Position numbers and translations under genes: made by a program
In this document: in pieces, positions 1-64,000 of the stretch
Layout: each line of letters starts with the position of its first letter
How positions within the stretch are numbered: position 1 is the stretch's first letter
NCBI GenBank assembly: GCA_039621445.1
Contig: CP154954.1
Span: 30,384,395 to 30,448,394 of the forward strand
Direction of reading: 5' to 3'
DNA from: Euglena gracilis
Taxonomy: Eukaryota
DNA: 64,000 nucleotides
The notes under the pieces: generated by a model
What the model was told of the DNA's origin: nothing
The model's database searches: none
What the model saw: the letters and a program-made list of their open reading frames with translations, nothing else

Positions 1-949
1 TCGGCGGCACGGGGCAGTGCAAAGCTTTGTCTTGAATCTGGCACAACGAGCTGGCTTCCCTGCACGTCGAGAAGAAAAAGCCGAGGATGGAACACGACCG
101 GGTGATGTTTTTATCACTCGATTCGACGCAAATGGTCCCGTAGCCATTGATGTCACAGTGAGGCACCCACTTGCACCCTCCAGGTCACCTCCAGCTCAGG
201 TGGACAATTGGCACAATCGACAGGAGACAAAATCGCCAAATATGGGGAGCCTTGCAAGCGACGCGGTTGGACATTTATCCCACTGGTGATGGACTGTTAC
301 GGTGGCATGAGTGAAGCAGGCCAAGGATTCGTCTCCACATGCATCCGCCTCCAAACAAGCCAACATAACGGCTGGGAGAGGCGTGGTGTGGAGGCCAGTG
401 CATGGCAGGGGCTTGGAATGGCTTTGATGCGCGAGTTGGCACGACAACTGGCATGGGGACAGTGTCCTGAGCAACTGCTTGACTGCAGTAGCGCTGGTAA
501 GCGTTCCCCGTATTTCTGACTGTGACTTCATCCAGTGCACCTGCCACCTCTATCACCTCTACCACCCTCGGTGGCCCACACAGAACAATGGCCACGGGGC
601 CATCTTTCTTACCTACCACACTCGGACGGCTCTGAAAACAAAAACACCAAGAAAAATCAGCAAATGACACAAACACGCCAACAGTGGCAAGCAAAGCACA
701 CACCCCCCTCTCTCCCCGCCGTATATATTGAAGATGGGACTTTCCCATTTTCCTCTAACCACTGACCGCGGGACATGCCTTTGTACTTTCTGTACTTTAC
801 ACCCATAGTATCTACCGGCGACCTGTGGCCGCACAGGGAGTCACGAGGAGTTTCTCCTTGTGGCGAGGGCCAAAAGAGACGTCTCCCTGGGCCCGGGGCA
901 CGGTCTGGGTGAAGCTGTGCTACCCGTAGTGAATGTTTTGTTCAAAAAA
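1..949 (+). mobile_element. 3' end of CRE-like non-LTR retrotransposon (family A): frameshifted REL endonuclease C-terminus, 3' UTR, double-hairpin tail, short A6
   Basis: RRH...RPGDVFI...AIDVTV...K motif (17-289) continues as WTFIPLV...YGG (208-519). Conserved tail at 858-930, then TGTTTTGTTCAAAAAA. Mirror of 31688-32636. Confidence 0.85.
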
Positions 950-1689
950 GAACCCAACATTACACCACTTCTCAGACGCTTAATCCACCTCGATCATTTG
1001 CAGTGAAAGGATGAAATGTGACAGCACAGGAACACGCAAGGGAGGCACAGGGGTTGTGTGAAGCATGAATTGGCTTATCGACTGCCCCCCCCCCGTTTGG
1101 TTGATTATGTGACAGGTTTGGGAGGTGTCCCAGTGGTGATGCCTTCACCTGGGAATTTACAGCTGGAGGTCTCGGGGGAGGGCCTAGCCCCCTTGGGGGG
1201 GGCCCAGTCCCCCATGATGGAGGAGTCTTTCACCTGTCGTTTTGGCTGCCCGACTCCTGTCAAAGTACCAAGATGTGGTATCATCAAGCCCTGTAGGTGG
1301 GGGGGGGGGCTTCAAAACGTGGCAAAGCGAGGTGGCGCCACGATTCCTATGCAGTGCCGGAATCGGTGGTACGGCAAGCAATCCTTAACTTAACGTGGAT
1401 GCCGTCAATGAGGAGACCACGGCCTGATTGATGAAATGACTCTCCACGGTCCGGGTCCAGATAATAAATTTTTTTGAAGATACAAAAACCTCTGATTTTT
1501 TGAGATTTTCAGAAAAGCGTGGTTTCCTTTTGGTGGAAATGATGCCAGAGAACACAAATTTCACAAAAAAAATCTGAAAAGGGGTAGGGGGGTATCCGAG
1601 ACCCTTTTTCTCGACCCCCCTAAACGACCCTCCCCTGAGTGACCCTCCGGGGTCCTAGCCGGGACCAAAGGGGGGTCATTCAGGGGGGG

Positions 1690-1920
1690 GTCTTCCTTGT
1701 GGAGGAAATCCATGCAGTGTGCGGTTGGCAGGCATGGTATTTGGATGACGCCCACGTCGTGGGGAACCCGCGACAACTCGAAGCGGTAGTACACCTCGTG
1801 TTGGAGGAAGGACCTCTCGTTGGTGTTGCCTTGAATGCCGAGAAGTGCACCCTGTGGGGCCCCGCCTTCAACCCAGACTGGGCTTCAGTGAACGTCCAAA
1901 GCTTTCCCTTTTCCCCTTTT
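1690..1920 (+). pseudogene. Fragment of CRE-like reverse transcriptase
   Basis: WQAWYLDDAHVVG...GVALNAEKC (RT motifs C-D); mirror copy at ~30182-30410 (-). Confidence 0.85.
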
Positions 1921-2449
1921 AGGATCGTTTTTTGGCTCCTCGAGCCGACTTGTGTCGGAAATTTTTTCCCATTCTGCACCCCCCTGTGGCCGAAGCTGGG
2001 CCATCATTTCCAAGGGGGCGGACGGACGGACGGACGGACGGATGGTGAAAAAAGCGAAGGTCCGGACGGACGGCTGACCTTGTGGGCTTGGTCCGGACGG
2101 CTGAAGAAAATGCACTTGGTCCAGCTAGCCGGCTGGCCGGCTGGCCGGCTGGCCGGCGGGCCGGCTAGCCGGCCGGGTCTTTGGAAGCGCAGGCGAAGCG
2201 CAAGAAAGATAGAAAGATCGCGTAGATCTCCAACCGGAAGTAACGGTCCAGGGTTCCTTCACAACATGTCAGATCTACAGTACCATGTCCGCTGAGCTGC
2301 CCCGTACTGCAAGGTTCGTATCAGAGGTGATGCACTGGCCTATTTCTGTGGTATTTATCATTCAACCTCAAGATGATTTTTCCAACTTCTTGTTTTCTCT
2401 GAGGCGGCAAAAATAATTTTGATAAAAGTACACGGATGAGAACGATATC

Positions 2450-2521
2450 GCCCCCGTGGTATAGCGGTCGTGTGGTTAGCGTGCGTCCGGTAGGTCGCGG
2501 GTTCGAATCCCGCCGGGGGCA
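2450..2521 (+). pseudogene. tRNA-like element (degenerate; nominal anticodon TGC/Ala)
   Basis: Perfect acceptor stem GCCCCCG/CGGGGGC, perfect T-arm GCGGG-TTCGAAT-CCCGC, A-box TGGTATAGCGG and a T5 run downstream. D and anticodon stems pair poorly and U33 is absent. Confidence 0.7.
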
Positions 2522-3195
2522 ACTTCCTGTTTTTCCTTATTTGACGCGACGAGTAAAGGGAAGCCGTGACTGCTTTTCGGAAGGAAGGAATTTTTTTTTT
2601 TTTGTTCGGCCGGCTGGAAAGACAGACATTGGTCCGGCTTGACGGACGGCTGGCGAAAAAATGCTTCGTCCGGACGGACGGCTGGGCGTCCAGCATTGGT
2701 CCGGCTGAAGAGGTCCGGACGGCTCGAACGGACGGACGGCCAGCCGCCCCCCAAGGAGAAACTTCCCAGTGGACCCTCCCCGACCCCTGAGGGGGGTGTC
2801 ACTGGGATCTCCAAGGGGGGTGCCTTTGGGGTTTCAACCCCTCCCTGCTCAGCTGAACCAGTGAGAGCCAACAGCCCCCCCTGGGTGTCATTTCTCACAG
2901 TTTCTGGGCCAAAAGGGGGTTTTGGTGTGAAATTTGGCCAGTGGTTGCCTGAGTTGAGGAGTCCCACCCCCCTGCCCCTTTTCCCACAGATGAGGTGGGG
3001 GGAAGACAAACCTCACCTTCTTCAAATGATTGATTGTTCTCAATTGGACTTTCCATTTGCAAATGTAATTCCAACACTTGAATTCACAATGATAATAGTT
3101 TGTGATTGCACCAATTGACAATTCCAAGGAGTAAAAAGAGTAAAACCCTGTGAGAGGAAAATGATTTTGATGCCCTTGATGGGTTTTTTTTTTTA

Positions 3196-3337
3196 GGCAC
3201 GGCTCGGCACGGCTCGGCACGGCTCGGCACGGCTCGGCACGGCTCGGCACGGCTCGGCACGGCTCGGCACGGCTCGGCACGGCTCGGCACGGCTCGGCAC
3301 GGCTCGGCACGGCTCGGCACGGCTCGGCACGGCTCGC
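3196..3337. repeat. (GGCACGGCTC)n 10-bp tandem repeat, ~14 units
   Basis: Perfect tandem array; the mirror at 28237-28306 has only ~7 units. Confidence 0.95.
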
Positions 3338-4456
3338 ACGTGTCTCGCGCGTGTCGTGCCCGCGCGTCGCCCGTGCGAGCGCGTCGCCCGTGTCGGCGTG
3401 CTGTTCTTGGCCGTCGGGACGGGTCACCGCGAGCCGTTGCACCCGCCTGTCACTTGTCATGTTTCACTTCGATTCTCGTTGGCCTTGCCCAGAGGGGCGT
3501 GGGCCCTGCGGTTTTTTTTTGGGGGGGGATGGTGCTACCATCTCCTTTTTGCCGGGTGTCTCACCTCGGGCGCATGCATTGGATGCAGATGGGGCCGACC
3601 AAGGTCCCTTCTTCCGATTGGAGCACTCTTTGCCATCCTTCCATGTCCACAGCCGCCACTGCGGTCACACCTTGTGCTTTGTTTGGAGCCGGTTGCACCT
3701 CCTGCGATGTGGTTGTCAGTGGCAGCTCATCATGTCCTCTTGCCGCTGTGGCTGCAGATAGCTGCTCCGCCACGAAAGCCATCAAAGCTGACGATATTCG
3801 TTGCCATATGTCTGCCGCCCGGTGTTGCCTTGCCCACCCTTGTTGGTCACCCAACACCTGCTTTACCAAGCGGCTGAGGAGCCCGGAGCTGAGTGGGCCC
3901 AAGCCTGACCATGGGTGAAAGGAGAGTGGGCTGAACAACCAACCAGCCGATTCACACACAGGCTGATTCTTTGCGATCTTCTTGCTCTCCATCGCTGCCA
4001 TGTTCTTGAGGGCTGCGCTTTCGTCCCAGGACAGATCTTTTCTGAGAGGGTGGAACACGACAAGGTCGACCGCCAGTGGTCCTGAGGGATCCACTCCCTG
4101 GAGCGCAATGTCTGCTGGGCGCATCTTTCCCCCGACTGTGACTTCTGTCCTTGTGTGCACGCCATTCTCCTTCAGGACCATCGCCAGCGCATCTCGCACA
4201 GCGTTGTGGCGCTGTACAAGCTTGTTTTTCTTGCAACATAGCAGATGGTCCCCAAAGGGATCCAGGGAGTCACCACACAAGGGGCATGCGGCGCCGGACG
4301 AGCCCGGCAAGATCTTGGCACCAAGCCACCATCGGATGAGCAAACGGTACTTTGATGCGGGTATTTTTGTTCCAATGCCCTTGTTCGGGACCGTTCGCAA
4401 CCATGCGGTTATGTGGGGCATTGACTGCAGGCGCAAGCGGCACTTGTCTCTTTGAG

Positions 4457-5971
4457 AGTGCCAAACGGTAGACGGGGGGGGGGGTAGTGGGTAGTCTGCC
4501 GACTAGTCGGCCGACTAGTCGGCCGACCAATTGGGTAGTCGGCCGACTAATTGGTCGGCCGACTAGTCGGCGGACCAATTGGGTAGTCGGCCGACTAGTC
4601 GGCCGACTACCCACTCTAATGTACTAACGGGTCAAAACCGCCGACTTTTAAGCCCCCCCCCTGGGAAAAAAATTTTGTCTAAATCACCTCAACACTAGTC
4701 AAAACCCACCCAAATGGCTCCAGAACCCCCCAATCGGGGGTGAATATGCAAAACAATTGGGGGAAAATGTCCATTTTGGGCCACTTTTGACAAAAGTACA
4801 CCTCTCCCCATTGAATTTTCAATATAAGTCAAAATTTGCACAAAAAAAGGGTCTTATCCCTCCAAGTCTATTGCCAACATAGAAGGGATTTTGTTTTTTG
4901 AGGGGGGGGGTGCGGGGGGGGCGGAGGCCCTCCCGCCTATGCCAAAGTAAGCCACAAAAACGACTTAGCCCCCGAGTATGTTGCCAACACAGAAGGGATT
5001 TTGTTATTTGAGGGGGGGGGTGCGGGGGGGGCGGAGCCCCCCCCCGCCTATGCCAAAGTGAGCCACAAAAAGAATTAGGCCCCGAATATGTTTCCAACAC
5101 AGAAGGGATTTTATTATTTGAGGGGGGGGGAGTGCGGGGGGGGCGGAGCCCCCCCCGCCTATGCCAAAGTGAGCCACAAAAACGACTTAGCCCCCGAGTA
5201 TGTTGCCAACACAGAAGGGATTTTGTTACTTGAGGGGGGGGGCCGGGGGGGGGGGCGGAGCCCCCCCCGCCTATGCCAAAGTGAGCCACAAAAATGACTT
5301 AGCCCCCGATTATGTGGCCAACACAGAAGGGATTTTGAGAATTGAGGGGGGGGGTGCGGGGGGGGCGGAGCCCCCCCCGCCTATGCCAAAGTGAGCCACA
5401 AAAACGACTTAGCCCCCGAGTATGTTGCCAACACAGAAGGGATTTTGTTATTTGAGTCTCGGATTGGGGTGGAGGGGGGAGTTTTCTGCCTCTCGTGATG
5501 CAGAACGCAGATTGCAGATTGCATTTCTAAAGGATTTTAATGTAATCCCTGTTTCATCATTGGTTTTTTACCCCTCCGGACCCCCATCAAGGGCCCACCG
5601 ACCCCCCACTGACCAAAGATTTCCATCTGGGGGTGTTTATTTAGGCGTAAGACACTTATTTGGACCCATCCGGACCATTTCCGGGTGATTTGGGCCCGCC
5701 ACAGACCATTTTTATGACCGCCGACTAGCCACCGACTAGTTTCCATTGGATTTTGTTCATGGGGGGGGGGCTTAAAAGTCGGCGGTTTTGACCCGTTAGT
5801 ACATTAGAGTGGGTAGTCGGCCGACTAGTTGGCCGACTACCCACTACCCCCCCCCCCCCCCTGTCTCGCCGACTAGCTACCGACTAGGCCTAGTCGGTGG
5901 ACCAATTGGGTAGTCGGCCGACTAGTCGGCCGACTACCCACTACCCCCCCCCCAGTCTACCGCCTTGCGCC
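4457..5971. mobile_element. Non-autonomous Mutator-like DNA transposon (9-bp TSD)
   Basis: TSD CTCTTTGAG at 4448-4456 and 5972-5980. Long imperfect TIRs with GGCCGACTAGTC subterminal repeats and an internal ~120-bp tandem array (4870-5455). Empty site in the mirror arm near 27115. Confidence 0.85.
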
Positions 5972-8546
5972 CTCTTTGAGGAAGCGTGTTCTTCAAGGAA
6001 TCTTTCCGGGCTTGATGCACCTTTTCCGTCCACCACTGCTGCCTTCGATGATCGTCTTCACAATTGATGGGCAAGTTTCGCTGAGTCCATTCTTGCACTG
6101 GCGCGAACTGCGGGCCTAGCGTGTCCTGCAACTTTGTGGCCACCATCGTGAAGTCGGAAGGCAAAGCACATGCCTCTGGCGGAAACCGCAGCAGTTGTGA
6201 GCGGTGTTGGGCACATAAGATACCCGCCATTCTGGCTGGTGCTTGGAGGACAAGGGGGTCCTTGATTCCCAGCCCCGCCATCCGGAGCGGGAGGGAGCAT
6301 TGCGTCCACTGTGCATCATTGGCGGCAGGCTGCCCCAGAATGTCATCCCATGTTCTCCGGATCACTCGTGCTACCTCTTGGAGTGGTCCTTGGAGGGCGT
6401 GCGTGTGCAACGTCCGCAGAAAATGCATCACTTTGCAGGCATCAAGACAATATCGCAGCAAAATGTGCTCAAATTGCGGGTCTCCGAGGTTGCTGACGAC
6501 GTGGCACGCTTCCTCTAGCTTGTCCACCATGGCTTGCATCTCGCGCTTGCAAAACGTTGCCGAAGAGGGGTGTTCAACCGGAAAGCCAAGGACCCGCAAT
6601 CCGTGATCAGGTGCCCATGGCACGCGGGGTATTGATCGCAGCATGTCGAAATGGTTTCCGTGCGGAGTTGGGTGTTGCGCAGGGCCCCACAGGCGACATT
6701 TTTGGAGGTTCAATTGCACCCCCAGGTGCACGGAACTTTGGCTGATTGTGGCAAGTGAAGCAGCCAAGGCATCCATCGACCCGACAAGGTGTCCATCATC
6801 CAGGTACCACACGTTCAAGGCGAGGTCTTTTGGGAGAGCTTGGACCACATCTTGCCAAGCCAGAGCAAAGAAGAGCGGGCCAAGGGGGTCGCCTTGTTGC
6901 ACACCCTGTTCGCTTGTCATACGATGTCCGTAGGTGTAGAGGGCGGAGTGTGACGCGTAAGAAAGTCGTGCCCATCCTTCGAGCTCAGGTGCGCGTTTGC
7001 GTACAGCATGAAGCATTGCTTGCCGATCGATTGCATTGAAGGCATTTTGCAAGTCCACCTGCAGGATGCCCCATGCATCACCTTGTGCATGTTGTACGAA
7101 AGATTGCAGGCCCTGTGCTATGGTTTCACACGCTCCTTCTGTGGCCACTCCACATTGTTGCGGGTGTAGTTCTGCTGCTCGCTGCCTCACACACGGTGAC
7201 ATCATGGCAAACTTCCCCACAAAGCGGCGGACGGTGTTTCCCACGGCGATGGGTCGGACATTCAAGCTGCCAGTGGGGCCCTCCTTCCTCAAAGGAATCA
7301 AGGCAGCCGAAGAGATGAACGGCATTGCTCGTGCAGGCAAGGACCCATCCAGTGCCGCTTTCGTGAACATGCATAGAGCAGCAACCACGAATGAAGATGC
7401 CCCTGCATCCACACGCACCACGTCTTGGAGGTGTTGTGGTCTCAAGCCATCCGGACCTGGTGCAGAAGCCTTTGGAAAGGACAGTAGCGTCTCGCGTAGA
7501 AACTTGTTCAAATCGTGTTGATCCTGGCTGCTGTCCTCCTTTGGGAAGGGGAATGCCTTTGCAATGGGTTCGGTGCACATGACTTCTGGCCTTCTTGGGT
7601 GCAGATCCCGCAGCTTGGTTTGCACGTTGAGGTCCAGCGGGTCGTGTAGTCCATCCGACATGAGATGGCGCACCGCTTTACCGAATGCGCCATCATCCAT
7701 CAAGCCACGGAGTGTGTTGAGGAATGGGCTTTCTTGCAGTCTGTCCACCTTTTCATGGAGGGAGAGTGGTGATGTGCTCTTTCTTTTCTTGCGGTCCGGC
7801 GGCGGGATGCCCTGGCGATATTCGTCCCTGCATTGAAACGCTCGACTCGTGAGCGGATGAGCTGGGCAGCTTGTCCCATGTGTGCTTTGCCACCCCGTGG
7901 GGACCAAAGTGTGATTTTTTGAAAGAGGGCCCAATCTCGCAATGCCTCCCATGAGCGCTCGGAGCAGAGACGCTGTTGCACCTTGGCCCATGCCATGCCC
8001 CACAAGGGTATGGCTGCACGCGGGATGTGCCGAAACAGAGGCCTGGTGAGGGACAGGATATCGTGAACCGCCGTAGCCATGGCTGCATTTGGTAAGTCCA
8101 AGGAGGAACATGGTGGTGCGGGGTTACGTGATGATGATGAGGCCGCCTGGACTGCAGGAGGATGGCTCGGTGGTGGCAAGCGGCTTGGGGTGGAGTCTGC
8201 TCTGACACGAAAGCAGTTCTCCCCCACACACCTTTTCCGCTCCGGCAGCATTCTTAGGCAATGGCCACAAACCCAGCGTTGCGCTTCTTGGAGCCACACG
8301 GATGATGGAATTTCACCAGCAGCAACGTGAACCATGGCCACATGATTTGTGGCGAGCCGCTTTGTATTCCAGCCTTGAAAGCCATGTCGGAAGGACTTGC
8401 AACAGTGGGGAAACGGGCAATGGAAAACGCCTGGGCCCTCTTCTTCAGAATCAGAGGAATCTGGACCACGCTCGGCCCTCCGCTTGCGTGCTTGAGGATT
8501 TGGTCTTGCCGGTGCAGAGGCGGAGGAGGCGGCGGACGGTGGGAGA

Positions 8547-8969
8547 CATAGCTGGCGTTTTTTTTGTTTTTTTTTAAAAAAAACGTTTTTTTTTATTAAA
8601 AAAAACGGGCAAAAAAAACGGCAAAAAAAACAAAGGAGAAAATGATGGTCCAAATTTTGCCTTTGATCGCAATGGTGAACCAATCTTAGCTCAAATGACT
8701 TGAAAACCAATACTTTTGGTTGTCTTCAACAAGAATGGTCAAAATAGGGCATTTTTCTGCCATTTTGGGATGTTTCAACTTGAAACATCCCAAATTTGGT
8801 GTCTTTCTCTGACCGAGGATGGGCAAAAAAGCTAAAATTAAAGGCAAAAATTTTTTTTTGCCCTGGACCCTCAATGGCGTTTTTTTGTGTTTTTTTTAAA
8901 AAACATGTTTTTTTTATATAAAAAAAACGTGTTTTTTTTGACTTCGTTTTAAACGAAGTGCCAGCTATG
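8547..8969. mobile_element. hAT-like MITE (TIR CATAGCTGGC, 8-bp TSD)
   Basis: TSD GTGGGAGA at 8539-8546 and 8970-8977. Present in both IR1 arms, so it predates the duplication. Confidence 0.85.
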
Positions 8970-9048
8970 GTGGGAGAGGAGCCAGGTTGATGACAGCAGC
9001 CGTTTGATTCATTGCCAAGAAAGCCGCCCCGGGATCTGGAGGTGAAGT

Positions 9049-9099
9049 TGGGCCTGGATTTGGCTCGACATCTCCATCCTCACAAAGGTCACGTGTCCA
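9049..9099 (-). other. 2A/StopGo motif WTRDLCEDGDVEPNPG|P
   Basis: Matches D(V/I)ExNPGP; mirror of 22468-22518. Confidence 0.85.
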
Positions 9100-9915
9100 A
9101 GACCCTTGGTAGTAAAATGGTGACAATTGACACACGAAGCTGCAGCTGTGGATGTGAGGATGGAACGTTGGGACGGGGCTGGAAAGGGGAGCAGCCGATG
9201 GGGCGGGTTGGCAGCTCGTCCTCACAGGTTGGGCGCATCTTGGGAAAGGGGTGGAGGATAGGCCGGCAGTGGAGACTGCGGCAGCACCAAGGGGAGGGAC
9301 AGGCCCGCCCGGGCTCACCGAGGGAGAGATCCTTGGTGGCGTCTCCCGCGGATCATAGCCCAGCGCAAACGCCGCTGACGTGTGGGCCAGCCTGCTGGTG
9401 CTGCGGGGGCGTTGGAGGGATGGGGCCGCCCTCCGGGGGGAGGAGCAGGGAGACTCGCCCAGGCTCGCTGGGGGCGGCGGCCTTGGCGGCATCACCCCCA
9501 GGTCATTGCCTTTGCTGCTCACAGGTTGGGCGCATCTCGGAATGGGGGCGTCCCCCTCAGGGGCCCTGGGCGGCGGGCGGGATGGGGCGCCTCTTGACAC
9601 ATGGGAGGCACAGGGGCGTCCCCCTGGCCTTGGAAGTTGGGGTACGGGCGAAGGGGGAAGGGGGTAGGTGAGGTAGGGGTAGGGGCGGAATTGACGGAGT
9701 GGACTGGAGGCGGAAGGTCAGAGATCTGTAGTTTGAATTCAATAGAAAACTCAGATGATGTCAAGCAAAACAAACAATTCAGGGCATAAACTATTCAGGG
9801 CATGAGGGTTGGTTGAGGCAGCGCGGATTAGGAAATGCTCAATTTCTACGAAATCTCCCTTGATGGGCAGTTAAATTTAGGATTGAGTGCGCTGATTCCT
9901 AAGCGCCCTCAAATC

Positions 9916-10486
9916 TCCTGCGTTAGTCCAGCGGACAGAGGGCCGGCTTCGATCGGTACCATCTTCTGGACGCGCGGGTTCGAGTCCCGATGAGCTAAAC
10001 TCCGAGCCGGGAGTGCACGGGACTTGAACCAGCCATGGCATACGGCGCTGCCAGGCGGGGTAAGGAATGGCCGCCGTACGGCGGGAAGTTCCGATGGCGC
10101 CGTGGTGGAAATCAGCAACCAGAGGCTCGACCCTGGCGTGCCTGATGGGTAAGGGCCGGTGAACCATCGGTTCACCGGCGGTTGCCTACCTGACGTGTCA
10201 CGATTAAACCATTGCGGCTTCGGCCGAGCAGTGACACCAAGGACAAGCAACCCCTATCAAGCACGCCATCGCCAAGCATCAGGAGCTGAGGCAAGGGATG
10301 GAGGACTTCGAGTGCCTCGAACCCTAGGGCTAATGCCCCCTGGCGGAGTGTAGCTCCACAGGCGAGAAAGTGAAATGGAGACAACCTCCTCAAATCCCAA
10401 ATGCTTGCCCATTGTGGCGAGGGCCAAAAGAGACGTTTCCCTGGGCCCGGGGCACGGTTCGGGTGAAGCTGTGCTACCCACCGTGG
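9916..10486 (+). mobile_element. Candidate SINE: degenerate type-II tRNA-like head plus family-A CRE 3' tail
   Basis: A-box TAGTCCAGCGG (9924-9934), B-box GGTTCGAGTCC (9977-9987) and long variable arm. 10412-10486 nearly matches tail 858-930. Mirror at ~21080-21650 (-). Confidence 0.5.
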
Positions 10487-10977
10487 GTGGAAGAAAAACC
10501 CCATTGCATCAAAATCAACCAACCCAGGTCAAAATCAAGGTTTCCCCGTTTGATTTTGATAAATTATGCTGAATTCCATCATTATTGAGTTTTGCAAACC
10601 CCTGCAAACTCAAGCGCCAATCTCAGAAAAAACTGTTCCAAGCGCTTGCAAGCGCTCACCAAATACAACATTTTCCCTTAAAACCAAAGGAAAAATGCAG
10701 AAAAAGCTTAAAAACATGCTAAATAGACCCAAAATCACCCTTTGGGAATACCGAGCATCACTCAATCTCTCTCTCCTTGCACACCCAAACCATGGGCGCC
10801 CTAGGAGAGGGAATTTTAATGGAAATCTTTAGAAAGCCTTAAAATTAGAGCTAAACCGCCCTTAAAACGGCCTTCTAAAAAGAAAAATCTCCGCCGCCCG
10901 GCCTCTGATACGAAAACTGTGTCCAGAACGCCGGTTCGGGCGTGAAGCCGTGTTCCAGAACGCCGGTTCGGGCAGCC

Positions 10978-12490
10978 TAAATTTATAATTTAATTTTTAG
11001 CTAATAATTCTATATTAAATATAAGGATTTTATATAACTAAAAAATATGAATCTATAAAATTGTTATTTATATATATTTTTCAACAAATATTGGATTTTT
11101 TGTTGATCAAAAAATCTGTAATATATATATAAAATAACTATTATATATAAGCGATACGCGCTCTCGCTATTGAAAACATAACGAATATCCGTTCAGGATA
11201 CCCTCATCACTACCCCAATATTCCCCACTGTTTGAAATCTCCCTTTTCTGGTTTATTTAGATATTTGATCCAGAATTTCCTACTATAACGGAATATTAAT
11301 TACTGTAAGCAAATTCTACAATTAATTCATAAATAATCTGTGATTCTGAAATAAAATAATTAAATATGAATTAATACCAGAATTTCCTACTATTTCGGAA
11401 TATTTGATCTACCTAGAAAAATCCCTATCAAACGACTAATTAATCTGAATCACAGATTATGAATAGATTAAATAGTAATCTGTTGTAGAATTTGCTTATT
11501 GAACGGAATAATCCCATCTCTAGGAAAATTTGGATCAAACGACTAATTAATCTGTGATTCATGATCTGAAATTCAGAAATAGGAATTTGATCCAGAAAAT
11601 GCTTGAATTCGACCTACGGAATCTTTCAATCAAATTCTGGTATAAATTCCTATTTAATTGATTTCTGTTTCAGATTCTGGATTATTTAGGCGGTAATTCC
11701 AGATTTTCCTTGTGATCGAGATTATGATTCACACAAGCAAATTCTGGATCAACCGCCTAAATATTCGGTTCCTAAATTTATTTATGAGTTAAAGCCGAAT
11801 TTATATTGAATTTTTCCTACGGTCGAAATCAATCAAATTTCGGATCTTTGGTCCTTAAATAGTATTTTGATCCAGTATTTGCTTGTGTCCGCTGATGTCA
11901 AATTCTACTAGGAAATTCTAGATCAAATCGCTATTTAATTCACAAATAATTAGAAATAGGGATTAAATAGTCGTTTGTTGAGAGATTTCCTTATGTCCAG
12001 GAGTTCTAGAATTTATAAGCAAATAATGGATCAAACGACTAAATAATCCACTCACAAAGAATATGAAGAGATTAAATAGCAGTTAATTGAGAATTTTCCT
12101 TGATCTCAACCTACGGAATTCTACAAGCAATTTTCTCAATTAAATACTATTTAATCCAGAATCACAGATTCTGAAATAGAAATAGGAATTTGATCTAGAA
12201 TTTCCTATCTAGAATTCTCTATAGAAAAATCTCTAACAAAATGCTATTTTTGCTTCTGTAGATTCATATTCTGGATTAAATAGTCGGTAATACCAGAATT
12301 TGCTTGTACGAATCTGAATATCGATCACAAGGAAAATCTCTAACAAATTGCTAAATAAATCCGAATCAGAATCACAGACAAGATTAAATAGTAGTTAAAG
12401 CCAGATTTTCCTTATGTCCAATCAATCAGGAATTTATAAGCAAATTCCAGAACAAACTACTATATAATCCAGAATCACAGATTCTGAATT
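10978..12490. repeat. AT-rich island: ~270-bp leader plus array of 12 ~107-bp inverted-repeat/spacer units
   Basis: Half-site consensus ~ATTAAATAG-tcgt-TTGAT-CCAG-AATTT-gCTTG alternates with its reverse complement, separated by ~21-nt segments. Absent from the mirror arm. Confidence 0.85.
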
Positions 12491-12789
12491 AAGCCGTGTT
12501 CCAGAACGCGCGGGCGTGAAGCCGTGTTCCAGAACGCCGGTTCGGGCAGCCCGAACCGGCGTTCTGGAACACGGCTTCACGCCCGAACCGGCGTTCTGGA
12601 CACAGTTGTTGAAACCGTGGATTAGGGGCTCTGGCTTCACGCCCGAACCGGCGTTCAAGGAATAACGGCCATTTTCGCCCTAAATACCCAGTTTCTGAAC
12701 ATTTTTGGGCATTTTTGGGATCCTTTGGGCTCATGGCCATGTCGATCGGCCGATTGAAGTTTTCATCCGTCTGATGCCAGGTTACCCAT

Positions 12790-13290
12790 CAATCGAAAGG
12801 TTTTTTTTCAGAATTACAATTTGGAAAAAAATTTTGGTTGGACCACCCCTAGGTTTTTTCAGATACACGGTTGGGAAATTTTGGCTGGACCCCCCCCCAG
12901 ATTTTTTCAGATTTGCAATGCCGAATTTTCGGTTGGACCCCGCTGGTTTTTTTTTTTCCAGAATTATGGTTGGGATTTGATCCCCCCTTTTTTCAGAATT
13001 CCGGTTCAGAGATTTTGGCTGGGTTTCTTCATAAACACGGTTGAAAAAAAAATTGGCTGGAGCCCCCCCAGGGTTTTTCAGAAGTATGGGTGGGAAATTT
13101 TGGCTGGACCCCCCTTGGAATTTTTCAAAATTGTTGGGAAATGTTAATTACAGTTGGGAAATTTTGGCCCCCCTGGGTGTTTTCAAAATTGGTTGGACCC
13201 TCCCCTGGGTTTTTCAGAATTATGGTTAGGAAATTTTAGCTGGACCCCTTGGGTTTTTTCAGAATTACGATTTTTGGACCCTTTTCGCAA
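12790..13290. repeat. Degenerate ~40-bp tandem repeats (TTTTTCAGAATTACGGTTGGGAAATTTTGGCTGGACCCCCC)
   Basis: About a dozen diverged units; mirror at ~19850-20340. Confidence 0.75.
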
Positions 13291-13563
13291 TTTCCAAAAT
13301 CCACTGTTCACCTGCCATGTTGCCCCTTGATCGATAACCCTTCTCAAGGGTTTTAGATGGCCTTAGATTTCAGCCCTGCTGCATGGTATTCTATTTCAGA
13401 AAATCCCCAGATTTGGCCAAATGGAAATTGTTGCACAAAATACCCCAATTTCTGGCCAAATACCCCCCCAAAAAGTGCTCAGATATGATTGCCTCATGTC
13501 TACAAACCATTTTGGACACTTTTTGGCACTTTTCATTTTCGGTCCCCAGGACGCCGTTTTCCC

Positions 13564-13641
13564 GCCCGAACCGGCGTTCTGGACACCGGTTCGGCGCAGA
13601 AATTTCTGCGCCGAACCGGCGTCCAGAACGCCGGTTCGGGC
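13564..13641. repeat. 78-bp near-perfect palindrome centred on GAAATTTC
   Basis: GCCCGAACCGGCGTTCTGGAC...GTCCAGAACGCCGGTTCGGGC with one mismatch. Same building block as the palindromes at ~12511-12610 and 20530-20651. Confidence 0.9.
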
Positions 13642-14532
13642 ATGAAGCCAGAGCCCCAATACACGGTTTCAAACGGTCGTCAAGTGGCATCCCCCCAAGC
13701 CAAAAAACGCGCAAAAGGTTAGCCGCGTTTCGCGGTTACCTATTAGCCGTTTCGGCTTAGCTGAGGTGTGAAAATGCACACTGTGGGAAAAGGGCCTTGG
13801 CAGGTTTCCTGACAAAGTGTCCCATACACCCACTTTGGGTGTGCCAAAGGCACGCGGGGTTGGTCAAGCGTATTCGCTGAAAACCCGAGGGGAGAGGGGT
13901 GGAAGGGGGGGGGCAGGCTCCTATCCTGGTCATACCCGGATAGGGCTCCTAGGCGGTCATATCCGCACTAGGAAACAAAAGCCTACTTACAAAACCGACT
14001 GCCGGCGACAGCTTTGGGGGAAAGGAGGGAGGAGAGGGGGGGCTGGATTAGGCCAGAACAGAATTTTTGCTGTCTGGCAGCCTTAAGGGGCCTTAGGGCC
14101 GAAAAGTGACAACTTGGCCTATTATTACGGCGTGCGCGCTGTGTGCTGTGTGTCACTTAGCGGCTTGCCAGGTTTCCCGGCTGCCAAGGCCTTCACAGCA
14201 GTAGCTCCTTCACGACGTGATAAGAGGCGCTTACCTCATGCAGACGGATTCCGTCCGTACGGCCATTGGTATAGGGGGCGGCGGGTGGGGAGGGCTCTTG
14301 GATGTTTCCATCCAGAGCGCAGAGTGTGTGACACAGACCCAGGTTCATCCCAGGGCTGTTTAGCGATTTCCGCTACCAGTGTATTGTGTATGAGTCTCCT
14401 GTGCTGTCCAGGCTCCATGAAGGCGCTTACCTTACATGGGCCTGGTAATGCCGTTTCGGCATTACATCCTTTCCAAACGCCAATAATCATATGGCCTTCT
14501 AAAAAGAAAAATCTCCGCCGCCCGGCGGTCGA

Positions 14533-17500
14533 CCGGGGCCCAACACCAATCGGGACTCCGCCAAAAAGACACGCCAGAGTCGGGAGTCACAAGCCCCCAC
14601 ACCTTCTATACCCCACACAGGTCTGTCTCAGGAAATGGCGTTGGTCTCCCTGTCCCCCGCACCATCCTCCCCAGCAGCAACGACGCTGCAACCCGGCCTG
14701 CCGTCCGACCTTGGTCCGGGGTTTTCCTTTGCTTCCCATGACACCTGCCCCTTTGCAGATTGCCCACGCTCGCGGACAACCATGACCCGCTCTCAGGTCC
14801 TATATCGTGTCTCTCAACACGTCGCCGCCGGACGATCACCCACCCCCGAATTTTTGCGAGCTACTGCGACCACGACTTGCGCCGTCTGTCGGACCTTGCT
14901 ACGGGCAAGAGAACGTTGCCAATGCCCCCACCAGGGTGCCTCGGCCGTCCACGCTTCTTCACACCCCTCCGTCCCACTCCCCTCTTCACCGCACCAACCC
15001 CTCGGGAATGGCACTCCTCTGTCTCTCCCGTGCCCAGATATGCAGCCCGATCTGCAGGTGGTTCTCTCCACCAACTGCCCCACTCTTCGCCGTCTCCCAC
15101 TGCCAAGTCGTCACGCCATTTGTGACGCCCTTGCATCCTCCATTCAGACCTTTCTCCAGGCCCAAACCTGGGAAGCTCTACACCGCCTGTTCATTTTTCC
15201 GAAACTCGTTCTTGGTGCCCCTCCCAAAACCTCGTCTTCCCATCAACACACATTGCATTGCCTCCTGGAAAAGAGACTGGCACAGTGGCACGCAGGAGAG
15301 TTTGCCGCTCTGTTTGATCCGCTTCGCTCTGACAGACGGCGAAAGCGGCCCACCACCCGCGCCAACCCCTCTGGCTCTACTTCTGACTCTGTGGCACGTG
15401 GTCTTATGGACCGGGTGCGCGGACTCGTTGAAGAAGGGGCCCTCGGCAAGGCCGTGGACGCTCTCACCTCTTTGCCCCTGGCATCGCCCGGGGATCCAGC
15501 AGTGATGCAGAAGCTCCTTTCGCTCCATCCACATGGGTCTCCATTACGAGCCAGTTTGCCGCTGCCTGGGGCAGGCAATTCTCCACAAACTACTGACTTC
15601 AACTGGTCTTCAATTGTGCAAGAAGTTGCAGCCTCTTTCCCCCGTGGCAGCGCCCCCGGCCAATCTGGTCTCCGTCCACAACACCTTCGGGACTTGTTGG
15701 ACCGTGAGGCCGGGACAGGCCCGCTACACACAGCCTTGGGGTCCCTGGCTCAGAAGGCCTGGGAGGGCTCTTTGCCAGCAAAAGCCTCGATCATTTTTGG
15801 TACGTCAAACCTGATCCCACTTACCAAAAAGGATGGCGGTCTACGGCCGATCGCCGTGGGGGATTGCCTGCGGCGCTTCATTGGGAAAATGCTGTTGCGA
15901 CACACGCAGTGCAAAGCGGAAACGTCTCAGCTGTTCCCGCAGCAATTGGGAGTGGGGGTGCGCTACGGTGCGGAGACAGTCGGGTTGGCGGTACAGGCCG
16001 CACTGGCGTCTCTGCCAGTGGATGGCGATTGGGTCGTTTTCCAGGCCGACGTTTCCAACGCCTTCAACACCATTGATCGATCCGCGTTCCTGCAGGCATC
16101 CCTGGACCTCTGCCCGTCCCTTTACAACTGGCTCCGATTCTCCTACGGAGAAGACGTCCCACTTCTTTGCCAGGGTGACGTGCTGTGTCACAGCAGGACC
16201 GGTGTCCATCAAGGGGACACATGTGGGCCCATTGCCTTTGCCTTGGGTCTCCATCAGGCCCTGCAACAGGCTTCGGCCAATTTGCCCAACACGGTGTGGC
16301 AGGCATGGTACTTGGACGACGGTACTGTCATCGGCCCTGCCGTTGATGTTCTGCCTTTCACGGCTTCTCTGGCCACGGCACTTGGCAGCGTTGGGCTCCA
16401 CCTCAACCCCTCCAAGTGTGCCTTATGGGGACCAGGTGTACCCTGTGCCACTCCGAAACCCCCGGCTCTTCAGATCCTGCCTCCCGACCACCTTGCACAA
16501 AACTTCCCGGTCACCCCATGGGGACCGGGCAGTGGCATCCTGTGCCTAGGGGTACCTTGCGACTATCCTGGTGACTGCACCTTTTCTGACACCACGTGGG
16601 CCAAGGCATCCGAAAAATTTCAAGCTACCATCTCGCGCCTCCAACAACTGCCGGATCCCCAACTCCAACATTGTTTGCTGCGCAACTGTCTGGATGGCTG
16701 CCGCGTCACGCACCTTCTGCGTCAGACAAACATTTCCTCCGGGACGCACAGTGTGCAAGTGATCTCCGACTCCATCCGGAGTGCTGCCTGTGACATTGTG
16801 GGGGCACCCCTGTCTACCTTGCATTGGAAACAAATCACCTTGCCGTGCAATAAGACAGGGTGGGGCATCACAGACCCCCAGTTGGAAAGACCAGCTGCCC
16901 GTTTGGCTGCTTGCGTGGGTTTTTCCCAACGAGCGCCCGGCTTCAATATCCCTCCGCCCTGGCGCATGCTCCCGCTACCAGATACCATCCCCGTCGCCAA
17001 ACTGGCTCGTGACACCTTGGGCCCGCACAGCGAACCATTGGCTTCCTGGATCGCCAACCCTTCTTCCTTGGCCTGTTCCACCCCAGATCACTCCACTCAA
17101 TCGTGGTGGGCCGAACGTTTCCACGCCGTTCGCGTGGCAACTTTGGAGGACGGTGCACCTCTTCGGGACATTGCCAGGCTTCGTTGCCAGTCCTCTGCCT
17201 TCCTTCAAAATTGGATGACCGTCTTACCATCCAGGTCGGTGAATACCGTCCTAGCTCCGGACGAATACAGACTGCTTCTACGCTTCTGGACTGGCTTACC
17301 CCTGATCCCAACAACGGACATGCTTCTGTGCCCCCTGTGTGCTGAGGCAGTCGATCCATTTGGCGATCACCTCCTGGCTTGCAGAAGGAATGGCATAACA
17401 GAAAGGCACAACTGTGTTCGTGACGCCATTTTTGACCTGTGCCAACGCGCAGGCATCACTCTTCGCAAAGAACAGGGATGCGAGGGTGGCACCCGTGACG

Positions 17501-18114
17501 CTGATCTCCTCCTCCTGGGGTGGAACAAAGGGAAGCATCTCGCTGTTTGATGTCACCATTGAACACCCGCTGGCCCCATCACGGTGGCCTCTGAACTTGA
17601 CCCGAGTTCAGCGTACTCTACCAGACGCTGAAATGCACAAGAGAACACAAGCTGAAGAACGGTGCGCCCGCCACCAGTGGGAGTACATTGGGGCTGCATT
17701 TAACCCCTGGGGGTGCACATGACCGGCAGCCTCCAAACTCCTACGCGATGTCCTACGCCTCGCGACCAATTCATATTCTGGAACAGCCAAACAACGAAAA
17801 TTTCAGGAATTGACCGAAAACTTGGCCATCACACTGGCCCGTGCAGTTGCACGGCAGCTGCGGTTGGCCGAAAGAGCCACAGATCGTATGATCCTGAACT
17901 CGTAAGGTGAAAATGCTCCCCGTTGCACCAGCCTTCCGGAGCCACAAAGCCGGAGAACACCGCGCATGCACACTTCACACCTCTCCACCCATCACTCTCT
18001 GCTTGGGCTTTGCCCTTGCTCTCACCGCTCGACCCACACTCCTTCGTTGTATATAGCCTCGCACCCTCGAACACTCAAAATCCAGTAGGCTGTGCCACTG
18101 GTCGGTGGATTCGG
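14533..18114 (+). mobile_element. CRE-like non-LTR retrotransposon family 2, near-complete, in IR1 spacer
   Basis: 971-aa ORF 14635-17550: N-terminal Cys/His cluster, RPIAVG, DVSNAFN, QGDTCGP, YLDD, CPLC..DHLLAC, RHN, RDADLL. Frameshifts at ~17548 (DVTIEHP) and ~17720. Family-B tail at 18087-18114. Confidence 0.92.
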
Positions 18115-20529
18115 GGGGGGGGGCAGTTGCCCAAGGCTTTCCCCGCGGGCACCTCTCGCCGAGGGGTGGGGGGCAATCTTCTCCCCAAGGCCTTCCCCTC
18201 GGGGGGGGGGGTGATTTTCATCTATCACCGAAAGGATTTTTGGTGATAATGGACCCTCCATTCCCTTCACGGTTGGGAATACCGTGGGGGGGGGGGTGGG
18301 GCTGGTTTTTATCCACTCAAAAAAAAGATTTTTTTGAGTGGTGTTGGACCCCCATTTCCTTTCACGGTGGTGAGAACCGTGGGGGGGGGGGAGGTGGGCT
18401 CGGTGTGGTTGGAATAGAATATATGGCCTAATAGATTCCTCCACACCGTTCCGCCACTTATGCACGATCTCGAACAATGTCATCGCAATTGCGTTGCAAA
18501 AATTCAAAGTGTTTTTCATTCCCATACCAAGGAAAGCGAGAAGGAGGGGGGGGTGAAACCCCCGACTTTCGTCGCAAGGGGGGGAGTGACAACCGTTTGA
18601 GGTCGACCGCCGGGCGGCGGAGATTTTTCTTTTTAGAAGGCCATATGATTATTGGCGGTTGGAAAGGATGTAATGCCGAAACGGCATTACCAGGCCCATG
18701 TAAGGTAAGCGCCTTCATGGAGCCTGGACAGCACAGGAGACTCATACACAATACACTGGTAGCGGAAATCGCTAAACAGCCCTGGGATGAACCTGGGTCT
18801 GTGTCACACACTCTGCGCTCTGGATGGAAACATCCAAGAGCCCTCCCCACCCGCCACCCCCTATACCAATGGCCGTGCGGACGGAATCCGTCTGCATGAG
18901 GTAAGCGCCTCTTATCACGTCGTGAAGGAGCTACTGCTGTGAAGGCCTTGGCAGCCGGGAAACCTGGCAAGCCGCTAAGTGACACACAGCACACAGCGCG
19001 CACGCCGTAATAATAGGCCAAGTTGTCACTTTTCGGCCCTAAGGCCCCTTAAGGCTGCCAGACAGCAAAAATTCTGTTCTGGCCTAATCCAGCCCCCCCT
19101 CTCCTCCCTCCTTTCCCCCAAAGCTGTCGCCGGCAGTCGGTTTTGTAAGTAGGCTTTTGTTTCCTAGTGCGGATATGACCGCCTAGGAGCCCTATCCGGG
19201 TATGACCAGGATAGGAGCCTGCCCCCCCCCCTTCCACCCCTCTCCCCTCGGGTTTTCAGCGAATACGCTTGACCAACCCCGCGTGCCTTTGGCACACCCA
19301 AAGTGGGTGTATGGGACACTTTGTCAGGAAACCTGCCAAGGCCCTTTTCCCACAGTGTGCATTTTCACACCTCACCTAAGCCGAAACGGCTAATAGGTAA
19401 CCGCGAAACGCGGCTAACCTTTTGCGCGTTTTTTGGCTTGGGTGGATGCCACTTGACGACCGTTTGAAACCGTGTATTGGGGCTCTGGCTTCATGCCCGA
19501 ACCGGCGTTCTGGACGCCGGTTCGGCGCAGAAATTTCTGCGCCGAACCGGTGTCCAGAACGCCGGTTCGGGCGGGAAAACGGCGTCCTGGGGACCGAAAA
19601 TGAAAAGTGCCAAAAAGTGTCCAAAATGGTTTGTAGACATGAGGCAATCATATCTGAGCACTTTTTGGGGGGGTATTTGGCCAGAAATTGGGGTATTTTG
19701 TGCAACAATTTCCATTTGGCCAAATCTGGGGATTTTCTGAAATAGAATACCATGCAGCAGGGCTGAAATCTAAGGCCATCTAAAACCCTTGAGAAGGGTT
19801 ATCGATCAAGGGGCAACATGGCAGGTGAACAGTGGATTTTGGAAATTGCGAAAAGGGTCCAAAAATCGTAATTCTGAAAAAACCCAAGGGGTCCAGCTAA
19901 AATTTCCTAACCATAATTCTGAAAAACCCAGGGGAGGGTCCAACCAATTTTGAAAACACCCAGGGGGGCCAAAATTTCCCAACTGTAATTAACATTTCCC
20001 AACAATTTTGAAAAATTCCAAGGGGGGGTCCAGCCAAAATTTCCCAACCATACTTCTGAAAAACCCTGGGGGGGCTCCAGCCAATTTTTTTTTCAACCGT
20101 GTTTGTGAAGAAACCCAGCCAAAATCTCTGAACCGGAATTCTGAAAAAAGGGGGGATCAAATCCCAACCATAATTCTGGAAAAAAAAAACCAGCGGGGTC
20201 CAACCGAAAATTCGGCATTGCAAATCTGAAAAAATCTGGGGGGGGGTCCAGCCAAAATTTCCCAACCGTGATTCTGAAAAAACCTAGGGGTGGTCCAACC
20301 AAAAATTTTTTCCAAATTGTAATTCTGAAAAAAAAACCTTTCGATTGATGGGTAACCTGGCATCAGACGGATGAAAACTTCAATCGGCCGATCGACATGG
20401 CCATGAGCCCAAAGGATCCCAAAAATGCCCAAAAATGTTCAGAAACTGGGTATTTAGGGCGAAATTGGCCTTTATTCCTAAAACGCCGGTTCGGGCGTGA
20501 AGCCAGAGCCCCTAATCCACGGTTTCAAC

Positions 20530-20651
20530 AACTGTGTCCAGAACGCCGGTTCGGGCGTGAAGCCGTGTTCCAGAACGCCGGTTCGGGCGGCCGCCCGAAC
20601 CGGCGTTCTGGAACACGGCTTCACGCCCGAACCGGCGTTCTGGACACAGTT
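20530..20651. repeat. Perfect 122-bp palindrome (empty site of the AT-rich island)
   Basis: 61-bp arms with no loop, centred on GCGG|CCGC at 20590/20591. Confidence 0.92.
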
Positions 20652-22467
20652 TTCGTATCAGAGGCCGGGCGGCGAAGATTTTTCTTTTTAGAAGGCCGTT
20701 TTAAGGGCGGTTTAGCTCTAATTTTAAGGCTTTCTAAAGATTTCCATTAAAATTCCCTCTCCTAGGGCGCCCATGGTTTGGGTGTGCAAGGAGAGAGAGA
20801 TTGAGTGATGCTCGGTATTCCCAAAGGGTGATTTTGGGTCTATTTAGCATGTTTTTAAGCTTTTTCTGCATTTTTCCTTTGGTTTTAAGGGAAAATGTTG
20901 TATTTGGTGAGCGCTTGCAAGCGCTTGGAACAGTTTTTTCTGAGATTGGCGCTTGAGTTTGCAGGGGTTTGCAAAACTCAATAATGATGGAATTCAGCAT
21001 AATTTATCAAAATCAAACGGGGAAACCTTGATTTTGACCTGGGTTGGTTGATTTTGATGCAATGGGGTTTTTCTTCCACCCACGGTGGGTAGCACAGCTT
21101 CACCCGAACCGTGCCCCGGGCCCAGGGAAACGTCTCTTTTGGCCCTCGCCACAATGGGCAAGCATTTGGGTTTTGAGGAGGTTGTCTCCATTTCACTTTC
21201 TCGCCTGTGGAGCTACACTCCGCCAGGGGGCATTAGCCCTAGGGTTCGAGGCACTCGAAGTCCTCCATCCCTTGCCACATCTCCTGATGCTTGGCGATGG
21301 CGTGCTTGATAGGGGTTGCTTGTCCTTGGTGTCACTGCTCGGCCGAAGCCGCAATGGTTTAATCGTGACACGTCGGGTAGGCAACCGCCGGTGAACCGAT
21401 GGTTCACCGGCCCTTACCCATCAGGCACGCCAGGGTCGAGCCTCTGGTTGCTGATTTCCACCACGGCGCCATCGGAACTTCCCGCCGTACGGCGGCCATT
21501 CCTTACCCCGCCTGGCAGCGCCGTATGCCATGGCTGGTTCAAGTCCCGTGCACTCCCGGCTCGGAGTTTAGCTCATCGGGACTCGAACCCGCGCGTCCAG
21601 AAGATGGTACCGATCGAAGCCGGCCCTCTGTCCGCTGGACTAACGCAGGAGATTTGAGGGCGCTTAGGAATCAGCGCACTCAATCCTAAATTTAACTGCC
21701 CATCAAGGGAGAATTCGTAGAAATTGAGCATTTCCTAATCCGCGCTGCCTCAACCAACCCTCATGCCCTGAATAGTTTATGCCTTGAATTGTTTGTTTTG
21801 CTTGACATCATCTGAGTTTTCTATTGAATTCAAACTACAGATCTCTGACCTACCGCCTCCAGTCCACTCCGTCAATTCCGCCCCTACCCCTACCTCACCT
21901 ACCCCCTTCCCCCTTCGCCCCTACCCCAACTTCCAAGGCCAGGGGGACGCCCCTGTGCCTCCCATGTGTCAAGAGGCGCCCCATCCCGCCCGCCGCCCAG
22001 GGCCCCCTGAGGGGGACGCCCCCATTCCGAGATGCGCCCAACCTGTGAGCAGCAAAGGCAATGACCTGGGGGTGATGCCGCCAAGGCCGCCGCCCCCAGC
22101 GAGCCTGGGCGAGTCTCCCTGCTCCTCCCCCCGGAGGGCGGCCCCATCCCTCCAACGCCCCCGCAGCACCAGCAGGCTGGCCCACACGTCAGCGGCGTTT
22201 GCGCTGGGCTATGATCCGCGGGAGACGCCACCAAGGATCTCTCCCTCGGTGAGCCCGGGCGGGCCTGTCCCTCCCCTTGGTGCTGCCGCAGTCTCCACTG
22301 CCGGCCTATCCTCCACCCCTTTCCCAAGATGCGCCCAACCTGTGAGGACGAGCTGCCAACCCGCCCCATCGGCTGCTCCCCTTTCCAGCCCCGTCCCAAC
22401 GTTCCATCCTCACATCCACAGCTGCAGCTTCGTGTGTCAATTGTCACCATTTTACTACCAAGGGTCT

Positions 22468-22518
22468 TGGACACGTGACCTTTGTGAGGATGGAGATGTC
22501 GAGCCAAATCCAGGCCCA
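22468..22518 (+). other. 2A/StopGo motif WTRDLCEDGDVEPNPG|P
   Basis: Canonical consensus, in frame with the downstream ZnF-RT. Confidence 0.88.
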
Positions 22519-22597
22519 ACTTCACCTCCAGATCCCGGGGCGGCTTTCTTGGCAATGAATCAAACGGCTGCTGTCATCAACCTGGCTCCTCTCCCAC

Positions 22598-23022
22598 CAT
22601 AGCTGGCACTTCGTTTAAAACGAAGTCAAAAAAAAACACGTTTTTTTATATAAAAAAAACATGTTTTTTTAAAAAAAAACAAAAAAACGCCATTGAGGGT
22701 CCAGGGCAAAAAAAATTTTTTGCCTTTAATTTTAGCTTTTTTGCCCATCCTCGGTCAGAGAAAGACACCAAATTTGGGATGTTTCAAGTTGAAACATCCC
22801 AAAATGGCAGAAAAATGCCCTATTTTGACCATTCTTGTTGAAGACAACCAAAAGTATTGGTTTTCAAGTCATTTGAGCTAAGATTGGTTCACCCTTGCGA
22901 TCAAAGGCAAAATTTGGACCATCATTTTCCCCTTTGTTTTTTTTGCCGTTTTTTTTGCCCGTTTTTTTTAATAAAAAAAAAACGTTTTTTTTAAAAAAAA
23001 ACTAAAAAAAACGCCAGCTATG
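22598..23022. mobile_element. hAT-like MITE (mirror of 8547-8969)
   Basis: TIR CATAGCTGGC/GCCAGCTATG; TSD TCTCCCAC at 22590-22597 and 23023-23030. Confidence 0.85.
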
Positions 23023-24071
23023 TCTCCCACCGTCCGCCGCCTCCTCCGCCTCTGCACCGGCAAGACCAAATCCTCAAGCACGCAAGCGGAGGGCCGAGCG
23101 TGGTCCAGATTCCTCTGATTCTGAAGAAGAGGGCCCAGGCGTTTTCCATTGCCCGTTTCCCCACTGTTGCAAGTCCTTCCGACATGGCTTTCAAGGCTGG
23201 AATACAAAGCGGCTCGCCACAAATCATGTGGCCATGGTTCACGTTGCTGCTGGTGAAATTCCATCATCCGTGTGGCTCCAAGAAGCGCAACGCTGGGTTT
23301 GTGGCCATTGCCTAAGAATGCTGCCGGAGCGGAAAAGGTGTGTGGGGGAGAACTGCGTTCGTGTCAGAGCAGACTCCACCCCAAGCCGCTTGCCACCACC
23401 GAGCCATCCTCCTGCAGTCCAGGCGGCCTCATCATCATCACGTAACCCCGCACCACCATGTTCCTCCTTGGACTTACCAAATGCAGCCATGGCTACGGCG
23501 GTTCACGATATCCTGTCCCTCACCAGGCCTCTGTTTCGGCACATCCCGCGTGCAGCCATACCCTTGTGGGGCATGGCATGGGCCAAGGTGCAACAGCGTC
23601 TCTGCTCCGAGCGCTCATGGGAGGCATTGCGAGATTGGGCCCTCTTTCAAAAAATCACACTTTGGTCCCCACGGGGTGGCAAAGCACACATGGGACAAGC
23701 TGCCCAGCTCATCCGCTCACGAGTCGAGCGTTTCAATGCAGGAGACCTTGCAGCCCTGTGGGACGAATATCGCCAGGGCATCCCGCCGCCGGACCGCAAG
23801 AAAAGAAAGAGCACATCACCACTCTCCCTCCATGAAAAGGTGGACAGACTACAAGAAAGCCCATTCCTCAACACACTCCGTGGCTTGATGGATGATGGCG
23901 CATTCGGTAAAGCGGTGCGCCATCTCATGTCGGATGGACTACACGACCCGCTGGACCTCAACGTGCAAACCAAGCTGCGGGATCTGCACCCAAGAAGGCC
24001 AGAAGTCATGTGCACCGAACCCATTGCAAAGGCATTCCCCTTCCCAAAGGAGGACAGCAGCCAGGATCAAC

Positions 24072-25564
24072 GAAGACGGTGGTGGGGCGAACCGAATCCA
24101 CCGACCAGTGGCACAGCCTTCTGAATTTGTCAGAGTTCGTGGGAGGGGAGCTATGTACAGATGGGCGAGGCCCATGGGCAGCATAGGTATAAGCGGTGGC
24201 GGAAGAGGGGAGAGGAGAACGGTCGAGGGTGAGGGGGACTGCGTGTGCTCGAGGTGGTCGGGCGGGTGCCCGGCTGCCGGGTTGGTGAGGTGCTCCGAGG
24301 GCGCCCCAGTTTGTGCTGGCGCTCTCTCGGTGGCGCTCCTTCTGTGGCGGGTGCGTGCGGTTGGGTGGCCTTGTGGGCCACCATTCGGCGTCTGTGGTGT
24401 TTGTGTTCCCTGGCTGTTGTTGTTGTAGTTGTTGTTGTTTGTTTAACGGAGCAGGTGCTTGGGCTGCAGGAGGTGGAAGACCTCTCGTAGCAGGGCGATG
24501 GCCACGTTCTGATAAATCTCTGCCTCCTTGATTTCTCGTTCGGCGCCCTGTTGCCAGGACGAGGCGCGTTTGGCCACTCGGCCTAGCGTCTTGGCTGTTT
24601 CGGGGCCCATGCCACCCCATGTCCCCAGGGCGAACGGCGTGAAGCTCCACCCTGCTTGCTGGCAGGGGATGGTGTACTTCTGCTTCTTGGCCTCCTCCCT
24701 TCTCTTTAGGAAGGACCTCCAGCGCTCGCGGGTGGCATTCTGTTCTGTGGTCTGCCATCCGTGGCAGACGGTGACGTCCAGTGCCGTTGGCTTTCCCTCA
24801 GACCAGCAGTCAAGTAGGAGGTCCGCCGGGCGGAGGTGACTGTCGCGGGCCGTCGGCAGGGAAACTTCCTTCTGTACCCGCTGTCCGATGTTGGACAAGG
24901 TTTGAAATAGCGCGTCCTGTACAGCGTTGTGGCGGGTTGCGAAGTTGTTCCTCCGGCAGCAGAGGAGGTGGTCGCCCTCCTTGTCCAGGGGTTGGCCGCA
25001 GCCTGTGCACGGCTGGCTGATGTCCGTCAGCACCGGGAGGCCCAACCACCATTTTAGACCCGGGGTATAGTCTTCGCTGGAGAAGGTGGTATGAGAGTTG
25101 TTCGAGGGGCAGGCCGCCATCCAGCCGTGTCCGAAACCCGTGGCCTGTTCCAGCAGGCGGTTCTGGTCCCGGGGCCGAGCCTGGTCCACTAGGTCGTCCA
25201 TTGCCTTCTTGCCCAGCTCGTGATTCCACCACTTCTGCTTCCGCGGCTCCTGGTCCGCGGACGCGATTCGCTGTGGGTTGTTAAGGAAGGTGGTCACGGT
25301 GGCATGGTTGGCACCCAGCCTGCCCCTGAGGTCGTCCAAAACGGGTGTGACCAAGGTAAGCTGCGGGCTGACTGCGTAGTCCGGCACTCCCACCCGCCGG
25401 GCCCCGTCTGAGTAGAAATCTGCGAGGCAGGAAATCCTTGCCGCGGGTTGGGTGTATGACGGTATGCGAAGGCCGCAGCCGCCACTTGACAGGGGCAGCG
25501 AGGCCTGTGTCCGCTGTTGCGAGTTTAGCGCCGTGCCCAGTATCCCAGTATCAGTATCAGTGCC
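24072..25564 (-). mobile_element. 5'-truncated CRE-like element (family 3) inserted antisense into family 1
   Basis: 14-bp TSD CAGCCAGGATCAAC at 24058-24071 and 25565-25578. ORF 24443-25393 has CTGC..DHLLCC, RHN and RPADLL..LDVT..K. Family-B tail at 24076-24119. Empty site near 7517. Confidence 0.92.
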
Positions 25565-28500
25565 CAGCCAGGATCAACACGATTTGAACAAGTTTCTACG
25601 CGAGACGCTACTGTCCTTTCCAAAGGCTTCTGCACCAGGTCCGGATGGCTTGAGACCACAACACCTCCAAGACGTGGTGCGTGTGGATGCAGGGGCATCT
25701 TCATTCGTGGTTGCTGCTCTATGCATGTTCACGAAAGCGGCACTGGATGGGTCCTTGCCTGCACGAGCAATGCCGTTCATCTCTTCGGCTACCTTGATTC
25801 CTTTGAGGAAGGAGGGCCCCACTGGCAGCTTGAATGTCCGACCCATCGCCGTGGGAAACACCGTCCGCCGCTTTGTGGGGAAGTTTGCCATGATGTCACC
25901 GTGTGTGAGGCAGCGAGCAGCAGAACTACACCCGCAACAATGTGGAGTGGCCACAGAAGGAGCGTGTGAAACCATAGCACAGGGCCTGCAATCTTTCGTA
26001 CAACATGCACAAGGTGATGCATGGGGCATCCTGCAGGTGGACTTGCAAAATGCCTTCAATGCAATCGATCGGCAAGCAATGCTTCATGCTGTACGCAAAC
26101 GCGCACCTGAGCTCGAAGGATGGGCACGACTTTCTTACGCGTCACACTCCGCCCTCTACACCTACGGACATCGTATGACAAGCGAACAGGGTGTGCAACA
26201 AGGCGACCCCCTTGGCCCGCTCTTCTTTGCTCTGGCTTGGCAAGATGTGGTCCAAGCTCTCCCAAAAGACCTCGCCTTGAACGTGTGGTACCTGGATGAT
26301 GGACACCTTGTCGGGTCGATGGATGCCTTGGCTGCTTCACTTGCCACAATCAGCCAAAGTTCCGTGCACCTGGGGGTGCAATTGAACCTCCAAAAATGTC
26401 GCCTGTGGGGCCCTGCGCAACACCCAACTCCGCACGGAAACCATTTCGACATGCTGCGATCAATACCCCGTGTGCCATGGGCACCTGATCACGGATTGCG
26501 GGTCCTTGGCTTTCCGGTTGAACACCCCTCTTCGGCAACGTTTTGCAAGCGCGAGATGCAAGCCATGGTGGACAAGCTAGAGGAAGCGTGCCACGTCGTC
26601 AGCAACCTCAGAGACCCGCAATTTGAGCACATTTTGCTGCGATATTGTCTTGATGCCTGCAAAGTGATGCATTTTCTGCGGACGTTGCACACGCACGCCC
26701 TCCAAGGACCACTCCAAGAGGTAGCACGAGTGATCCGGAGAACATGGGATGACATTCTGGGGCAGCCTGCCGCCAATGATGCACAGTGGACGCAATGCTC
26801 CCTCCCGCTCCGGATGGCGGGGCTGGGAATCAAGGACCCCCTTGTCCTCCAAGCACCAGCCAGAATGGCGGGTATCTTATGTGCCCAACACCGCTCACAA
26901 CTGCTGCGGTTTCCGCCAGAGGCATGTGCTTTGCCTTCCGACTTCACGATGGTGGCCACAAAGTTGCAGGACACGCTAGGCCCGCAGTTCGCGCCACTGC
27001 AAGAATGGACTCAGCGAAACTTGCCCATCAATTGTGAAGACGATCATCGAAGGCAGCAGTGGTGGACGGAAAAGGTGCATCAAGCCCGGAAAGATTCCTT
27101 GAAGAACACGCTTCCTCAAAGAGACAAGTGCCGCTTGCGCCTGCAGTCAATGCCCCACACAACCGCATGGTTGCGAACGGTCCCGAACAAGGGCATTGGA
27201 ACAAAAATACCCGCATCAAAGTACCGTTTGCTCATCCGATGGTGGCTTGGTGCCAAGATCTTGCCGGGCTCGTCCGGCGCCGCATGCCCCTTGTGTGGTG
27301 ACTCCCTGGATCCCTTTGGGGACCATCTGCTATGTTGCAAGAAAAACAAGCTTGTACAGCGCCACAACGCTGTGCGAGATGCGCTGGCGATGGTCCTGAA
27401 GGAGAATGGCGTGCACACAAGGACAGAAGTCACAGTCGGGGGAAAGATGCGCCCAGCAGACATTGCGCTCCAGGGAGTGGATCCCTCAGGACCACTGGCG
27501 GTCGACCTTGTCGTGTTCCACCCTCTCAGAAAAGATCTGTCCTGGGACGAAAGCGCAGCCCTCAAGAACATGGCAGCGATGGAGAGCAAGAAGATCGCAA
27601 AGAATCAGCCTGTGTGTGAATCGGCTGGTTGGTTGTTCAGCCCACTCTCCTTTCACCCATGGTCAGGCTTGGGCCCACTCGGCTCCGGGCTCCTCAGCCG
27701 CTTGGTAAAGCAGGTGTTGGGTGACCAACAAGGGTGGGCAAGGCAACACCGGGCGGCAGACATATGGCAACGAATATCGTCAGCTTTGATGGCTTTCGTG
27801 GCGGAGCAGCTATCTGCAGCCACAGCGGCAAGAGGACATGATGAGCTGCCACTGACAACCACATCGCAGGAGGTGCAACCGGCTCCAAACAAAGCACAAG
27901 GTGTGACCGCAGTGGCGGCTGTGGACATGGAAGGATGGCAAAGAGTGCTCCAATCGGAAGAAGGGACCTTGGTCGGCCCCATCCGCATCCAATGCATGCG
28001 CCCGAGGTGAGACACCCGGCAAAAAGGAGATGGTAGCACCATCCCCCCCCCAAAAAAAAACCGCAGGGCCCACGCCCCTCTGGGCAAGGCCAACGAGAAT
28101 CGAAGTGAAACATGACAAGTGACAGGCGGGTGCAACGGCTCGCGGTGACCCGTCCCGACGGCCAAGAACAGCACGCCGACACGGGCGACGCGCTCGCACG
28201 GGCGACGCGCGGGCACGACACGCGCGAGACACGTGCGAGCCGTGCCGAGCCGTGCCGAGCTGTGCCGAGCCGTGCCGAGCCGTGCCGAGCCGTGCCGAGC
28301 CGTGCCTAAAAAAAAAACCCATCAAGGGCATCAAAATCATTTTCCTCTCACAGGGTTTTCCTCTTTTTACTCCTTGGAATTGTCAATTGGTGCAATCACA
28401 AACAATTATCATTGTGAATTCAAGTGTTGGAATTACATTTGCAAATGGAAAGTCCAATTGAGAACAATCAATCATTTGAAGAAGGTGAGGTTTGTCTTCC

Positions 28501-28979
28501 CCCCACCTCATCTGTGGGAAAAGGGGCAGGGGGGTGGGACTCCTCAACTCAGGCAACCACTGGCCAAATTTCACACCAAAACCCCCTTTTGGCCCAGAAA
28601 CTGTGAGAAATGACACCCAGGGGGGGCTGTTGGCTCTCACTGGTTCAGCTGAGCAGGGAGGGGTTGAAACCCCAAAGGCACCCCCCTTGGAGATCCCAGT
28701 GACACCCCCCTCAGGGGTCGGGGAGGGTCCACTGGGAAGTTTCTCCTTGGGGGGCGGCTGGCCGTCCGTCCGTTCGAGCCGTCCGGACCTCTTCAGCCGG
28801 ACCAATGCTGGACGCCCAGCCGTCCGTCCGGACGAAGCATTTTTTCGCCAGCCGTCCGTCAAGCCGGACCAATGTCTGTCTTTCCAGCCGGCCGGACCAA
28901 AAAAAAAAAATTCCTTCCTTCCGAAAAGCAGTCACGGCTTCCCTTTACTCGTCGCGTCAAATAAGGAAAAACAGGAAGT

Positions 28980-29051
28980 TGCCCCCGGCGGGATTCGAAC
29001 CCGCGACCTACCGGACGCACGCTAACCACACGACCGCTATACCACGGGGGC
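28980..29051 (-). pseudogene. Mirror copy of tRNA-like element
   Basis: Reverse complement of 2450-2521. Confidence 0.7.
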
Positions 29052-30516
29052 GATATCATTCTCATCCGTGTACTTTTATCAAAATTATTTTTGCCGCCTC
29101 AGAGAAAACAAGAAGTTGGAAAAATCATCTTGAGGTTGAATGATAAATACCACAGAAATAGGCCAGTGCATCACCTCTGATACGAACCTTGCAGTACGGG
29201 GCAGCTCAGCGGACATGGTACTGTAGATCTGACATGTTGTGAAGGAACCCTGGACCGTTACTTCCGGTTGGAGATCTACGCGATCTTTCTATCTTTCTTG
29301 CGCTTCGCCTGCGCTTCCAAAGACCCGGCCGGCTAGCCGGCCCGCCGGCCAGCCGGCCAGCCGGCCAGCCGGCTAGCTGGACCAAGTGCATTTTCTTCAG
29401 CCGTCCGGACCAAGCCCACAAGGTCAGCCGTCCGTCCGGACCTTCGCTTTTTTCACCATCCGTCCGTCCGTCCGTCCGTCCGCCCCCTTGGAAATGATGG
29501 CCCAGCTTCGGCCACAGGGGGGTGCAGAATGGGAAAAAATTTCCGACACAAGTCGGCTCGAGGAGCCAAAAAACGATCCTACGCCGGAAACTCGCCCGGG
29601 GCGGGGGTTTCTGCTTCACCCCAGTACTGCCGGGGGACATGGTAGCACGGGTGTGAAACACACTGTGCGGAAAGGAGAGACACCGAATGGAGTAGTAGTG
29701 AACCCCACCGGGGAAGCGTCAGATATCCTGACTTGACCTGGGAATCCCTGGTCCTTGAAGGAAATCGGGCGTAGCCCTGGGAGGGGGATGTGTACCAGGC
29801 ACGTCCCAGCTCTGTAGGATATCTGCAGAGTGGGTTCTGTGACGGTCGCACCACTGTGGAAACCACAGTTGGTAAGATCGTGGCAGACCCTTCTGGGATC
29901 TGCCCCTGGACACGTCAGCACTTTTCTCTACTCCCCCACAGGTGGTATTCTTTACTGTTAAGCTTCCAAAGTTTCACCATTGGTTTTGTCAGAGGGAAAA
30001 TCCCTCAGAACAATTGAACTTGACTCCAGAAGAAACTTCTGAAGTCTTTGTATTGTGCTTTGCCTCTTGGGGAATTGGGGACAAAAGGGGAAAACCACTT
30101 TTTGTTACTCCAAAGACTTTTCCCTACCATAAGTAGGCTGCACACCAAGGCGAAAGCGAAAGGCTTTTTCAGAAAGTCCCAAAAAGGGGAAAAGGGAAAG
30201 CTTTGGACGTTCACTGAAGCCCAGTCTGGGTTGAAGGCGGGGCCCCACAGGGTGCACTTCTCGGCATTCAAGGCAACACCAACGAGAGGTCCTTCCTCCA
30301 ACACGAGGTGTACTACCGCTTCGAGTTGTCGCGGGTTCCCCACGACGTGGGCGTCATCCAAATACCATGCCTGCCAACCGCACACTGCATGGATTTCCTC
30401 CACAAGGAAGACCCCCCCTGAATGACCCCCCTTTGGTCCCGGCTAGGACCCCGAAGGGTCACTCAGGGGAGGGTCGTTTAGGGGGGTCGAGAAAAAGGGT
30501 CTCGGATACCCCCCTA

Positions 30517-31043
30517 AACCCCCCCCCCCAAATATAAGAAACCCGTTTCTTATATTTGGGTGTCGGCCGATCGGCCCAAAGGGTTTCTTATATTTGGGGG
30601 TTTCTTATATTTGGGTGTCGAAGGCCGGCCCCAAGGGTTTCTTATAAATGGAACTTTTTCTTCCTTCGGATCATTCATATAATTAATTACATGTGACCGC
30701 CGTCCATAGGATTCTTCATGTCTGACTGCCATTGGAGCAGTGGGGAAGAGGGTCGTGGCATGGACAGGTGCCTCCAAAAAGCAGTTGCTGCTGAACTCTT
30801 GCTTTGCAGAGAAGCAATAGATTGGACTGGCTTCATCTTTGTGTTGACCGCGCCTTGAGATTTGCTGTGGCCCATGGTAAAAATGAGGGGTTTCTTATAT
30901 TTGGATTGGCGTCCAACAGCCCAGGGGTTTCTTATATTTGGGGGTTTCTTATATTTGGGTGTCGGCTGAAAATCAGCCAAAGGGTTTCTTATATTTGGGG
31001 GTTTCTTATAGCGAGGGGTTTCTTATATTTGGGGGGGGGGGTT
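30517..31043. mobile_element. Tc1/mariner/pogo-type MITE (TA TSD)
   Basis: TIR AACCCCCCCCCCCAAATATAAGAAACC, internal TTTCTTATATTTGGG repeats and flanking TA. Empty sites near 1585 and 50267. Confidence 0.8.
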
Positions 31044-31687
31044 TACCCCTTTTCGGATTTTTTTGTGAAATTTATGTTCTCTGGCATCATTTCCACCAAA
31101 AGGAAACCACGCTTTTCTGAAAATCTCAAAAAATCAGAGGTTTTTGTATCTTCAAAAAAATTTATTATCTGGACCCGGACCGTGGAGGGTCATTTCATCA
31201 ATCAGGCCGTGGTCTCCTCATTGAAGGCATCCACGTTAAGTTAAGGATTGCTTGCCGTACCACCGATTCCGGCACTGCATAGGAATCGTGGCGCCACCTC
31301 GCTTTGCCACGTTTTGAAGCCCCCCCCCCCCACCTACAGGGCTTGATGATACCACATCTTGGTACTTTGACAGGAGTCGGGCAGCCAAAACGACAGGTGA
31401 AAGACTCCTCCATCAGGGGGGACTGGGCCCTACCCCCCCCCAAGGGGGCTAGGCCCTCCCCCGAGACCTCCAGCTGTAAATTCCCAGGTGAAGGCATCAC
31501 CACTGGGACACCTCCCAAACCTGTCACATAATCAACCAAACGGGGGGGGGGGCAGTCGATAAGCCAACTCATGCTTCACACAACCCCTGTGCCTCCCTTG
31601 CGTGTTCCTGTGCTGTCACATTTCATCCTTTCACTGCAAATGATGGAGGTGGATTAAGCGTCTGAGAAGTGGTGTAATGTTGGGTTC

Positions 31688-34600
31688 TTTTTTGAACAAA
31701 ACATTCACTACGGGTAGCACAGCTTCACCCAGACCGTGCCCCGGGCCCAGGGAGACGTCTCTTTTGGCCCTCGCCACAAGGAGAAACTCCTCGTGACTCC
31801 CTGTGCGGCCACAGGTCGCCGGTAGATACTATGGGTGTAAAGTACAGAAAGTACAAAGGCATGTCCCGCGGTCAGTGGTTAGAGGAAAATGGGAAAGTCC
31901 CATCTTCAATATATACGGCGGGGAGAGCGGGGGGTGTGTGCTTTGCTTGCCACTGTTGGCGTGTTTGTGTCATTTGCTGATTTTTCTTGGTGTTTTTGTT
32001 TTCAGAGCCGTCCGAGTGTGGTAGGTAAGAAAGATGGCCCCGTGGCCATTGTTCTGTGTGGGCCACCGAAGGTGGTAGAGGTGATAGAGGTGGCAGGTGC
32101 ACTGGATGAAGTCACAGTCAGAAATACGGGGAATGCGTACCAGCGCTACTGCAGTCAAGCAGTTGCTCAGGACACTGTCCCCATGCCAGTTGTCGTGCCA
32201 ACTCGCGCATCAAAGCCATTCCAAGCCCCTGCCATGCACTGGCCTCCACACCCCGCCTCTCCCAGCCGTTATGTTGGCTTGTTTGGAGGCGGATGCATGT
32301 GGAGACGAATCCTTGGCTTGCTTCACTCATGCCACCGTAACAGTCCATCACCAGTGGGATAAATGTCCAACCTCGTCGCTTGCAAGGCTCCCCATATTTG
32401 GCGATTTTGTCTCCTGTCGATTGTGCCAATTGTCCACCTGAGCTGGAGGTGACCTGGAGGGTGCAAGTGGGTGCCTCACTGTGACATCAATGGCTACGGG
32501 ACCATTTGCGTCGAATCGAGTGATAAAAACATCACCCGGTCGTGTTCCATCCTCGGCTTTTTCTTCTCGACGTGCAGGGAAGCCAGCTCGTTGTGCCAGA
32601 TTCAAGACAAAGCTTTGCACTGCCCCGTGCCGCCGAACGAGGTTGTTACCGTGGCAGCAGACGAGGTGGTGGCCGGCTGTGTCAAGTGGGCTCATGCATC
32701 GAGGACATCCAGGAGAGTTGCTTTCTTCTGTTTTTACCACAGGAGCGCCAAGCGTCCATTGGAGGAGGGCAACAACTTCTTTTGTGGGAACAAGGGTTTT
32801 TGTGCCAGCACAGGGGACTGCACACGTCCAGGCCATGGCATGAGGCCTTGTTTGGCAGGAAAATTGAATGGCATCGGATCCGGACAGGGACTTTTCCAGT
32901 TTCTTTTGGCGCAGAATTGAGCAGACGTTTCCCCAGTGTTTCTGTGACACCATCTCTCGTGGTAGTTGGGTGGCACGGGTGCAGTCATCAGTTAAGGCCT
33001 GCAGGGGCTGACCTTCAACCACAACGATTTTGAGCAATGTCAGTGCGGAGTCAAAATCCGGTGGTTTCATATTGCGGATTACAAAGTCTGGCAGCCCCAG
33101 CATCGTTTCAGCCCTTTGGAGAAAGTCCAGTTGGGCTGACCATCGTGCAGCGAGTCGGCATTCCTGCGGATCCTTAATTCCTAGTCCCCCCTGTGACCAC
33201 TGGTTGTCATCAACGATGCAACTCAGTGTGTTTCGTAAACAGTGGCTCAGCAACAAGCATTGGTCCCAAGCTAGAGGCAGTGGAGTTCCCCTCAATAAGT
33301 CATTGACGCGACACGCATCCAAACACTGTCGCAAAAGGGTGTACTGGACATGGGCACTTGGCACAAGCTGTAGGATATTGCATGCCTTCAGAACCATTTC
33401 AACTTGTGGAGCCCAGACAGTGGAGGCGAACCCCCCCCCCCTGCTGGGTGGCAGACTGGCAGTCCAAGGTCCTTGAGGCCACTTGCTTCAGAATATGCCT
33501 GCACTGGGATTTGTTGGAGCGGGGTTGTGTTGGTTGGGAGGCTGGACCATTCCATTCCAAAGGCAGGTCCCCACAACCGACACTTGTACATATTCAGGGA
33601 AACCCCAATGAGGGGTCCTTCGGAGATCAGGCGGTGAACTTTGGGGTTTTCGGGCGGGACCCCCCCACCCCCCCTCTTCATTGGAAATTCATGGACGAAC
33701 TTCACCGGTGAACTTCACCGGTGAACTTCACCAGTGAAGTTTCTCCATGAAATTCCTTTAGGGCTGCAATTGGACTTTGCAAATGCCTTCAACTGCCTGC
33801 GCCGTGAAGGTATGTTGGACGCTGTTCGAGAACGCTGCCCTGAGATGACAGCATGGATGGAGAGCTGCTACAGTGAGCATTCCACTTTGTACTATGGTTC
33901 AACCTCCTTCCGCAGCAAAAGTGGCGTGCAACAAGGTGACCCATGTGGTCCTGCGGCGTTCGCAATTGCAATTCAAAATCTGGTTGAAAAAGTGGGTGAG
34001 CTGGTCGGATGGCAAGCATGGTACTTGGACGATGCCCATCTCGTGGGCACCCTAGAACAACTGGAAACAGCAGTCCAATACATTCTGCGTGAAGGAGGTT
34101 AGGCAGGGGTGGGGGTGGGGGGGGTTGGGGGCTCCGCCCAACAAGCTGCTGAAGCCCAATGGCGACAATGGAACAAGGATCAGAATGGCCAACGCCAAAC
34201 TGTCCAGGTAGATTGTTGTGAACTGCTGTTCTCACCACTTCCTGTCTCATGATCATTTTTCCCACCAGACGACGCAGGCACTCGCCCGCTGCTATGGGCC
34301 TGGTTCCCTCTTCTTCTGGAGTAGGTGGGCATTGGTTGCCAAAATCATCGGTGTTTTTTTGCTGCCTTCACTTTCCGCAAGGCTGTCAGTCTGGCTGCTG
34401 CCATGATTGCTGCAGGTCCTTTTGGCAGCCCATTGTCAATGGTGCGGTAACAGAAGGTCGTGAGTTCGTCCAAAAGGTCATCTGCATGGCAACCTGCATC
34501 ATGACCCAGCAAACACCGAAGGTGGTCGGGCCTCAAGCCAGAGGGGCCTGGGGAGGATTCTGGGCCAAAGCTGAAGACTGCCTTTCGCACTATGGTCCGG

Positions 34601-35340
34601 CGTTGTTGCATGTCTTCCTCAGAAGTGGCAGCTGGTAGCGAACGTCTCATGGTCGCCGGGCCAAGTCCAGGAGGCGGTTCATGTGGATGTAATTGCCGGA
34701 GGCGTTCGCGTACCAAGGGGTTGTCGGGATCTTGAACGCCCTCAGAAGTCAACAAATTGCAGGCTTTGGATACTGCACCCCTGCCGACCAGTCGTTCCAG
34801 TCTGGAGACAAATTCTTCTTTTGTTACTTCTTCCTCTTTCGAGGCAGCCAGTCTGGTACGTGGTCTCTTTCGTGTGTTAGTGCCTCCCAATGGAGAAGAG
34901 GTGTCCTTCTAACTCTCCAGCGTCGGGCGGCTTAGGTATTGTCGTGCACGAGCCTGCAGGATGCGACCAAGACGTGCCCAGTGACCGTGCCCGCCACGGC
35001 CGAAGGGAGCCAGCACTGCCTTGGGAAAGCACCAAAGGGCGTGCAAGGCTTCCCAGGTGCTTTGTTCGTTCAGGCGGCGCATGAGTGTGCAATAGACCTC
35101 GGCCACAGCTTGGATGGCCCCGCGAGGGATGAGGCCGATGGAACCACGGCGATCGTGGGCGATTTCATCCCAAGTTGGATGGAGGTCAGGGCATGGTCCT
35201 GAAAGGGGGTGCGTTGCGGCATCAATGTTCATTTCGATGCTCTGAGGCAAATGAGCGGAGGCAGGATTGGATGGCAGTTCGCTTTGAGCTGGGTCTCCCC
35301 CAATAAGGTCCAGAAGGAGCTGTTATAGATTCCGGCCATC
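31688..35340 (-). mobile_element. Degenerate CRE-like element family A with inverted RT core
   Basis: Minus-strand pieces 34909-35250, 34345-34890 (SPGPSGLRPDHL), ~34100-34300 (RPIAAG...QFGVG), 33388-33625 and 32348-33397 (CPRC..HHLVCC, RRH, RPGD). RT motifs A-C lie on the plus strand at ~33758-34100. Confidence 0.85.
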
Positions 35341-35401
35341 TTGCGAAGTGGTTTCTAAAAGTGGGAGCACTTGCACAGGTCACCACTGTCGCTTGGGGCG
35401 C

Positions 35402-35449
35402 GGAGAAGGAATTTTATCCTGTGGTGACATTCAGCCCAACCCAGGCCCC
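35402..35449 (+). other. 2A-like motif GEGILSCGDIQPNPG|P (E->Q variant)
   Basis: LSCGDIxxNPGP next to the 5' end of the family A element, but on the opposite strand. Confidence 0.7.
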
Positions 35450-35930
35450 GCAGCACCACCACAGACTGATATCGACTTCAGTGAGGATCCGGCGAGGGCT
35501 GTCGGCTTCCTGATGGCAACTGCCTCGGTCCCAGTCATGGTGGGCATGCGTTCGGGCCAGCTCATCGTTTTCCTTTGGCGTTCAAATTTCGGAGGTCTGC
35601 AGAATCTGGGGGCTTTGGCTCCTGGGGTTGTTCTGGTTTTATGGTGAATTTTCGCTGCCAGGGTAGGCTGTGTGCTGTCTTTTGCAGGAGTGTAAGGCAC
35701 AAGCACTTTTCTTTGTTTGGCCGACGTTGGGTGGTTTTTTCCTATCAGCGGAGAGGGAACCTGGGGGTTGTCAAGTTCATTTTGCTGAGGTGGGAAGGTT
35801 GCAGGCCAGCAGAATCTGACAGAACTGGCTGGCTGGGGGGCCACTGTTGCACGCCAAAATGTGGAGGAACATGGTTTGCCAGTTTGTCGGGGGCTTTTCA
35901 GGCTGAGAGCAACAATGGTGTCAGGGGGGG

Positions 35931-36615
35931 CAGGGTTGGCGTTTTTTTGTTTTTTTAAAAAAAAACAAAAAAACATGTTTTTTTTTAAAAAAAACGCAAA
36001 AAAACATGTTTTTTTTTCGAAAAAGCAAAAATTGACCTTTTTCCTTGCGAAATGACCATTTTTTTTGAAGAAATTTTTTTGCGGGTGGTTCGGGTCACGA
36101 GGGGGGGGGGGTCACGGGGGGGGGTCACAGGGGGGGGTCACGAGGGGGGGTCACATTTTCGGTGGCCAGATTAGAAATCACCGAAAAAGAATTTTTGGGA
36201 TAAAATCCTTTTTAGGCTCCAAAATAGGAATCCCCCAAACGAAAATTAGGAAATCTACCGGAATATTTTGTCAAATTAGGCATCACCAGCCAAGTTTTTC
36301 AGAAAAAATGGCCAAAACGGGTCTTAGGTCGGGTTGGGGGAGGGGGGTCATGGGGGGAACACCCCCTGTGAAGTTTTTTTTTCAAATGTGTGAAAGTATT
36401 TCCAAATCTGTGTTTTCTGGTGCGAAAATCATGCTTTCAACCCAAAAAAATGAATGTTGTAGAGATAAAAAATGCACTTTTTCCCAAAAAAAACATTGCA
36501 AAATTTTTTTCCCCCAAACCCTCCATGACGTTTTTTTTGTTTTTTTTTAAAAAAACATATTTTTTTTAAAAAAACATGTTTTTTTTGTTTCAAAAAAAAC
36601 AAGCCGTCAACCTTG
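35931..36615. mobile_element. hAT-like MITE (TIR CAGGGTTGGCG/CGTCAACCTTG)
   Basis: Related direct copy at 52536-53236; flanked by G-runs. Confidence 0.7.
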
Positions 36616-37321
36616 GGGGGGGCCTTTGAAGGCCCATGGCCTTTGCCGGCCACTGGGACAAAATGCTGCAACAGGAAAAAAATGTGTCACAGGGGGGCCT
36701 TTGCAGGCCCATGGCCTTGGCAGGCCACTGGAGCAAAATGGTGTTGAGGCCACTGGGGCAAAATGGTGCAACAGACCGAAATGTTGTCACAGGGGGGCCT
36801 TTGCAGGCTCAGTGACTTTGCAGGACACTGGGGTAAAATGGTGTCACTTAGGGGTTGGGGTGGCAAAATGTTTTTCAATGTCAAGTCAAAATTGCTGCAA
36901 AAAGTGTCAACAGATGAAAGGAGTTTCCCTTCAGGACACAGGTTTTCACTGGCACTTTCAAACAAAGCAAAAGAGAGTGCACAGAGAAGGAATGCAAACA
37001 GGTTCCAAGTGGCAGTGGGGGCTTACAACAGATGTTGGTGCAGCCACTAGCCCCGAGTCTGGCAATGAAAACCAAAACTGTGAAAAGATGTCTGATGCCT
37101 GGTGTGAGATGACAGGGGTACGGATGGAGAACAATGTTTGAAAGCAATCTGGGGGGTTGGTTGGGGAAGATGTCAGCACCAGAAGGTTTCCCTGCATGCA
37201 AATGGAAAGGTTGGTGATGGGTGACCTTTGGAGACCCAAAGAATGGTGGTGTGCATGGTGGGTTTGCAGTGGTTGGGCATGATAGAAGGGGTGGGTATGC
37301 AGTGATTGGGGGGCTGATCAT

Positions 37322-37480
37322 TGGGGGGGGCCTTTGCAGGCCCGGGGGCTGGGGGGGCCTTTGCAGGCCCAGTGGCTGGGGGGGCCTTTTCAGGCCCAGT
37401 GGCTGGGGGGGCCTTTGCAGGCCCAGTGGCTGGGGGGGCCTTTTCAGGCCTAGAAAGGTTGGTGGGGGCCTTTTCAGGCC
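37322..37480. repeat. 27-bp minisatellite (GGGGGGCCTTTGCAGGCCCAGTGGCTG)
   Basis: About 5-6 units, with related motifs at 36616-36830. A separate 30-bp triplication lies at ~37585-37676. Confidence 0.85.
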
Positions 37481-37776
37481 CAAAGAAACCAGATAAACCA
37501 TAAAGGCCTCACCGGCCATAGAAAGCATGATGAGCTCCTGCAGTAACACCAAAGGGCTGAAGCCCAAAGCTTGTAACATGAATACCGCCTTCTTCCGCCT
37601 GCACCGGCAGGACGTCTGCCTTCTTCCGCCTGCACCAGCAGGACTTCTGCCTTCTTCCGCCTGCACCAGCAGGACTTGTAAGGACTTTCGATGATAGTTG
37701 AATTCTTGACTTGGATACTTGACCCCACCAGGAGCTTTCAATTGTCCGCCATGTATTATGCGAAGAAAAATACACA

Positions 37777-37801
37777 CGAAAAAAAATAGACACTCAGAAA
37801 G
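37777..37801 (-). other. Euglena-type spliced-leader exon sequence (relic; not an intact SL-RNA gene)
   Basis: CTTTCTGAGTGTCTATTTTTTTTCG matches 25 of 26 nt of the E. gracilis SL as I recall it. Followed by TG rather than the GT donor. Confidence 0.88.
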
Positions 37802-37810
37802 AAACTCAGA

Positions 37811-38034
37811 TTTTTTGGCAAACACCACGGTGGGTAGCACAGCTTCACCCAAACTGTGCCCCGGGCCCAGGGAAACGTCTCTTTTGGCCCTCGCCACAAG
37901 AGGAACCCCCTTGTGACTCCCTCTGCCGCCACATGTCGCGGGTAGATTATACTGTGGGTGTAATGTACAAAAGAGCTACTGAGTGATACTTGTTCAGGGT
38001 GGGTGTGGAGGTCAGTGGTTAGCGGAAGATGAGC
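37811..38034 (-). mobile_element. 224-bp 5'-truncated family-A-related CRE 3' fragment
   Basis: Homologous to ~750-949 including the double-hairpin tail and A6. 13-bp TSD AAAGAAACTCAGA at 37798-37810 and 38035-38047. Confidence 0.85.
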
Positions 38035-38047
38035 AAAGAAACTCAGA

Positions 38048-41000
38048 AACATCCACTCACCTTGGTGATTCTTTATTTTGTGAGGCTTTGGTTTAGGTCC
38101 TCCCCACCGATCCCCCCAACACTTTTGTTAACTTGGGTTTCGTTGAAACAGATGGAACTCATTTTGGTCCGACCCCTTTTTCAGAAATTGGTTCAAATGC
38201 ATAATATCAAATGGACGAGGTGTGAGATGCTGTTTTTTAGGACCTGGAGGGGTCGGCACCAAACCTGCCCCTGGGGTGGGACAGGGGATTCGGGGGGTCA
38301 ATTTTGTCCCAAAAATGTTAGTTCTTCGCACTGAAAAAAAGAGGGACCCCCATCCACCGTGAGTGGGGTGGGCTGAGCTGGGACCCCTCCCGCCGTGAAA
38401 AATAATTTAATGAAAAATAATGATTCCTTGAGATCCACCCAATGGATGATGCAATGCGTTCTGACAATTCCTCAAATGGGTCTCAAGGCAGGGGGGCACA
38501 AGCGCCTTTTCTGCATTTGTGTATTTTTTTGATTTTTGGCGGAATTTGCTAGGGGCTGTACAGAACTGTGTGGGGGGGGGGGCAGGGCGGTCCTTTGAAA
38601 CCGGAAGGGTCAGGAACGTTTTTTTTTTGTTTTCTTAAGGACTGCCCCCCCCCCTTTCTGCCGACCAAGGGCTGGACTAGGATTTGAACGGGGTCAAAAA
38701 CTCAAAAGTTAAAATGTACATTTTTTGATGATTTGGGTGGATGGACGATGGTCCAAGGATGCCAGGGCTCATTTTTTTCCTGGTGTCGACCTCTTCTTGC
38801 CGAAAAATACCAATTTTTCTTGCCCACTTCCTTGGTTTTTTGTCCTTGACTGTGCTGGAACAGCGGAGTTTTTTTTTAAATTTCCTAAAGGACCGATGTG
38901 GGGTGGAGTCCCCCCCCCCCCGCCAGCTTTCCATTTTTCTGGGGGGGGTGCCAATTTCTACGCCAAACTTTTCCCTCGGCTCCCCTGGAATTTTTTTTTG
39001 GTCCCCAAGGGGGACCCTTCGTGCCAAGTTTGCCCCTCCCCCTAGTTCTGCTGGGAATTTTTTTCCAACTTGGAAAAAATTGGCACTTTGAGCCTGAGGT
39101 TAATTTTTCCTCTTTGGTGGAAATGTGTTCTCAGTATGAGCTTTTCTGCAATCATCCATAATTTTCTTGAAGGTTCCAATGTCATCCCACCCAACTCACC
39201 ACAGCCCCCATACCTCCTTCCTTTGCCCACCAACCACCCATGAACAATGACCACCCCCCAGTTGGGGGTCACAGTTTCGGGGGTACATACGACCACCCTC
39301 CTGGCCGGGGTTGAAGATGGCTTTGAAAATTGGGTTGTTTTTTGGCACGGCGTCCGATCACCCCCTGGTCAGGGGTTGTGGGTTGGGTGGCGTGTACGAC
39401 CCCCCCCCCACTGACATGTGAACACCCAGGGCTCATGTACCCCCTCTGCCCACCGACCGGGTTCCTACGACCCCTGACCCGGTGTGCCACTTTGAAGAGT
39501 CGGACAAAGGGGTGCTCCCGCATTTTTTGAAATATTTTGCGCCTTCTGTTGTAGAGCGGCACCCGTTGGGTCCTTTTTACAGCGTTCCCGCCGAACGCTG
39601 ACCACTCCCCCCTCTTTGCCGTCTGTAATGAGCCCGAAATACCGCATTTAGTTTTCTCAAATCCAGGGCTGTTATCTTCCATCACATTTTAGCCTCATAT
39701 TCCCTTTTAACGATAGCATGGAAACTTGGCCTCCTTCAAAGTTGGATCCTCGCCCAGAGGCCAGATATATTTATGGTTGTTGATGCCCCAAGGTTGCATA
39801 ATTCTTTTGAAGAATTGCTGGATGTTGGACTTTTTTTTGCAGAAGAGACTCAATGATATGGATTGCTGTTAAAAGCATTCAATATGCCACAGAAGCAACA
39901 ATATTGCATATCAATTTATCATTTCAAAAAAATTACCATATCAATGAAGGGTTGCATCAAATTCTCGAAATTTGATGTGCAACATTTTTCTTGCAACAAT
40001 CAGTCTATTGCTTAAGGCTTCACAATACCCGGGGTGCTGGCCAAATTTGGCAAGCGAAATCCGGGGTCTTCTAGCAGGGCTAGCTGGTGAAAAAAGAATT
40101 TCACAGTGACCGGCGTGAAGTGCCGAAATTTTTTGGAGGACCCCAAAACTTGCCAAACAGGCTCATTTTTAGCCATTTTGGGGATTTTTCTAACAAAATC
40201 AGCCAAAAAATGTATTAAAAACTTGATTTCCATCCCGGAGAAATGAATTTTTCCTGGGGGGGCGGACCCCCCTGGGGGGGGGGGGAGGCTGGTCCAGCAA
40301 GTCCTTTTTTCCAGTGTCTAGTAAGATGGCCAACCAGTGACCCTCCTGGGGGCCTTAAGCATGCATAGACCAAGAATATGTTATTTTCAATGTTTACAGG
40401 TATGTGCACAGATATTCATGCATAATATGAAATCCCAGGTGACAAAAGTTGTGATCCGAACAGGGACCAGGACGTTTGTTAGATTGAGGGGGGGGGGCGC
40501 AGGTATGGACGTGCGTACATATTTGCACACATACCTCCCTCCCTCCCAATGGAAACTGTCATGCCTGAGAATCCTGCCCGTGAAACTGTCAGGGTCCCCG
40601 TCAACAACAACCTGTCAAGGAAGTTGCCAGGGCCCCTGGTGCTGGCCAACCTGTCAGGGTCTCTTTTTTTTTCGCTTGAAATGCCCTTCCCAGGAAACTG
40701 TCAAGGTCGCCCCCTTGGAAACCAGGGTCTTGGGTGCTGACCAACGTGTCATGATAGGAAGTTGGCCCACTATGGGCCAAACCCCCTTGGCCCAACAGAA
40801 GGGCAGCCCAGAGAGCGCGCCATAGATGGCACTTCGTTCAAAACGAAGTCAAAAAAAACACGTTTTTTTTAAAAAAAACATGTTTTTTTAAATAAATAAA
40901 AAACGCCATTGAGGGTCCAGGGCAAAAAAATTTTTTGCTTTTAATTTTAGCTTTTTTTGCCCATCCCAAACACAAAAAGCTTAGTTAAATTCTGCCTTTT

Positions 41001-42268
41001 GTTCCCGCGCTCTGTCAAAAAAGGACCTAGTTTGGAATGGTTTCCAGCCAAAATGGCAGAAAAATGCCCTATTTTGACCATTCTTGTTGAAGACAACCAA
41101 AAGTATTGGTTTTCAAGTCATTTGAGCTAAGATTGGTTCACCCTTGCGATCAAAGGCAAAATTTGGACCATCATTTTCCCCTTTGTTTTTTTTGCCGTTT
41201 TTTTTGCCCGTTTTTTTTTATAAAAAACAAAAAAATCGTTTTTTTTTTGGGAGAGCACGCCGTCGGCCAGCCGTGTGACTCACAGGAAAATGACCCGAGC
41301 CATAGCTCACCAATACAAAAACAATTTCGCCGCCAATCCCCTGTCAAGGTCATGTTCATCGTTCGTGGAGGCTGCATTTTTGCCCAGTTTCGTCAATTTT
41401 TGTCAATTTTGTCAATTTTGGGACTTTTTTGACCAATTTTGACCATTTCAGCCGATTTTTGGGTCATTCCACAGTCATTGTGAAGGAATTTTGCCAACAA
41501 ATTATTCGAATGACTAAAAATTGTTCGTCGTGGTCAAAATCATTGGTGGTCCATTTTCCACAAACTGACAAAAATTACCTGTTATGGACGGAAAAAGGCT
41601 GAAATTTTGTGTGGAACGGTTTCAAGTGACTAAAAATTGCCCAAAGCAACCCCTCTTGTAGGGCTTTGCACCCCAAATTAGGCATTAATCACTCAAAGTT
41701 AGGAATTGGCCCACCAAATCCCCTCAAAATTAGGAACCTTTTCACTAATTAGGAATTTACCACTCAAAAGAAGGCATTGGCACACCAAACTTGGGATTGC
41801 CACTCAAAATATCAGCATTTTACACCCAAAATTAGGCATTTGCCGCACATTTGCCACATGAAAATAGGAATTTGCACCTCAAAATTAGGAATTGGCACAC
41901 TAAATTAGGAATTTACCTTCCAAAATTTGGAACAGGCACACCAAATTAGGCATTTGCATCTCAACAAAAGCTCAACGACAGGACCCGGCTTCCGTCACGC
42001 CGTCGGCCAGCCGTCGGCCAGCCGTCGGCCAGCCGTGTGCTCCCCCTTTAAAAAAAACAAAAAAAAACACCAGCTATGGAGCGCGCACAGCCCCCCCCAC
42101 ACGCAAGGCAGCCCGAGACACGCAACGAGCACGCCCCAGCGCACAAGGGGCAGGGCAGCCCCAGGCCGCGCACAACAACGAGCCCCCCCCCCCAGCGCAC
42201 AACGGGAGGGGACCGCACGTACCCAAGGCAGCCCCCCCCCCCCAGGGGGAACCAGTCCAGGCAGACCA
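38048..42268. repeat. Left arm of inverted duplication IR2
   Basis: 38048-39650<->48015-49615; 39930-40820<->43760-45083; 42079-42268<->43583-43770. Confidence 0.9.
40821..42078. mobile_element. hAT-like non-autonomous element, longer relative of the 22598-23022 MITE
   Basis: TIR CATAGATGG/CCAGCTATG; TSD GAGCGCGC at 40813-40820 and 42079-42086; empty site near 43760. Confidence 0.85.
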
Positions 42269-42384
42269 TGGACTTGGAAGGCCAATCCCAAAGAGGTTTG
42301 TGCTGGGAAATAAGGAATGTCAAAATGGGAATCGCCCATGGCATCTTCCCCAGGGAATTTTCGTCATTTCGTTATCATCCAGCT

Positions 42385-42960
42385 ACGGTGGTGGGGCGAA
42401 CCGAATCCACCGACCAGTGGCGCAGCCTACTGGATTTGAAGTGTACGGGGGGGAAGGTTATGCACAGATGGGGAGACCCCATGGATAAGGTAGTGGCTGA
42501 GGGTGTCATCCGGTTCCCAGGAAACCCGGAAGGGCGAAGAGCGGGAAGCTTTAAGTGTCGTGAGGGGGGGTGCAGGCTGAGAGGGAAGAAATAGAACATG
42601 CAGTATAACAGGGGGAAGGGTGGTGACGGCGTATCTGGAGAGGGAAGTATAGGGGAATGGTGAGGAGTAGTGGGGGAAAGGCTAGGAGACGCGAGAGATA
42701 AGAAGGCAGTCAGCGTGTAAAGGGGCCGGGGGACAGTCCGTGCAGGCGACTCCGGAGAACAGTGCCAAAGAGAGGCCCTGTTGTAGTTCATCAAGGAACA
42801 CGCTCCGCGCCCCTCCGGAGGCCGTGGCCCCAAGGCGACGCCGGAGCTCATCCCATACGCCGTGACTGTCTCCACCGAAGGACCCCCAGACGCTGAGGAT
42901 CAATGGGGAGAAGCGTGCCCCCCCGTGCCTGCGTGGCAACGGGCCCCGTACTTGGCCGTC
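42385..42960 (-). mobile_element. 3' fragment of CRE-like element (family 4) in IR2 spacer
   Basis: FSPLILSVWGSFG...QQGLSLAL is the C-terminal motif shared with the other CRE ORFs. Family-B tail at 42385-42428. Confidence 0.75.
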
Positions 42961-43266
42961 TTTTTCTGCGCCCGGCCGCGAAGGAGCTCCCATGAGGCAG
43001 GCAAGCTCCAACCAGCACTGGGCGGTGAGGGGTGATTGATGCCCACGTCAATGATCCTTCACCAGGAGGACCAGCCCAGATAATTCCACTTAGACGATGC
43101 ATCCATCTAACTCCAAACAGTGCCCCCACCCAGTAACACAGTTTCCTTCGAAAGGAAAACATCCCCAAGGGGGACCAACCCAACAGTGGCATGCGTCGGA
43201 AATCCCTTCCCAACAACATAGGGTTTACCAAAGTCCCGGGGTGGTCCTGCGCGTGGATTCCGCCTT

Positions 43267-43320
43267 TGGGGAAGAGGAGGGCTTCTATTGTGTGGCGAAG
43301 TTGAGGAAAACCCAGGCCCG
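43267..43320 (+). other. 2A-like motif WGRGGLLLCGEVEENPG|P
   Basis: Closely resembles T2A (GRGSLLTCGDVEENPGP) with D->E. Confidence 0.75.
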
Positions 43321-43805
43321 CGGACGGGGTGGCCAGGTAAGAGAGGCCGCCAAACCCGGAGGCGACCAAAAAAACCGCGCCAATGGCCACCGATAATTCC
43401 GGATCCATGTTGGTCTCATTTTCGTTTGGTCGGGCCGGTACGTTACTTGGCGGGGATGGGGCGTTTTTTTTGGCCGCCCCCTGGGAGGGCGTTTTTTTTT
43501 TGGCATCCCCTTCGTGCGTGGGGAGGGAGGCTGGTTTTCTTTTCCGGCGCGCGGGCTTGGTGTGCCCGGGCTCTCGCATGCCTGGACTGCCTGGACTGGT
43601 TCCCCCTGGGGGGGGCTGCCTTGGGTACGTGCGGTCCCCTCCCGTTGTGCACTGGGGGGGGGGGCTCTTTGTTGTGCGCGGCCTGGGGCTGCCCTGCCCC
43701 TTGTGCGCTGGGGCGTGCTCGTTGCGTGTCTCGGGCTGCCTTGCGTGTGGGGGGGCTGTGCGCGCTCTCTGGGCTGCCCTTTTCTTGGGCCAAGGCGGTT
43801 TGGCC

Positions 43806-44253
43806 CATACATCTCTCTACGGTTTTGCGAACCCCCCCCGGGGGGGGACGGCTGCAGCCAGCCCCGATTTGGGCCCAGCCCAGCCGCAGCAGCACCCCCT
43901 CCGGGGGGGGGGGGGGTGCAGCTAGCCCAGCTAGCCAGCCCCTTTTTGGGGGGTCCAGCCCAAAATTTTTTCGGTGCAAAGCGCCGAAATTTTTTGAAAA
44001 ACTGTGTTCAAAAGTGGCCAAAAATGGGGTTTGGGGGACGTTTGGGGCATTTTTGGGGGGTTTCGGATGCATCATTTTTTCAAAACTGTGTTCTGCAGGT
44101 CATTTTTGGGCATTTTTCCGTTTTCAGTCCAGCTCGCCCCGGTTCGGGTCCAGCCGGGGCCCAGCCCCCCCCAGGGGGGGGGGGCGGGCCAGCCAGCCCA
44201 AATTTCTAGCCCTAGCCCAGCACCCCCCCCCGGGGTCCTTAAAGAGATGTATG
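43806..44253. mobile_element. hAT-like MITE (TIR CATACATCTCT)
   Basis: TSD GTTTGGCC at 43798-43805 and 44254-44261; empty site near 40775. Confidence 0.85.
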
Positions 44254-45083
44254 GTTTGGCCCATAGTGGGCCAACTTCCTATCATGACACGTTGGCCAGC
44301 ACCCAAGACCCTGGTTTCCAAGGGGGCGACCTTGACAGTTTCCTGGGAAGGGCATTTCAAGCGAAAAAAAAAGAGACCCTGACAGGTTGGCCAGCACCAG
44401 GGGCCCTGACAACTTCCTTGACAGGTTGTTGTTGACGGGGACCCTGACAGTTTCACGGGCAGGATTCTCAGGCATGACAGTTTCCATTGGGAGGGAGGGA
44501 GGTATGTGTGCAAATATGTACGCACGTCCATACCTGCGCCCCCCCCCCCTCAATCTAACAAACGTCCTGGTCCCTGTTCGGATCACAACTTTTGTCACCT
44601 GGGATTTCATATTATGCATGAATATCTGTGCACATACCTGTAAACATTGAAAATAACATATTCTTGGTCTATGCATGCTTAAGGCCCCCAGGAGGGTCAC
44701 TGGTTGGCCATCTTACTAGACACTGGAAAAAAGGACTTGCTGGACCAGCCTCCCCCCCCCAGGGGGGTCCGCCCCCCCAGGAAAAATTCATTTCTCCGGG
44801 ATGGAAATCAAGTTTTTAATACATTTTTTGGCTGATTTTGTTAGAAAAATCCCAAAAATGGCCAAAAATGGGCCCTCCAAAAAATTTCGGCATTTCACGC
44901 CGGTCACTGTGAAATTCTTTTTTCACCAGCTAGCCCTGCTAGCAGACCCCGGATTTCGCTTGCCAAATTTGGCCAGCACCCCGGTACTGTGAAGCCTTAA
45001 GCAATAGACTGATTGTTGCAAGAAAAATGTTGCACATCAAATTTCGAGAATTTGATGCAACCCTTCATTGATATGGTAATTTT

Positions 45084-46420
45084 CAGGGTTGCATATAGGA
45101 ATATAGGGATATAGGAGATATAGGTATAGGTATAGGTATAGGTTTTTCTACCTCCTATATCTCCTATATCTCCTATATGTCGTGACCAAAAACAATTTTT
45201 GGGGGGAACATGAACGACATTGCAAGGAATTGTTTGCCCGTGTTTTTGTTGGATGCTTTATCACTTGCACCCCAAGATCACACTCTCGGAATGAACCCCT
45301 TTTGTGACAATATTATTCTTACCGTTGACCCAAATTTGTATTGGCAAAGCAAACATCATGTTGCCCAAGAATTGGCTGAATTTGCCTTTTTTTTTTTCAC
45401 CATCGCGGTCACTGAAGCGGCCGTGGAGCGCACTGCAAAAAGTGTGCAAAAAAATCCTGCAAACTCCAATCCGGAATTTGTTGAATGAGAAAGTGGTGCA
45501 AGCAGCACTTTTTATGAAGTTCAACTTGCTGAATTTTGGTGATGAGGGCCATTCCTCCCGCCCTGAGGGAGCCCAAAAAGTTTTTTTATCACGAAGATAT
45601 TTCTTTTGAAGCAAGGCTGGATTGAGGTTGAGGTATTGAGGTTGAGGTTGAGGTTGAGGTTGAGGTTGAGGTTGAGGTTTTCCAACCTCCATCTTTCCTC
45701 AATGTCACCTCAATGCCAAAATCCAAAGGAAAACGACTCAACAAAGAGAATTGAAAAAAAGAGTGTTACAAAGAGAGGCAAATTACCTGGATTTTTTCAA
45801 AAATTGGGCAATTGATCACTTATTTCAAGTTTTTTTGTCGGCACCCCACTATTTTTTCTTGTTTCCACCCACACATGTTGTAAATTGACATAAAAGCTGT
45901 CAAACTTGCCTTTGAAGGTTTTAGAAGAGGAGATGTTCCAATCCATGCTTTTTGTGAGTTCATTTTTTTGAATTTTGGACATTGAGGTGACATTGAGGTT
46001 GAGGTTGAGGTTGAGGTCGTTGACATTGAGGTTGAACTTTTTTTGAAATCCTCAACCTCAATCCCGCCCTGTTTGAAGACAATCCCTCCTGGGAGCCTTC
46101 TGACCTTACTGCCGATGTTGTCTCACCGTTTTGGCACTTCTGACCCCCAAAACAGTCGTTTGTGCCGGTGATCCGATGAACAAGGAAGAAGAGCCATCAT
46201 TTTCACTTCCTGTGCTCTTTCCTTGGCTCCTGAAGGCATTTATGTGTGCGAAGGTTTTGCACACATAAATGCCTTCAGGAACCAAGGAAAGAGACGTATA
46301 AGTGACATATAAGTGACATATTTGGAGACATATAAATGACATATAGGTATAGGTATAGGTATAGGTTGTCGACATATAGGTATAGGTCTTTTGCCAAACC
46401 TATACCTATATGCAACCCTG
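45084..46420. mobile_element. hAT-like element with (GGTATA)n subterminal repeats
   Basis: TIR CAGGGTTGCATATAGG; no TSD, and the right flank re-duplicates 44596-44652. Confidence 0.7.
45612..46071. mobile_element. Nested hAT-like MITE with (GGTTGA)n subterminal repeats
   Basis: TIR CAAGGCTGGATTGAGG/CCTCAATCCCGCCCTG; TTTGAAG repeated on both flanks. Confidence 0.75.
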
Positions 46421-46474
46421 CACCTGGGATTTCATATTATGCATGAATATCTGCGCACATACCTGTAAACATTG

Positions 46475-47923
46475 AAGGTGGCATAATTGCCGTCCCATCC
46501 CTATTCTTTAATGTGGTCAATGTCACAGTTATGCGCTTGTGATCATCAGACCATACTTGCAGTTAGTGTGACCGGAAAAATTGTTTCCGTGCGCCGCGAC
46601 CACCGCGGAAATTTTTTTTTGTAACTGGCAGTGCCGCGGCAAAAAATTTTCTGTGCGCCGCGAATGCCGCGGCACTGGTTTATGTGTGCGCCGCGACCGC
46701 CGCGGAAACTTTTGAAGTTTGTGCCGTGACCACCGCGGCAATTGTCTTTTTAAATTGTGTCCCACATATACTTCCTTTCGGCCCCATCCCTTGCCTGGCC
46801 TCTTTGATATTTTCTCGACCATGGCCGAGAAGGGTATTTGGCGGCAGGGAGTGAATTTTTGTGCAAGTGTTCTTGTTTGTTTTCACAGATCAGCTTTCAC
46901 CATCCATCAATCTAATTGTTTTCCACCAAAAAGGGTGTTGTGTTGCTGCCAATACGTTCTTGAGCTCCGGGCAGAAAATTTTTTGTGCCGCAACCACCTT
47001 GCGCCGCGACCACCGCGGAAAAGAATTTTTTGCGCCGCGGCATGAGCGCCGCGGCGCACTAACTACAAGTATGCATCAGACCCTGCCTTCAACACCGTTC
47101 CCTCGCCATCCGGGTCGTCCAGCACTTTTCCTGAGAGAGCAAAGTGCAACAAAAGTGTGGAGATTTGCAAGTATACCAGTTTGGGGTTCCTTCCACGTTG
47201 GGGTTTGGTCCCAGTTCACCATGACACAATTATCCCCAAGTAATTTCTGCACATTGATGATGTACCTGCGAAATCGGTCCATTTTCTGGAGCAGGTTGGT
47301 TGGGATCTTTTTCTTCAGTGACGTCACAGACTTTAGACGTAGCCCCCACCTCAGTCGAAATCTTCTCACCCAGTCGTCACTTACCTTGAATCGTTCCGTC
47401 ACAGGAACTGTTTGTATTGTTTCAACTGCTTGCAACCGGAGCATATACGTTGTTACTTTCAGACCTTGCACACGTCGAGCTCCCATTTCCAGATCTCACT
47501 TTCGACTTTTTCAAACGGCGAAGCACGTCCCGCACCAGGTCGCTCAGTATCCCTTTTCATGCCCAAATAAAATAAGTGTGCCTCATTTCGCCTCCTCTCG
47601 GCTTTCAGAATGGGATCTTCGGTTGGGGGCCCCTGAGAACTCCCTCGGGCCAACCATTTGCGGAAGTGCTGTGCGCTCAACTGTTCTTCTCCAGTTCTTT
47701 TGACCCATTTGGCAACAAATGCAGTCTGACTCATTTGCTTGTGCTTCAAAATCTTCCCCCCAGCATCAGTGACATGTACACGTTCCTTGTAATCTTTCAA
47801 GATGGCAGCGACAAACCCAGCATTGTGCATACAATACTTTCCACTGTTCCGCTGACCTACATTGCGGGCACCAGATGTGCCTCGCTTCTTGTTCACAGCC
47901 TTCATACTTGGCTTCACGGGCAT
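46475..47923 (-). pseudogene. pogo/Tigger-family transposase (CENP-B-type HTH plus start of DDE), frameshifted and truncated
   Basis: FKVSDDWVRRFRLR and NWDQTP. Removing a 46-nt GT-AG intron (47131-47176) and the MITE gives KRITVTL...DG...MPP in frame. Confidence 0.85.
46552..47073. mobile_element. hAT-like MITE interrupting pogo transposase
   Basis: TIR CATACTTGYAGTTAGTG; TSD CATCAGAC at 46544-46551 and 47074-47081. Confidence 0.88.
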
Positions 47924-49609
47924 AACAAAAGTACCTGCAGCGGGGGACCCGGGCGATTATTTCCCCCTGGTTTCCGGCTCCGTGGGGGGGGGGAATAATC
48001 AAAAAGGTACAGTAAATGCAGTATTTCGGGCTCATTACAGACGGCAAAGAGGGGGGAGTGGTCAGCGTTCGGCGGGAACGCTGTAAAAAGGACCCAACGG
48101 GTGCCGCTCTACAACAGAAGGCGCAAAATATTTCAAAAAATGCGGGAGCACCCCTTTGTCCGACTCTTCAAAGTGGCACACCGCGTCAGGGGTCGTAGGA
48201 ACCCGGTCGGTGGGCAAAGGAGGGGGTACATGAGCCCTGGGTGTTCACATGTCAGTGGGGGGGGTTGTACACGCCACCCAACCCACAACCCCTGACCAGG
48301 GGGTGATCGGACGCTGTGTCAAAAAACAACCCAATTTTCAAAGCCATCTTCAACCCCGACCAGGAGGGTGGTCGTATGTACCCCCGAAACTGTGACCCCC
48401 AACTGGGGGGTGGTCATTGTTCATGGGTGGTTGGTGGGCAAAGGAAGGAGGTATGGGGGCTGTGGTGAGTTGGGTGGGATGACATTGGAACCTTCAAGAA
48501 AATTATGGATGACTGCAGAAAAGCTCATACTGAGAACACATTTCCGCCAAAGAGGAAAAATTCACCTCAGGCTCAAAGTGCCAATTTTTTCCAAGTTGGA
48601 AAAAAATTCCCAGCAGAACTGGGGGGAGGGGCAAACTTGGCACGAAGGGTCCCCCTTGGGGACCAAAAAAAATTCCAGGGGAGCCGAGGGAAAAGTTTGG
48701 CGTAGAAATTGGCACCCCCCCCCAGAAAATTTGGAAAGCTGGCGGGGGGGGGGACTCCACCCCACATCGGTCCTTTAGGAAATTTAAAAAAAAACTCCGC
48801 TGTTCCAGCACAGTCAAGGACAAAAAACCAAGGAAGTGGGCAAGAAAAATTGGTATTTTTCGGCAAGAAGAGGTCGACACCAGGAAAAAAATGAGCCCTG
48901 GCATCCTTGGACCATCGTCCATCCACCCAAATCATCAAAAAATGTACATTTCAACTTTTGAGTTTTTGACCCCGTTCAAGTCCTAGTCCAGCCCTTGGTC
49001 GGCAGAAAGGGGGGGGGGCAGTCCTTAAGAAAACAAAAAAAAAACGTTCCTGACCCTTCCGGTTTCAAAGGACCGCCCTGCCCCCCCCCACACAGTTCTG
49101 TACAGCCCCTAGCAAATTCCGCCAAAAATCAAAAAAAATACACAAATGCAGAAAAGGCGCTTGTGCCCCCCTGCCTTGAGACCCATTTGAGGAATTGTCA
49201 GAACGCATTGCATCATCCATTGGGTGGATCTCAAGGAATCATTATTTTTCATTAAATTATTTTTCACGGCGGGAGGGGTCCCAACTCAGCCCACCCCACT
49301 CACGGTGGATGGGGGTCCCTCTTTTTTTCAGTGCGAAGAACTAACATTTTTGGGACAAAATTGACCCCCCGAATCCCCTGTCCCACCCCAGGGGCAGGTT
49401 TGGTGCCAACCCCTCCAGGTCCTAAAAAAAAGCATCTCACACCTCATCCATTTGATATTATGCATTTGAACCAATTTCTGAAAAGGGGTCGGACCAAAAT
49501 GAGTTCCATCTGTTTCAACGAAACCCAAGTTAACAAAAGTGCTGGGGGGATCGCTGGGGGAGGACCTGAACCAAAGCCTCACAAAATAAAGAATCACCAA
49601 GGTGAGTGG

Positions 49610-50370
49610 ATGTTTTGTTCAAAAAAGAACCCAACATTACACCACTTCTCAGACGCTCAATCCACCTCCATCATTTGCGGTGAAAGGATGAAATGTGACA
49701 GCACAGGAACACGCAAGGGAGGCACAGAGGTTGTGTGAAGCATGAGTTGGCTTATCGACTGCCCCCCCCCATTTGGTTGATTATGTGACAGGTTTGGGAG
49801 GTGTCCCAGTGGTGATGCCTTCACCTGGGAATTTACAGCTGGAGGTCTCGGGGGAGGGCCTAGCCCCCTTGGGGGGGGGGGTAGGGCCCAGTCCCCCCTG
49901 ATGGAGGAGTCTTTCACCTGTCGTTTTGGCTGCCCGACCCCTGTCAAAGTACCAAGATGTGGTATCATCAAGCCCTGTAGGTGGGGGGGGGGGCTTCAAA
50001 CGTGGCAAAGCGAGGTGGCGCCACGATTCCTATGCAGTGCCGGAATCGGTGGTACGGCAAGCAATCCTTAACTTAACGTGGATGCCTTCAATGAGGAGAC
50101 CACGGCCCGATTGATGAAATGACCCTCCATGGTCCGGGTCCAGATAATGAATTTTTTTCAAGATAAAAAATCTTCAAAAACCTCTGGTTTTTTTTAGATT
50201 TTCAGAAAAGCGAGGTTTCCTTCTGCCAGAGAAAACAAATTTCACAAAAAAAAATCCGAAAAGGGGTAGGGGGGTATCCGAGACCCTTTTTCTCGACCCC
50301 CCTAAACGACCCTCCCCTAAGTGACCCTCCGGGGTCCTAGCCGGGACCAAAGGGGGGTCATTCAGGGGGG
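49610..50370 (+). repeat. Third copy of segment 933-1690
   Basis: Direct repeat of the IR1 left arm, joined to the outer end of IR2 through ATGTTT microhomology. Confidence 0.88.
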
Positions 50371-50985
50371 GTAATGGTACACCCAGATACCACCTCCCCC
50401 CCCCTAATTGACCATGGGACCTCTCCACGGGACCCCCCTTTTGGTCAATTAGGGTGGGGTTCAATTAGGGGGGGGGGCGTCAATTAGGGGGGGGTACTGT
50501 CAATTAGGGGGTGCTTCGGCACAAAATCCCCCCAGGCAGTCAATTAGGGGGGGGGGGGCGAAAAAAATTTCCCCGGGGCGTTTGGTCAATTTGGGGGGGG
50601 TCAATTAGGGGGGGGGGTGGTAGGTGGCGAGAGTCATCAGCCCCCTTGGTGAGTGTGCATAGGTGTGTTTTGTGCTCCTTGTGGTTTATTGTTGTGAGGA
50701 AGAGCCGAAGCGTGACAGGGTCCGACCTCCGGCGCCCTTCGCCTGATTGTTGTGAAGGACCGCGGACCCGGAGATCTCTTTTGCGCCGCGTGCGAAAATG
50801 GTAGCACTTACCGCCCGGGAGGCGCAAAAAGCCACGTCCGTGACAAACGCCCAGAAAGTGTCATTTTTGGCTCCGGTAGGCCCGTTCCGGGGTCCTAGGT
50901 CTGGATAGCCAGGGGCCTCGTTTGTTGCTTTGATTCACCGAGAGTTTGTGATTTTGAGTGTGTTTTTTTTCCCTCCTGCAGTTTC

Positions 50986-51126
50986 ATGTCTGCATTTAGA
51001 TGCACTCGTCTCTTACGGAATGGAGACCCAATGCCTGGGATTTTGCAATTTGTTGACCGAAAGGTTCTTCGAGGCAAGAAGCCAATTGAGGCCGGTCGAG
51101 GATGGAGTGATGCCGAACTTCGGAAG
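50986..51126 (+). CDS. MRPL47: Mitochondrial ribosomal protein uL29m/L47, exon 1
   Basis: MSAFRCTRLLRN (short Arg-rich presequence)...GRGWSDAELRK, then GT donor. Polypyrimidine tract plus AG ends 4 nt before the ATG. Confidence 0.85.
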
Positions 51127-52535
51127 GTGTTAGTGCTGCCAATGTGACTGTGAATCCGAATGTGATACCCTCCCTCCCCCCTCAAAGTGTCCCCAAAGTG
51201 ACCAAAAATATTGGCAAGTTTTGGTTCCCCCCCCTCAAAGTGACCATTTTCCTTCTGTGCCAAAGGCGCCAAAGGCCGAAATTTGACCCCCCCCCAAAGT
51301 TTCCCCCCCACCAGAGTGGCCATTTTGGTGAGGGTATTTGACATCATCTTTGGTGCTGCGACAATCACCGTGTCTTTTTGTCTTGGAGAAAAAAGTGGGG
51401 GAAAAATGGCTGTGGCATTTTTTTTTGCTTTCAATTTTGCCAACTCCCCAAATAATAATCCCCCCAAAGCCACCCTTGGGCCCAAGGGACGGCGAAAAGG
51501 GCATTTTTCGACGTTTTGGGTGGATGGGCAATGGTCCGAGGATGCCAGAAATAACTTTTTTACTCGGAAGTCGACCCATTTTTGCCCAAATATGGACATT
51601 TTTCGACAAAATATTCCCCAAGGATTTTCCATTGAATGTGTTTTGATGGGAAGTTTTTTTACCCCGTTAAGCCCTTCAAGGACCGTGTAAAGCATATTTG
51701 CATATGTGCTCTTGACAATTGGCGGAAATTCAAAGGATTGTTTTTTTGTTGCATGTATTTTTTTTGGAAAAATCAGTTACCATTGACTTTGAGACCAAGT
51801 AAAGTGGATGTTTCCATAGTTCTGACATTTTTTTTGCCTTAACACCCTCAACCCCCCTCAAAGTGCCCCCCCCCCCCAAAGTGGCCAAAATTTTTTGGCA
51901 AATTCTGGTTTACCCCCCTCAAAGTGACCATTTTTCTTCGGTGCCAAAGGCGCTGAAGGCCAAAAATTTGACCCCCCGAAAGTGTCACCCCCACCAGAGT
52001 GGCCATTTTGGGGTCCCACAATGGCTGGAGGGTGGCCACTTTGAGGGGGTGTGAAGGTATCCAAAGGGCTTGAGCAGCTGAAGTGTGGGCGTGTTTTCAA
52101 TTTTTCATTAAATTAATTTTAATGAAAATTGATTTTTCGCATTTGATCCGAAGAGAATTCGGGAGGATCAACACATTTCAGGAAGTGTTTTCACCTTCAA
52201 GAGATTGGTCGATCTCCTTTAATAAAAGTTCGGTAATGCATTTTCCAAGCAAGTGCCAGCCCATGTGGAGTGTGAAGTATTCCAACACTCCAGCTAGGGA
52301 TGTCTCATAAACATCATTATTCAGCCCATCATGCCAAGCAATGTGCCACACAATATTGGAGTCCGGGTGTAATTTCACCTGTTGGGCCTGAACCGACCAA
52401 CACCCAGATTTATTTAAGCAACCCCCAAATATAATTAACCCCCGAAATTGGTTGAATTGAAGGAAGCAGAAAATTCCTGAAGTTAAGGCTTTTGTGCCTA
52501 ATATTTTGCGGATGTGAATGCCAGATGGTACAATG

Positions 52536-53236
52536 CAGGGTTGACGTTTTTTTTGTCTTTTTTTTTTAAAAAAAAACAACATTTTTTTTTTAAAAAACGC
52601 CAAAAAAACATGTTTTTTTGAAAAAGCAAATTGACCTTTTTCCTTGCGAAATGGCCATTTTTTGAGGAAAAAAAATTTTGGGGTGGTTCGGGTCACGGGG
52701 GGGGGGGGTCACGGGGAACACCACATTTTCGGTGGCCAAATTAGGAATCACCGAAAACGAATTTTTGGGGAAAATCCTTAAATCAGGAATCCCCACACCT
52801 AAAATTAGGATTTTGACACCAAATTAGGCATCACGATTCCAAAATTTGCAAAATTTATGCCTCAAAATTAGGAATCTACCTGAATATTTTGTCAAATTAG
52901 GCACCACCGACCAAGTTTTTTCAGAAAAAAATTGGCCGAAAAGGGTCTTAGGTCGGGTCACGGGGGGGGGTCACGGGGGGGTCACGGGGGGAACACCCCT
53001 CTAAAGTCATTTTCTTTATATGTGAAAATATTTCCAAATCTGTGTTTTCTGGTGCAAAAAATCACGCTTTCAACATCCAAAAAAATGCATGCTGCAGAGA
53101 TAAAAAAAAATGAACTTTTTTCTTAAAAAAAAAACGTTTCAAAAATTTTTCCCCCAAACCCTCCATGACGTTTTTTTGTTTTTTTTAAAAAAAAACATGT
53201 TTTTTTTGTTTCAAAAAAAACAAGCCGTCGGCCTTG
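52536..53236. mobile_element. hAT-like MITE in MRPL47 intron 1
   Basis: TIR CAGGGTTGACG/CGTCGGCCTTG; TSD GTACAATG/GTGCAATG; same family as 35931-36615. Confidence 0.78.
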
Positions 53237-53686
53237 GTGCAATGCAGTTGTGCAGAATTCTGTGGCCTTGTGTGTGTTTTTTTTGTTCACTGCTAAATAC
53301 AAAGCCAAAGGGCGGTAAAGGTAAAGTACGGTTAGACTGTGGGTTGGACCAACCTTCCAACCAACCCTCTTAAACCTGCCTGTTTCACCATTAATTATTA
53401 ACACGCCGAGTGGTTTTGCTTAAATTCGGATTAAATGGCCAACAGAAAAATATGTCTCTTCTTGTTCAATTAAAGGGAGGAGGAGGTTATCAGAGCGAGA
53501 ATACACGCAACAACATAATAATATCCTCGAAGTCAGTAGAGACTCCGCTATTTTTGTTTGTTTAATCCTGCTTCGCTTTCATAATTTCCTGCATTTTCCC
53601 TCCTTTCAAGAAATGCATAGAGACATGAAAATCCTAAAGAAATCATTTAAAAGCTTTGGGAAAGTAAACGTTTTTGGCCCCACCAG

Positions 53687-53869
53687 GTGTCCAATGAAGA
53701 CCTGATCAAGTTGTACCAGCTCAGTTGGAAGGAGCGCAATATGTTGTGGACAATGCAAGCGTGGTATCGAAGCCGGGAGATGAATATGCCTCATGCTGGG
53801 CGCATCACAGAGGTGCAGCGTACCATCCACGCCATCCGCTACGTTTTGAAATATCGTTATGCCGAGGGG
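53687..53869 (+). CDS. MRPL47: uL29m/L47 exon 2 (3' boundary approximate)
   Basis: CAG acceptor, phase 0. VSNEDLIKLYQLSWKERNMLWT...MPHAGRI..V matches the L47 signature SNEDLHKLW...KERNML.T...MP...R. Confidence 0.88.
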
Positions 53870-54582
53870 GTGGCATATGTTGTTTTTCATTGTGAGTTCC
53901 ATTGCTGTGGACCCTCCCTAAGGAAAATAGTCCTGCTCTGCGTTCAAAAATTTATTCCAGCGATTTCTAATGCCAAAATATTGGCACAGGGGGGGACACG
54001 CAAGCTGCATAATTTGCATTTTTTTGCATAATCCAATTGAAAATGAACATTGACTTTTTGAAATGTTGCATAATTTGCATTTTTTTTGCATCATGAAAAT
54101 TTTTGAAAAGTCGCATTTTTGCATTTTTTTTGCATATTTTTCGATTTTTTTTCAGGCATTTGCACAGGCAAAAAAGTCAAATTGCTCCACTGCCAGACAA
54201 CGGAAGTTGCATACTGCATGTTTCACATTAGCAAATTCACATTAGCAGTTGTTGTGCATAATGAAATATAAGTGGATGCAAATATATATGAACCACCATA
54301 TGATTTTGGAGTTTGCATCCACATTTTCCTTTGTTGCTGCATTTTTGGACCAGGTGAAATTTTTCTAAGTCCTCTCCAGTGGAAAAGTGTACAGTCACGA
54401 GGAGCTCCAAAGGGAACTTGCATATTTTTGCATTTTTTGCATTTTTTTGCAGCCTGAATTGGCAGCTTTGGGAAGCGTTACAAAAAATTTTGCAGCCCCA
54501 ATCAATTTGTCCAGTAGCTTTCATTTTCAGTTTTATTCATGAGCCCATCCAAAAATCCAATCTGTGTGGCGCAACCTCTTGG

Positions 54583-54935
54583 GGACAAAGCTGCCTGGCT
54601 GGCTTGTCCAACTGTCAGCTTTGCCTGCAAAACCACAGACAATCCCCATTCTTGGATCAACGCTCGCCTGAACACCCATGAAGGGGGGAGGGAAAAATTT
54701 TTCGGCTTTTGTCCAAATGTGGTGCCTGTTGATGGTTTTGGAGGTTTTCTGTTTGGGAGGCTTCCAAGAAGGCAGGAGGAGCTTTCGGTTGCTTCTGGCA
54801 GAAGTGGCAGGCCGTCCTCCAGACACACGATTTCATTGTTGACCCGGAAACGGGCGCGGTGACGAAGAGACTCAAGGCCAACAGTGCCTCCCCAGCTGGG
54901 GACGCCGTCGCACAGGGCGGGAGTCTGCAGGGGTA
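54583..54935 (+). CDS. Possible downstream exon(s) of MRPL47
   Basis: Coding-looking stretches DKAAWLACP...INARLNTHE and KWQAVLQTHDFIVDPETGAVTKRLK...*; junctions unresolved. Confidence 0.3.
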
Positions 54936-56594
54936 GGTGGACGGCATTTTTGCCACCTCTGCTTCATCATTTGCATCTGCTTGCGTGTGCGTGGCTGTTA
55001 TATTTTTTTTTCCATTTTTTTTGTATTCCAAACTGAGGTGGGGATGAGCCTGGCTGCCATTCTTCTCCATTTAGATTCTTACAGTCAATTTGTATTTTTG
55101 GATATTGCAATCCTTCATCCGCTCCTTGGCTTTTAAGTTTCAAAAAGTCCTGAAGAGTCAAAGTGGAAGATGTTGTTTTCTTTGTCCAAGGCATCCACAG
55201 ACCAAGGTTAACTTTTTTTGCAATAATGAAGGGGTTGATTTAACATCTAGGAATCCAGGAACATGAGAAAAATTTTTGGAGGTGATTCAGACGGGGGGTC
55301 CCGCCCCCACCCTCCCAACCCAGTGCCCCCCCTGCAGGGATCCTCTAAAAATCGGGCTGTCTGAGAGTACCCGTGCCTAGGCCCGGCCCAGGAACCCCCG
55401 GCCCTAGAACCACCCACCCGGGGGTCTTTCGAGTCAAAAAGAAGCCTGAGCACTGACCTCCTGAAAACCTGACCCTCAGCTCTTGGCCCAGGGTTGCAGA
55501 CCTCGGCTATTGTGAATTTTTTCCAAGAAATTTGCTTTTCTCAAAGGTTGCCAATTTCGGTGCTTTTCCGCTGGTGCCGTTGGGATCAAGACGTCACTCA
55601 ATGGGAGGGGAACGCAAGGGTCCAGCCAGTCAATGGCCTTTTTCCAGTCCTGGGCCCCAACCCTACCCTACATTTGCATTTGATTTTTGTCCAGCCGTCT
55701 GGATGATAATATGTTTTTGCTTTTAATGCAAAATGGACACATTAAATAATGGGCAGGAAAAGGGCTGCTATTTGTTGACTGCTCCGATGAAGAACCAAGA
55801 GAAAGAGCCAAGCAAGTTTTTTTTTGTTCGAGAGTTTTGCACATCGGCGGACCCAATGCTAAACCGATCGAATCAGACAAAGATGATCATCGTGCAGATT
55901 TTGTCCAAAGGGCATGGCAAAAGATGATGGGAGGGCACACTATCTTGTTGTTTTTTTATTGGGAGTTGGATATTCTCCACACAGTTTCTGCGAATGATGT
56001 GGCAAGCTTATTGCAACCTGATTGTGCCTGAGGGATTTTTGAGCAAGGCCATTTGTTTTTTTTCCCACCCAGGCAATGCTTATGCTTTGCCCCCATGGCA
56101 CCCTCGGGGGGCTTCATATTTCGGTGGCAAATTTAAACCCCCGGGGGTCCTAGTATTTGTGGGAGGACCAAATATTTGGAGCAGGGGTTTTCTTAAAAGG
56201 CCCCTAAGTCCCATGAGCTGGCCGGAAGAGTTTCTGGCTGGGGCAAAGCTGAAAACCTCCAATTTTTGGCTGAAAAAAATGCAACCCAGCTGGATTTTGG
56301 CTTTTTTTGCCTGCTTTGTTGGGGGTACCCACTGGCCTAGCTGCCTGCCAACCGGTCCCCCTGACCCCTGGGGGTCCGAACCTTTTTTTCAGGAAAAATG
56401 AGAGGTGCACAAAATAATTTTTAAACCCAAATGCAAAGCCAAATGTAAAGGCAGGGGGGGCTTCATGGGTTGCCCAATGCTCTGCACCAACAGTCAAGCC
56501 TCCATCCAGGTTGATCAGTGCCAGGGGTGTTCGTTTGGCCTTTGGTCTTGGGGCAGGACCCCGGTCTCTCCCGTCCTCTGTCGCAGCCTCTCCC

Positions 56595-56819
56595 ATGCGC
56601 GGCGCCGCCGTCGCGGCCCTGGCCTGCCTGCTGGCCGCCGCCCTGGTCGGCCCAGCCCGGGGCGGGGGCCAGCGCACCTGGCAGTCCACCTCGGGAACGG
56701 GGGTCGCTGCGCCACCCGTGGCCGGGGCCCCCCTGGTCGCCGCCCCCGCCCGGCTGCACTCCGCCGGACGGCCGCTGCCGCCACCCCCGTCCCACTCCCA
56801 CGGGGTCTTGGCCCGGCCC
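56595..56819 (+). CDS. FSH1-like hydrolase exon 1: signal peptide plus transit-like region
   Basis: MRGAAVAALACLLAAALVGPA..., GC-rich. Pyrimidine tract plus AG ends 8 nt before the ATG; exon ends at a non-conventional intron. Confidence 0.65.
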
Positions 56820-58308
56820 GCCCAGGGGGATGTGGGGCTTCCCCCGGGTTGCGTCTTCTGGTGGGTCAAAGGCGACTGTTGAACGGGAAGGAGGGACAAG
56901 GAGCGCTGGTGGGGTTGGTGCAAACGGCATGGCTGCTATCTTTTCGAGGCGAAATGCCCCCAGTTCACATTTTGTTTGGATTTTGAGACCCTTGAGGAGC
57001 AGCTAAGTTGTGTTGTTGCCATTGTGTTTTCGATTGAAAACACAAAAGGGGATGTTGGAACAGGAATTGCAGTGGAGTCTTCGTTATCAAGCATTTATCC
57101 ACCACAAATTTATGTCAGAAACGTGTTCTGTGTGGCTTCCCACTGTCATGGTTTGACCCAGAGGAGCCCAAGATTTTCAAGGTTTTGTTTGTTTGTAGCA
57201 GTTGATGTTTCCTTCTGTGCAGACCCCCCTGTTGATGCCTTCTCCCTCCAACCCGGGCCCATTGTTGGAGAGGATGTTTGCATCATTTTTGGATAATGTG
57301 GCTCCAACAAATACAGATGGATAGATGGATAAAAGGCACAATCACTGGGTTTTTTTGTTTTTTTTAAAAAAAAGTTTGGCTTTCCAAATGGATGGACATA
57401 TTTTCCCTTTCATTTTGCAATTGTGTTTTGTTTCCTTTTTTTGTTCTGTGCTTTTGTGTCTTTTTTTTTGGTGATCTTGATTCGTTTTGAACTGTTTTTT
57501 TTTTGTGTGTGTTCCTGACAGGTTGAATCCACTGCAATTTCTCAATCTTGGTTATTTTAGTATCAGAATTCACAAAATTGGTTTTGTTGTGAGCCCTTCC
57601 CTGTTGCTTAAAGTTGGGGTTTTAGCATTTTCAGGTGTTGCTCAAATTGGATTTGCATGAGCTGGTCCACAGTGATAGCATAAGCTTGGGCAGTATTTAA
57701 GAAAAGAAGCAGGTGAAGTTACACCCAGACTCCAATATTGTGTGGCGCATTGCTTGGCATAGCAGGCTGAACAACGATGTTTATGATTCACAATGCACCT
57801 TGACAAGCCCCAGCTGGAGTGGTGCCCTATCGAAGCAGATTTCTTCACACTCCACATGGACTGCCACTTGGAAAATGCATATCACGCACATTTTTCTTGG
57901 AGATCGACCAATTTCCGCAATCTTGCCTTTCCCTCTCCCTGTGTCCACGGCACGTTTCTGGGCTATTGCTGTGCATTTTCCATTGAATTTGATGCTGGCA
58001 CACTGTGCCAATGGCACATTTTTGTATCATTTTCGTGCTTTGGATGGGGGGGGGTATTTTCTCGAAGTTTGTCAATTTTGTTCAGAAAGTGTGGCAAAAA
58101 CCATTTTCAAAAAATCATCAGTTTGAAAAGAAAACCAAAGTGGAAGGTGATTTTTGTGCGCGTAATCCTCTTCTTTTTCTTCAATGGTCTCTTTCATGAA
58201 ATGTTTCTTTCGTTGCTTCATGAAAATGCTCAAGAAGCAGTGCCCAAAGCCTTTCAGCATTTTGCTTTTAGGAAACCGAAAATCTGGACCCCCCCCCCCC
58301 CTGTGGAC
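56820..58308 (+). other. Non-conventional euglenid intron
   Basis: CAG at +4..+6 (GCCCAGGGGG) pairs with CTG at -8..-6 (CCCCCTGTGGAC); phase-0 in-frame join. Confidence 0.7.
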
Positions 58309-58513
58309 CACCGCGACCGTCCTCTGACCGTTGCCGCACTCTCAGCTGCCCTGGCCGTTGCATTTTGGGGCGCCACCCACCGCCTCCTCCGTGCTCCCCT
58401 GGCCCTCCAGCACTTCCCCCGCGCCCCGGACGCCCTGGCACCCAAATCGATGGCGATGACCACCTTGGTGGGGGACCAGAGCGCAGTGTCGATGCCACGC
58501 GAACCCACGGCAG
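58309..58513 (+). CDS. FSH1-like hydrolase exon 2: second hydrophobic (stop-transfer-like) segment
   Basis: LTVAALSAALAVAFWGA followed by HRLLR...SMAMTTLVG; ends at G|GT. Confidence 0.62.
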
Positions 58514-59935
58514 GTGCATGTGGGGCCCTGCGGGGAAAGAACCAGTTCTGAACAAATGGGCATCATTTTGGGGGTATTTCAAGGGCTGTGGGAGTGGAAC
58601 CTGGCATTTGGAACGAAGAGGACAAGCTGGGCATGCCCCCCTACTGCAGCCCGGGTATGGGACAAGACGGGAGATGGTGTATGTAGGTATTTCTATTCCT
58701 TCTGGTGATGGGGATCAGTCTTAGTAGTAAGAAGCACATTGTGTGTCCAATGAAATCACTGAGGTGGCCGAGGATTGTGGTGCCCCTGGCACAATGGGAT
58801 GCAGGTTTAGGTGGAAGTAAATTTCTTATTCAAGCCTTTTGCATTCCGGTTCTGTATGAATTATTCTGTATGCTCGGATTCTGAACTGAAAGCATCTGTA
58901 TTTGGCGCATCATTATTTGGTACTTTCTCAGTCTTCTTTGAAAACCCTTGGTGACTCCTGAACCCTCCCTTTCTCACACATGGCACGAACCCGGGAGAGG
59001 GTGGGGGGGTTTGGTCAGGGGGGGGGTATTTAGGGTTAGGGATAGGGTGAGGTTTAGGAAGGAGATCTGGTTGGGGGTGGGGGGGTTGGGGGGTCCTGGG
59101 TTTGTGCTATATCTCCCCTTTCCGCCTTTTCCCCACCTGGTGGCCCATTTTCGCGGTGTTTGCATTTGTTTTGTGTTTTTGGGGAAGAAGAAAATCTTGT
59201 GGAAGTTCACAAATGGGTTTTGTTCATGTGCAATGTGTTTTGACAATCACCAGGAAATCTGCAATGCAACCTTTAAAGGAGCCAACGTTCCAAAATGCTT
59301 TTTCTTTTTCTGAGAGCAGGGGGTGGGCATGAAGGAGCACATTTCATAGAGAGTTGTTGCCGTAGTTTGGAGTGCTTTTGGATAGTGGTGGCGTGACATT
59401 GATTTCAGCAGCTTGGAAAATTTCTCTTTTTTGATTACGGATTGACGACTGGTGAATGAAGCATTTGTTTGGAATTCATTATTCAAAAATTTCCAGTTTT
59501 ACCAATGGGGGTGTGGGGCGTCTTTGCAGTTTGCAAGTGAGCATCTGAGTTTGAATTCAAAGAAGAGAACAGGCCAAACCTTTTCAGGACTGGAGCACAT
59601 GGTTTTAATCCACAAAAAACAGCTCCTTCTTGATCGCGATGAAAAGCAGTCCCACTGCAGGCTCCTGGATTAATGTATAAAAATATCGCATGTGTACTTT
59701 TGGATACTCCCCCGGGGGGTATCAAAGTGGACACTTGGTTGGCCACGGTATATGTGGGGTCAGTGAAGGGTTAGGGTCGGGACCAGCCGGCCGGATTTCG
59801 CCCCCAAACCCAGGCCGTGCGATTTCCAAAGGCGGCAAACAGGCAGGGGGAAAGGAAAGATAAAGGCCGCCGAACGGTCGGCCCCCCACAAGGGATTTGG
59901 CCTTTCCACCCTTCGGAGTGACTCCAAACGGGCAG

Positions 59936-60021
59936 GTGCTCGGACTTGCAATGTGGGCAGCTGGGCTGGTGTTGAGGCTGCGCGCGCAAGCAGATGTGTG
60001 TCGCGCGCGCAGGCAGAATCC
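59936..60021 (+). CDS. Possible FSH1-like exon 3
   Basis: CAG acceptor, phase compatible with exon 2; the donor would be GC, so uncertain. Confidence 0.35.
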
Positions 60022-61801
60022 GGCTGCCCGGTGCATACCGTGCGTGGCCAACCTATCGTCCACTTCGATACCCCCCCCAGTAGGGGTAACACCCAGAAAA
60101 AGTTATTTTTTGGTCTTTGGTGCCAGCTCAGTGAAAAAGCCGCCCTTTTTCAGTGGGAAGATGCTGAAATTGCACCTTCCCACTGAAAACAGGGCATTTT
60201 TTTGTCACGGAGCTGGCATTGTACTGTGAACAGTATTGCCCCAAACTTGTTCCCAGCTGGAATTTTGCCGAGAATTGGTGGAGTTTGATCCCCCCCCAAA
60301 TATAATACCCACATATTACAACTCACCCCTTGGCATTTAAAATCCAGCCTAAAATAGAAAATCAGAGCCTTCTGTATTTGGGAGGATTACAGCACCTGAA
60401 AGCGAAAAACGACCAGAGCATGGCTGTGCTTCAAGGATGGTCGCAATATAAACCCCCCCCCACTTACTAACCCCCCCCCCCACTTACTAACCCCCCCCCA
60501 CTTCCCAACCCCCCCCCCCAACCAAACCGGGACTTATAAACCCCCCCCCCTTCGGGGAAGGAAAACGAAAGCCGCCGGGGCCGATTTTTTTGGCCTCAAA
60601 CCACCCAAAAACTGATTTTTGGCCCTTTTTTTGAGATCGACCATCATCAAAAAGGCCATTTTTGACCAAATTTACCAAAAATTGCCATTTTGGGGGGGTT
60701 TCGGGGTCATTTTTGGGGTTCGGATTTTCACCAACAATTCCGGGACTTATAAACCCCCCCCCACTTACTAACCCCCCCCTTCGGCCGACCAACCAAACCG
60801 GATCCTACTAACCCCGGGGGGTTTATAAGTGGGGGGGGGGGTTAGTTTTTCGTGGTGTGCAACTCACCCATTCAGTATGCCCATTCTCCTTCAAATTCCC
60901 CCTGATATCCCTCCAAGGAGGAATAAAATTGAAAATAATAATGAACACAAATTATAAAAATTGAAATTCTTCGCAATTTCCGATCAGCGGGGGACAATTG
61001 CTGGATGGTAAGGAGGAAAGAAGTTTTGATGGCGGTGGGATTTCCTTGGGAAACCATTGAACGGCTTACATTTGGTTTGAATTTCGAGGCTCCTGAAGAT
61101 TTTTATGTTGGCCGAAAAAATAGAAATCCTCAGTCATGAACGAAGAATGTTTTCGCTTGCAACCCTCTTCTGCTGTACCAAGGGGTACAGCAAGGTGTTT
61201 TGGGTTTTTTTTTTGAATTGTGGTGTCTAAACCTGCTGTCCCCATTAACAATCCCCTTGGACACAACCACCAAATCTGTACCAAAAAAAATCAGTGGGCA
61301 TTGCGTAGGAAAATAGTACAATTCTTATCAAAATGGGTGATAGTTTTTTGAATTAAAGATTTTTTTTAACATTTTCTATGATGGTTTTTGGGCGGTGGAA
61401 TAAGTTTGTGTTAATTATATTAATCACCAGTGCAAAAAAAAACAACAACCAAAAATCCTGAAGATTTTCAGCAAAGAACCCAAATAACTGAGCCCGGATT
61501 TTTATCTGGGGGTCTCATCTAGAGAATGGGATACTGTCGAAAACGTCACCGTATCACGGTGCTGCCAAGTCACTTGCCAGCGCCTTTGTGGAGGGCAAGT
61601 TAAATTTGATTTCGGAAAGTCATTTTGGAATTTGGGATGAAAATGGATGGAAGTGGGCAAAAATTTCCTGTCAAATTTTGAATAGGCCGGAGGGTAGTCG
61701 AGTTTGACTCCCGGAAGGGTGTCTTGGTGGGGCAGGGAGATTTGAAGGAGGAAGATCAAGGAAAGGTTCCAGTTGTTTCCACTGTTTGCTGTCCTCTGCA
61801 G

Positions 61802-61839
61802 GACAACACAAGATGCCATACCGGATTCTTGCACTGCAT
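61802..61839 (+). CDS. FSH1/OVCA2-like serine hydrolase exon (MPYRILALH)
   Basis: CTGCAG acceptor; RILALH|G is the FSH1 N-terminal motif. Confidence 0.75.
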
Positions 61840-62398
61840 GACAGGGAGAAGCAAGAAACACCAATGATCATCGCCCTGTGTTGATTGTGTTTCCTATTTT
61901 CTGTTGTTTTTTATCTTTTTTGGGATTTGTTTAGGGCGTTGATTTTGTTTTTGTAATGGGAAAAAGAAAACACCAATTAATGGGCATGCTGAGCATTTAA
62001 TTGCCACAGGTTACAGAAAAAGGAAATCTAAAAAAAACCGTTCATTGCTTTCTTTTTAATTATTTAATCATGACATAAAAGGCTCCATTTTTTTTTGCAT
62101 GATTGGTCAACTTCTCTCGGGAGGTCTCGGGTTTTTTTAATTGGAATTTCATTTTTTTGTTGGTTTAACACTTTTAAGAGGGCAAAGTTCGCCTCCCCAC
62201 CTTTGCTCAGGACATTGTGTGCTCTTGACACAGCTAATTGCGCATTCATAAAACGGTTTGCTTTCGCCAAACCGGGATTAGATTGCTTTTTTGTGGCAAG
62301 GGCCCCAGTCCTCTGCCTTCGCCGTTGGGTGGTTGCTCTTGACAGATGTGCTTTGTGGAATGAGGTGGGTAATTTTCATCCTTCTTCTCCCTGGCTTT
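61840..62398 (+). other. Non-conventional euglenid intron
   Basis: GA...TT ends. CAGGGAGAAG (61842-61851) is perfectly complementary to CTTCTCCCTG (62384-62393). Removal restores LALH-GKWETGEMF. Confidence 0.8.
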
Positions 62399-62452
62399 GG
62401 CAAGTGGGAAACGGGAGAGATGTTTCAGGATTACCTCTCGGCGATGCGTGAG
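62399..62452 (+). CDS. FSH1-like exon (GKWETGEMFQDYLSAMRE)
   Basis: Completes LHGxxxxGxxF; GT donor, phase 0. Confidence 0.75.
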
Positions 62453-62751
62453 GTGTGTTTGACCGGAAAACCCAAATGAGAATGATCATCAAACAAGCAA
62501 TTGCTTTACAGTAAACATTCGCCTTCCCAAAATGTACTACCCTTGGCCAACACTAACCTTCCTCAAATTGGAATCCTGCCTGGGTTGATTTGGCACCTTT
62601 AAGAAGCCTTTTATTGCAGACAAGTTTTTTAATGTGGTTTTGGTTGTGCATCCTCACGTTGACACAGCGATGTCTTGAATCAGCAAAAATTGCTGACACA
62701 CCACACTCGGACCATTGCAAAAAAGTCCAACTGACATTGATGAGCAAGAGG

Positions 62752-63350
62752 AAAAGAAGAAGAAGAAGAAGAAGGGAAGAGAAGAGAAAGAAGAGAAGGA
62801 GAAGAGAAGAGAAGAGATAGGAGAAGAGAAGAGAAGAGAAGAGAAGAGATTGCCTTCTGGCCTTTCTCTCGTGAAGAAAGTAATATAATTAATACTACTA
62901 ATAATGTTAATATACTATATAATATCATAAATATATCTAATTAATATAATATTATAATTATAATATAATAGTAATATAATCTAATATATAAATATAACAT
63001 ATAATACTAGGAACGTGATATAGATTTCCTAATATCAATACTATATATATATATCTAACTCTATAATCTCAATATTAATGTATATACATATTCTAATAAT
63101 GTTGTATATCTATACTTTAAGTCATAATAATATAATATGTCATTATAAATCCTCTCCTCGCCTCTACTTTCCTCTCCTACCTCTATGTATACTCTCCTCG
63201 CCTCTCCAATAAATTATCCTTAGTAATCCCTCATAGTATAATATAATATAGTATATACCATCCCCTCATACTCTCTAATAATCAGATCACTCTAATATAA
63301 TCATGCTATAATGTAATATAATAGCCTATTTATAATATATGTATAATAGA
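62752..63350. repeat. (AAG)n/(AAGAG)n microsatellite plus AT-rich low-complexity island in intron
   Basis: Sharp composition shift; lies between direct repeats at ~62085-62275 and ~63445-63655. Confidence 0.8.
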
Positions 63351-63721
63351 AGCCCTGTCTGGCCTGAGAGGGCTTTCTTCTTCGACTGGTTCAAACCCCG
63401 CATTCCATTGCACCCCCACTAAATTGACATAGATCTCTTCCCGTCTCCATTTTTTTTTTGCGCATGGTTTGGGCCCACTTCTCTCGGGGGATTTTGGGGA
63501 TTATTTGTGTTATTTTTTATTGGTATTGAATTTATTTTTGTTGGTGTGTAACATTTTAAGGGGGCAAAGGTCACCTCCCCACCATTGCTCAGCACATCGT
63601 GTGCTCTTGGCACAGCTAATTGCACATTCATAAAACGGTTTGCCTTCGCCAAACCACAAACCCACGGCTGTGTTGCTTGTTGCTTGGCCAACCCGCGCTG
63701 ACCCGCCCTCCCCCGGCCCAG

Positions 63722-63910
63722 GCCTTCGGCGCGGGGCGGGCGGTGGAGTGGACGTTCCTGACGGCGCCCCACGCGGTGGGGGACGCGAAGGGCGGCTGCG
63801 AGTGGTGGGCGCTGCCCCCTGGCGTGCGGTCGTTCCAGGCGACGGAGTTCGGGGGCTTCGAGGAGTCCGCCCGGATGGTGGAGGAGGCGTGGCAGCACCA
63901 GGGCCCAGAC
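63722..63910 (+). CDS. FSH1-like exon (EWTFLTAPH...WW...GFEES...QGP); gene continues beyond window
   Basis: CAG acceptor with GCTGAC branch-like site; motifs typical of the FSH1/OVCA2 family; strong G/C at third codon positions. Confidence 0.82.
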
Positions 63911-64000
63911 GTCCGTGAAAGCCCCCCTTCCCCAATCAACGTGTGCCACCCCAGCGGAGCATCCTCGACAAACGCGTGTCCGCGAGCATGATTGCCCACC

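Follow-up and report, generated by a model that had tools for sequence, protein, structure and literature searches.

Here we describe a block of 1,513 bp (10978-12490) that lies in one arm only of a 32.6-kb nuclear palindrome of Euglena gracilis, where it occupies the centre of a GC-rich mini-palindrome and adjoins a perfect duplication of its own flank. It has a leader of 273 bp and, behind it, 12 units of ~107 bp each, it belongs to a very abundant repeat family, and the RNA that matches its array originates from other copies of that family. We read this block (hereafter, the island) as ~1.5 kb of a very abundant, AT-rich and non-coding repeat of the same organism, inserted secondarily into this arm alone; its source would most likely be of mitochondrial type, so that the island would resemble a NUMT. 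This reading is tentative, and we would give it a probability of about 45%. The locus itself is probably without function.

The first-pass annotation of the window (the whole stretch of DNA analysed, 64 kb in length) had pointed out an abruptly AT-rich, non-coding block at these positions, a description that is borne out by the base composition. The GC content is 0.284 for the whole block (0.234 in the leader and 0.295 in the array) versus 0.52-0.61 in the adjacent kilobases, i.e., ~28% against ~55%, with abrupt edges and 27 points below every other repeat of the window. There is no long open reading frame in the island, the longest stop-to-stop frame fully inside it spanning 57 aa, and it is devoid of coding potential. 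At gathering scores, Rfam recognized in the whole window two tRNA-Ala genes only, none of them in the island, where E values of up to 10 gave just sub-threshold matches to generic hairpins (miRNA-type); no tRNA or rRNA fragment was found in the island or adjoining it. In the window, the protein atlas and Pfam matched LINE-like reverse transcriptases only. The island lacks terminal inverted repeats that would be its own, on reading the sequence no ends typical of a Helitron or another transposon were seen at it, and the window, although filled with nuclear repeats, holds no second copy of the island or of the half-site from which its units are built. The features of the island and of its surroundings are the following:

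10902-10977, + strand: left arm of the GC-rich mini-palindrome, two ~32-bp subrepeats
10978-11250, no strand assigned: leader, 273 bp, 23% GC, zero half-sites
11083-11107 and 11150-11168: small hairpins of the leader, both already proposed in the first-pass annotation and found again here
11139-11215, no strand assigned: GC-richer leader element, with the top summed contig depth of the stretch in the DNA runs and almost missing from RNA
11251-11357: unit 1, half-sites at 11251 (+) and 11303 (-), no stable hairpin (z = -0.45)
11358-11465: unit 2, half-sites at 11358 (+) and 11410 (-), arms mismatched (16/31; z = +0.37)
11466-11572: unit 3, half-sites at 11466 (+) and 11517 (-), no stable hairpin (z = 0.00)
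11573-11679: unit 4, half-sites at 11573 (+) and 11624 (-), good hairpin (z = -5.74)
11680-11775: unit 5, half-sites at 11680 (+) and 11731 (-), no other unit folding as well (z = -8.06), followed by a ~9-nt linker
11776-11852: unit 6, degenerate, left half-site at ~11776 (+) retained, right arm reduced to its inner ~20 nt and linker gone, ~31 bp missing (z = -0.93)
11853-11960: unit 7, half-sites at 11853 (+) and 11905 (-), hairpin (z = -4.36)
11961-12069: unit 8, half-sites at 11961 (+) and 12013 (-), hairpin (z = -2.98)
12070-12175: unit 9, half-sites at 12070 (+) and 12121 (-), hairpin (z = -4.87)
12176-12273: unit 10, half-sites at 12176 (+) and 12218 (-), loop of just 16 nt where 25-26 is usual, stable hairpin lacking (z = -1.39)
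12274-12381: unit 11, half-sites at 12274 (+) and 12325 (-), arms mismatched (16/31; z = -1.19)
12382-12490: unit 12, half-sites at 12382 (+) and 12434 (-), hairpin (z = -4.54), last linker included
12491-12551, + strand: left mini-arm repeated, with a partial and deviant subrepeat (12491-12510) ahead of the perfect 41-bp duplicate
12511-12620: complete mini-palindrome right of the island, with 37-nt arms (12511-12547 and 12549-12585) that are 100% complementary
20530-20651: empty site in the other arm, a 122-bp uninterrupted, perfect mini-palindrome

A position-weight scan resolves the array into 23 half-sites of ~31 bp that strictly alternate between the + and - orientations. All but one of them (22/23) reach at least 15 bits, a level attained by no other site on either strand of the 64 kb and by a mean of 0.005 sites in shuffled arrays, which served as the null; these 22 strong half-sites have conserved positions in common. 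The 'CCAG' marks by which the units had originally been placed were reproduced exactly in 11 of 12 cases, the sixth one lying at ~11795 and not at ~11807. All loops but one (10/11 units) are 25-26 nt long and all linkers but one (9/10) 19-21 nt, and the linker motif that had been described as recurrent, GAATCACAGA, occurs six times in the window, always within island linkers (four times forward and twice reversed). The autocorrelation at a lag of 107 gives z = 8.1. The proposed period of 106-109 bp holds for 8 of the 11 spacings between + sites, the short intervals being three rather than two; their deficits (~11, 31 and 9-10 bp; n = 3) are too few for a test of whole helical turns. Helical phasing, also claimed for the array, has to be abandoned as independent evidence, since the AA/TT power peaks at 9.7, 10.8 and 11.9 bp are harmonics 11, 10 and 9 of 107.3 bp, and the 10.8-bp signal is thus a harmonic of the 107-bp period. 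The mean column identity between units is 62%, and Tandem Repeats Finder reported no array of period 54 or 107.

The first-pass annotation had also suggested that the arms co-vary within units, as if pairing were maintained in each of them, and that the spacers are variable. Neither suggestion was confirmed. When arms are reverse-complemented and compared over 31 positions, identity is 21.3/31 for cognate and 20.7/31 for non-cognate pairs (permutation p = 0.25), and the same test restricted to the variable core of the half-sites gives p = 0.38. The own right arm is the best partner for just 2 of 11 left arms, and in 8 of 11 units there is a C in one arm and a G in the other at the same half-site position, a hairpin mismatch (p = 0.034). 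Compared with shuffles, half of the 12 units fold well (z from -3.0 to -8.1) and half poorly (z from +0.4 to -1.4). These results speak against an array of structured hairpin RNAs, in which compensatory pairing would be kept within units (p = 0.25; 2/11; 6/12 unfolded). As for the spacers, 8 of the 12 loops belong to three related classes. This relatedness, together with the alternating orientation of the half-sites, led us to discard a CRISPR-like array as well: the island has in common with CRISPR arrays an AT-rich leader and, behind it, conserved segments regularly interspersed with less conserved ones, but its repeats alternate in orientation, its 'spacers' are interrelated, and its context is that of a eukaryotic nucleus with LINE-like elements.

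The family is present in RNA. In the size-fractionated library X24, the stretch 11447-12447 is covered on both strands at a depth of 16-220 reads per direction, whereas the leader and the flanks show 0-9 each despite comparable DNA depth, so that the array signal is not DNA carry-over. The contrast is well illustrated by the GC-richer leader element, whose summed depth amounts to 1.53 million in DNA run X1 and 1.04 million in DNA run X4, and whose X24 depth is 7.9 and 1.2. In the cDNA RNA-seq run X21, 19 of the 20 bins over 10985-12524 have a depth of 0 and the other one 0.45. The X24 reads bear the letters of the abundant copies (for instance, 143/150 and 236/238 at position 11724), and the array signal therefore originates from those copies and not from the island locus. 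The idea of a multi-hairpin RNA locus at this site, put forward in the first-pass annotation, is not supported, given the origin of the reads and the lack of maintained pairing per unit.

That the array could still work where it stands, either as a multi-hairpin RNA precursor or as a phased array of protein-binding sites, seems to us very improbable. Such a role would fit the very regular loops and linkers, the positions conserved among the 22 strong half-sites, the six units that fold far better than shuffles and the occurrence of the family in the size-fractionated RNA library. Nevertheless, the remaining six units are unfolded and per-unit covariation is absent; one unit is scarred by a deletion, and the whole block is missing from the sister arm. 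Furthermore, the RNA letters are those of the abundant copies, 2,763 of 3,029 RNA reads lie only partly on the locus, and no defined RNA ends appear among the mapped RNA reads.

Turning to the host structure, the arms of the large palindrome are 98.7-98.8% identical apart from arm-specific segments, and the nuclear flanks of the island align at this level with the island-free arm. The presence of the island in a single arm, at the apex of a small palindrome, was confirmed, since at 20530-20651 it is missing and the mini-palindrome is perfect. The 41-bp flank duplication described earlier (10937-10977 = 12511-12551) is likewise real, with 100% identity, and in the arm alignment nothing in the other arm corresponds to bases 12491-12551. 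The 12511-12620 mini-palindrome, to the right of the island, differs by a few bases at its centre from the centre in the other arm. The 76-nt inverted arms that bracket the island are 91% complementary. The mini-palindrome family is found again at 13564-13641 and 19495-19572. In addition, the arms of the large palindrome hold further private insertions with ordinary 9- and 14-bp duplications, which implies that they had time to gather insertions.

Repair of a break at the palindrome centre is a reasonable mechanism for the configuration reached. The source would be a family of ~31-bp half-sites in alternating orientation, with a 107-bp period and many recombined arrangements, whose RNA, from both strands, is present in the size-fractionated library and missing from a standard cDNA library. 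A break at the centre of the small GC-rich palindrome would have been repaired by joining in one AT-rich repeat fragment, the left mini-arm being duplicated meanwhile, and the island would have been inert at the locus afterwards. Its inertness is suggested by its private base changes, by the spoiling of half of its hairpins and by the fact that the RNA letters correspond to other copies. A gain in this arm is the direction we favour, although the 41-bp direct repeat is equally a substrate for a deletion in the other arm, and such a deletion would yield the same picture.

An assembly or read artefact, in which organelle or satellite reads were misjoined at a hairpin-prone site, would offer another account. 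Palindrome centres are prone to error, the differences between the arms include many changes in homopolymer length typical of noisy long reads, and none of the read-contig records listed bridges either island junction, so that the junctions rest on the assembly alone. Still, two clean junctions plus a duplicated flank in one contiguous record would be hard to obtain from chimeric reads, and the island carries private variants with respect to the abundant copies, as a real separate copy does. We regard the artefact as highly improbable.

The abundance of the family bears directly on the origin of the island. Between 0.28 and 0.43 of the sampled island 31-mers are present in 14 DNA runs carrying one organism label (11 studies, all dated 2025, possibly one campaign); six runs with a smaller share (0.06-0.14; organism labels A, B, C and D) were left out of the evidence, and no RNA run with island 31-mers appears in the run-index listing. 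On a 2.3-kb stretch, 11,003 contigs (X1) and 9,036 contigs (X4) were found, with summed depths of 10^5 to 10^6. Thousands of these short contigs match the island at 90-100% and are arranged otherwise, with at least 215 joints that place other letters between units (15 among those listed), and at 10 of the 30 island positions listed at least 90% of the X1 depth has a different letter. Given this abundance in runs of one organism, a foreign origin of the island is not supported. The proposal of foreign DNA captured at a cruciform break thus keeps its second half, an arm-specific segment at the centre with a duplicated mini-arm, and loses the first. A viral or plasmid source, also proposed, found no support in the searches: the island had no BLAST match among phage and plasmid records, and exact patterns (22/26-mer of the leader, 20-mer of the right arm) were found 0 times in viral contigs and 0 times in prokaryote genome contigs, with 0 and 3 occurrences in metagenome contigs, the three sharing ~21 bases, as expected by chance.

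Since the GC-rich nuclear flanks equal the island in summed depth, depth does not point to an organelle, and a nuclear family is a strong rival, one that we hold to be possible, if rather unlikely. The island would then belong to a satellite rich in AT, or else form the middle domain of a transposon of the foldback type, with the GC-rich arms of 32-bp subrepeats as its ends; the other arm would be an 'ends only' form or would have lost its middle by recombination between the 41-bp direct repeats. Foldback (FB-type) transposons have long inverted ends made of short subrepeats and a middle that is variable or absent. Accordingly, the island lies between 76-nt GC-rich inverted arms of 32-bp subrepeats, its middle is an array of ~107 bp, the sister arm displays the 'arms only' form, and the mini-palindrome recurs in the window. 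Moreover, a clear foldback-like element exists at 4457-5971; its long ends are made of subrepeats, it has a duplication of 9 bp, and a tandem array of 110-112 bp lies inside it. The similar depth of flanks and island, and the 28-43% of 31-mers found per run, are what diverged dispersed copies would give, and the both-strand RNA is also compatible, as AT-rich nuclear satellites likewise yield non-polyadenylated transcripts from both strands. Against this stand the abrupt drop of 27 GC points with respect to all other repeats of the window, which makes the middle wholly different from the arms in composition, and the lack of any further copy or half-site in 64 kb. Furthermore, the order is left arm, island and complete palindrome, instead of end, middle and single end, and on reading the sequence no short target duplication was seen outside the arms. 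As to a satellite, the head-to-tail periodicity is there, but the units, being only 62% alike, are not homogenised, in line with the failure of Tandem Repeats Finder to report an array.

Regarding the organelles, the plastid is an improbable source. The Euglena gracilis plastid VNTR is said to have a 54-bp unit, and the half-period of the island, ~53.5 bp (31 + 25.5, or 31 + 20), comes near this value, as does its AT-rich composition to that of a nuclear copy (NUPT) of the VNTR region near the 16S rRNA gene of euglenid plastids. In two euglenid plastid genomes the VNTR was placed between trnL(CAA) and rrs (PMC3534033). The island shows neither near-identical units, these being 62% alike, nor a neighbouring trnL(CAA) or rrs, and no tRNA or rRNA fragment is found in it or around it. 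In turn, one plastid locus of near-identical units cannot yield hundreds of alternative joints with letters between units, and for a uniform, high-copy plastid genome a 31-mer share of ~1 is expected, whereas at most 0.43 is observed.

We therefore come back to the mitochondrial-type source. NUMTs and NUPTs consist of organelle DNA joined into nuclear double-strand breaks, and the mtDNA of Euglena gracilis, according to what Spencer and Gray reportedly described in 2011, is linear and rich in repeats. The island is similar to NUMTs and NUPTs in being a stretch of organelle-like composition between nuclear flanks, with non-coding repeats, an empty paralogous site and no transposon hallmarks of its own. 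On the other hand, its flank duplication of 41-58 bp and its placement at a palindrome centre are atypical, and its 31-mer share in any run is just 0.28-0.43; the 43% of the best run corresponds to ~3% divergence, more than expected of a young copy from a uniform organelle genome. Like the direction of the event and its mechanism, the compartment of the source is something we infer. The mtDNA of Euglena gracilis is described as a recombination-prone pool of linear molecules of 1-9 kb with repeats and terminal repeats, and its mitochondrial mRNAs are not polyadenylated (PMC4700960; PMC4806707; PMC8130358). Such a pool (Dobakova et al., 2015, PMC4700960) would resemble the island family in being AT-rich, non-coding, abundant, prone to recombination and present in many arrangements, with both-strand transcripts lacking poly(A), and kilobase repeat blocks would fit molecules of 1-9 kb. 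This likeness is one of description, as the texts cited here print neither the sequence nor the unit size of the Euglena mitochondrial repeats, or of the plastid VNTR. A precedent comes from another euglenozoan, Diplonema papillatum, which has more than 1,400 NUMTs, including a non-coding mitochondrial stretch of 68 bp that is repeated in tandem in 164 copies (PMC10161547).

Were the source organellar, the island would be a clean case of a break at the centre of a palindrome being patched with repeats from an organelle, with the sister arm as a built-in 'before' state. In addition, it keeps ~1.5 kb of contiguous sequence of a repeat family that short reads cannot assemble, and is therefore useful for reconstructing the repeat-rich organelle or satellite DNA of the organism.

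The minicircles of Trypanosoma brucei carry guide-RNA cassettes flanked by inverted repeats. The island is reminiscent of them as AT-rich DNA with short inverted repeats around short variable segments, several per kilobase, in a euglenozoan whose organelle DNA it may represent; yet its loops are of just 25-26 nt and fall into related classes, and we claim a resemblance only, not membership. No editing system is reported for Euglena (PMC4700960). It is quite doubtful, though conceivable, that the abundant family constitutes a functional module, e.g., for the ends, replication or recombination of multipartite linear mitochondrial chromosomes, with the half-sites as protein or recombination sites and the class-specific 25-nt loops as variable cargo in both-strand, non-polyadenylated RNAs. 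If so, it could be an evolutionary cousin of the kinetoplastid cassettes, and the nuclear island a fossil snapshot of it. In either compartment the family merits description: it is abundant, it has strictly alternating half-sites, and it is found in a size-fractionated RNA library.

The AT-rich island at 10978-12490, a leader (10978-11250) followed by a 12-unit array (11251-12490), is rated as an insertion of organelle-type or repeat DNA at a fragile palindrome. Its GC content is 28.4% (23.4% in the leader, 29.5% in the array), the surrounding kilobases of the window have ~52-61%, and its borders are abrupt at the sequence level. The longest stop-to-stop frame fully within it spans 57 aa, and neither a whole-window scan for RNA families nor a permissive scan of the island gave a match within the island at curated score. 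The window is nuclear-type eukaryotic DNA, containing LINE-like reverse-transcriptase ORFs and two tRNA-Ala copies. A large palindrome occupies 1-32636 (32.6 kb, arm identity 98.6-99.7%) around a unique centre of ~4 kb (14535-18600), which carries a 971-aa LINE-like reverse-transcriptase ORF (14635-17550). Its arms, hereafter arm 1 and arm 2, differ by five kilobase-scale private blocks, among them the island, which is present in arm 1 only. The tRNA genes and the other private blocks are as follows:

2450-2521 (+) and 28980-29051 (-): tRNA-Ala(TGC), identical pair, one copy per arm of the large palindrome
4457-5971: foldback-like transposon, arm 1 only, with a 9-bp target duplication
24072-25564: private block of 1,493 bp, 62% GC, arm 2 only, with a flanking 14-bp duplication
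arm 2: two further, smaller private blocks

Short palindromic subrepeats make up the long inverted ends of the 4457-5971 element, and inside it units of 110-112 bp, each with a G/C-run palindrome, are arrayed in tandem; this period is near the 107 bp of the island, whereas the element is GC-rich (55%). The 24072-25564 block contains an ORF of 316 aa that matches no Pfam family.

In arm 2 the site lacks the island and forms a perfect 122-bp mini-palindrome (20530-20651), composed of 32-bp subrepeats. Arm 1 carries the left mini-arm and centre, then the island, then the left mini-arm again, and last the centre with the right mini-arm; this second copy is a perfect 41-bp duplicate with a deviant partial subrepeat ahead of it, and inverted 76-nt subrepeat arms bracket the island. 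The motif CCAGAACGCCGGTTCGGGC, common to the island flanks, recurs in a related GC-rich mini-palindrome at 13564-13641, mirrored at 19495-19572, which makes the target palindrome a member of a dispersed family. To the right of the island, at 12790-13130, both arms also contain repeats of ~45-50 bp (T-run, CAGAAT, GGTTGG, C-run), seen by eye in the alignment.

Palindromes can extrude hairpins or cruciforms, which are cut. We infer that the mini-palindrome would have broken at its centre, that the repair would have taken in a piece of abundant AT-rich DNA, and that the left mini-arm on both sides would derive from one hairpin-capped end opened away from its tip. Replication slippage among the 32-bp subrepeats might also have doubled the left mini-arm, and this step is uncertain because, in the second copy, the distal subrepeat departs from what simple hairpin unfolding predicts. 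Recombination between the 41-bp direct repeats that removed the island from arm 2 would lead to the same end state as the insertion into arm 1 considered here.

Each unit of the array consists of a plus half-site, a loop, a minus half-site and a linker. An iterated position-weight scan recovers 23 half-sites in strict plus/minus alternation, of which 22 score at least 15 bits (shuffled arrays, mean 0.005), and none reaching that score lies outside the island on either strand of the 64 kb. With a 31-nt half-site core, loops measure 25-26 nt in ten of eleven units and 16 nt in one; linkers measure 19-21 nt in nine of ten intervals, the remaining interval spanning the damaged unit 6. Successive plus sites are spaced by 107, 108, 107, 107, 94-96, 77-79, 108, 109, 106, 98 and 108 bp: unit 6 lacks its outer right arm and linker, the linker behind unit 5 is shortened to ~9 nt, and the loop of unit 10 is short. 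Eleven of the twelve 'CCAG' marks set by the first-pass annotation were reproduced (plus start plus 19), the sixth lying at ~11795 and not at ~11807. Autocorrelation is maximal at lags 107 (z = 8.1) and 108 (z = 5.9); Tandem Repeats Finder detected no array in the island, since mean unit likeness is only 62%.

The first-pass observation is largely right, but its arguments from arm covariation and helical phasing fail. After reverse-complementing, cognate arms agree at 21.3 of 31 positions versus 20.7 of 31 for non-cognate arms (permutation p = 0.25), and in the variable core at 6.6 versus 6.4 of 12 positions (p = 0.38), a left arm finding its best partner in its own right arm in only two of eleven cases; the three examples offered as co-varying are genuine, but they are the best cases of the array. 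Folded as single-stranded DNA, half of the twelve units (4, 5, 7, 8, 9 and 12) form far more stable structures than shuffled sequences (z -3.0 to -8.1), and the other six (1, 2, 3, 6, 10 and 11) have no such advantage (z +0.4 to -1.4). Furthermore, one half-site position carries C in one arm and G in the other in eight of eleven units (five C/G, three G/C; p = 0.034), a conserved non-complementary mismatch in the hairpin which argues against selection for perfect pairing. The loops, described earlier as variable spacers, are related to one another, with classes common to units 1-3, to units 4, 6 and 9, and to units 8 and 12. The linker motif GAATCACAGA occurs six times in the window, always in linkers, four times forward and twice reversed, which looks like DNA-level flip-flop inversion between inverted repeats; together with the C/G arm position, it suggests inversion or recombination between inverted half-sites in the source family. 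As for phasing, the AA/TT spectrum has its maxima at 9.7, 10.8 and 11.9 bp (z = 8.7, 13.9 and 12.0), where a 107.3-bp period has its 11th, 10th and 9th harmonics, so that the 10.8-bp signal stems from the 107-bp period and is no separate evidence for helical phasing.

The island had also been read as captured foreign DNA, a view at odds with the abundance of matching DNA in 14 DNA runs of one organism label, which contain 0.28-0.43 of the island's sampled 31-mers (11 studies, every one dated 2025 and of similar size, that may be a single campaign); what was captured should rather be taken as abundant repeat DNA of the organism itself. A share of 0.43 equates to a divergence of about 3%. In two of these DNA runs, X1 and X4, 11,003 and 9,036 short contigs match the 2.3-kb stretch, those of X1 being distributed over identities of at least 99% (3,582), 95-99% (4,535) and 90-95% (2,886). 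Summed depth, which is not copy number, reaches 10^5 to 10^6 in island and flanks alike and is highest at a leader element (11139-11215). Many joints link island units in other orders and with other letters between them (15 joints listed and 200 further; 12 rows of between-unit letters listed and 340 further). A non-window letter holds at least 90% of X1 depth at 10 of 30 listed island positions, which makes the island locus a copy that has diverged slightly from the abundant sequences.

At the RNA level, a cDNA library (X21) yielded 20 matching reads from 12.9 million records, with zero depth in 19 of 20 bins across 10985-12524 and 0.45 in the remaining one. A size-fractionated library (X24) yielded 3,029 from 8.3 million records, with depths per direction of 16-220 over 11447-12447 and of 0-9 in both leader and flanks; as leader and flanks equal the array in DNA abundance, this signal is not DNA carry-over. 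Most of these reads (2,763 of 3,029) match the locus over part of their length only, and 78% continue into unlike sequence. Moreover, they carry the letters of the abundant copies (143/150 and 236/238 at 11724; 78/82 and 128/131 at 12144), which points to RNA from the family and not from the island locus. The reads showed no preferred RNA ends.

As to where this family resides, contigs of viral, metagenome and prokaryote collections yielded only chance 20-mers in pattern scans, and BLAST of the island against phage and plasmid records gave no match. The leading candidate source is organellar, of mitochondrial type. In the parts covered of three reports, Euglena gracilis mtDNA is a recombination-prone pool of linear 1-9 kb molecules bearing repeats, terminal repeats and gene fragments, and its mRNAs are without polyadenylation; the mitochondrial repeat sequence is not printed in those parts (PMC4700960; PMC4806707; PMC8130358). 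Another report describes more than 1,400 NUMTs in Diplonema, among them a non-coding mitochondrial stretch arrayed in tandem (PMC10161547). A mitochondrial-type source is favoured by the abrupt change in composition, the island's freedom from transposon hallmarks, the absence of further copies from a repeat-packed 64-kb window, the diverse, recombined arrangements, and the RNA present in the size-fractionated library and absent from the cDNA library; it is disfavoured by the low 31-mer share and by the depth of the GC-rich nuclear flanks, equal to that of the island. Similar behaviour would be expected of an AT-rich nuclear satellite or of the middle domain in a foldback-type transposon, and for the latter speak the presence of such an element in the same window and the 76-nt inverted subrepeat arms around the island. 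The euglenid plastid VNTR, located between trnL(CAA) and rrs (PMC3534033), is an unlikely source, as a single locus of near-identical units can give neither the observed joint diversity nor a 31-mer share no higher than 0.43. The island is of value as a contiguous sample of a transcribed, poorly assembled repeat family.

A second island, at 62878-63350, is likewise sharply AT-rich (13-30% GC in 200-bp windows) and adjoins a GAGAA-type microsatellite; it has neither the half-site motif nor likeness to the 10978-12490 island nor an Rfam match, and may represent a further insertion of organelle-type or AT-rich DNA.

Follow-up and report, generated by a model that had tools for sequence, protein, structure and literature searches.

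Probable StopGo-type 2A peptides between a variable leader and the reverse transcriptase protein in a clade of R2-like, REL-type retrotransposons with a member in Euglena gracilis

What is a viral-type 2A ribosome-skipping motif doing in front of the reverse transcriptase (RT) of a retrotransposon that carries a restriction-like endonuclease (REL)? The question is raised by a 64,000-nt stretch of the Euglena gracilis genome (GCA_039621445.1, CP154954.1:30384395-30448394), the whole of which is referred to here as the window. Among non-LTR retrotransposons, 2A has been described for elements of the APE type (Odon et al. 2013, PMC3708506; review PMC3894237), and in the accessible portions of both papers REL-type elements figure as the "ancient" single-ORF kind, with no 2A reported in them. 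Two 2026 preprints, as far as their main texts go, place 2A-like peptides in Dualen/RandI and other ORF2p-like proteins (PMC13405545) and in RT-bearing, unspecified non-LTR-like contigs (10.64898/2026.09.24.754024), that is, in more kinds of retroelement than the 2013 set, Dualen having a REL plus an APE domain. These main texts name no purely REL-type host, no euglenid and no 2A flanking a Dam domain, and the supplements may list such cases. More generally, the accessible parts of the literature do not mention 2A for any euglenid or for elements that are purely REL-type, although the supplementary tables of PMC12338488, PMC13405545 and 10.64898/2026.09.24.754024 may hold such entries; no account of euglenid CRE-like elements was found, and two Euglena genome papers are silent on REL-type LINEs. 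The original prediction for this locus, that 2A is not known as a general feature of REL or CRE elements, is in keeping with these portions of the literature, which tie 2A to APE-type elements plus Dualen/RandI (PMC3708506, PMC3894237, PMC13405545).

A six-frame scan of the window returned WTRDLCEDGDVEPNPGP, hereafter motif 1, on the plus strand, and a second copy of its DNA, identical, at 9049-9099 on the minus strand in the other arm of a palindrome, where a mirror copy had been predicted. The 2A-like motifs of the plus strand are as follows.

22468-22518, plus strand: motif 1, 2A-like peptide WTRDLCEDGDVEPNPG followed by the P of the skipping site, 13/17 residues identical to the same position in the relative P0003
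Between 22515 and 22516, plus strand: predicted StopGo point of motif 1, where the Gly codon closes at 22515 and the Pro codon occupies 22516-22518
35411-35449, plus strand: motif 2, ILSCGDIQPNPGP, of the GRG...CGD type with Q replacing E
43276-43320, plus strand: motif 3, GGLLLCGEVEENPGP, an orphan 2A-like fragment

For motifs 2 and 3 the predicted peptides are present, whereas the starts given for them (35402 and 43267) lie 9 nt upstream of those peptides. The core of motif 1, DVEPNPGP, conforms to D(V/I)ExNPG/P, with the slash marking the skipping point; motif 2 (DIQPNPGP) and motif 3 (EVEENPGP) are each one residue off D(V/I)ExNPGP, and their deviation at residues deemed important in the literature speaks against a genuine-2A reading. 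Against 300 simulated windows, drawn from a first-order Markov model with the window's own dinucleotide transitions, the window holds 2 matches to D[VI]E.NPGP and 4 to G[DE][VI][EQ].NPGP, vs 0/300 for either pattern; since motif 1 owes its second copy to an inverted duplication, one copy lying in each arm, these represent three independent motifs, not four. The bare tetrapeptide NPGP, with 10 occurrences in the six frames of the window vs a simulated mean of 3.4, lends something to the idea that the matches reflect chance or a Pro/Gly-rich composition, an explanation whose probability is nevertheless negligible, given that the extended motif arose in none of the 300 simulations and that independent relatives have it at the corresponding place. 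The 2A motifs of the window are real, not chance.

Motif 1 lies within a retrotransposon, here called element 1, which comprises, or is bordered by, the following features.

21710-28317, plus strand: element 1, a full-length REL-type non-LTR retrotransposon with an 11-bp target-site duplication, an A10 tail and the size of its relatives
21699-21709, plus strand: 5' target-site duplication CCCATCAAGGG, an 11-mer that recurs at 28318
21772-22467, plus strand: leader frame, 232 codons, 21% Pro, first in-frame ATG at 21964
22531-22551, plus strand: post-2A box DPGAAFL (D-x-G-A-x-F-L), consensus of alignment A2 and first conserved block of the mature protein
22598-23022, plus strand: MITE-like insertion of 425 nt that breaks the ORF, present in both palindrome arms
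23150-23242, plus strand: N-terminal C2H2-type zinc finger, CPFPHC...H....H, with Cys/His columns conserved in A2
24058-25564, minus strand: nested insertion of ~1.5 kb, which stems from a different REL-type lineage, is truncated at its 5' end and has CCHC and RPAD and a 14-nt duplication
25836-26438, plus strand: reverse transcriptase domain, Pfam RVT_1, E 3.9e-12
26289-26303, plus strand: YLDDG motif of the RT
27285-27338, plus strand: CCHC zinc knuckle CPLCGDSLDPFGDHLLCC, with C574, C577, H587 and C591 invariant in A2
27450-27515, plus strand: restriction-like endonuclease core, RPAD...VD, over which the fold match to R2 proteins extends
28008-28010, plus strand: stop of the ORF
28011-28317, plus strand: 3' UTR ending in (CCGTGCCGAG)n and then A10
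28318-28328, plus strand: 3' target-site duplication CCCATCAAGGG
~3184-9856, minus strand: mirror copy of element 1 in the other palindrome arm

Element 1 bears the hallmarks of a non-LTR retrotransposon, namely an RVT_1 domain, an A10 tail, an 11-bp duplication and empty-site reads. DNA reads and contigs that reach 21709 run on into sequence from beyond 28328, so an empty site exists elsewhere, and this, together with the duplication and the A10 tail, fixes the borders at 21710-28317. As found, the element measures 6608 nt, or ~4668 nt minus two later insertions, and its nearest relatives are contigs of 4.4-4.9 kb, similar to its ~4.7 kb. The leader is indeed Pro-rich, as had been claimed (49/232 residues), and counts 184 codons from the ATG at 21964; it matched no Pfam family and showed no similarity to the leaders of relatives. 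An in-frame TGA (21769-21771) precedes the leader frame 60 nt inside element 1, so the leader is encoded by the element and does not stem from host read-through.

Motif 1 had been described as lying in frame between the Pro-rich leader and a ZnF-RT-CCHC-REL protein. The position holds; the uninterrupted frame does not, since the parts are in frame only after in-silico excisions. As the DNA stands, the leader ORF ends at a TAG (22600-22602), 27 codons past the 2A site, and the zinc-finger ORF (23006-24124) is in a different frame. With both insertions removed in silico, 21772-28007 is open for 1432 codons with no stop, and the protein following NPG/P then has the predicted length of ~1184 aa.

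The first of the two insertions has 10-nt terminal inverted repeats (CATAGCTGGC and GCCAGCTATG) and is flanked by the two copies of an 8-bp duplication, TCTCCCAC (22590-22597, 23023-23030); its mirror copy occupies 8545-8969, a third copy lies at ~40820-41232 in unrelated flanks, and the word depth of its DNA is ~100x that of element 1. The inverted ends, the duplication, the third copy, the depth and the presence in both arms identify it as a high-copy MITE that landed before the palindrome formed. Its excision together with one copy of the 8-bp duplication joins the leader-2A frame exactly to the zinc-finger frame, colinear with P0003. An intron was also considered for the 425-nt insert and is not supported, in view of the inverted ends, the 8-bp duplication and the third copy in unrelated flanks. 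A/T-rich ends similar to those of the MITE are also seen near 35940-36600.

The second insertion, the nested copy, is found in this arm only, and a DNA contig with the joint 24057->25565 represents the form without it; its lineage was therefore active after the palindrome had formed. This palindrome is imperfect (1-14534 vs 18601-32636, 98-100% identity), and since its arms differ by several later insertions it is not a simple assembly mirror. The other arm alone carries a 1.5-kb insertion at 4457-5971, which splits the RT-REL ORF of the mirror copy; its inverted ends, 81% alike, measure ~210 nt each, and tandem repeats lie inside it. The centre of the palindrome is taken up by another REL-type element (14626-17884, with a frameshift near 17500), and a second large, imperfect palindrome is present at 38047-40783 vs 44253-49615, both palindromes having 96-100% identity.

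With the MITE (TAG at 22600) plus a further insertion in each arm, the window copy is unable to express the fusion; it is a recent insertion but dead. Raw RNA reads from two runs under the same species label, of each of which ~5 in 100 were sampled, gave zero depth in the element-specific bins 21711-22658, 23133-23843, 25029-25739 and 25977-28100, and only a few reads on the repeats surrounding element 1. The target of the insertion was a dispersed high-copy repeat with a tRNA-like piece. That piece (21576-21632, minus strand) is a weak Rfam match within the high-copy, transcribed repeat hosting element 1 and may mark a tRNA-derived SINE. Separately, a tRNA-Ala(UGC) gene lies at 28980-29051 on the minus strand, ~650 nt past the 3' end of element 1, and is mirrored at 2450-2521 on the plus strand.

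As to class, the prediction that the host of motif 1 is a REL-endonuclease non-LTR retrotransposon was confirmed by Pfam, by conserved columns and by sequence and fold matches to R2. RVT_1 was the sole Pfam match in element 1, with no APE family, and in the alignments a C2H2 finger at the N-terminus and the RT motifs can be made out, while the CCHC and RPAD...D...K columns are invariant or nearly so. All PDB sequence matches (3/3) were R2 proteins. An AlphaFold model of the RT-REL part (pLDDT 89.6, pTM 0.86) retrieved R2 proteins as the best seven Foldseek matches, with E values from 3.5e-21 to 5.5e-18 over ~830 columns and the whole length, followed by L1 ORF2p at ranks 8-14. With CPLCG...GDH...C and RPAD...VD columns present and no N-terminal APE domain, element 1 is a REL-type non-LTR retrotransposon with an R2-like build. 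A protein-cluster look-up matched only unnamed RVT_1 clusters.

Element 1 shares with R2 the order of domains (N-terminal zinc finger, RT, CCHC, REL) and its best sequence and fold matches (8gh6, 9nl3, 9dou, 8ibw and others), yet the sequence identity of its protein to R2 is only ~16%, and whereas R2 targets 28S rDNA, element 1 sits in a dispersed repeat behind an 11-bp duplication. Rfam at gathering scores found neither rRNA nor ribozyme in the window, and a search of 21500-22500 for a 5'-end ribozyme gave none at E up to 1. We know of no 2A in R2.

The comparison with the CRE clade of trypanosomatids, to which element 1 had been likened, is likewise divided, and membership in it is putative. 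In layout element 1 resembles CRE elements, with a single ORF, a zinc-finger-like motif, an RT, an RLE and poly-A; the traits that PMC12278014, in its accessible part, gives for that clade (single ORF, RT, REL motif, one or two zinc-finger-like motifs, poly-A, duplications, a euglenozoan host) are shared, and no 2A is mentioned for it there. The same part of that paper assigns CRE elements (CRE1, CRE2, SLACS, CZAR) to one fixed position in spliced-leader (SL) RNA genes. Unlike these, element 1 lies in a dispersed repeat and the nested copy inside element 1, and the SL sequence of the window is intact: an exact 24-nt spliced-leader match at 37777-37800 (minus strand) is uninterrupted by any element. 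This 24-nt sequence is printed within an E. gracilis SL primer in PMC5654406, and the match marks the window as Euglena DNA; it may belong to a gene for SL RNA or else to an mRNA that was retro-copied, as its 5' end.

The other two motifs had been placed beside other CRE lineages; neither stands upstream of an intact RT ORF. Motif 2 and the conserved box that follows it, DPARAVGFL (35486-35512), run along the plus strand and face this feature head to head:

32187-35295, minus strand: element 3, which is REL-type but degenerate and comes from another lineage (tblastn)

Two parts of element 3 run in the direction opposite to its remainder, namely an internal piece of the RT (33740-34093, plus strand) and the 5' end with the 2A (35291-35461). 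Motif 3, at the centre of the second palindrome, has no post-2A box and no RT downstream; its only neighbour is a 62-aa match to a REL C-terminus on the opposite strand (42745-42930, E 6.5e-4). Both motifs look like 5'-end debris of other copies.

Is the 2A of element 1 then a one-off, or a trait of its kind? A motif was found in 10/120 RT homologues, in every case on the N-terminal side of the zinc finger; the other rows are mostly truncated at the N-terminus, with starts downstream of the 2A position. In the element's own clade, among the ten members with enough N-terminus, eight have an intact motif, one a decayed motif (P0006) and one none (P0014). A longer member (P0270) of the 90% cluster of the truncated P0001 has the motif. 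An earlier homologue search with the N-terminal part of P0003, reliant on shared words, had given three matches only; a HMMER search with the N-terminal domain gave 268, and the best 150 include 29 that reach 30 aa or more upstream. Of the 29, 16 carry one to three motifs; a wider pattern adds one in P0182. The conservation of the motif among relatives, on which the original prediction had staked itself, is thus borne out. The decayed form in P0006 reads DGAFPPNHGP, against DGDIESNPGP at that position in its sister P0005, so the motif has been lost naturally inside the clade.

The distribution is also patchy. No motif was seen in P0014 or in 13/29 assessable N-terminal relatives among the best 150 of 268, most motif-less rows being predicted proteins that begin at the first Met, so that the true frequency is uncertain both ways. 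Among 80 more distant metagenome loci, all at most 35% identical, 78 have no motif and two do: L008 (32% identical) has FLAGDVEVNPGP at the start of a single 1168-aa ORF and is the sole locus with the motif in the RT ORF, and L035 has it in a separate downstream ORF. These absences indicate that 2A is dispensable and patchy outside one clade. In FastTree trees of the RT-REL part, 8/9 rows flagged for the motif fell in one 41-row clade (support 99), and in a second tree 15/15 flagged rows fell in a 53-row clade (support 99), under a flagging rule that missed the motif-bearing P0056, P0289 and P0265. In the tree with the 41-row clade P0056 lies outside the 2A clade, in the other half of the tree, which implies more than one gain or a wider ancestry of 2A.

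The contrast along the protein is sharp. Identity between element 1 and P0003 is 38/232 (16%) in the leader, 13/17 (76%) in the 2A, 27/64 (42%) from there to the finger and 64-65% beyond, and in this alignment conservation sets in abruptly at the 2A. Leaders range from ~5 to 230 aa and are mutually unalignable; for the leader of element 1 the best match to another leader of the set had E 0.065, and none was significant. The conserved D-x-G-A-x-F-L box follows 5-25 residues after the motif in relatives. The 35 proteins and three window motifs gave 46 distinct 20-mers, of which 43 keep the N before PGP, and two upstream patterns recur: W.R[DN]L..DGD[VI]E.NPGP, the pattern of motif 1, and GRG..L.CGD[VI]E.NPGP, that of motifs 2 and 3. 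The protein P0266 has the two together. The core DGD[VI]E.NPGP or CGD[VI]E.NPGP is retained across lineages whose RTs are only ~35% identical. Such comparisons support 2A as a conserved trait of the clade, not a one-off.

Among the best 150 of the 268 N-terminal-domain relatives, eight have two or three motifs. Pfam places Dam, an N6-adenine methyltransferase domain, in the leaders of six relatives (P0154, P0203, P0253, P0265, P0227, P0211), and four of these matches exceed the curated cut-off; in REL-type relatives one to three 2A motifs mark Dam off from the RT protein, and in P0203 (sites 435/593) and P0253 (482/703) it lies between two 2A sites. P0227 and P0265 hold Dam, 2A, RT, CCHC and RPAD in one chain. 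The 64-kb window itself contains no Dam module, only its 2A stretches matching. In the accessible part of one preprint (10.64898/2026.05.21.726589), DIRS and LTR elements are the carriers of DAM, and chimerism is considered possible for the LINE-like cases; the preprint also notes DAM elements of Euglena gracilis with RTs branching among LINE-like RTs, which the relatives of element 1 with Pfam Dam in the RT ORF resemble. They differ in having Dam, 2A, ZnF, RT, CCHC and REL in one protein (P0227, P0265); element 1 itself is without Dam.

We consider it probable that the motifs are genuine StopGo-type 2A peptides in a single-ORF, R2-like clade, and that they release the RT protein from its leader. 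Translation of an intact element would begin somewhere in this variable, non-conserved leader; at D(V/I)ExNPG/P the ribosome would release the leader without forming the Gly-Pro bond and then continue, so that the ZnF-RT-REL protein would always start with Pro, the D-x-G-A-x-F-L box following 5-25 residues on. In some relatives the same joints may be used two or three times, stringing modules such as a Dam-like methyltransferase before the RT protein, and in the Dam-bearing relatives 2A would thus act as a polyprotein joint. Both the skipping activity and its purpose are what we infer from sequence. That 2A defines the N-terminus of the RT protein, as had been proposed, is consistent with the abrupt onset of conservation; the addition that it does so whatever the upstream start is not supported, given the in-frame TGA at 21769-21771 in this copy. 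A broader reading, that the whole REL-type (R2/CRE-like) clade is built as StopGo polyproteins, with one to three joints of two interchangeable classes that shed the leader and add accessories, is tentative, and we would put it at somewhat short of even.

The main rival, compatible with a leader-release role, is that 2A is active and chiefly throttles: part of the ribosomes would stop at the site, keeping the RT protein scarce, and a defined N-terminus or the separation of partners would be secondary. Such a role was proposed for ORF1-less APE-type elements in the accessible part of PMC3894237, most retrotransposon-borne 2A-like peptides tested in PMC13405545 lowered protein abundance according to its main text, and element 1 likewise has no ORF1 and a non-conserved leader; the 2A sites flanking Dam are left unexplained, however, in an arrangement that looks like product separation, and we regard throttling as the chief role as rather unlikely. 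Another rival holds that in element 1 the leader is itself functional, ORF1-like or accessory, and 2A the joint between two working proteins. Relatives have joints between the RT protein and modules that are Cys-rich or resemble a Dam methyltransferase; this use and the 184 codons from ATG 21964 fit such a reading, which is nonetheless improbable for a Pro-rich, repetitive leader that matches no Pfam family, shares 16% of its residues with its counterpart in the closest full-length relative and has no leader match better than E 0.065, the more so as the leaders of the close relatives P0204 and P0270 are only ~5-45 aa long.

It is less probable still that the motifs are inert relics, ancestral or captured from an RNA virus. 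Decay (P0006) or loss (P0014) of the motif in otherwise intact proteins and the variant forms of motifs 2 and 3 within scrambled DNA are what relics would produce, but the core is kept where RTs are ~35% identical and the adjoining leader is unalignable, and the N before PGP survives in nearly all of the 20-mers. Release of the RT protein from its leader by StopGo is our preferred reading.

How do the motifs compare with those of viruses? In the accessible part of Rao et al. 2025 (PMC12338488), class A is GDVE.NPGP after a Leu-rich stretch, and class B has an invariant Trp ~16 residues upstream and a Pro before N/H. Like class A, 22/46 20-mers are of the GRG..L.CGD[VI]E.NPGP form (20 from relatives, plus motifs 2 and 3), a count that includes motif 3 although the rule of the script binned it with the Trp group for an unrelated Trp. 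Like class B, motif 1 and 11 20-mers of relatives have a Trp at -17 and often a Pro right before the N. Unlike the viral peptides, motif 1 keeps the class-A core DGDVE, not EEGIE, and so fits neither class cleanly, and its carrier is no RNA virus but a retrotransposon.

In setting, the comparison is with the APE-type elements L1Tc/ingi of Trypanosoma and Rex1, L2, CR1 and Crack of animals, for which the accessible descriptions place D(V/I)ExNPGP near the start of a single long ORF with no ORF1; L1Tc and ingi also share euglenozoan hosts with element 1. All of these differ in having an N-terminal APE, where element 1 has a C-terminal REL behind the CCHC and an R2 fold.

Euglena mRNAs are made by spliced-leader trans-splicing. 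If true, the broader polyprotein reading would be the first case of StopGo polyproteins outside APE-type elements, with no second ORF or protease needed, and would tie the use of 2A to hosts like Euglena, in which an element's own promoter does not determine where the mRNA begins or which start codon is used. The Dam-2A-RT relatives suggest that LINE-like elements, not DIRS and LTR elements alone, carry adenine methyltransferases, and 2A joints would account for the expression of the Dam module from a single ORF. For APE-type elements, the accessible parts of PMC3708506 and PMC3894237 advance the idea of 2A as a brake that takes over from ORF1 in restraining ORF2. REL-type elements never had an ORF1, yet 2A is conserved in this clade of them, which shows that its link to the loss of ORF1 is not general, and the findings point to a second use, that of cutting a variable leader or accessory modules off the RT protein. 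The clade also offers dozens of natural 2A variants, in two sequence classes and one homologous context, as a comparative set for the residues that are key to 2A.

Follow-up and report, generated by a model that had tools for sequence, protein, structure and literature searches.

A genomic spliced leader of Euglena gracilis that may mark the start of a LINE retroposed from trans-spliced RNA, with a second tail of the same family beside it

The spliced leader (SL) sequence found in the window, the whole 64-kb stretch of Euglena gracilis DNA analysed here, is somewhat better explained as the 5' end of a LINE RNA that had been trans-spliced and then retroposed than in any other way, the 224-bp piece next to it being a later second insertion. 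A sequence-only reading of the same DNA had seen there a CRE-type 3' fragment that hit a dispersed SL relic. That relic dissolves on inspection: the SL forms the 5' terminus of a 6.3-kb LINE of the same family, flanked by target site duplications (TSD), and it is followed by an AG-truncated second SL. The features on which the argument is built are as follows.

37777-37801, minus strand: SL, nt 2-26 of the 26-nt SL (pattern and alignment match)
37761-37776, minus strand: second SL, 5'-truncated (nt 11-26), 14/16 identical, abutting the full SL
37604-37760, minus strand: D, transcribed 5' leader module of high depth with 30-bp tandem repeats (contig and RNA depth)
31710-38046, minus strand: LINE-F, 6,337-bp insertion with A(F) nested at its 5' end (empty-site comparison, tblastn)
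32124-35259, minus strand: reverse transcriptase (RT) and C-terminal CCHC/RLE coding remnant (tblastn, ORF text)
38047-38057, minus strand: target duplication, left copy, 11 bp, AGTGGATGTTT (alignment of P, LINE-F and C1')
31699-31709, minus strand: target duplication, right copy, AGTGAATGTTT, 10/11 (three-junction alignment)
48013-50371, plus strand: P, paralog of the target without the insertion (L+R2), serving as 'empty site' (junction 49616/49617)
37826-38038, minus strand: A(F), 5'-truncated 3' tail of the LINE family (BLAST, alignment, contig depth)
37811-37825, minus strand: 15 non-family nt, GTGTTTGCCAAAAAA (contig loose ends at 37826; resembles the 3' flank of the full-length copy)
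38035-38047, minus strand: direct repeat TCTGAGTTTCTTT, upstream copy, starting at most 1 nt from the LINE-F 5' boundary
37798-37810, minus strand: direct repeat TCTGAGTTTCTTT, downstream copy, running into the SL
31712-31891, minus strand: C1', family tail at the LINE-F 3' end (twin C1 at 746-927, plus strand)
10412-10486, plus strand: C2, 75-nt tail core, independent insertion away from SL (twin at 21080-21154)

The SL core TTTCTGAGTGTCTATTTTTTTTCG matches 37777-37800(-) at 24 of 24 positions. The match is unique in the 64-kb window with up to 3 mismatches allowed, and none of 100 shuffles contained one. The E. gracilis SL of 26 nt given in PMC6242988, ACTTTCTGAGTGTCTATTTTTTTTCG (also a primer in PMC5654406), is identical to 37777-37802 at 25 of 26 positions. 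Scanning viral contigs for the exact 24-mer gave 0 matches, and no SL was found at the two sister LINE families of the window. An SL RNA gene at 37777-37801 was ruled out, G26 being followed by TGTGTA instead of a GT 5' splice site; a Rfam scan of 37400-38200 gave no match at E ≤ 1 in a collection that may hold no euglenid SL RNA model. The SL lies at most 12 nt from the 5' edge of the 6.3-kb insert. Nine additional nt, TCTGAGTTT (SL nt 5-11 plus TT), stand ahead of SL nt 2, and none of the models considered below accounts for them. The sequence TTTCTGAGT is present twice, a count that is weak by itself as 8 of 100 shuffles gave at least two.

The second SL starts directly after the internal AG (nt 9-10) of the SL. 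Contigs of DNA runs X1 and X4 and raw reads of RNA runs X21 and X24 were placed on 37490-38600 at 85% likeness or more; the contigs come from k-mer assembly, and depth summed over them cannot be read as a copy number. In both DNA runs the consensus restores the two mismatches of the second SL to give 16/16 identity, reading A for G at 37765 (depth 54737/54847 in X1 and 170571/170779 in X4) and G for C at 37773 (6936/7184 and 21741/22049). Since nearly all contig depth carries the SL letter at both mismatches, most family members would read SL-CATAATACATGG. The junction between SL and second SL at 37776 has a depth of 309 in X1 and 909 in X4, a few-fold above single flank contigs, so that reads of two studies contain this sequence. 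Two X1 contigs carry a degenerate version of the full SL, TTTTCTGGGTGTCCCTTTTTTTTTCG, ahead of the leader.

The leader module D that follows has a summed contig depth of 16,820-157,056 in X1, against 89-287 for the low-copy flank at 38060-38600. Its RNA depth is about 100 per direction in run X21. In the stranded run X24 the first mate lies on the plus strand for every mapped read over D, from which D RNA is probably the minus strand. Leader and tail are both transcribed, with a single strand only in the stranded run, and 54 RNA molecule ends pile up at 37771, within reach of the SL.

The 6.3-kb unit was delimited by self-comparison. Segment L (38047-39650) recurs inverted at 49615-48013, where it runs straight into R2 (49605-50371), and the R2 segment recurs at 31709-31100 immediately after the C1' tail. 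The duplications at both edges, together with the contiguous L-R2 of P, identify 31710-38046 as one insertion. Its minus strand carries in order the SL, D, a Pro-rich ORF, AT-rich spacers, a degenerate zinc-finger/RT/RLE ORF, the 3'UTR and the family tail. The RT ORFs of the window itself cover 35259 to 32184 in tblastn and database relatives extend the coverage down to 32124; behind the RT the ORF reads CPRC...H....C...RH...RPGD...IDV. Two segments are inverted on the plus strand, 33764-34093 with RT motifs and approximately 35288-35647 with a 2A region. Relatives carry a 2A motif about 100 aa upstream of the homologous point, and the inverted one at 35396-35449 occupies that place, indicating that the LINE continues upstream past 35300. 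The remaining stretch of about 2.1 kb up to the SL is like the N-terminal part of the relatives in length and unlike it in sequence: searches with 740-850 aa from the N-terminus of P0122 and P0123, the nearest relatives of full length, gave no match in 35650-37777 apart from the inverted 2A motif. What connects leader and LINE body is therefore the single TSD pair and the length, not homology. Serial template switching as origin of the whole insert was rejected, as the inner junction at about 35300 has no A-run and the 2A motif lies upstream of it. Pfam gave no match to the LINE-F ORFs 36881-37975 and 32348-33487, and the first of these, a 364-aa frame, was not counted as a gene.

LINE-F has a relative with 47% identity, P0122, whose precomputed Pfam hits are PF05869, which we take to be Dam methyltransferase, PF15247 and RVT_1. 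DAM-bearing retrotransposons are reported for E. gracilis in a preprint, and P0122 fits this description (bioRxiv 10.64898/2026.05.21.726589).

RVT_1 was detected in 3 of 10 scanned ORFs of the window, carried by two sister LINE families. The nearest solved proteins to the sister LINE at 25416-28010 are R2 proteins (E = 3e-12) and the other sister LINE has no match to solved structures at E ≤ 0.01. All three LINE families of the window have a CCHC...RHN...RPAD/RPGD...D arrangement after the RT, comprising a CCHC motif and a PD-D-type restriction-like endonuclease motif; a C2H2-like finger lies upstream. Motifs resembling 2A (GDVEPNPGP, GDIQPNPGP) are found in upstream ORFs of the LINEs at 8965-9717(-) and 35396-35449(+). 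NPGP preceded by GD(V/I)E/Q occurs at 19 sites in a set of 132 proteins (P0004-P0123 among them), with at most 3 per protein. An A/T-rich motif of the aaaaacatgttttttt type recurs in several copies of the LINEs, where it separates the upstream ORF from the RT ORF, at 8586-8768, 22799-22982, 41048-41232, 35940-36060 and 36540-36600. The window also contains two imperfect inverted duplications with indels, 1-14534 against 32636-18601 (98.6-99.7% identity) and 38047-42268 against 49615-43583 (96-98% identity), which are either real palindromes or assembly foldbacks. The unique centre of the first one (about 14535-18600) harbours an open 1015-aa RT/RLE ORF (14503-17550, plus strand). Twin tRNA-Ala(TGC) genes in the palindrome arms, 2450-2521(+) and 28980-29051(-), are the sole Rfam matches in the window.

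The piece ahead of the SL is arranged on the minus strand as caccaaggtgAGTGGATGTT - TCTGAGTTTCTTT - insert (gctcatcttccgctaacc ... gctgtgctacccaccgtg - gtgtttgccaaaaaa) - TCTGAGTTTCTTT - CTGAGTGTCTATTTTTTTTCG - TGTGTATTTTTCTTCG - cataatacatgg. The description given by the sequence-only reading is confirmed at its coordinates: a 224-bp tail is present at 37811-38034(-) with an A6 end and a perfect 13-bp flanking repeat, tail and SL are both on the minus strand, and the last 4 nt of the downstream repeat are SL nt 2-5. Its attribution of all 224 bp to the family is correct for 38038-37826 and fails for the last 15 nt, the contigs leaving the reference at 37826 (70 in X1 and 63 in X4). These departures place the family end at ...ACCGTG, the tail end sequence being ...GCTGTGCTACCCACCGTG. 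Agreement among their flanks is only 0.34 and 0.35, which shows that the 133 contig flanks are diverse and have no common sequence; the flank consensus after the tail end starts with AAA at an agreement of only about 0.34. At the same position, 18 RNA reads of X21 run into minus-strand ACTGTCTGTTTTTTTTATAGCCCCTTGAAT, which resembles the SL from nt 12, and X24 is related and noisier.

As the last 15 nt are non-family sequence, the A6 of A(F) is not a poly(A) tail of the family; it is preceded by 9 non-family nt, and LINE-F and C2 have no poly(A). Alignment with C1 places GTGTTTG-CCAAAAAA of this region opposite GTGAATGTTTTGTTCAAAAAAG of the LINE-F 3' flank, which suggests that the 15 nt may be a short 3' transduced flank followed by a short A tail. 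At the other end of the piece, the upstream repeat copy closes with CTTT, 4 nt that align to family sequence as well, and the target duplication of A(F) is consequently 9-13 bp long. The probability that two given positions share an exact 13-mer is about 4^-13 (arithmetic estimate). RNA reads of other copies depart at 38038 into sequence resembling the region upstream of C1. None of the contigs listed bridges the stretch, and no reads that would confirm the two A(F) junctions were found.

The tail core folds with -30.8 kcal/mol (z = -0.93; 31 of 200 shuffles were as good), which supports no special structure. An exact-pattern scan with the core returned 1 metagenome-contig and 3 viral-contig matches, all unrelated and by chance. 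Protein searches with the stop-free frame 37601-37975, which spans tail, SL and leader, gave 0 matches among 23 candidates. A tRNA-derived SINE head for A(F), prompted by GGTCAGTGGTTAGCGG on the plus strand, was discarded because that sequence is at the wrong end for such a head and neither a tRNA nor an Rfam match was obtained.

BLAST finds four further tail copies in the window, which form two twin pairs within the large inverted duplication: 786-925 and 31712-31851 (87% over 143 bp), and 10412-10486 and 21080-21154 (97% over 75 bp). The window thus holds three independent insertions, A(F), C1/C1' and C2/C2', and the earlier observation that the other insertions are not at SL sites holds for both C1/C1' and C2/C2'. 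The 3' flank of C2 at 10487-10510, GGTGGAAGAAAAACCCC, is loosely like the LINE-F target at 49605-49640, AGTGGATGTTTTGTTCAAAAAAGAACCC, and may hint at a preferred non-SL target. Summed depth over the tail core 37832-37907 is about 1.0e6 in X1 and 1.5-1.8e6 in X4, and drops in X1 to 1.6e4 at 38022-59, toward the 5' end of the insert. The ratio of tail to flank depth indicates a very abundant, 5'-truncating family.

We propose, as the most probable course of events, that transcription of an R2-type (RLE) supergroup LINE gave an RNA which would have received the SL by trans-splicing like any Euglena mRNA. The processed RNA would then have been reverse-transcribed into the low-copy L-R2 sequence, where the 6.3-kb insertion with its 11-bp target duplication is found. 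The source copy may already have carried a genomic SL, the new SL being spliced onto the AG inside the older one; this would leave SL followed by SL(nt 11-26), a signature of 'recycling'. We infer from this arrangement at least two rounds of trans-splicing and retroposition. The 224-bp piece would be a second, 5'-truncated copy of the family, most simply a later target-primed insertion into the first 12-13 nt of LINE-F, and the 12-13-bp duplication around A(F), similar in size to the 11 bp of the full-length copy, points to such a second insertion. With the presence of the SL explained by trans-splicing, the arrangement does not require CRE-type targeting of SL RNA genes. Several points count against the preferred reading, among them the nine additional nt ahead of SL nt 2 and the lack of homology to the relatives in 35650-37777. 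The window offers no other full-length family copy whose 5' end could be compared for an SL, and a random second insertion starting at the LINE 5' edge is estimated at about 1 in several hundred even within LINE-F. That the repeat starts at the LINE-F 5' boundary allows for some preference for SL-bearing 5' ends.

The closest parallel is found in dinoflagellates: according to PMC5585692, their retroposed mRNAs are recognisable by DinoSL relicts, which may be repeated and contain an AG acceptor within the SL. Both there and here a genomic SL stands at the 5' edge of the retroposed unit and a second SL is cut at its internal AG (PMC5585692), and LINE-F has the corresponding features of a retrocopy with an SL relict: a DNA-encoded SL at the 5' boundary of a TSD-flanked unit and an AG-truncated SL downstream. 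The tagged RNA differs, being a LINE, a high-depth repeat, in a euglenid and a cellular gene in dinoflagellates.

Elements of the CRE clade (SLACS, CZAR, CRE1, CRE2) are described in PMC12278014 and PMC5814959 as sitting in SL RNA genes at nt 11/12. They share with LINE-F an RT, a restriction-like endonuclease, zinc fingers, an association with the SL and a euglenozoan host (PMC12278014 and PMC5814959). The set of RT, RLE and zinc fingers is common to the whole R2 supergroup and is thus not diagnostic of CRE. In contrast to CRE elements, here SL nt 2-26 head the element, the target is a non-SL sequence (AGTGGATGTTT, L-R2), and the fragment would cut at SL nt 5/6 and upstream; neither the full-length copy nor C2 nor A(F) lies at SL nt 11/12. 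No CRE or SLACS name appears among the 120 database matches listed or the 13 of a second search. R2-type LINEs likewise have a CCHC and a PD-D-type motif after the RT and leave 5'-truncated, TSD-flanked copies. The present family differs from R2 in lying outside rDNA, in the 2A-like NPGP motifs of its upstream ORFs and in having the SL as 5' end. Judged from these sequence comparisons, the element would resemble an SL-tagged retrocopy combined with an R2-supergroup LINE, and a CRE assignment finds no support in the insertion site.

What separates the preferred reading from its rivals is how A(F) came to lie beside the SL. The strongest competitor, which we hold to be clearly less probable, derives the whole from a single event in which the RT, having finished the SL-capped LINE RNA, jumped onto another RNA of the family at its 3' end (or had a read-through dimer RNA as template), 224 nt were copied, and the 5' end was joined through a 12-nt templated filler. 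The filler would come from the SL junction via T + CTTT microhomology, and the 13-bp repeat would then be no target duplication. The R2 reverse transcriptase is known for end-to-end template jumping, and LINE template switching gives rise to chimeric retrocopies of the U6-L1 type. Under such a mechanism the start of the repeat at the top-strand nick of the 6.3-kb insertion needs no coincidence, the A6 run adjoins the RNA 5' end as expected of an end-to-end jump, the 15 non-family nt look like read-through flank, and X1 contigs show 3'-incomplete tail pieces beside SL. The U6-L1 type chimeras likewise combine a 3' piece of one RNA with the complete 5' end of a second one. The perfect 13-bp repeat argues the other way: it flanks the upstream piece, where template switching alone predicts none, and being in the size class of the 11-bp TSD it is what an ordinary insertion leaves. 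The mechanism also requires both a jump and a templated filler, and no polyA-type junction occurs elsewhere inside the insert.

Integration directed to the SL, in which the endonuclease would prefer SL sequences including those heading its own older copies and so create head-to-tail pairs, appears unlikely to us. In the variant given slightly less credit still, the family would have kept a loose SL-cutting preference by descent shared with the CRE clade and would re-insert at its own 5' ends into head-to-tail arrays, with SL(3-11)+TTC+SL left behind by a staggered nt 11/12 cut. Tail and SL are only 24 nt apart in 64 kb with one SL and three insertions, for which chance is estimated at about 1e-3, and the TSD-like repeat consists of SL-like sequence. 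In three X1 contigs, tail pieces that end at 37854, 37881 and 37870 are connected with the SL or with what follows it, 18 X21 RNA reads carry SL-like GTCTGTTTTTTTT after the tail end (agreement 0.74), and the first partial SL copy stops at nt 11, to be compared with nt 11/12 for the CRE/SLACS site (PMC5814959). The residual SL targeting proposed by the sequence-only reading is nevertheless not borne out: 2 of the 3 independent insertions lie away from SL, the 70 and 63 flanks agree only to 0.34 and 0.35, and the implied cuts fall at SL nt 5/6 and 13 nt upstream instead of 11/12. The three joint contigs moreover lack the last 28-55 nt of the tail, with undefined intervening sequence, and none is listed for X4; the presence of the SL has its separate explanation already. 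Of the proposed 3' fragment at an SL 5' end there remain the RT/RLE family, the shared orientation and the TSD-like repeat, without the SL targeting. That the arrangement arose by misassembly or by chance, in a region rich in repeats and palindromes, is highly improbable. The window does have two large inverted duplications and small inverted pieces within the LINE, and the stretch is unspanned among the contigs listed, but exact 13-bp and 10/11-bp repeats occur at boundaries set independently by homology and reads of two studies contain the junction of SL and second SL.

No report of an SL-headed LINE or of SL relicts in Euglena was found at the level of titles and abstracts, a scope mostly outside the subscription literature. 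If the preferred reading is true, a very abundant LINE of Euglena would turn read-through transcripts into capped mRNAs by SL trans-splicing and have the processed RNA copied back into the genome. CRE and SLACS elements borrow the promoter of the SL gene; the LINE 'promoter problem' would be addressed here in a different way. The 'recycling' of SL relicts would extend from dinoflagellate genes to a euglenozoan transposon, and SL followed by AG-truncated SL would provide a simple tag for locating, in the genome of Euglena, copies that are full-length and recently active, as well as retrocopies. With a second copy placed head-to-tail at the SL, it becomes testable whether the association of these elements with the SL in Euglenozoa began as tagging or as targeting.
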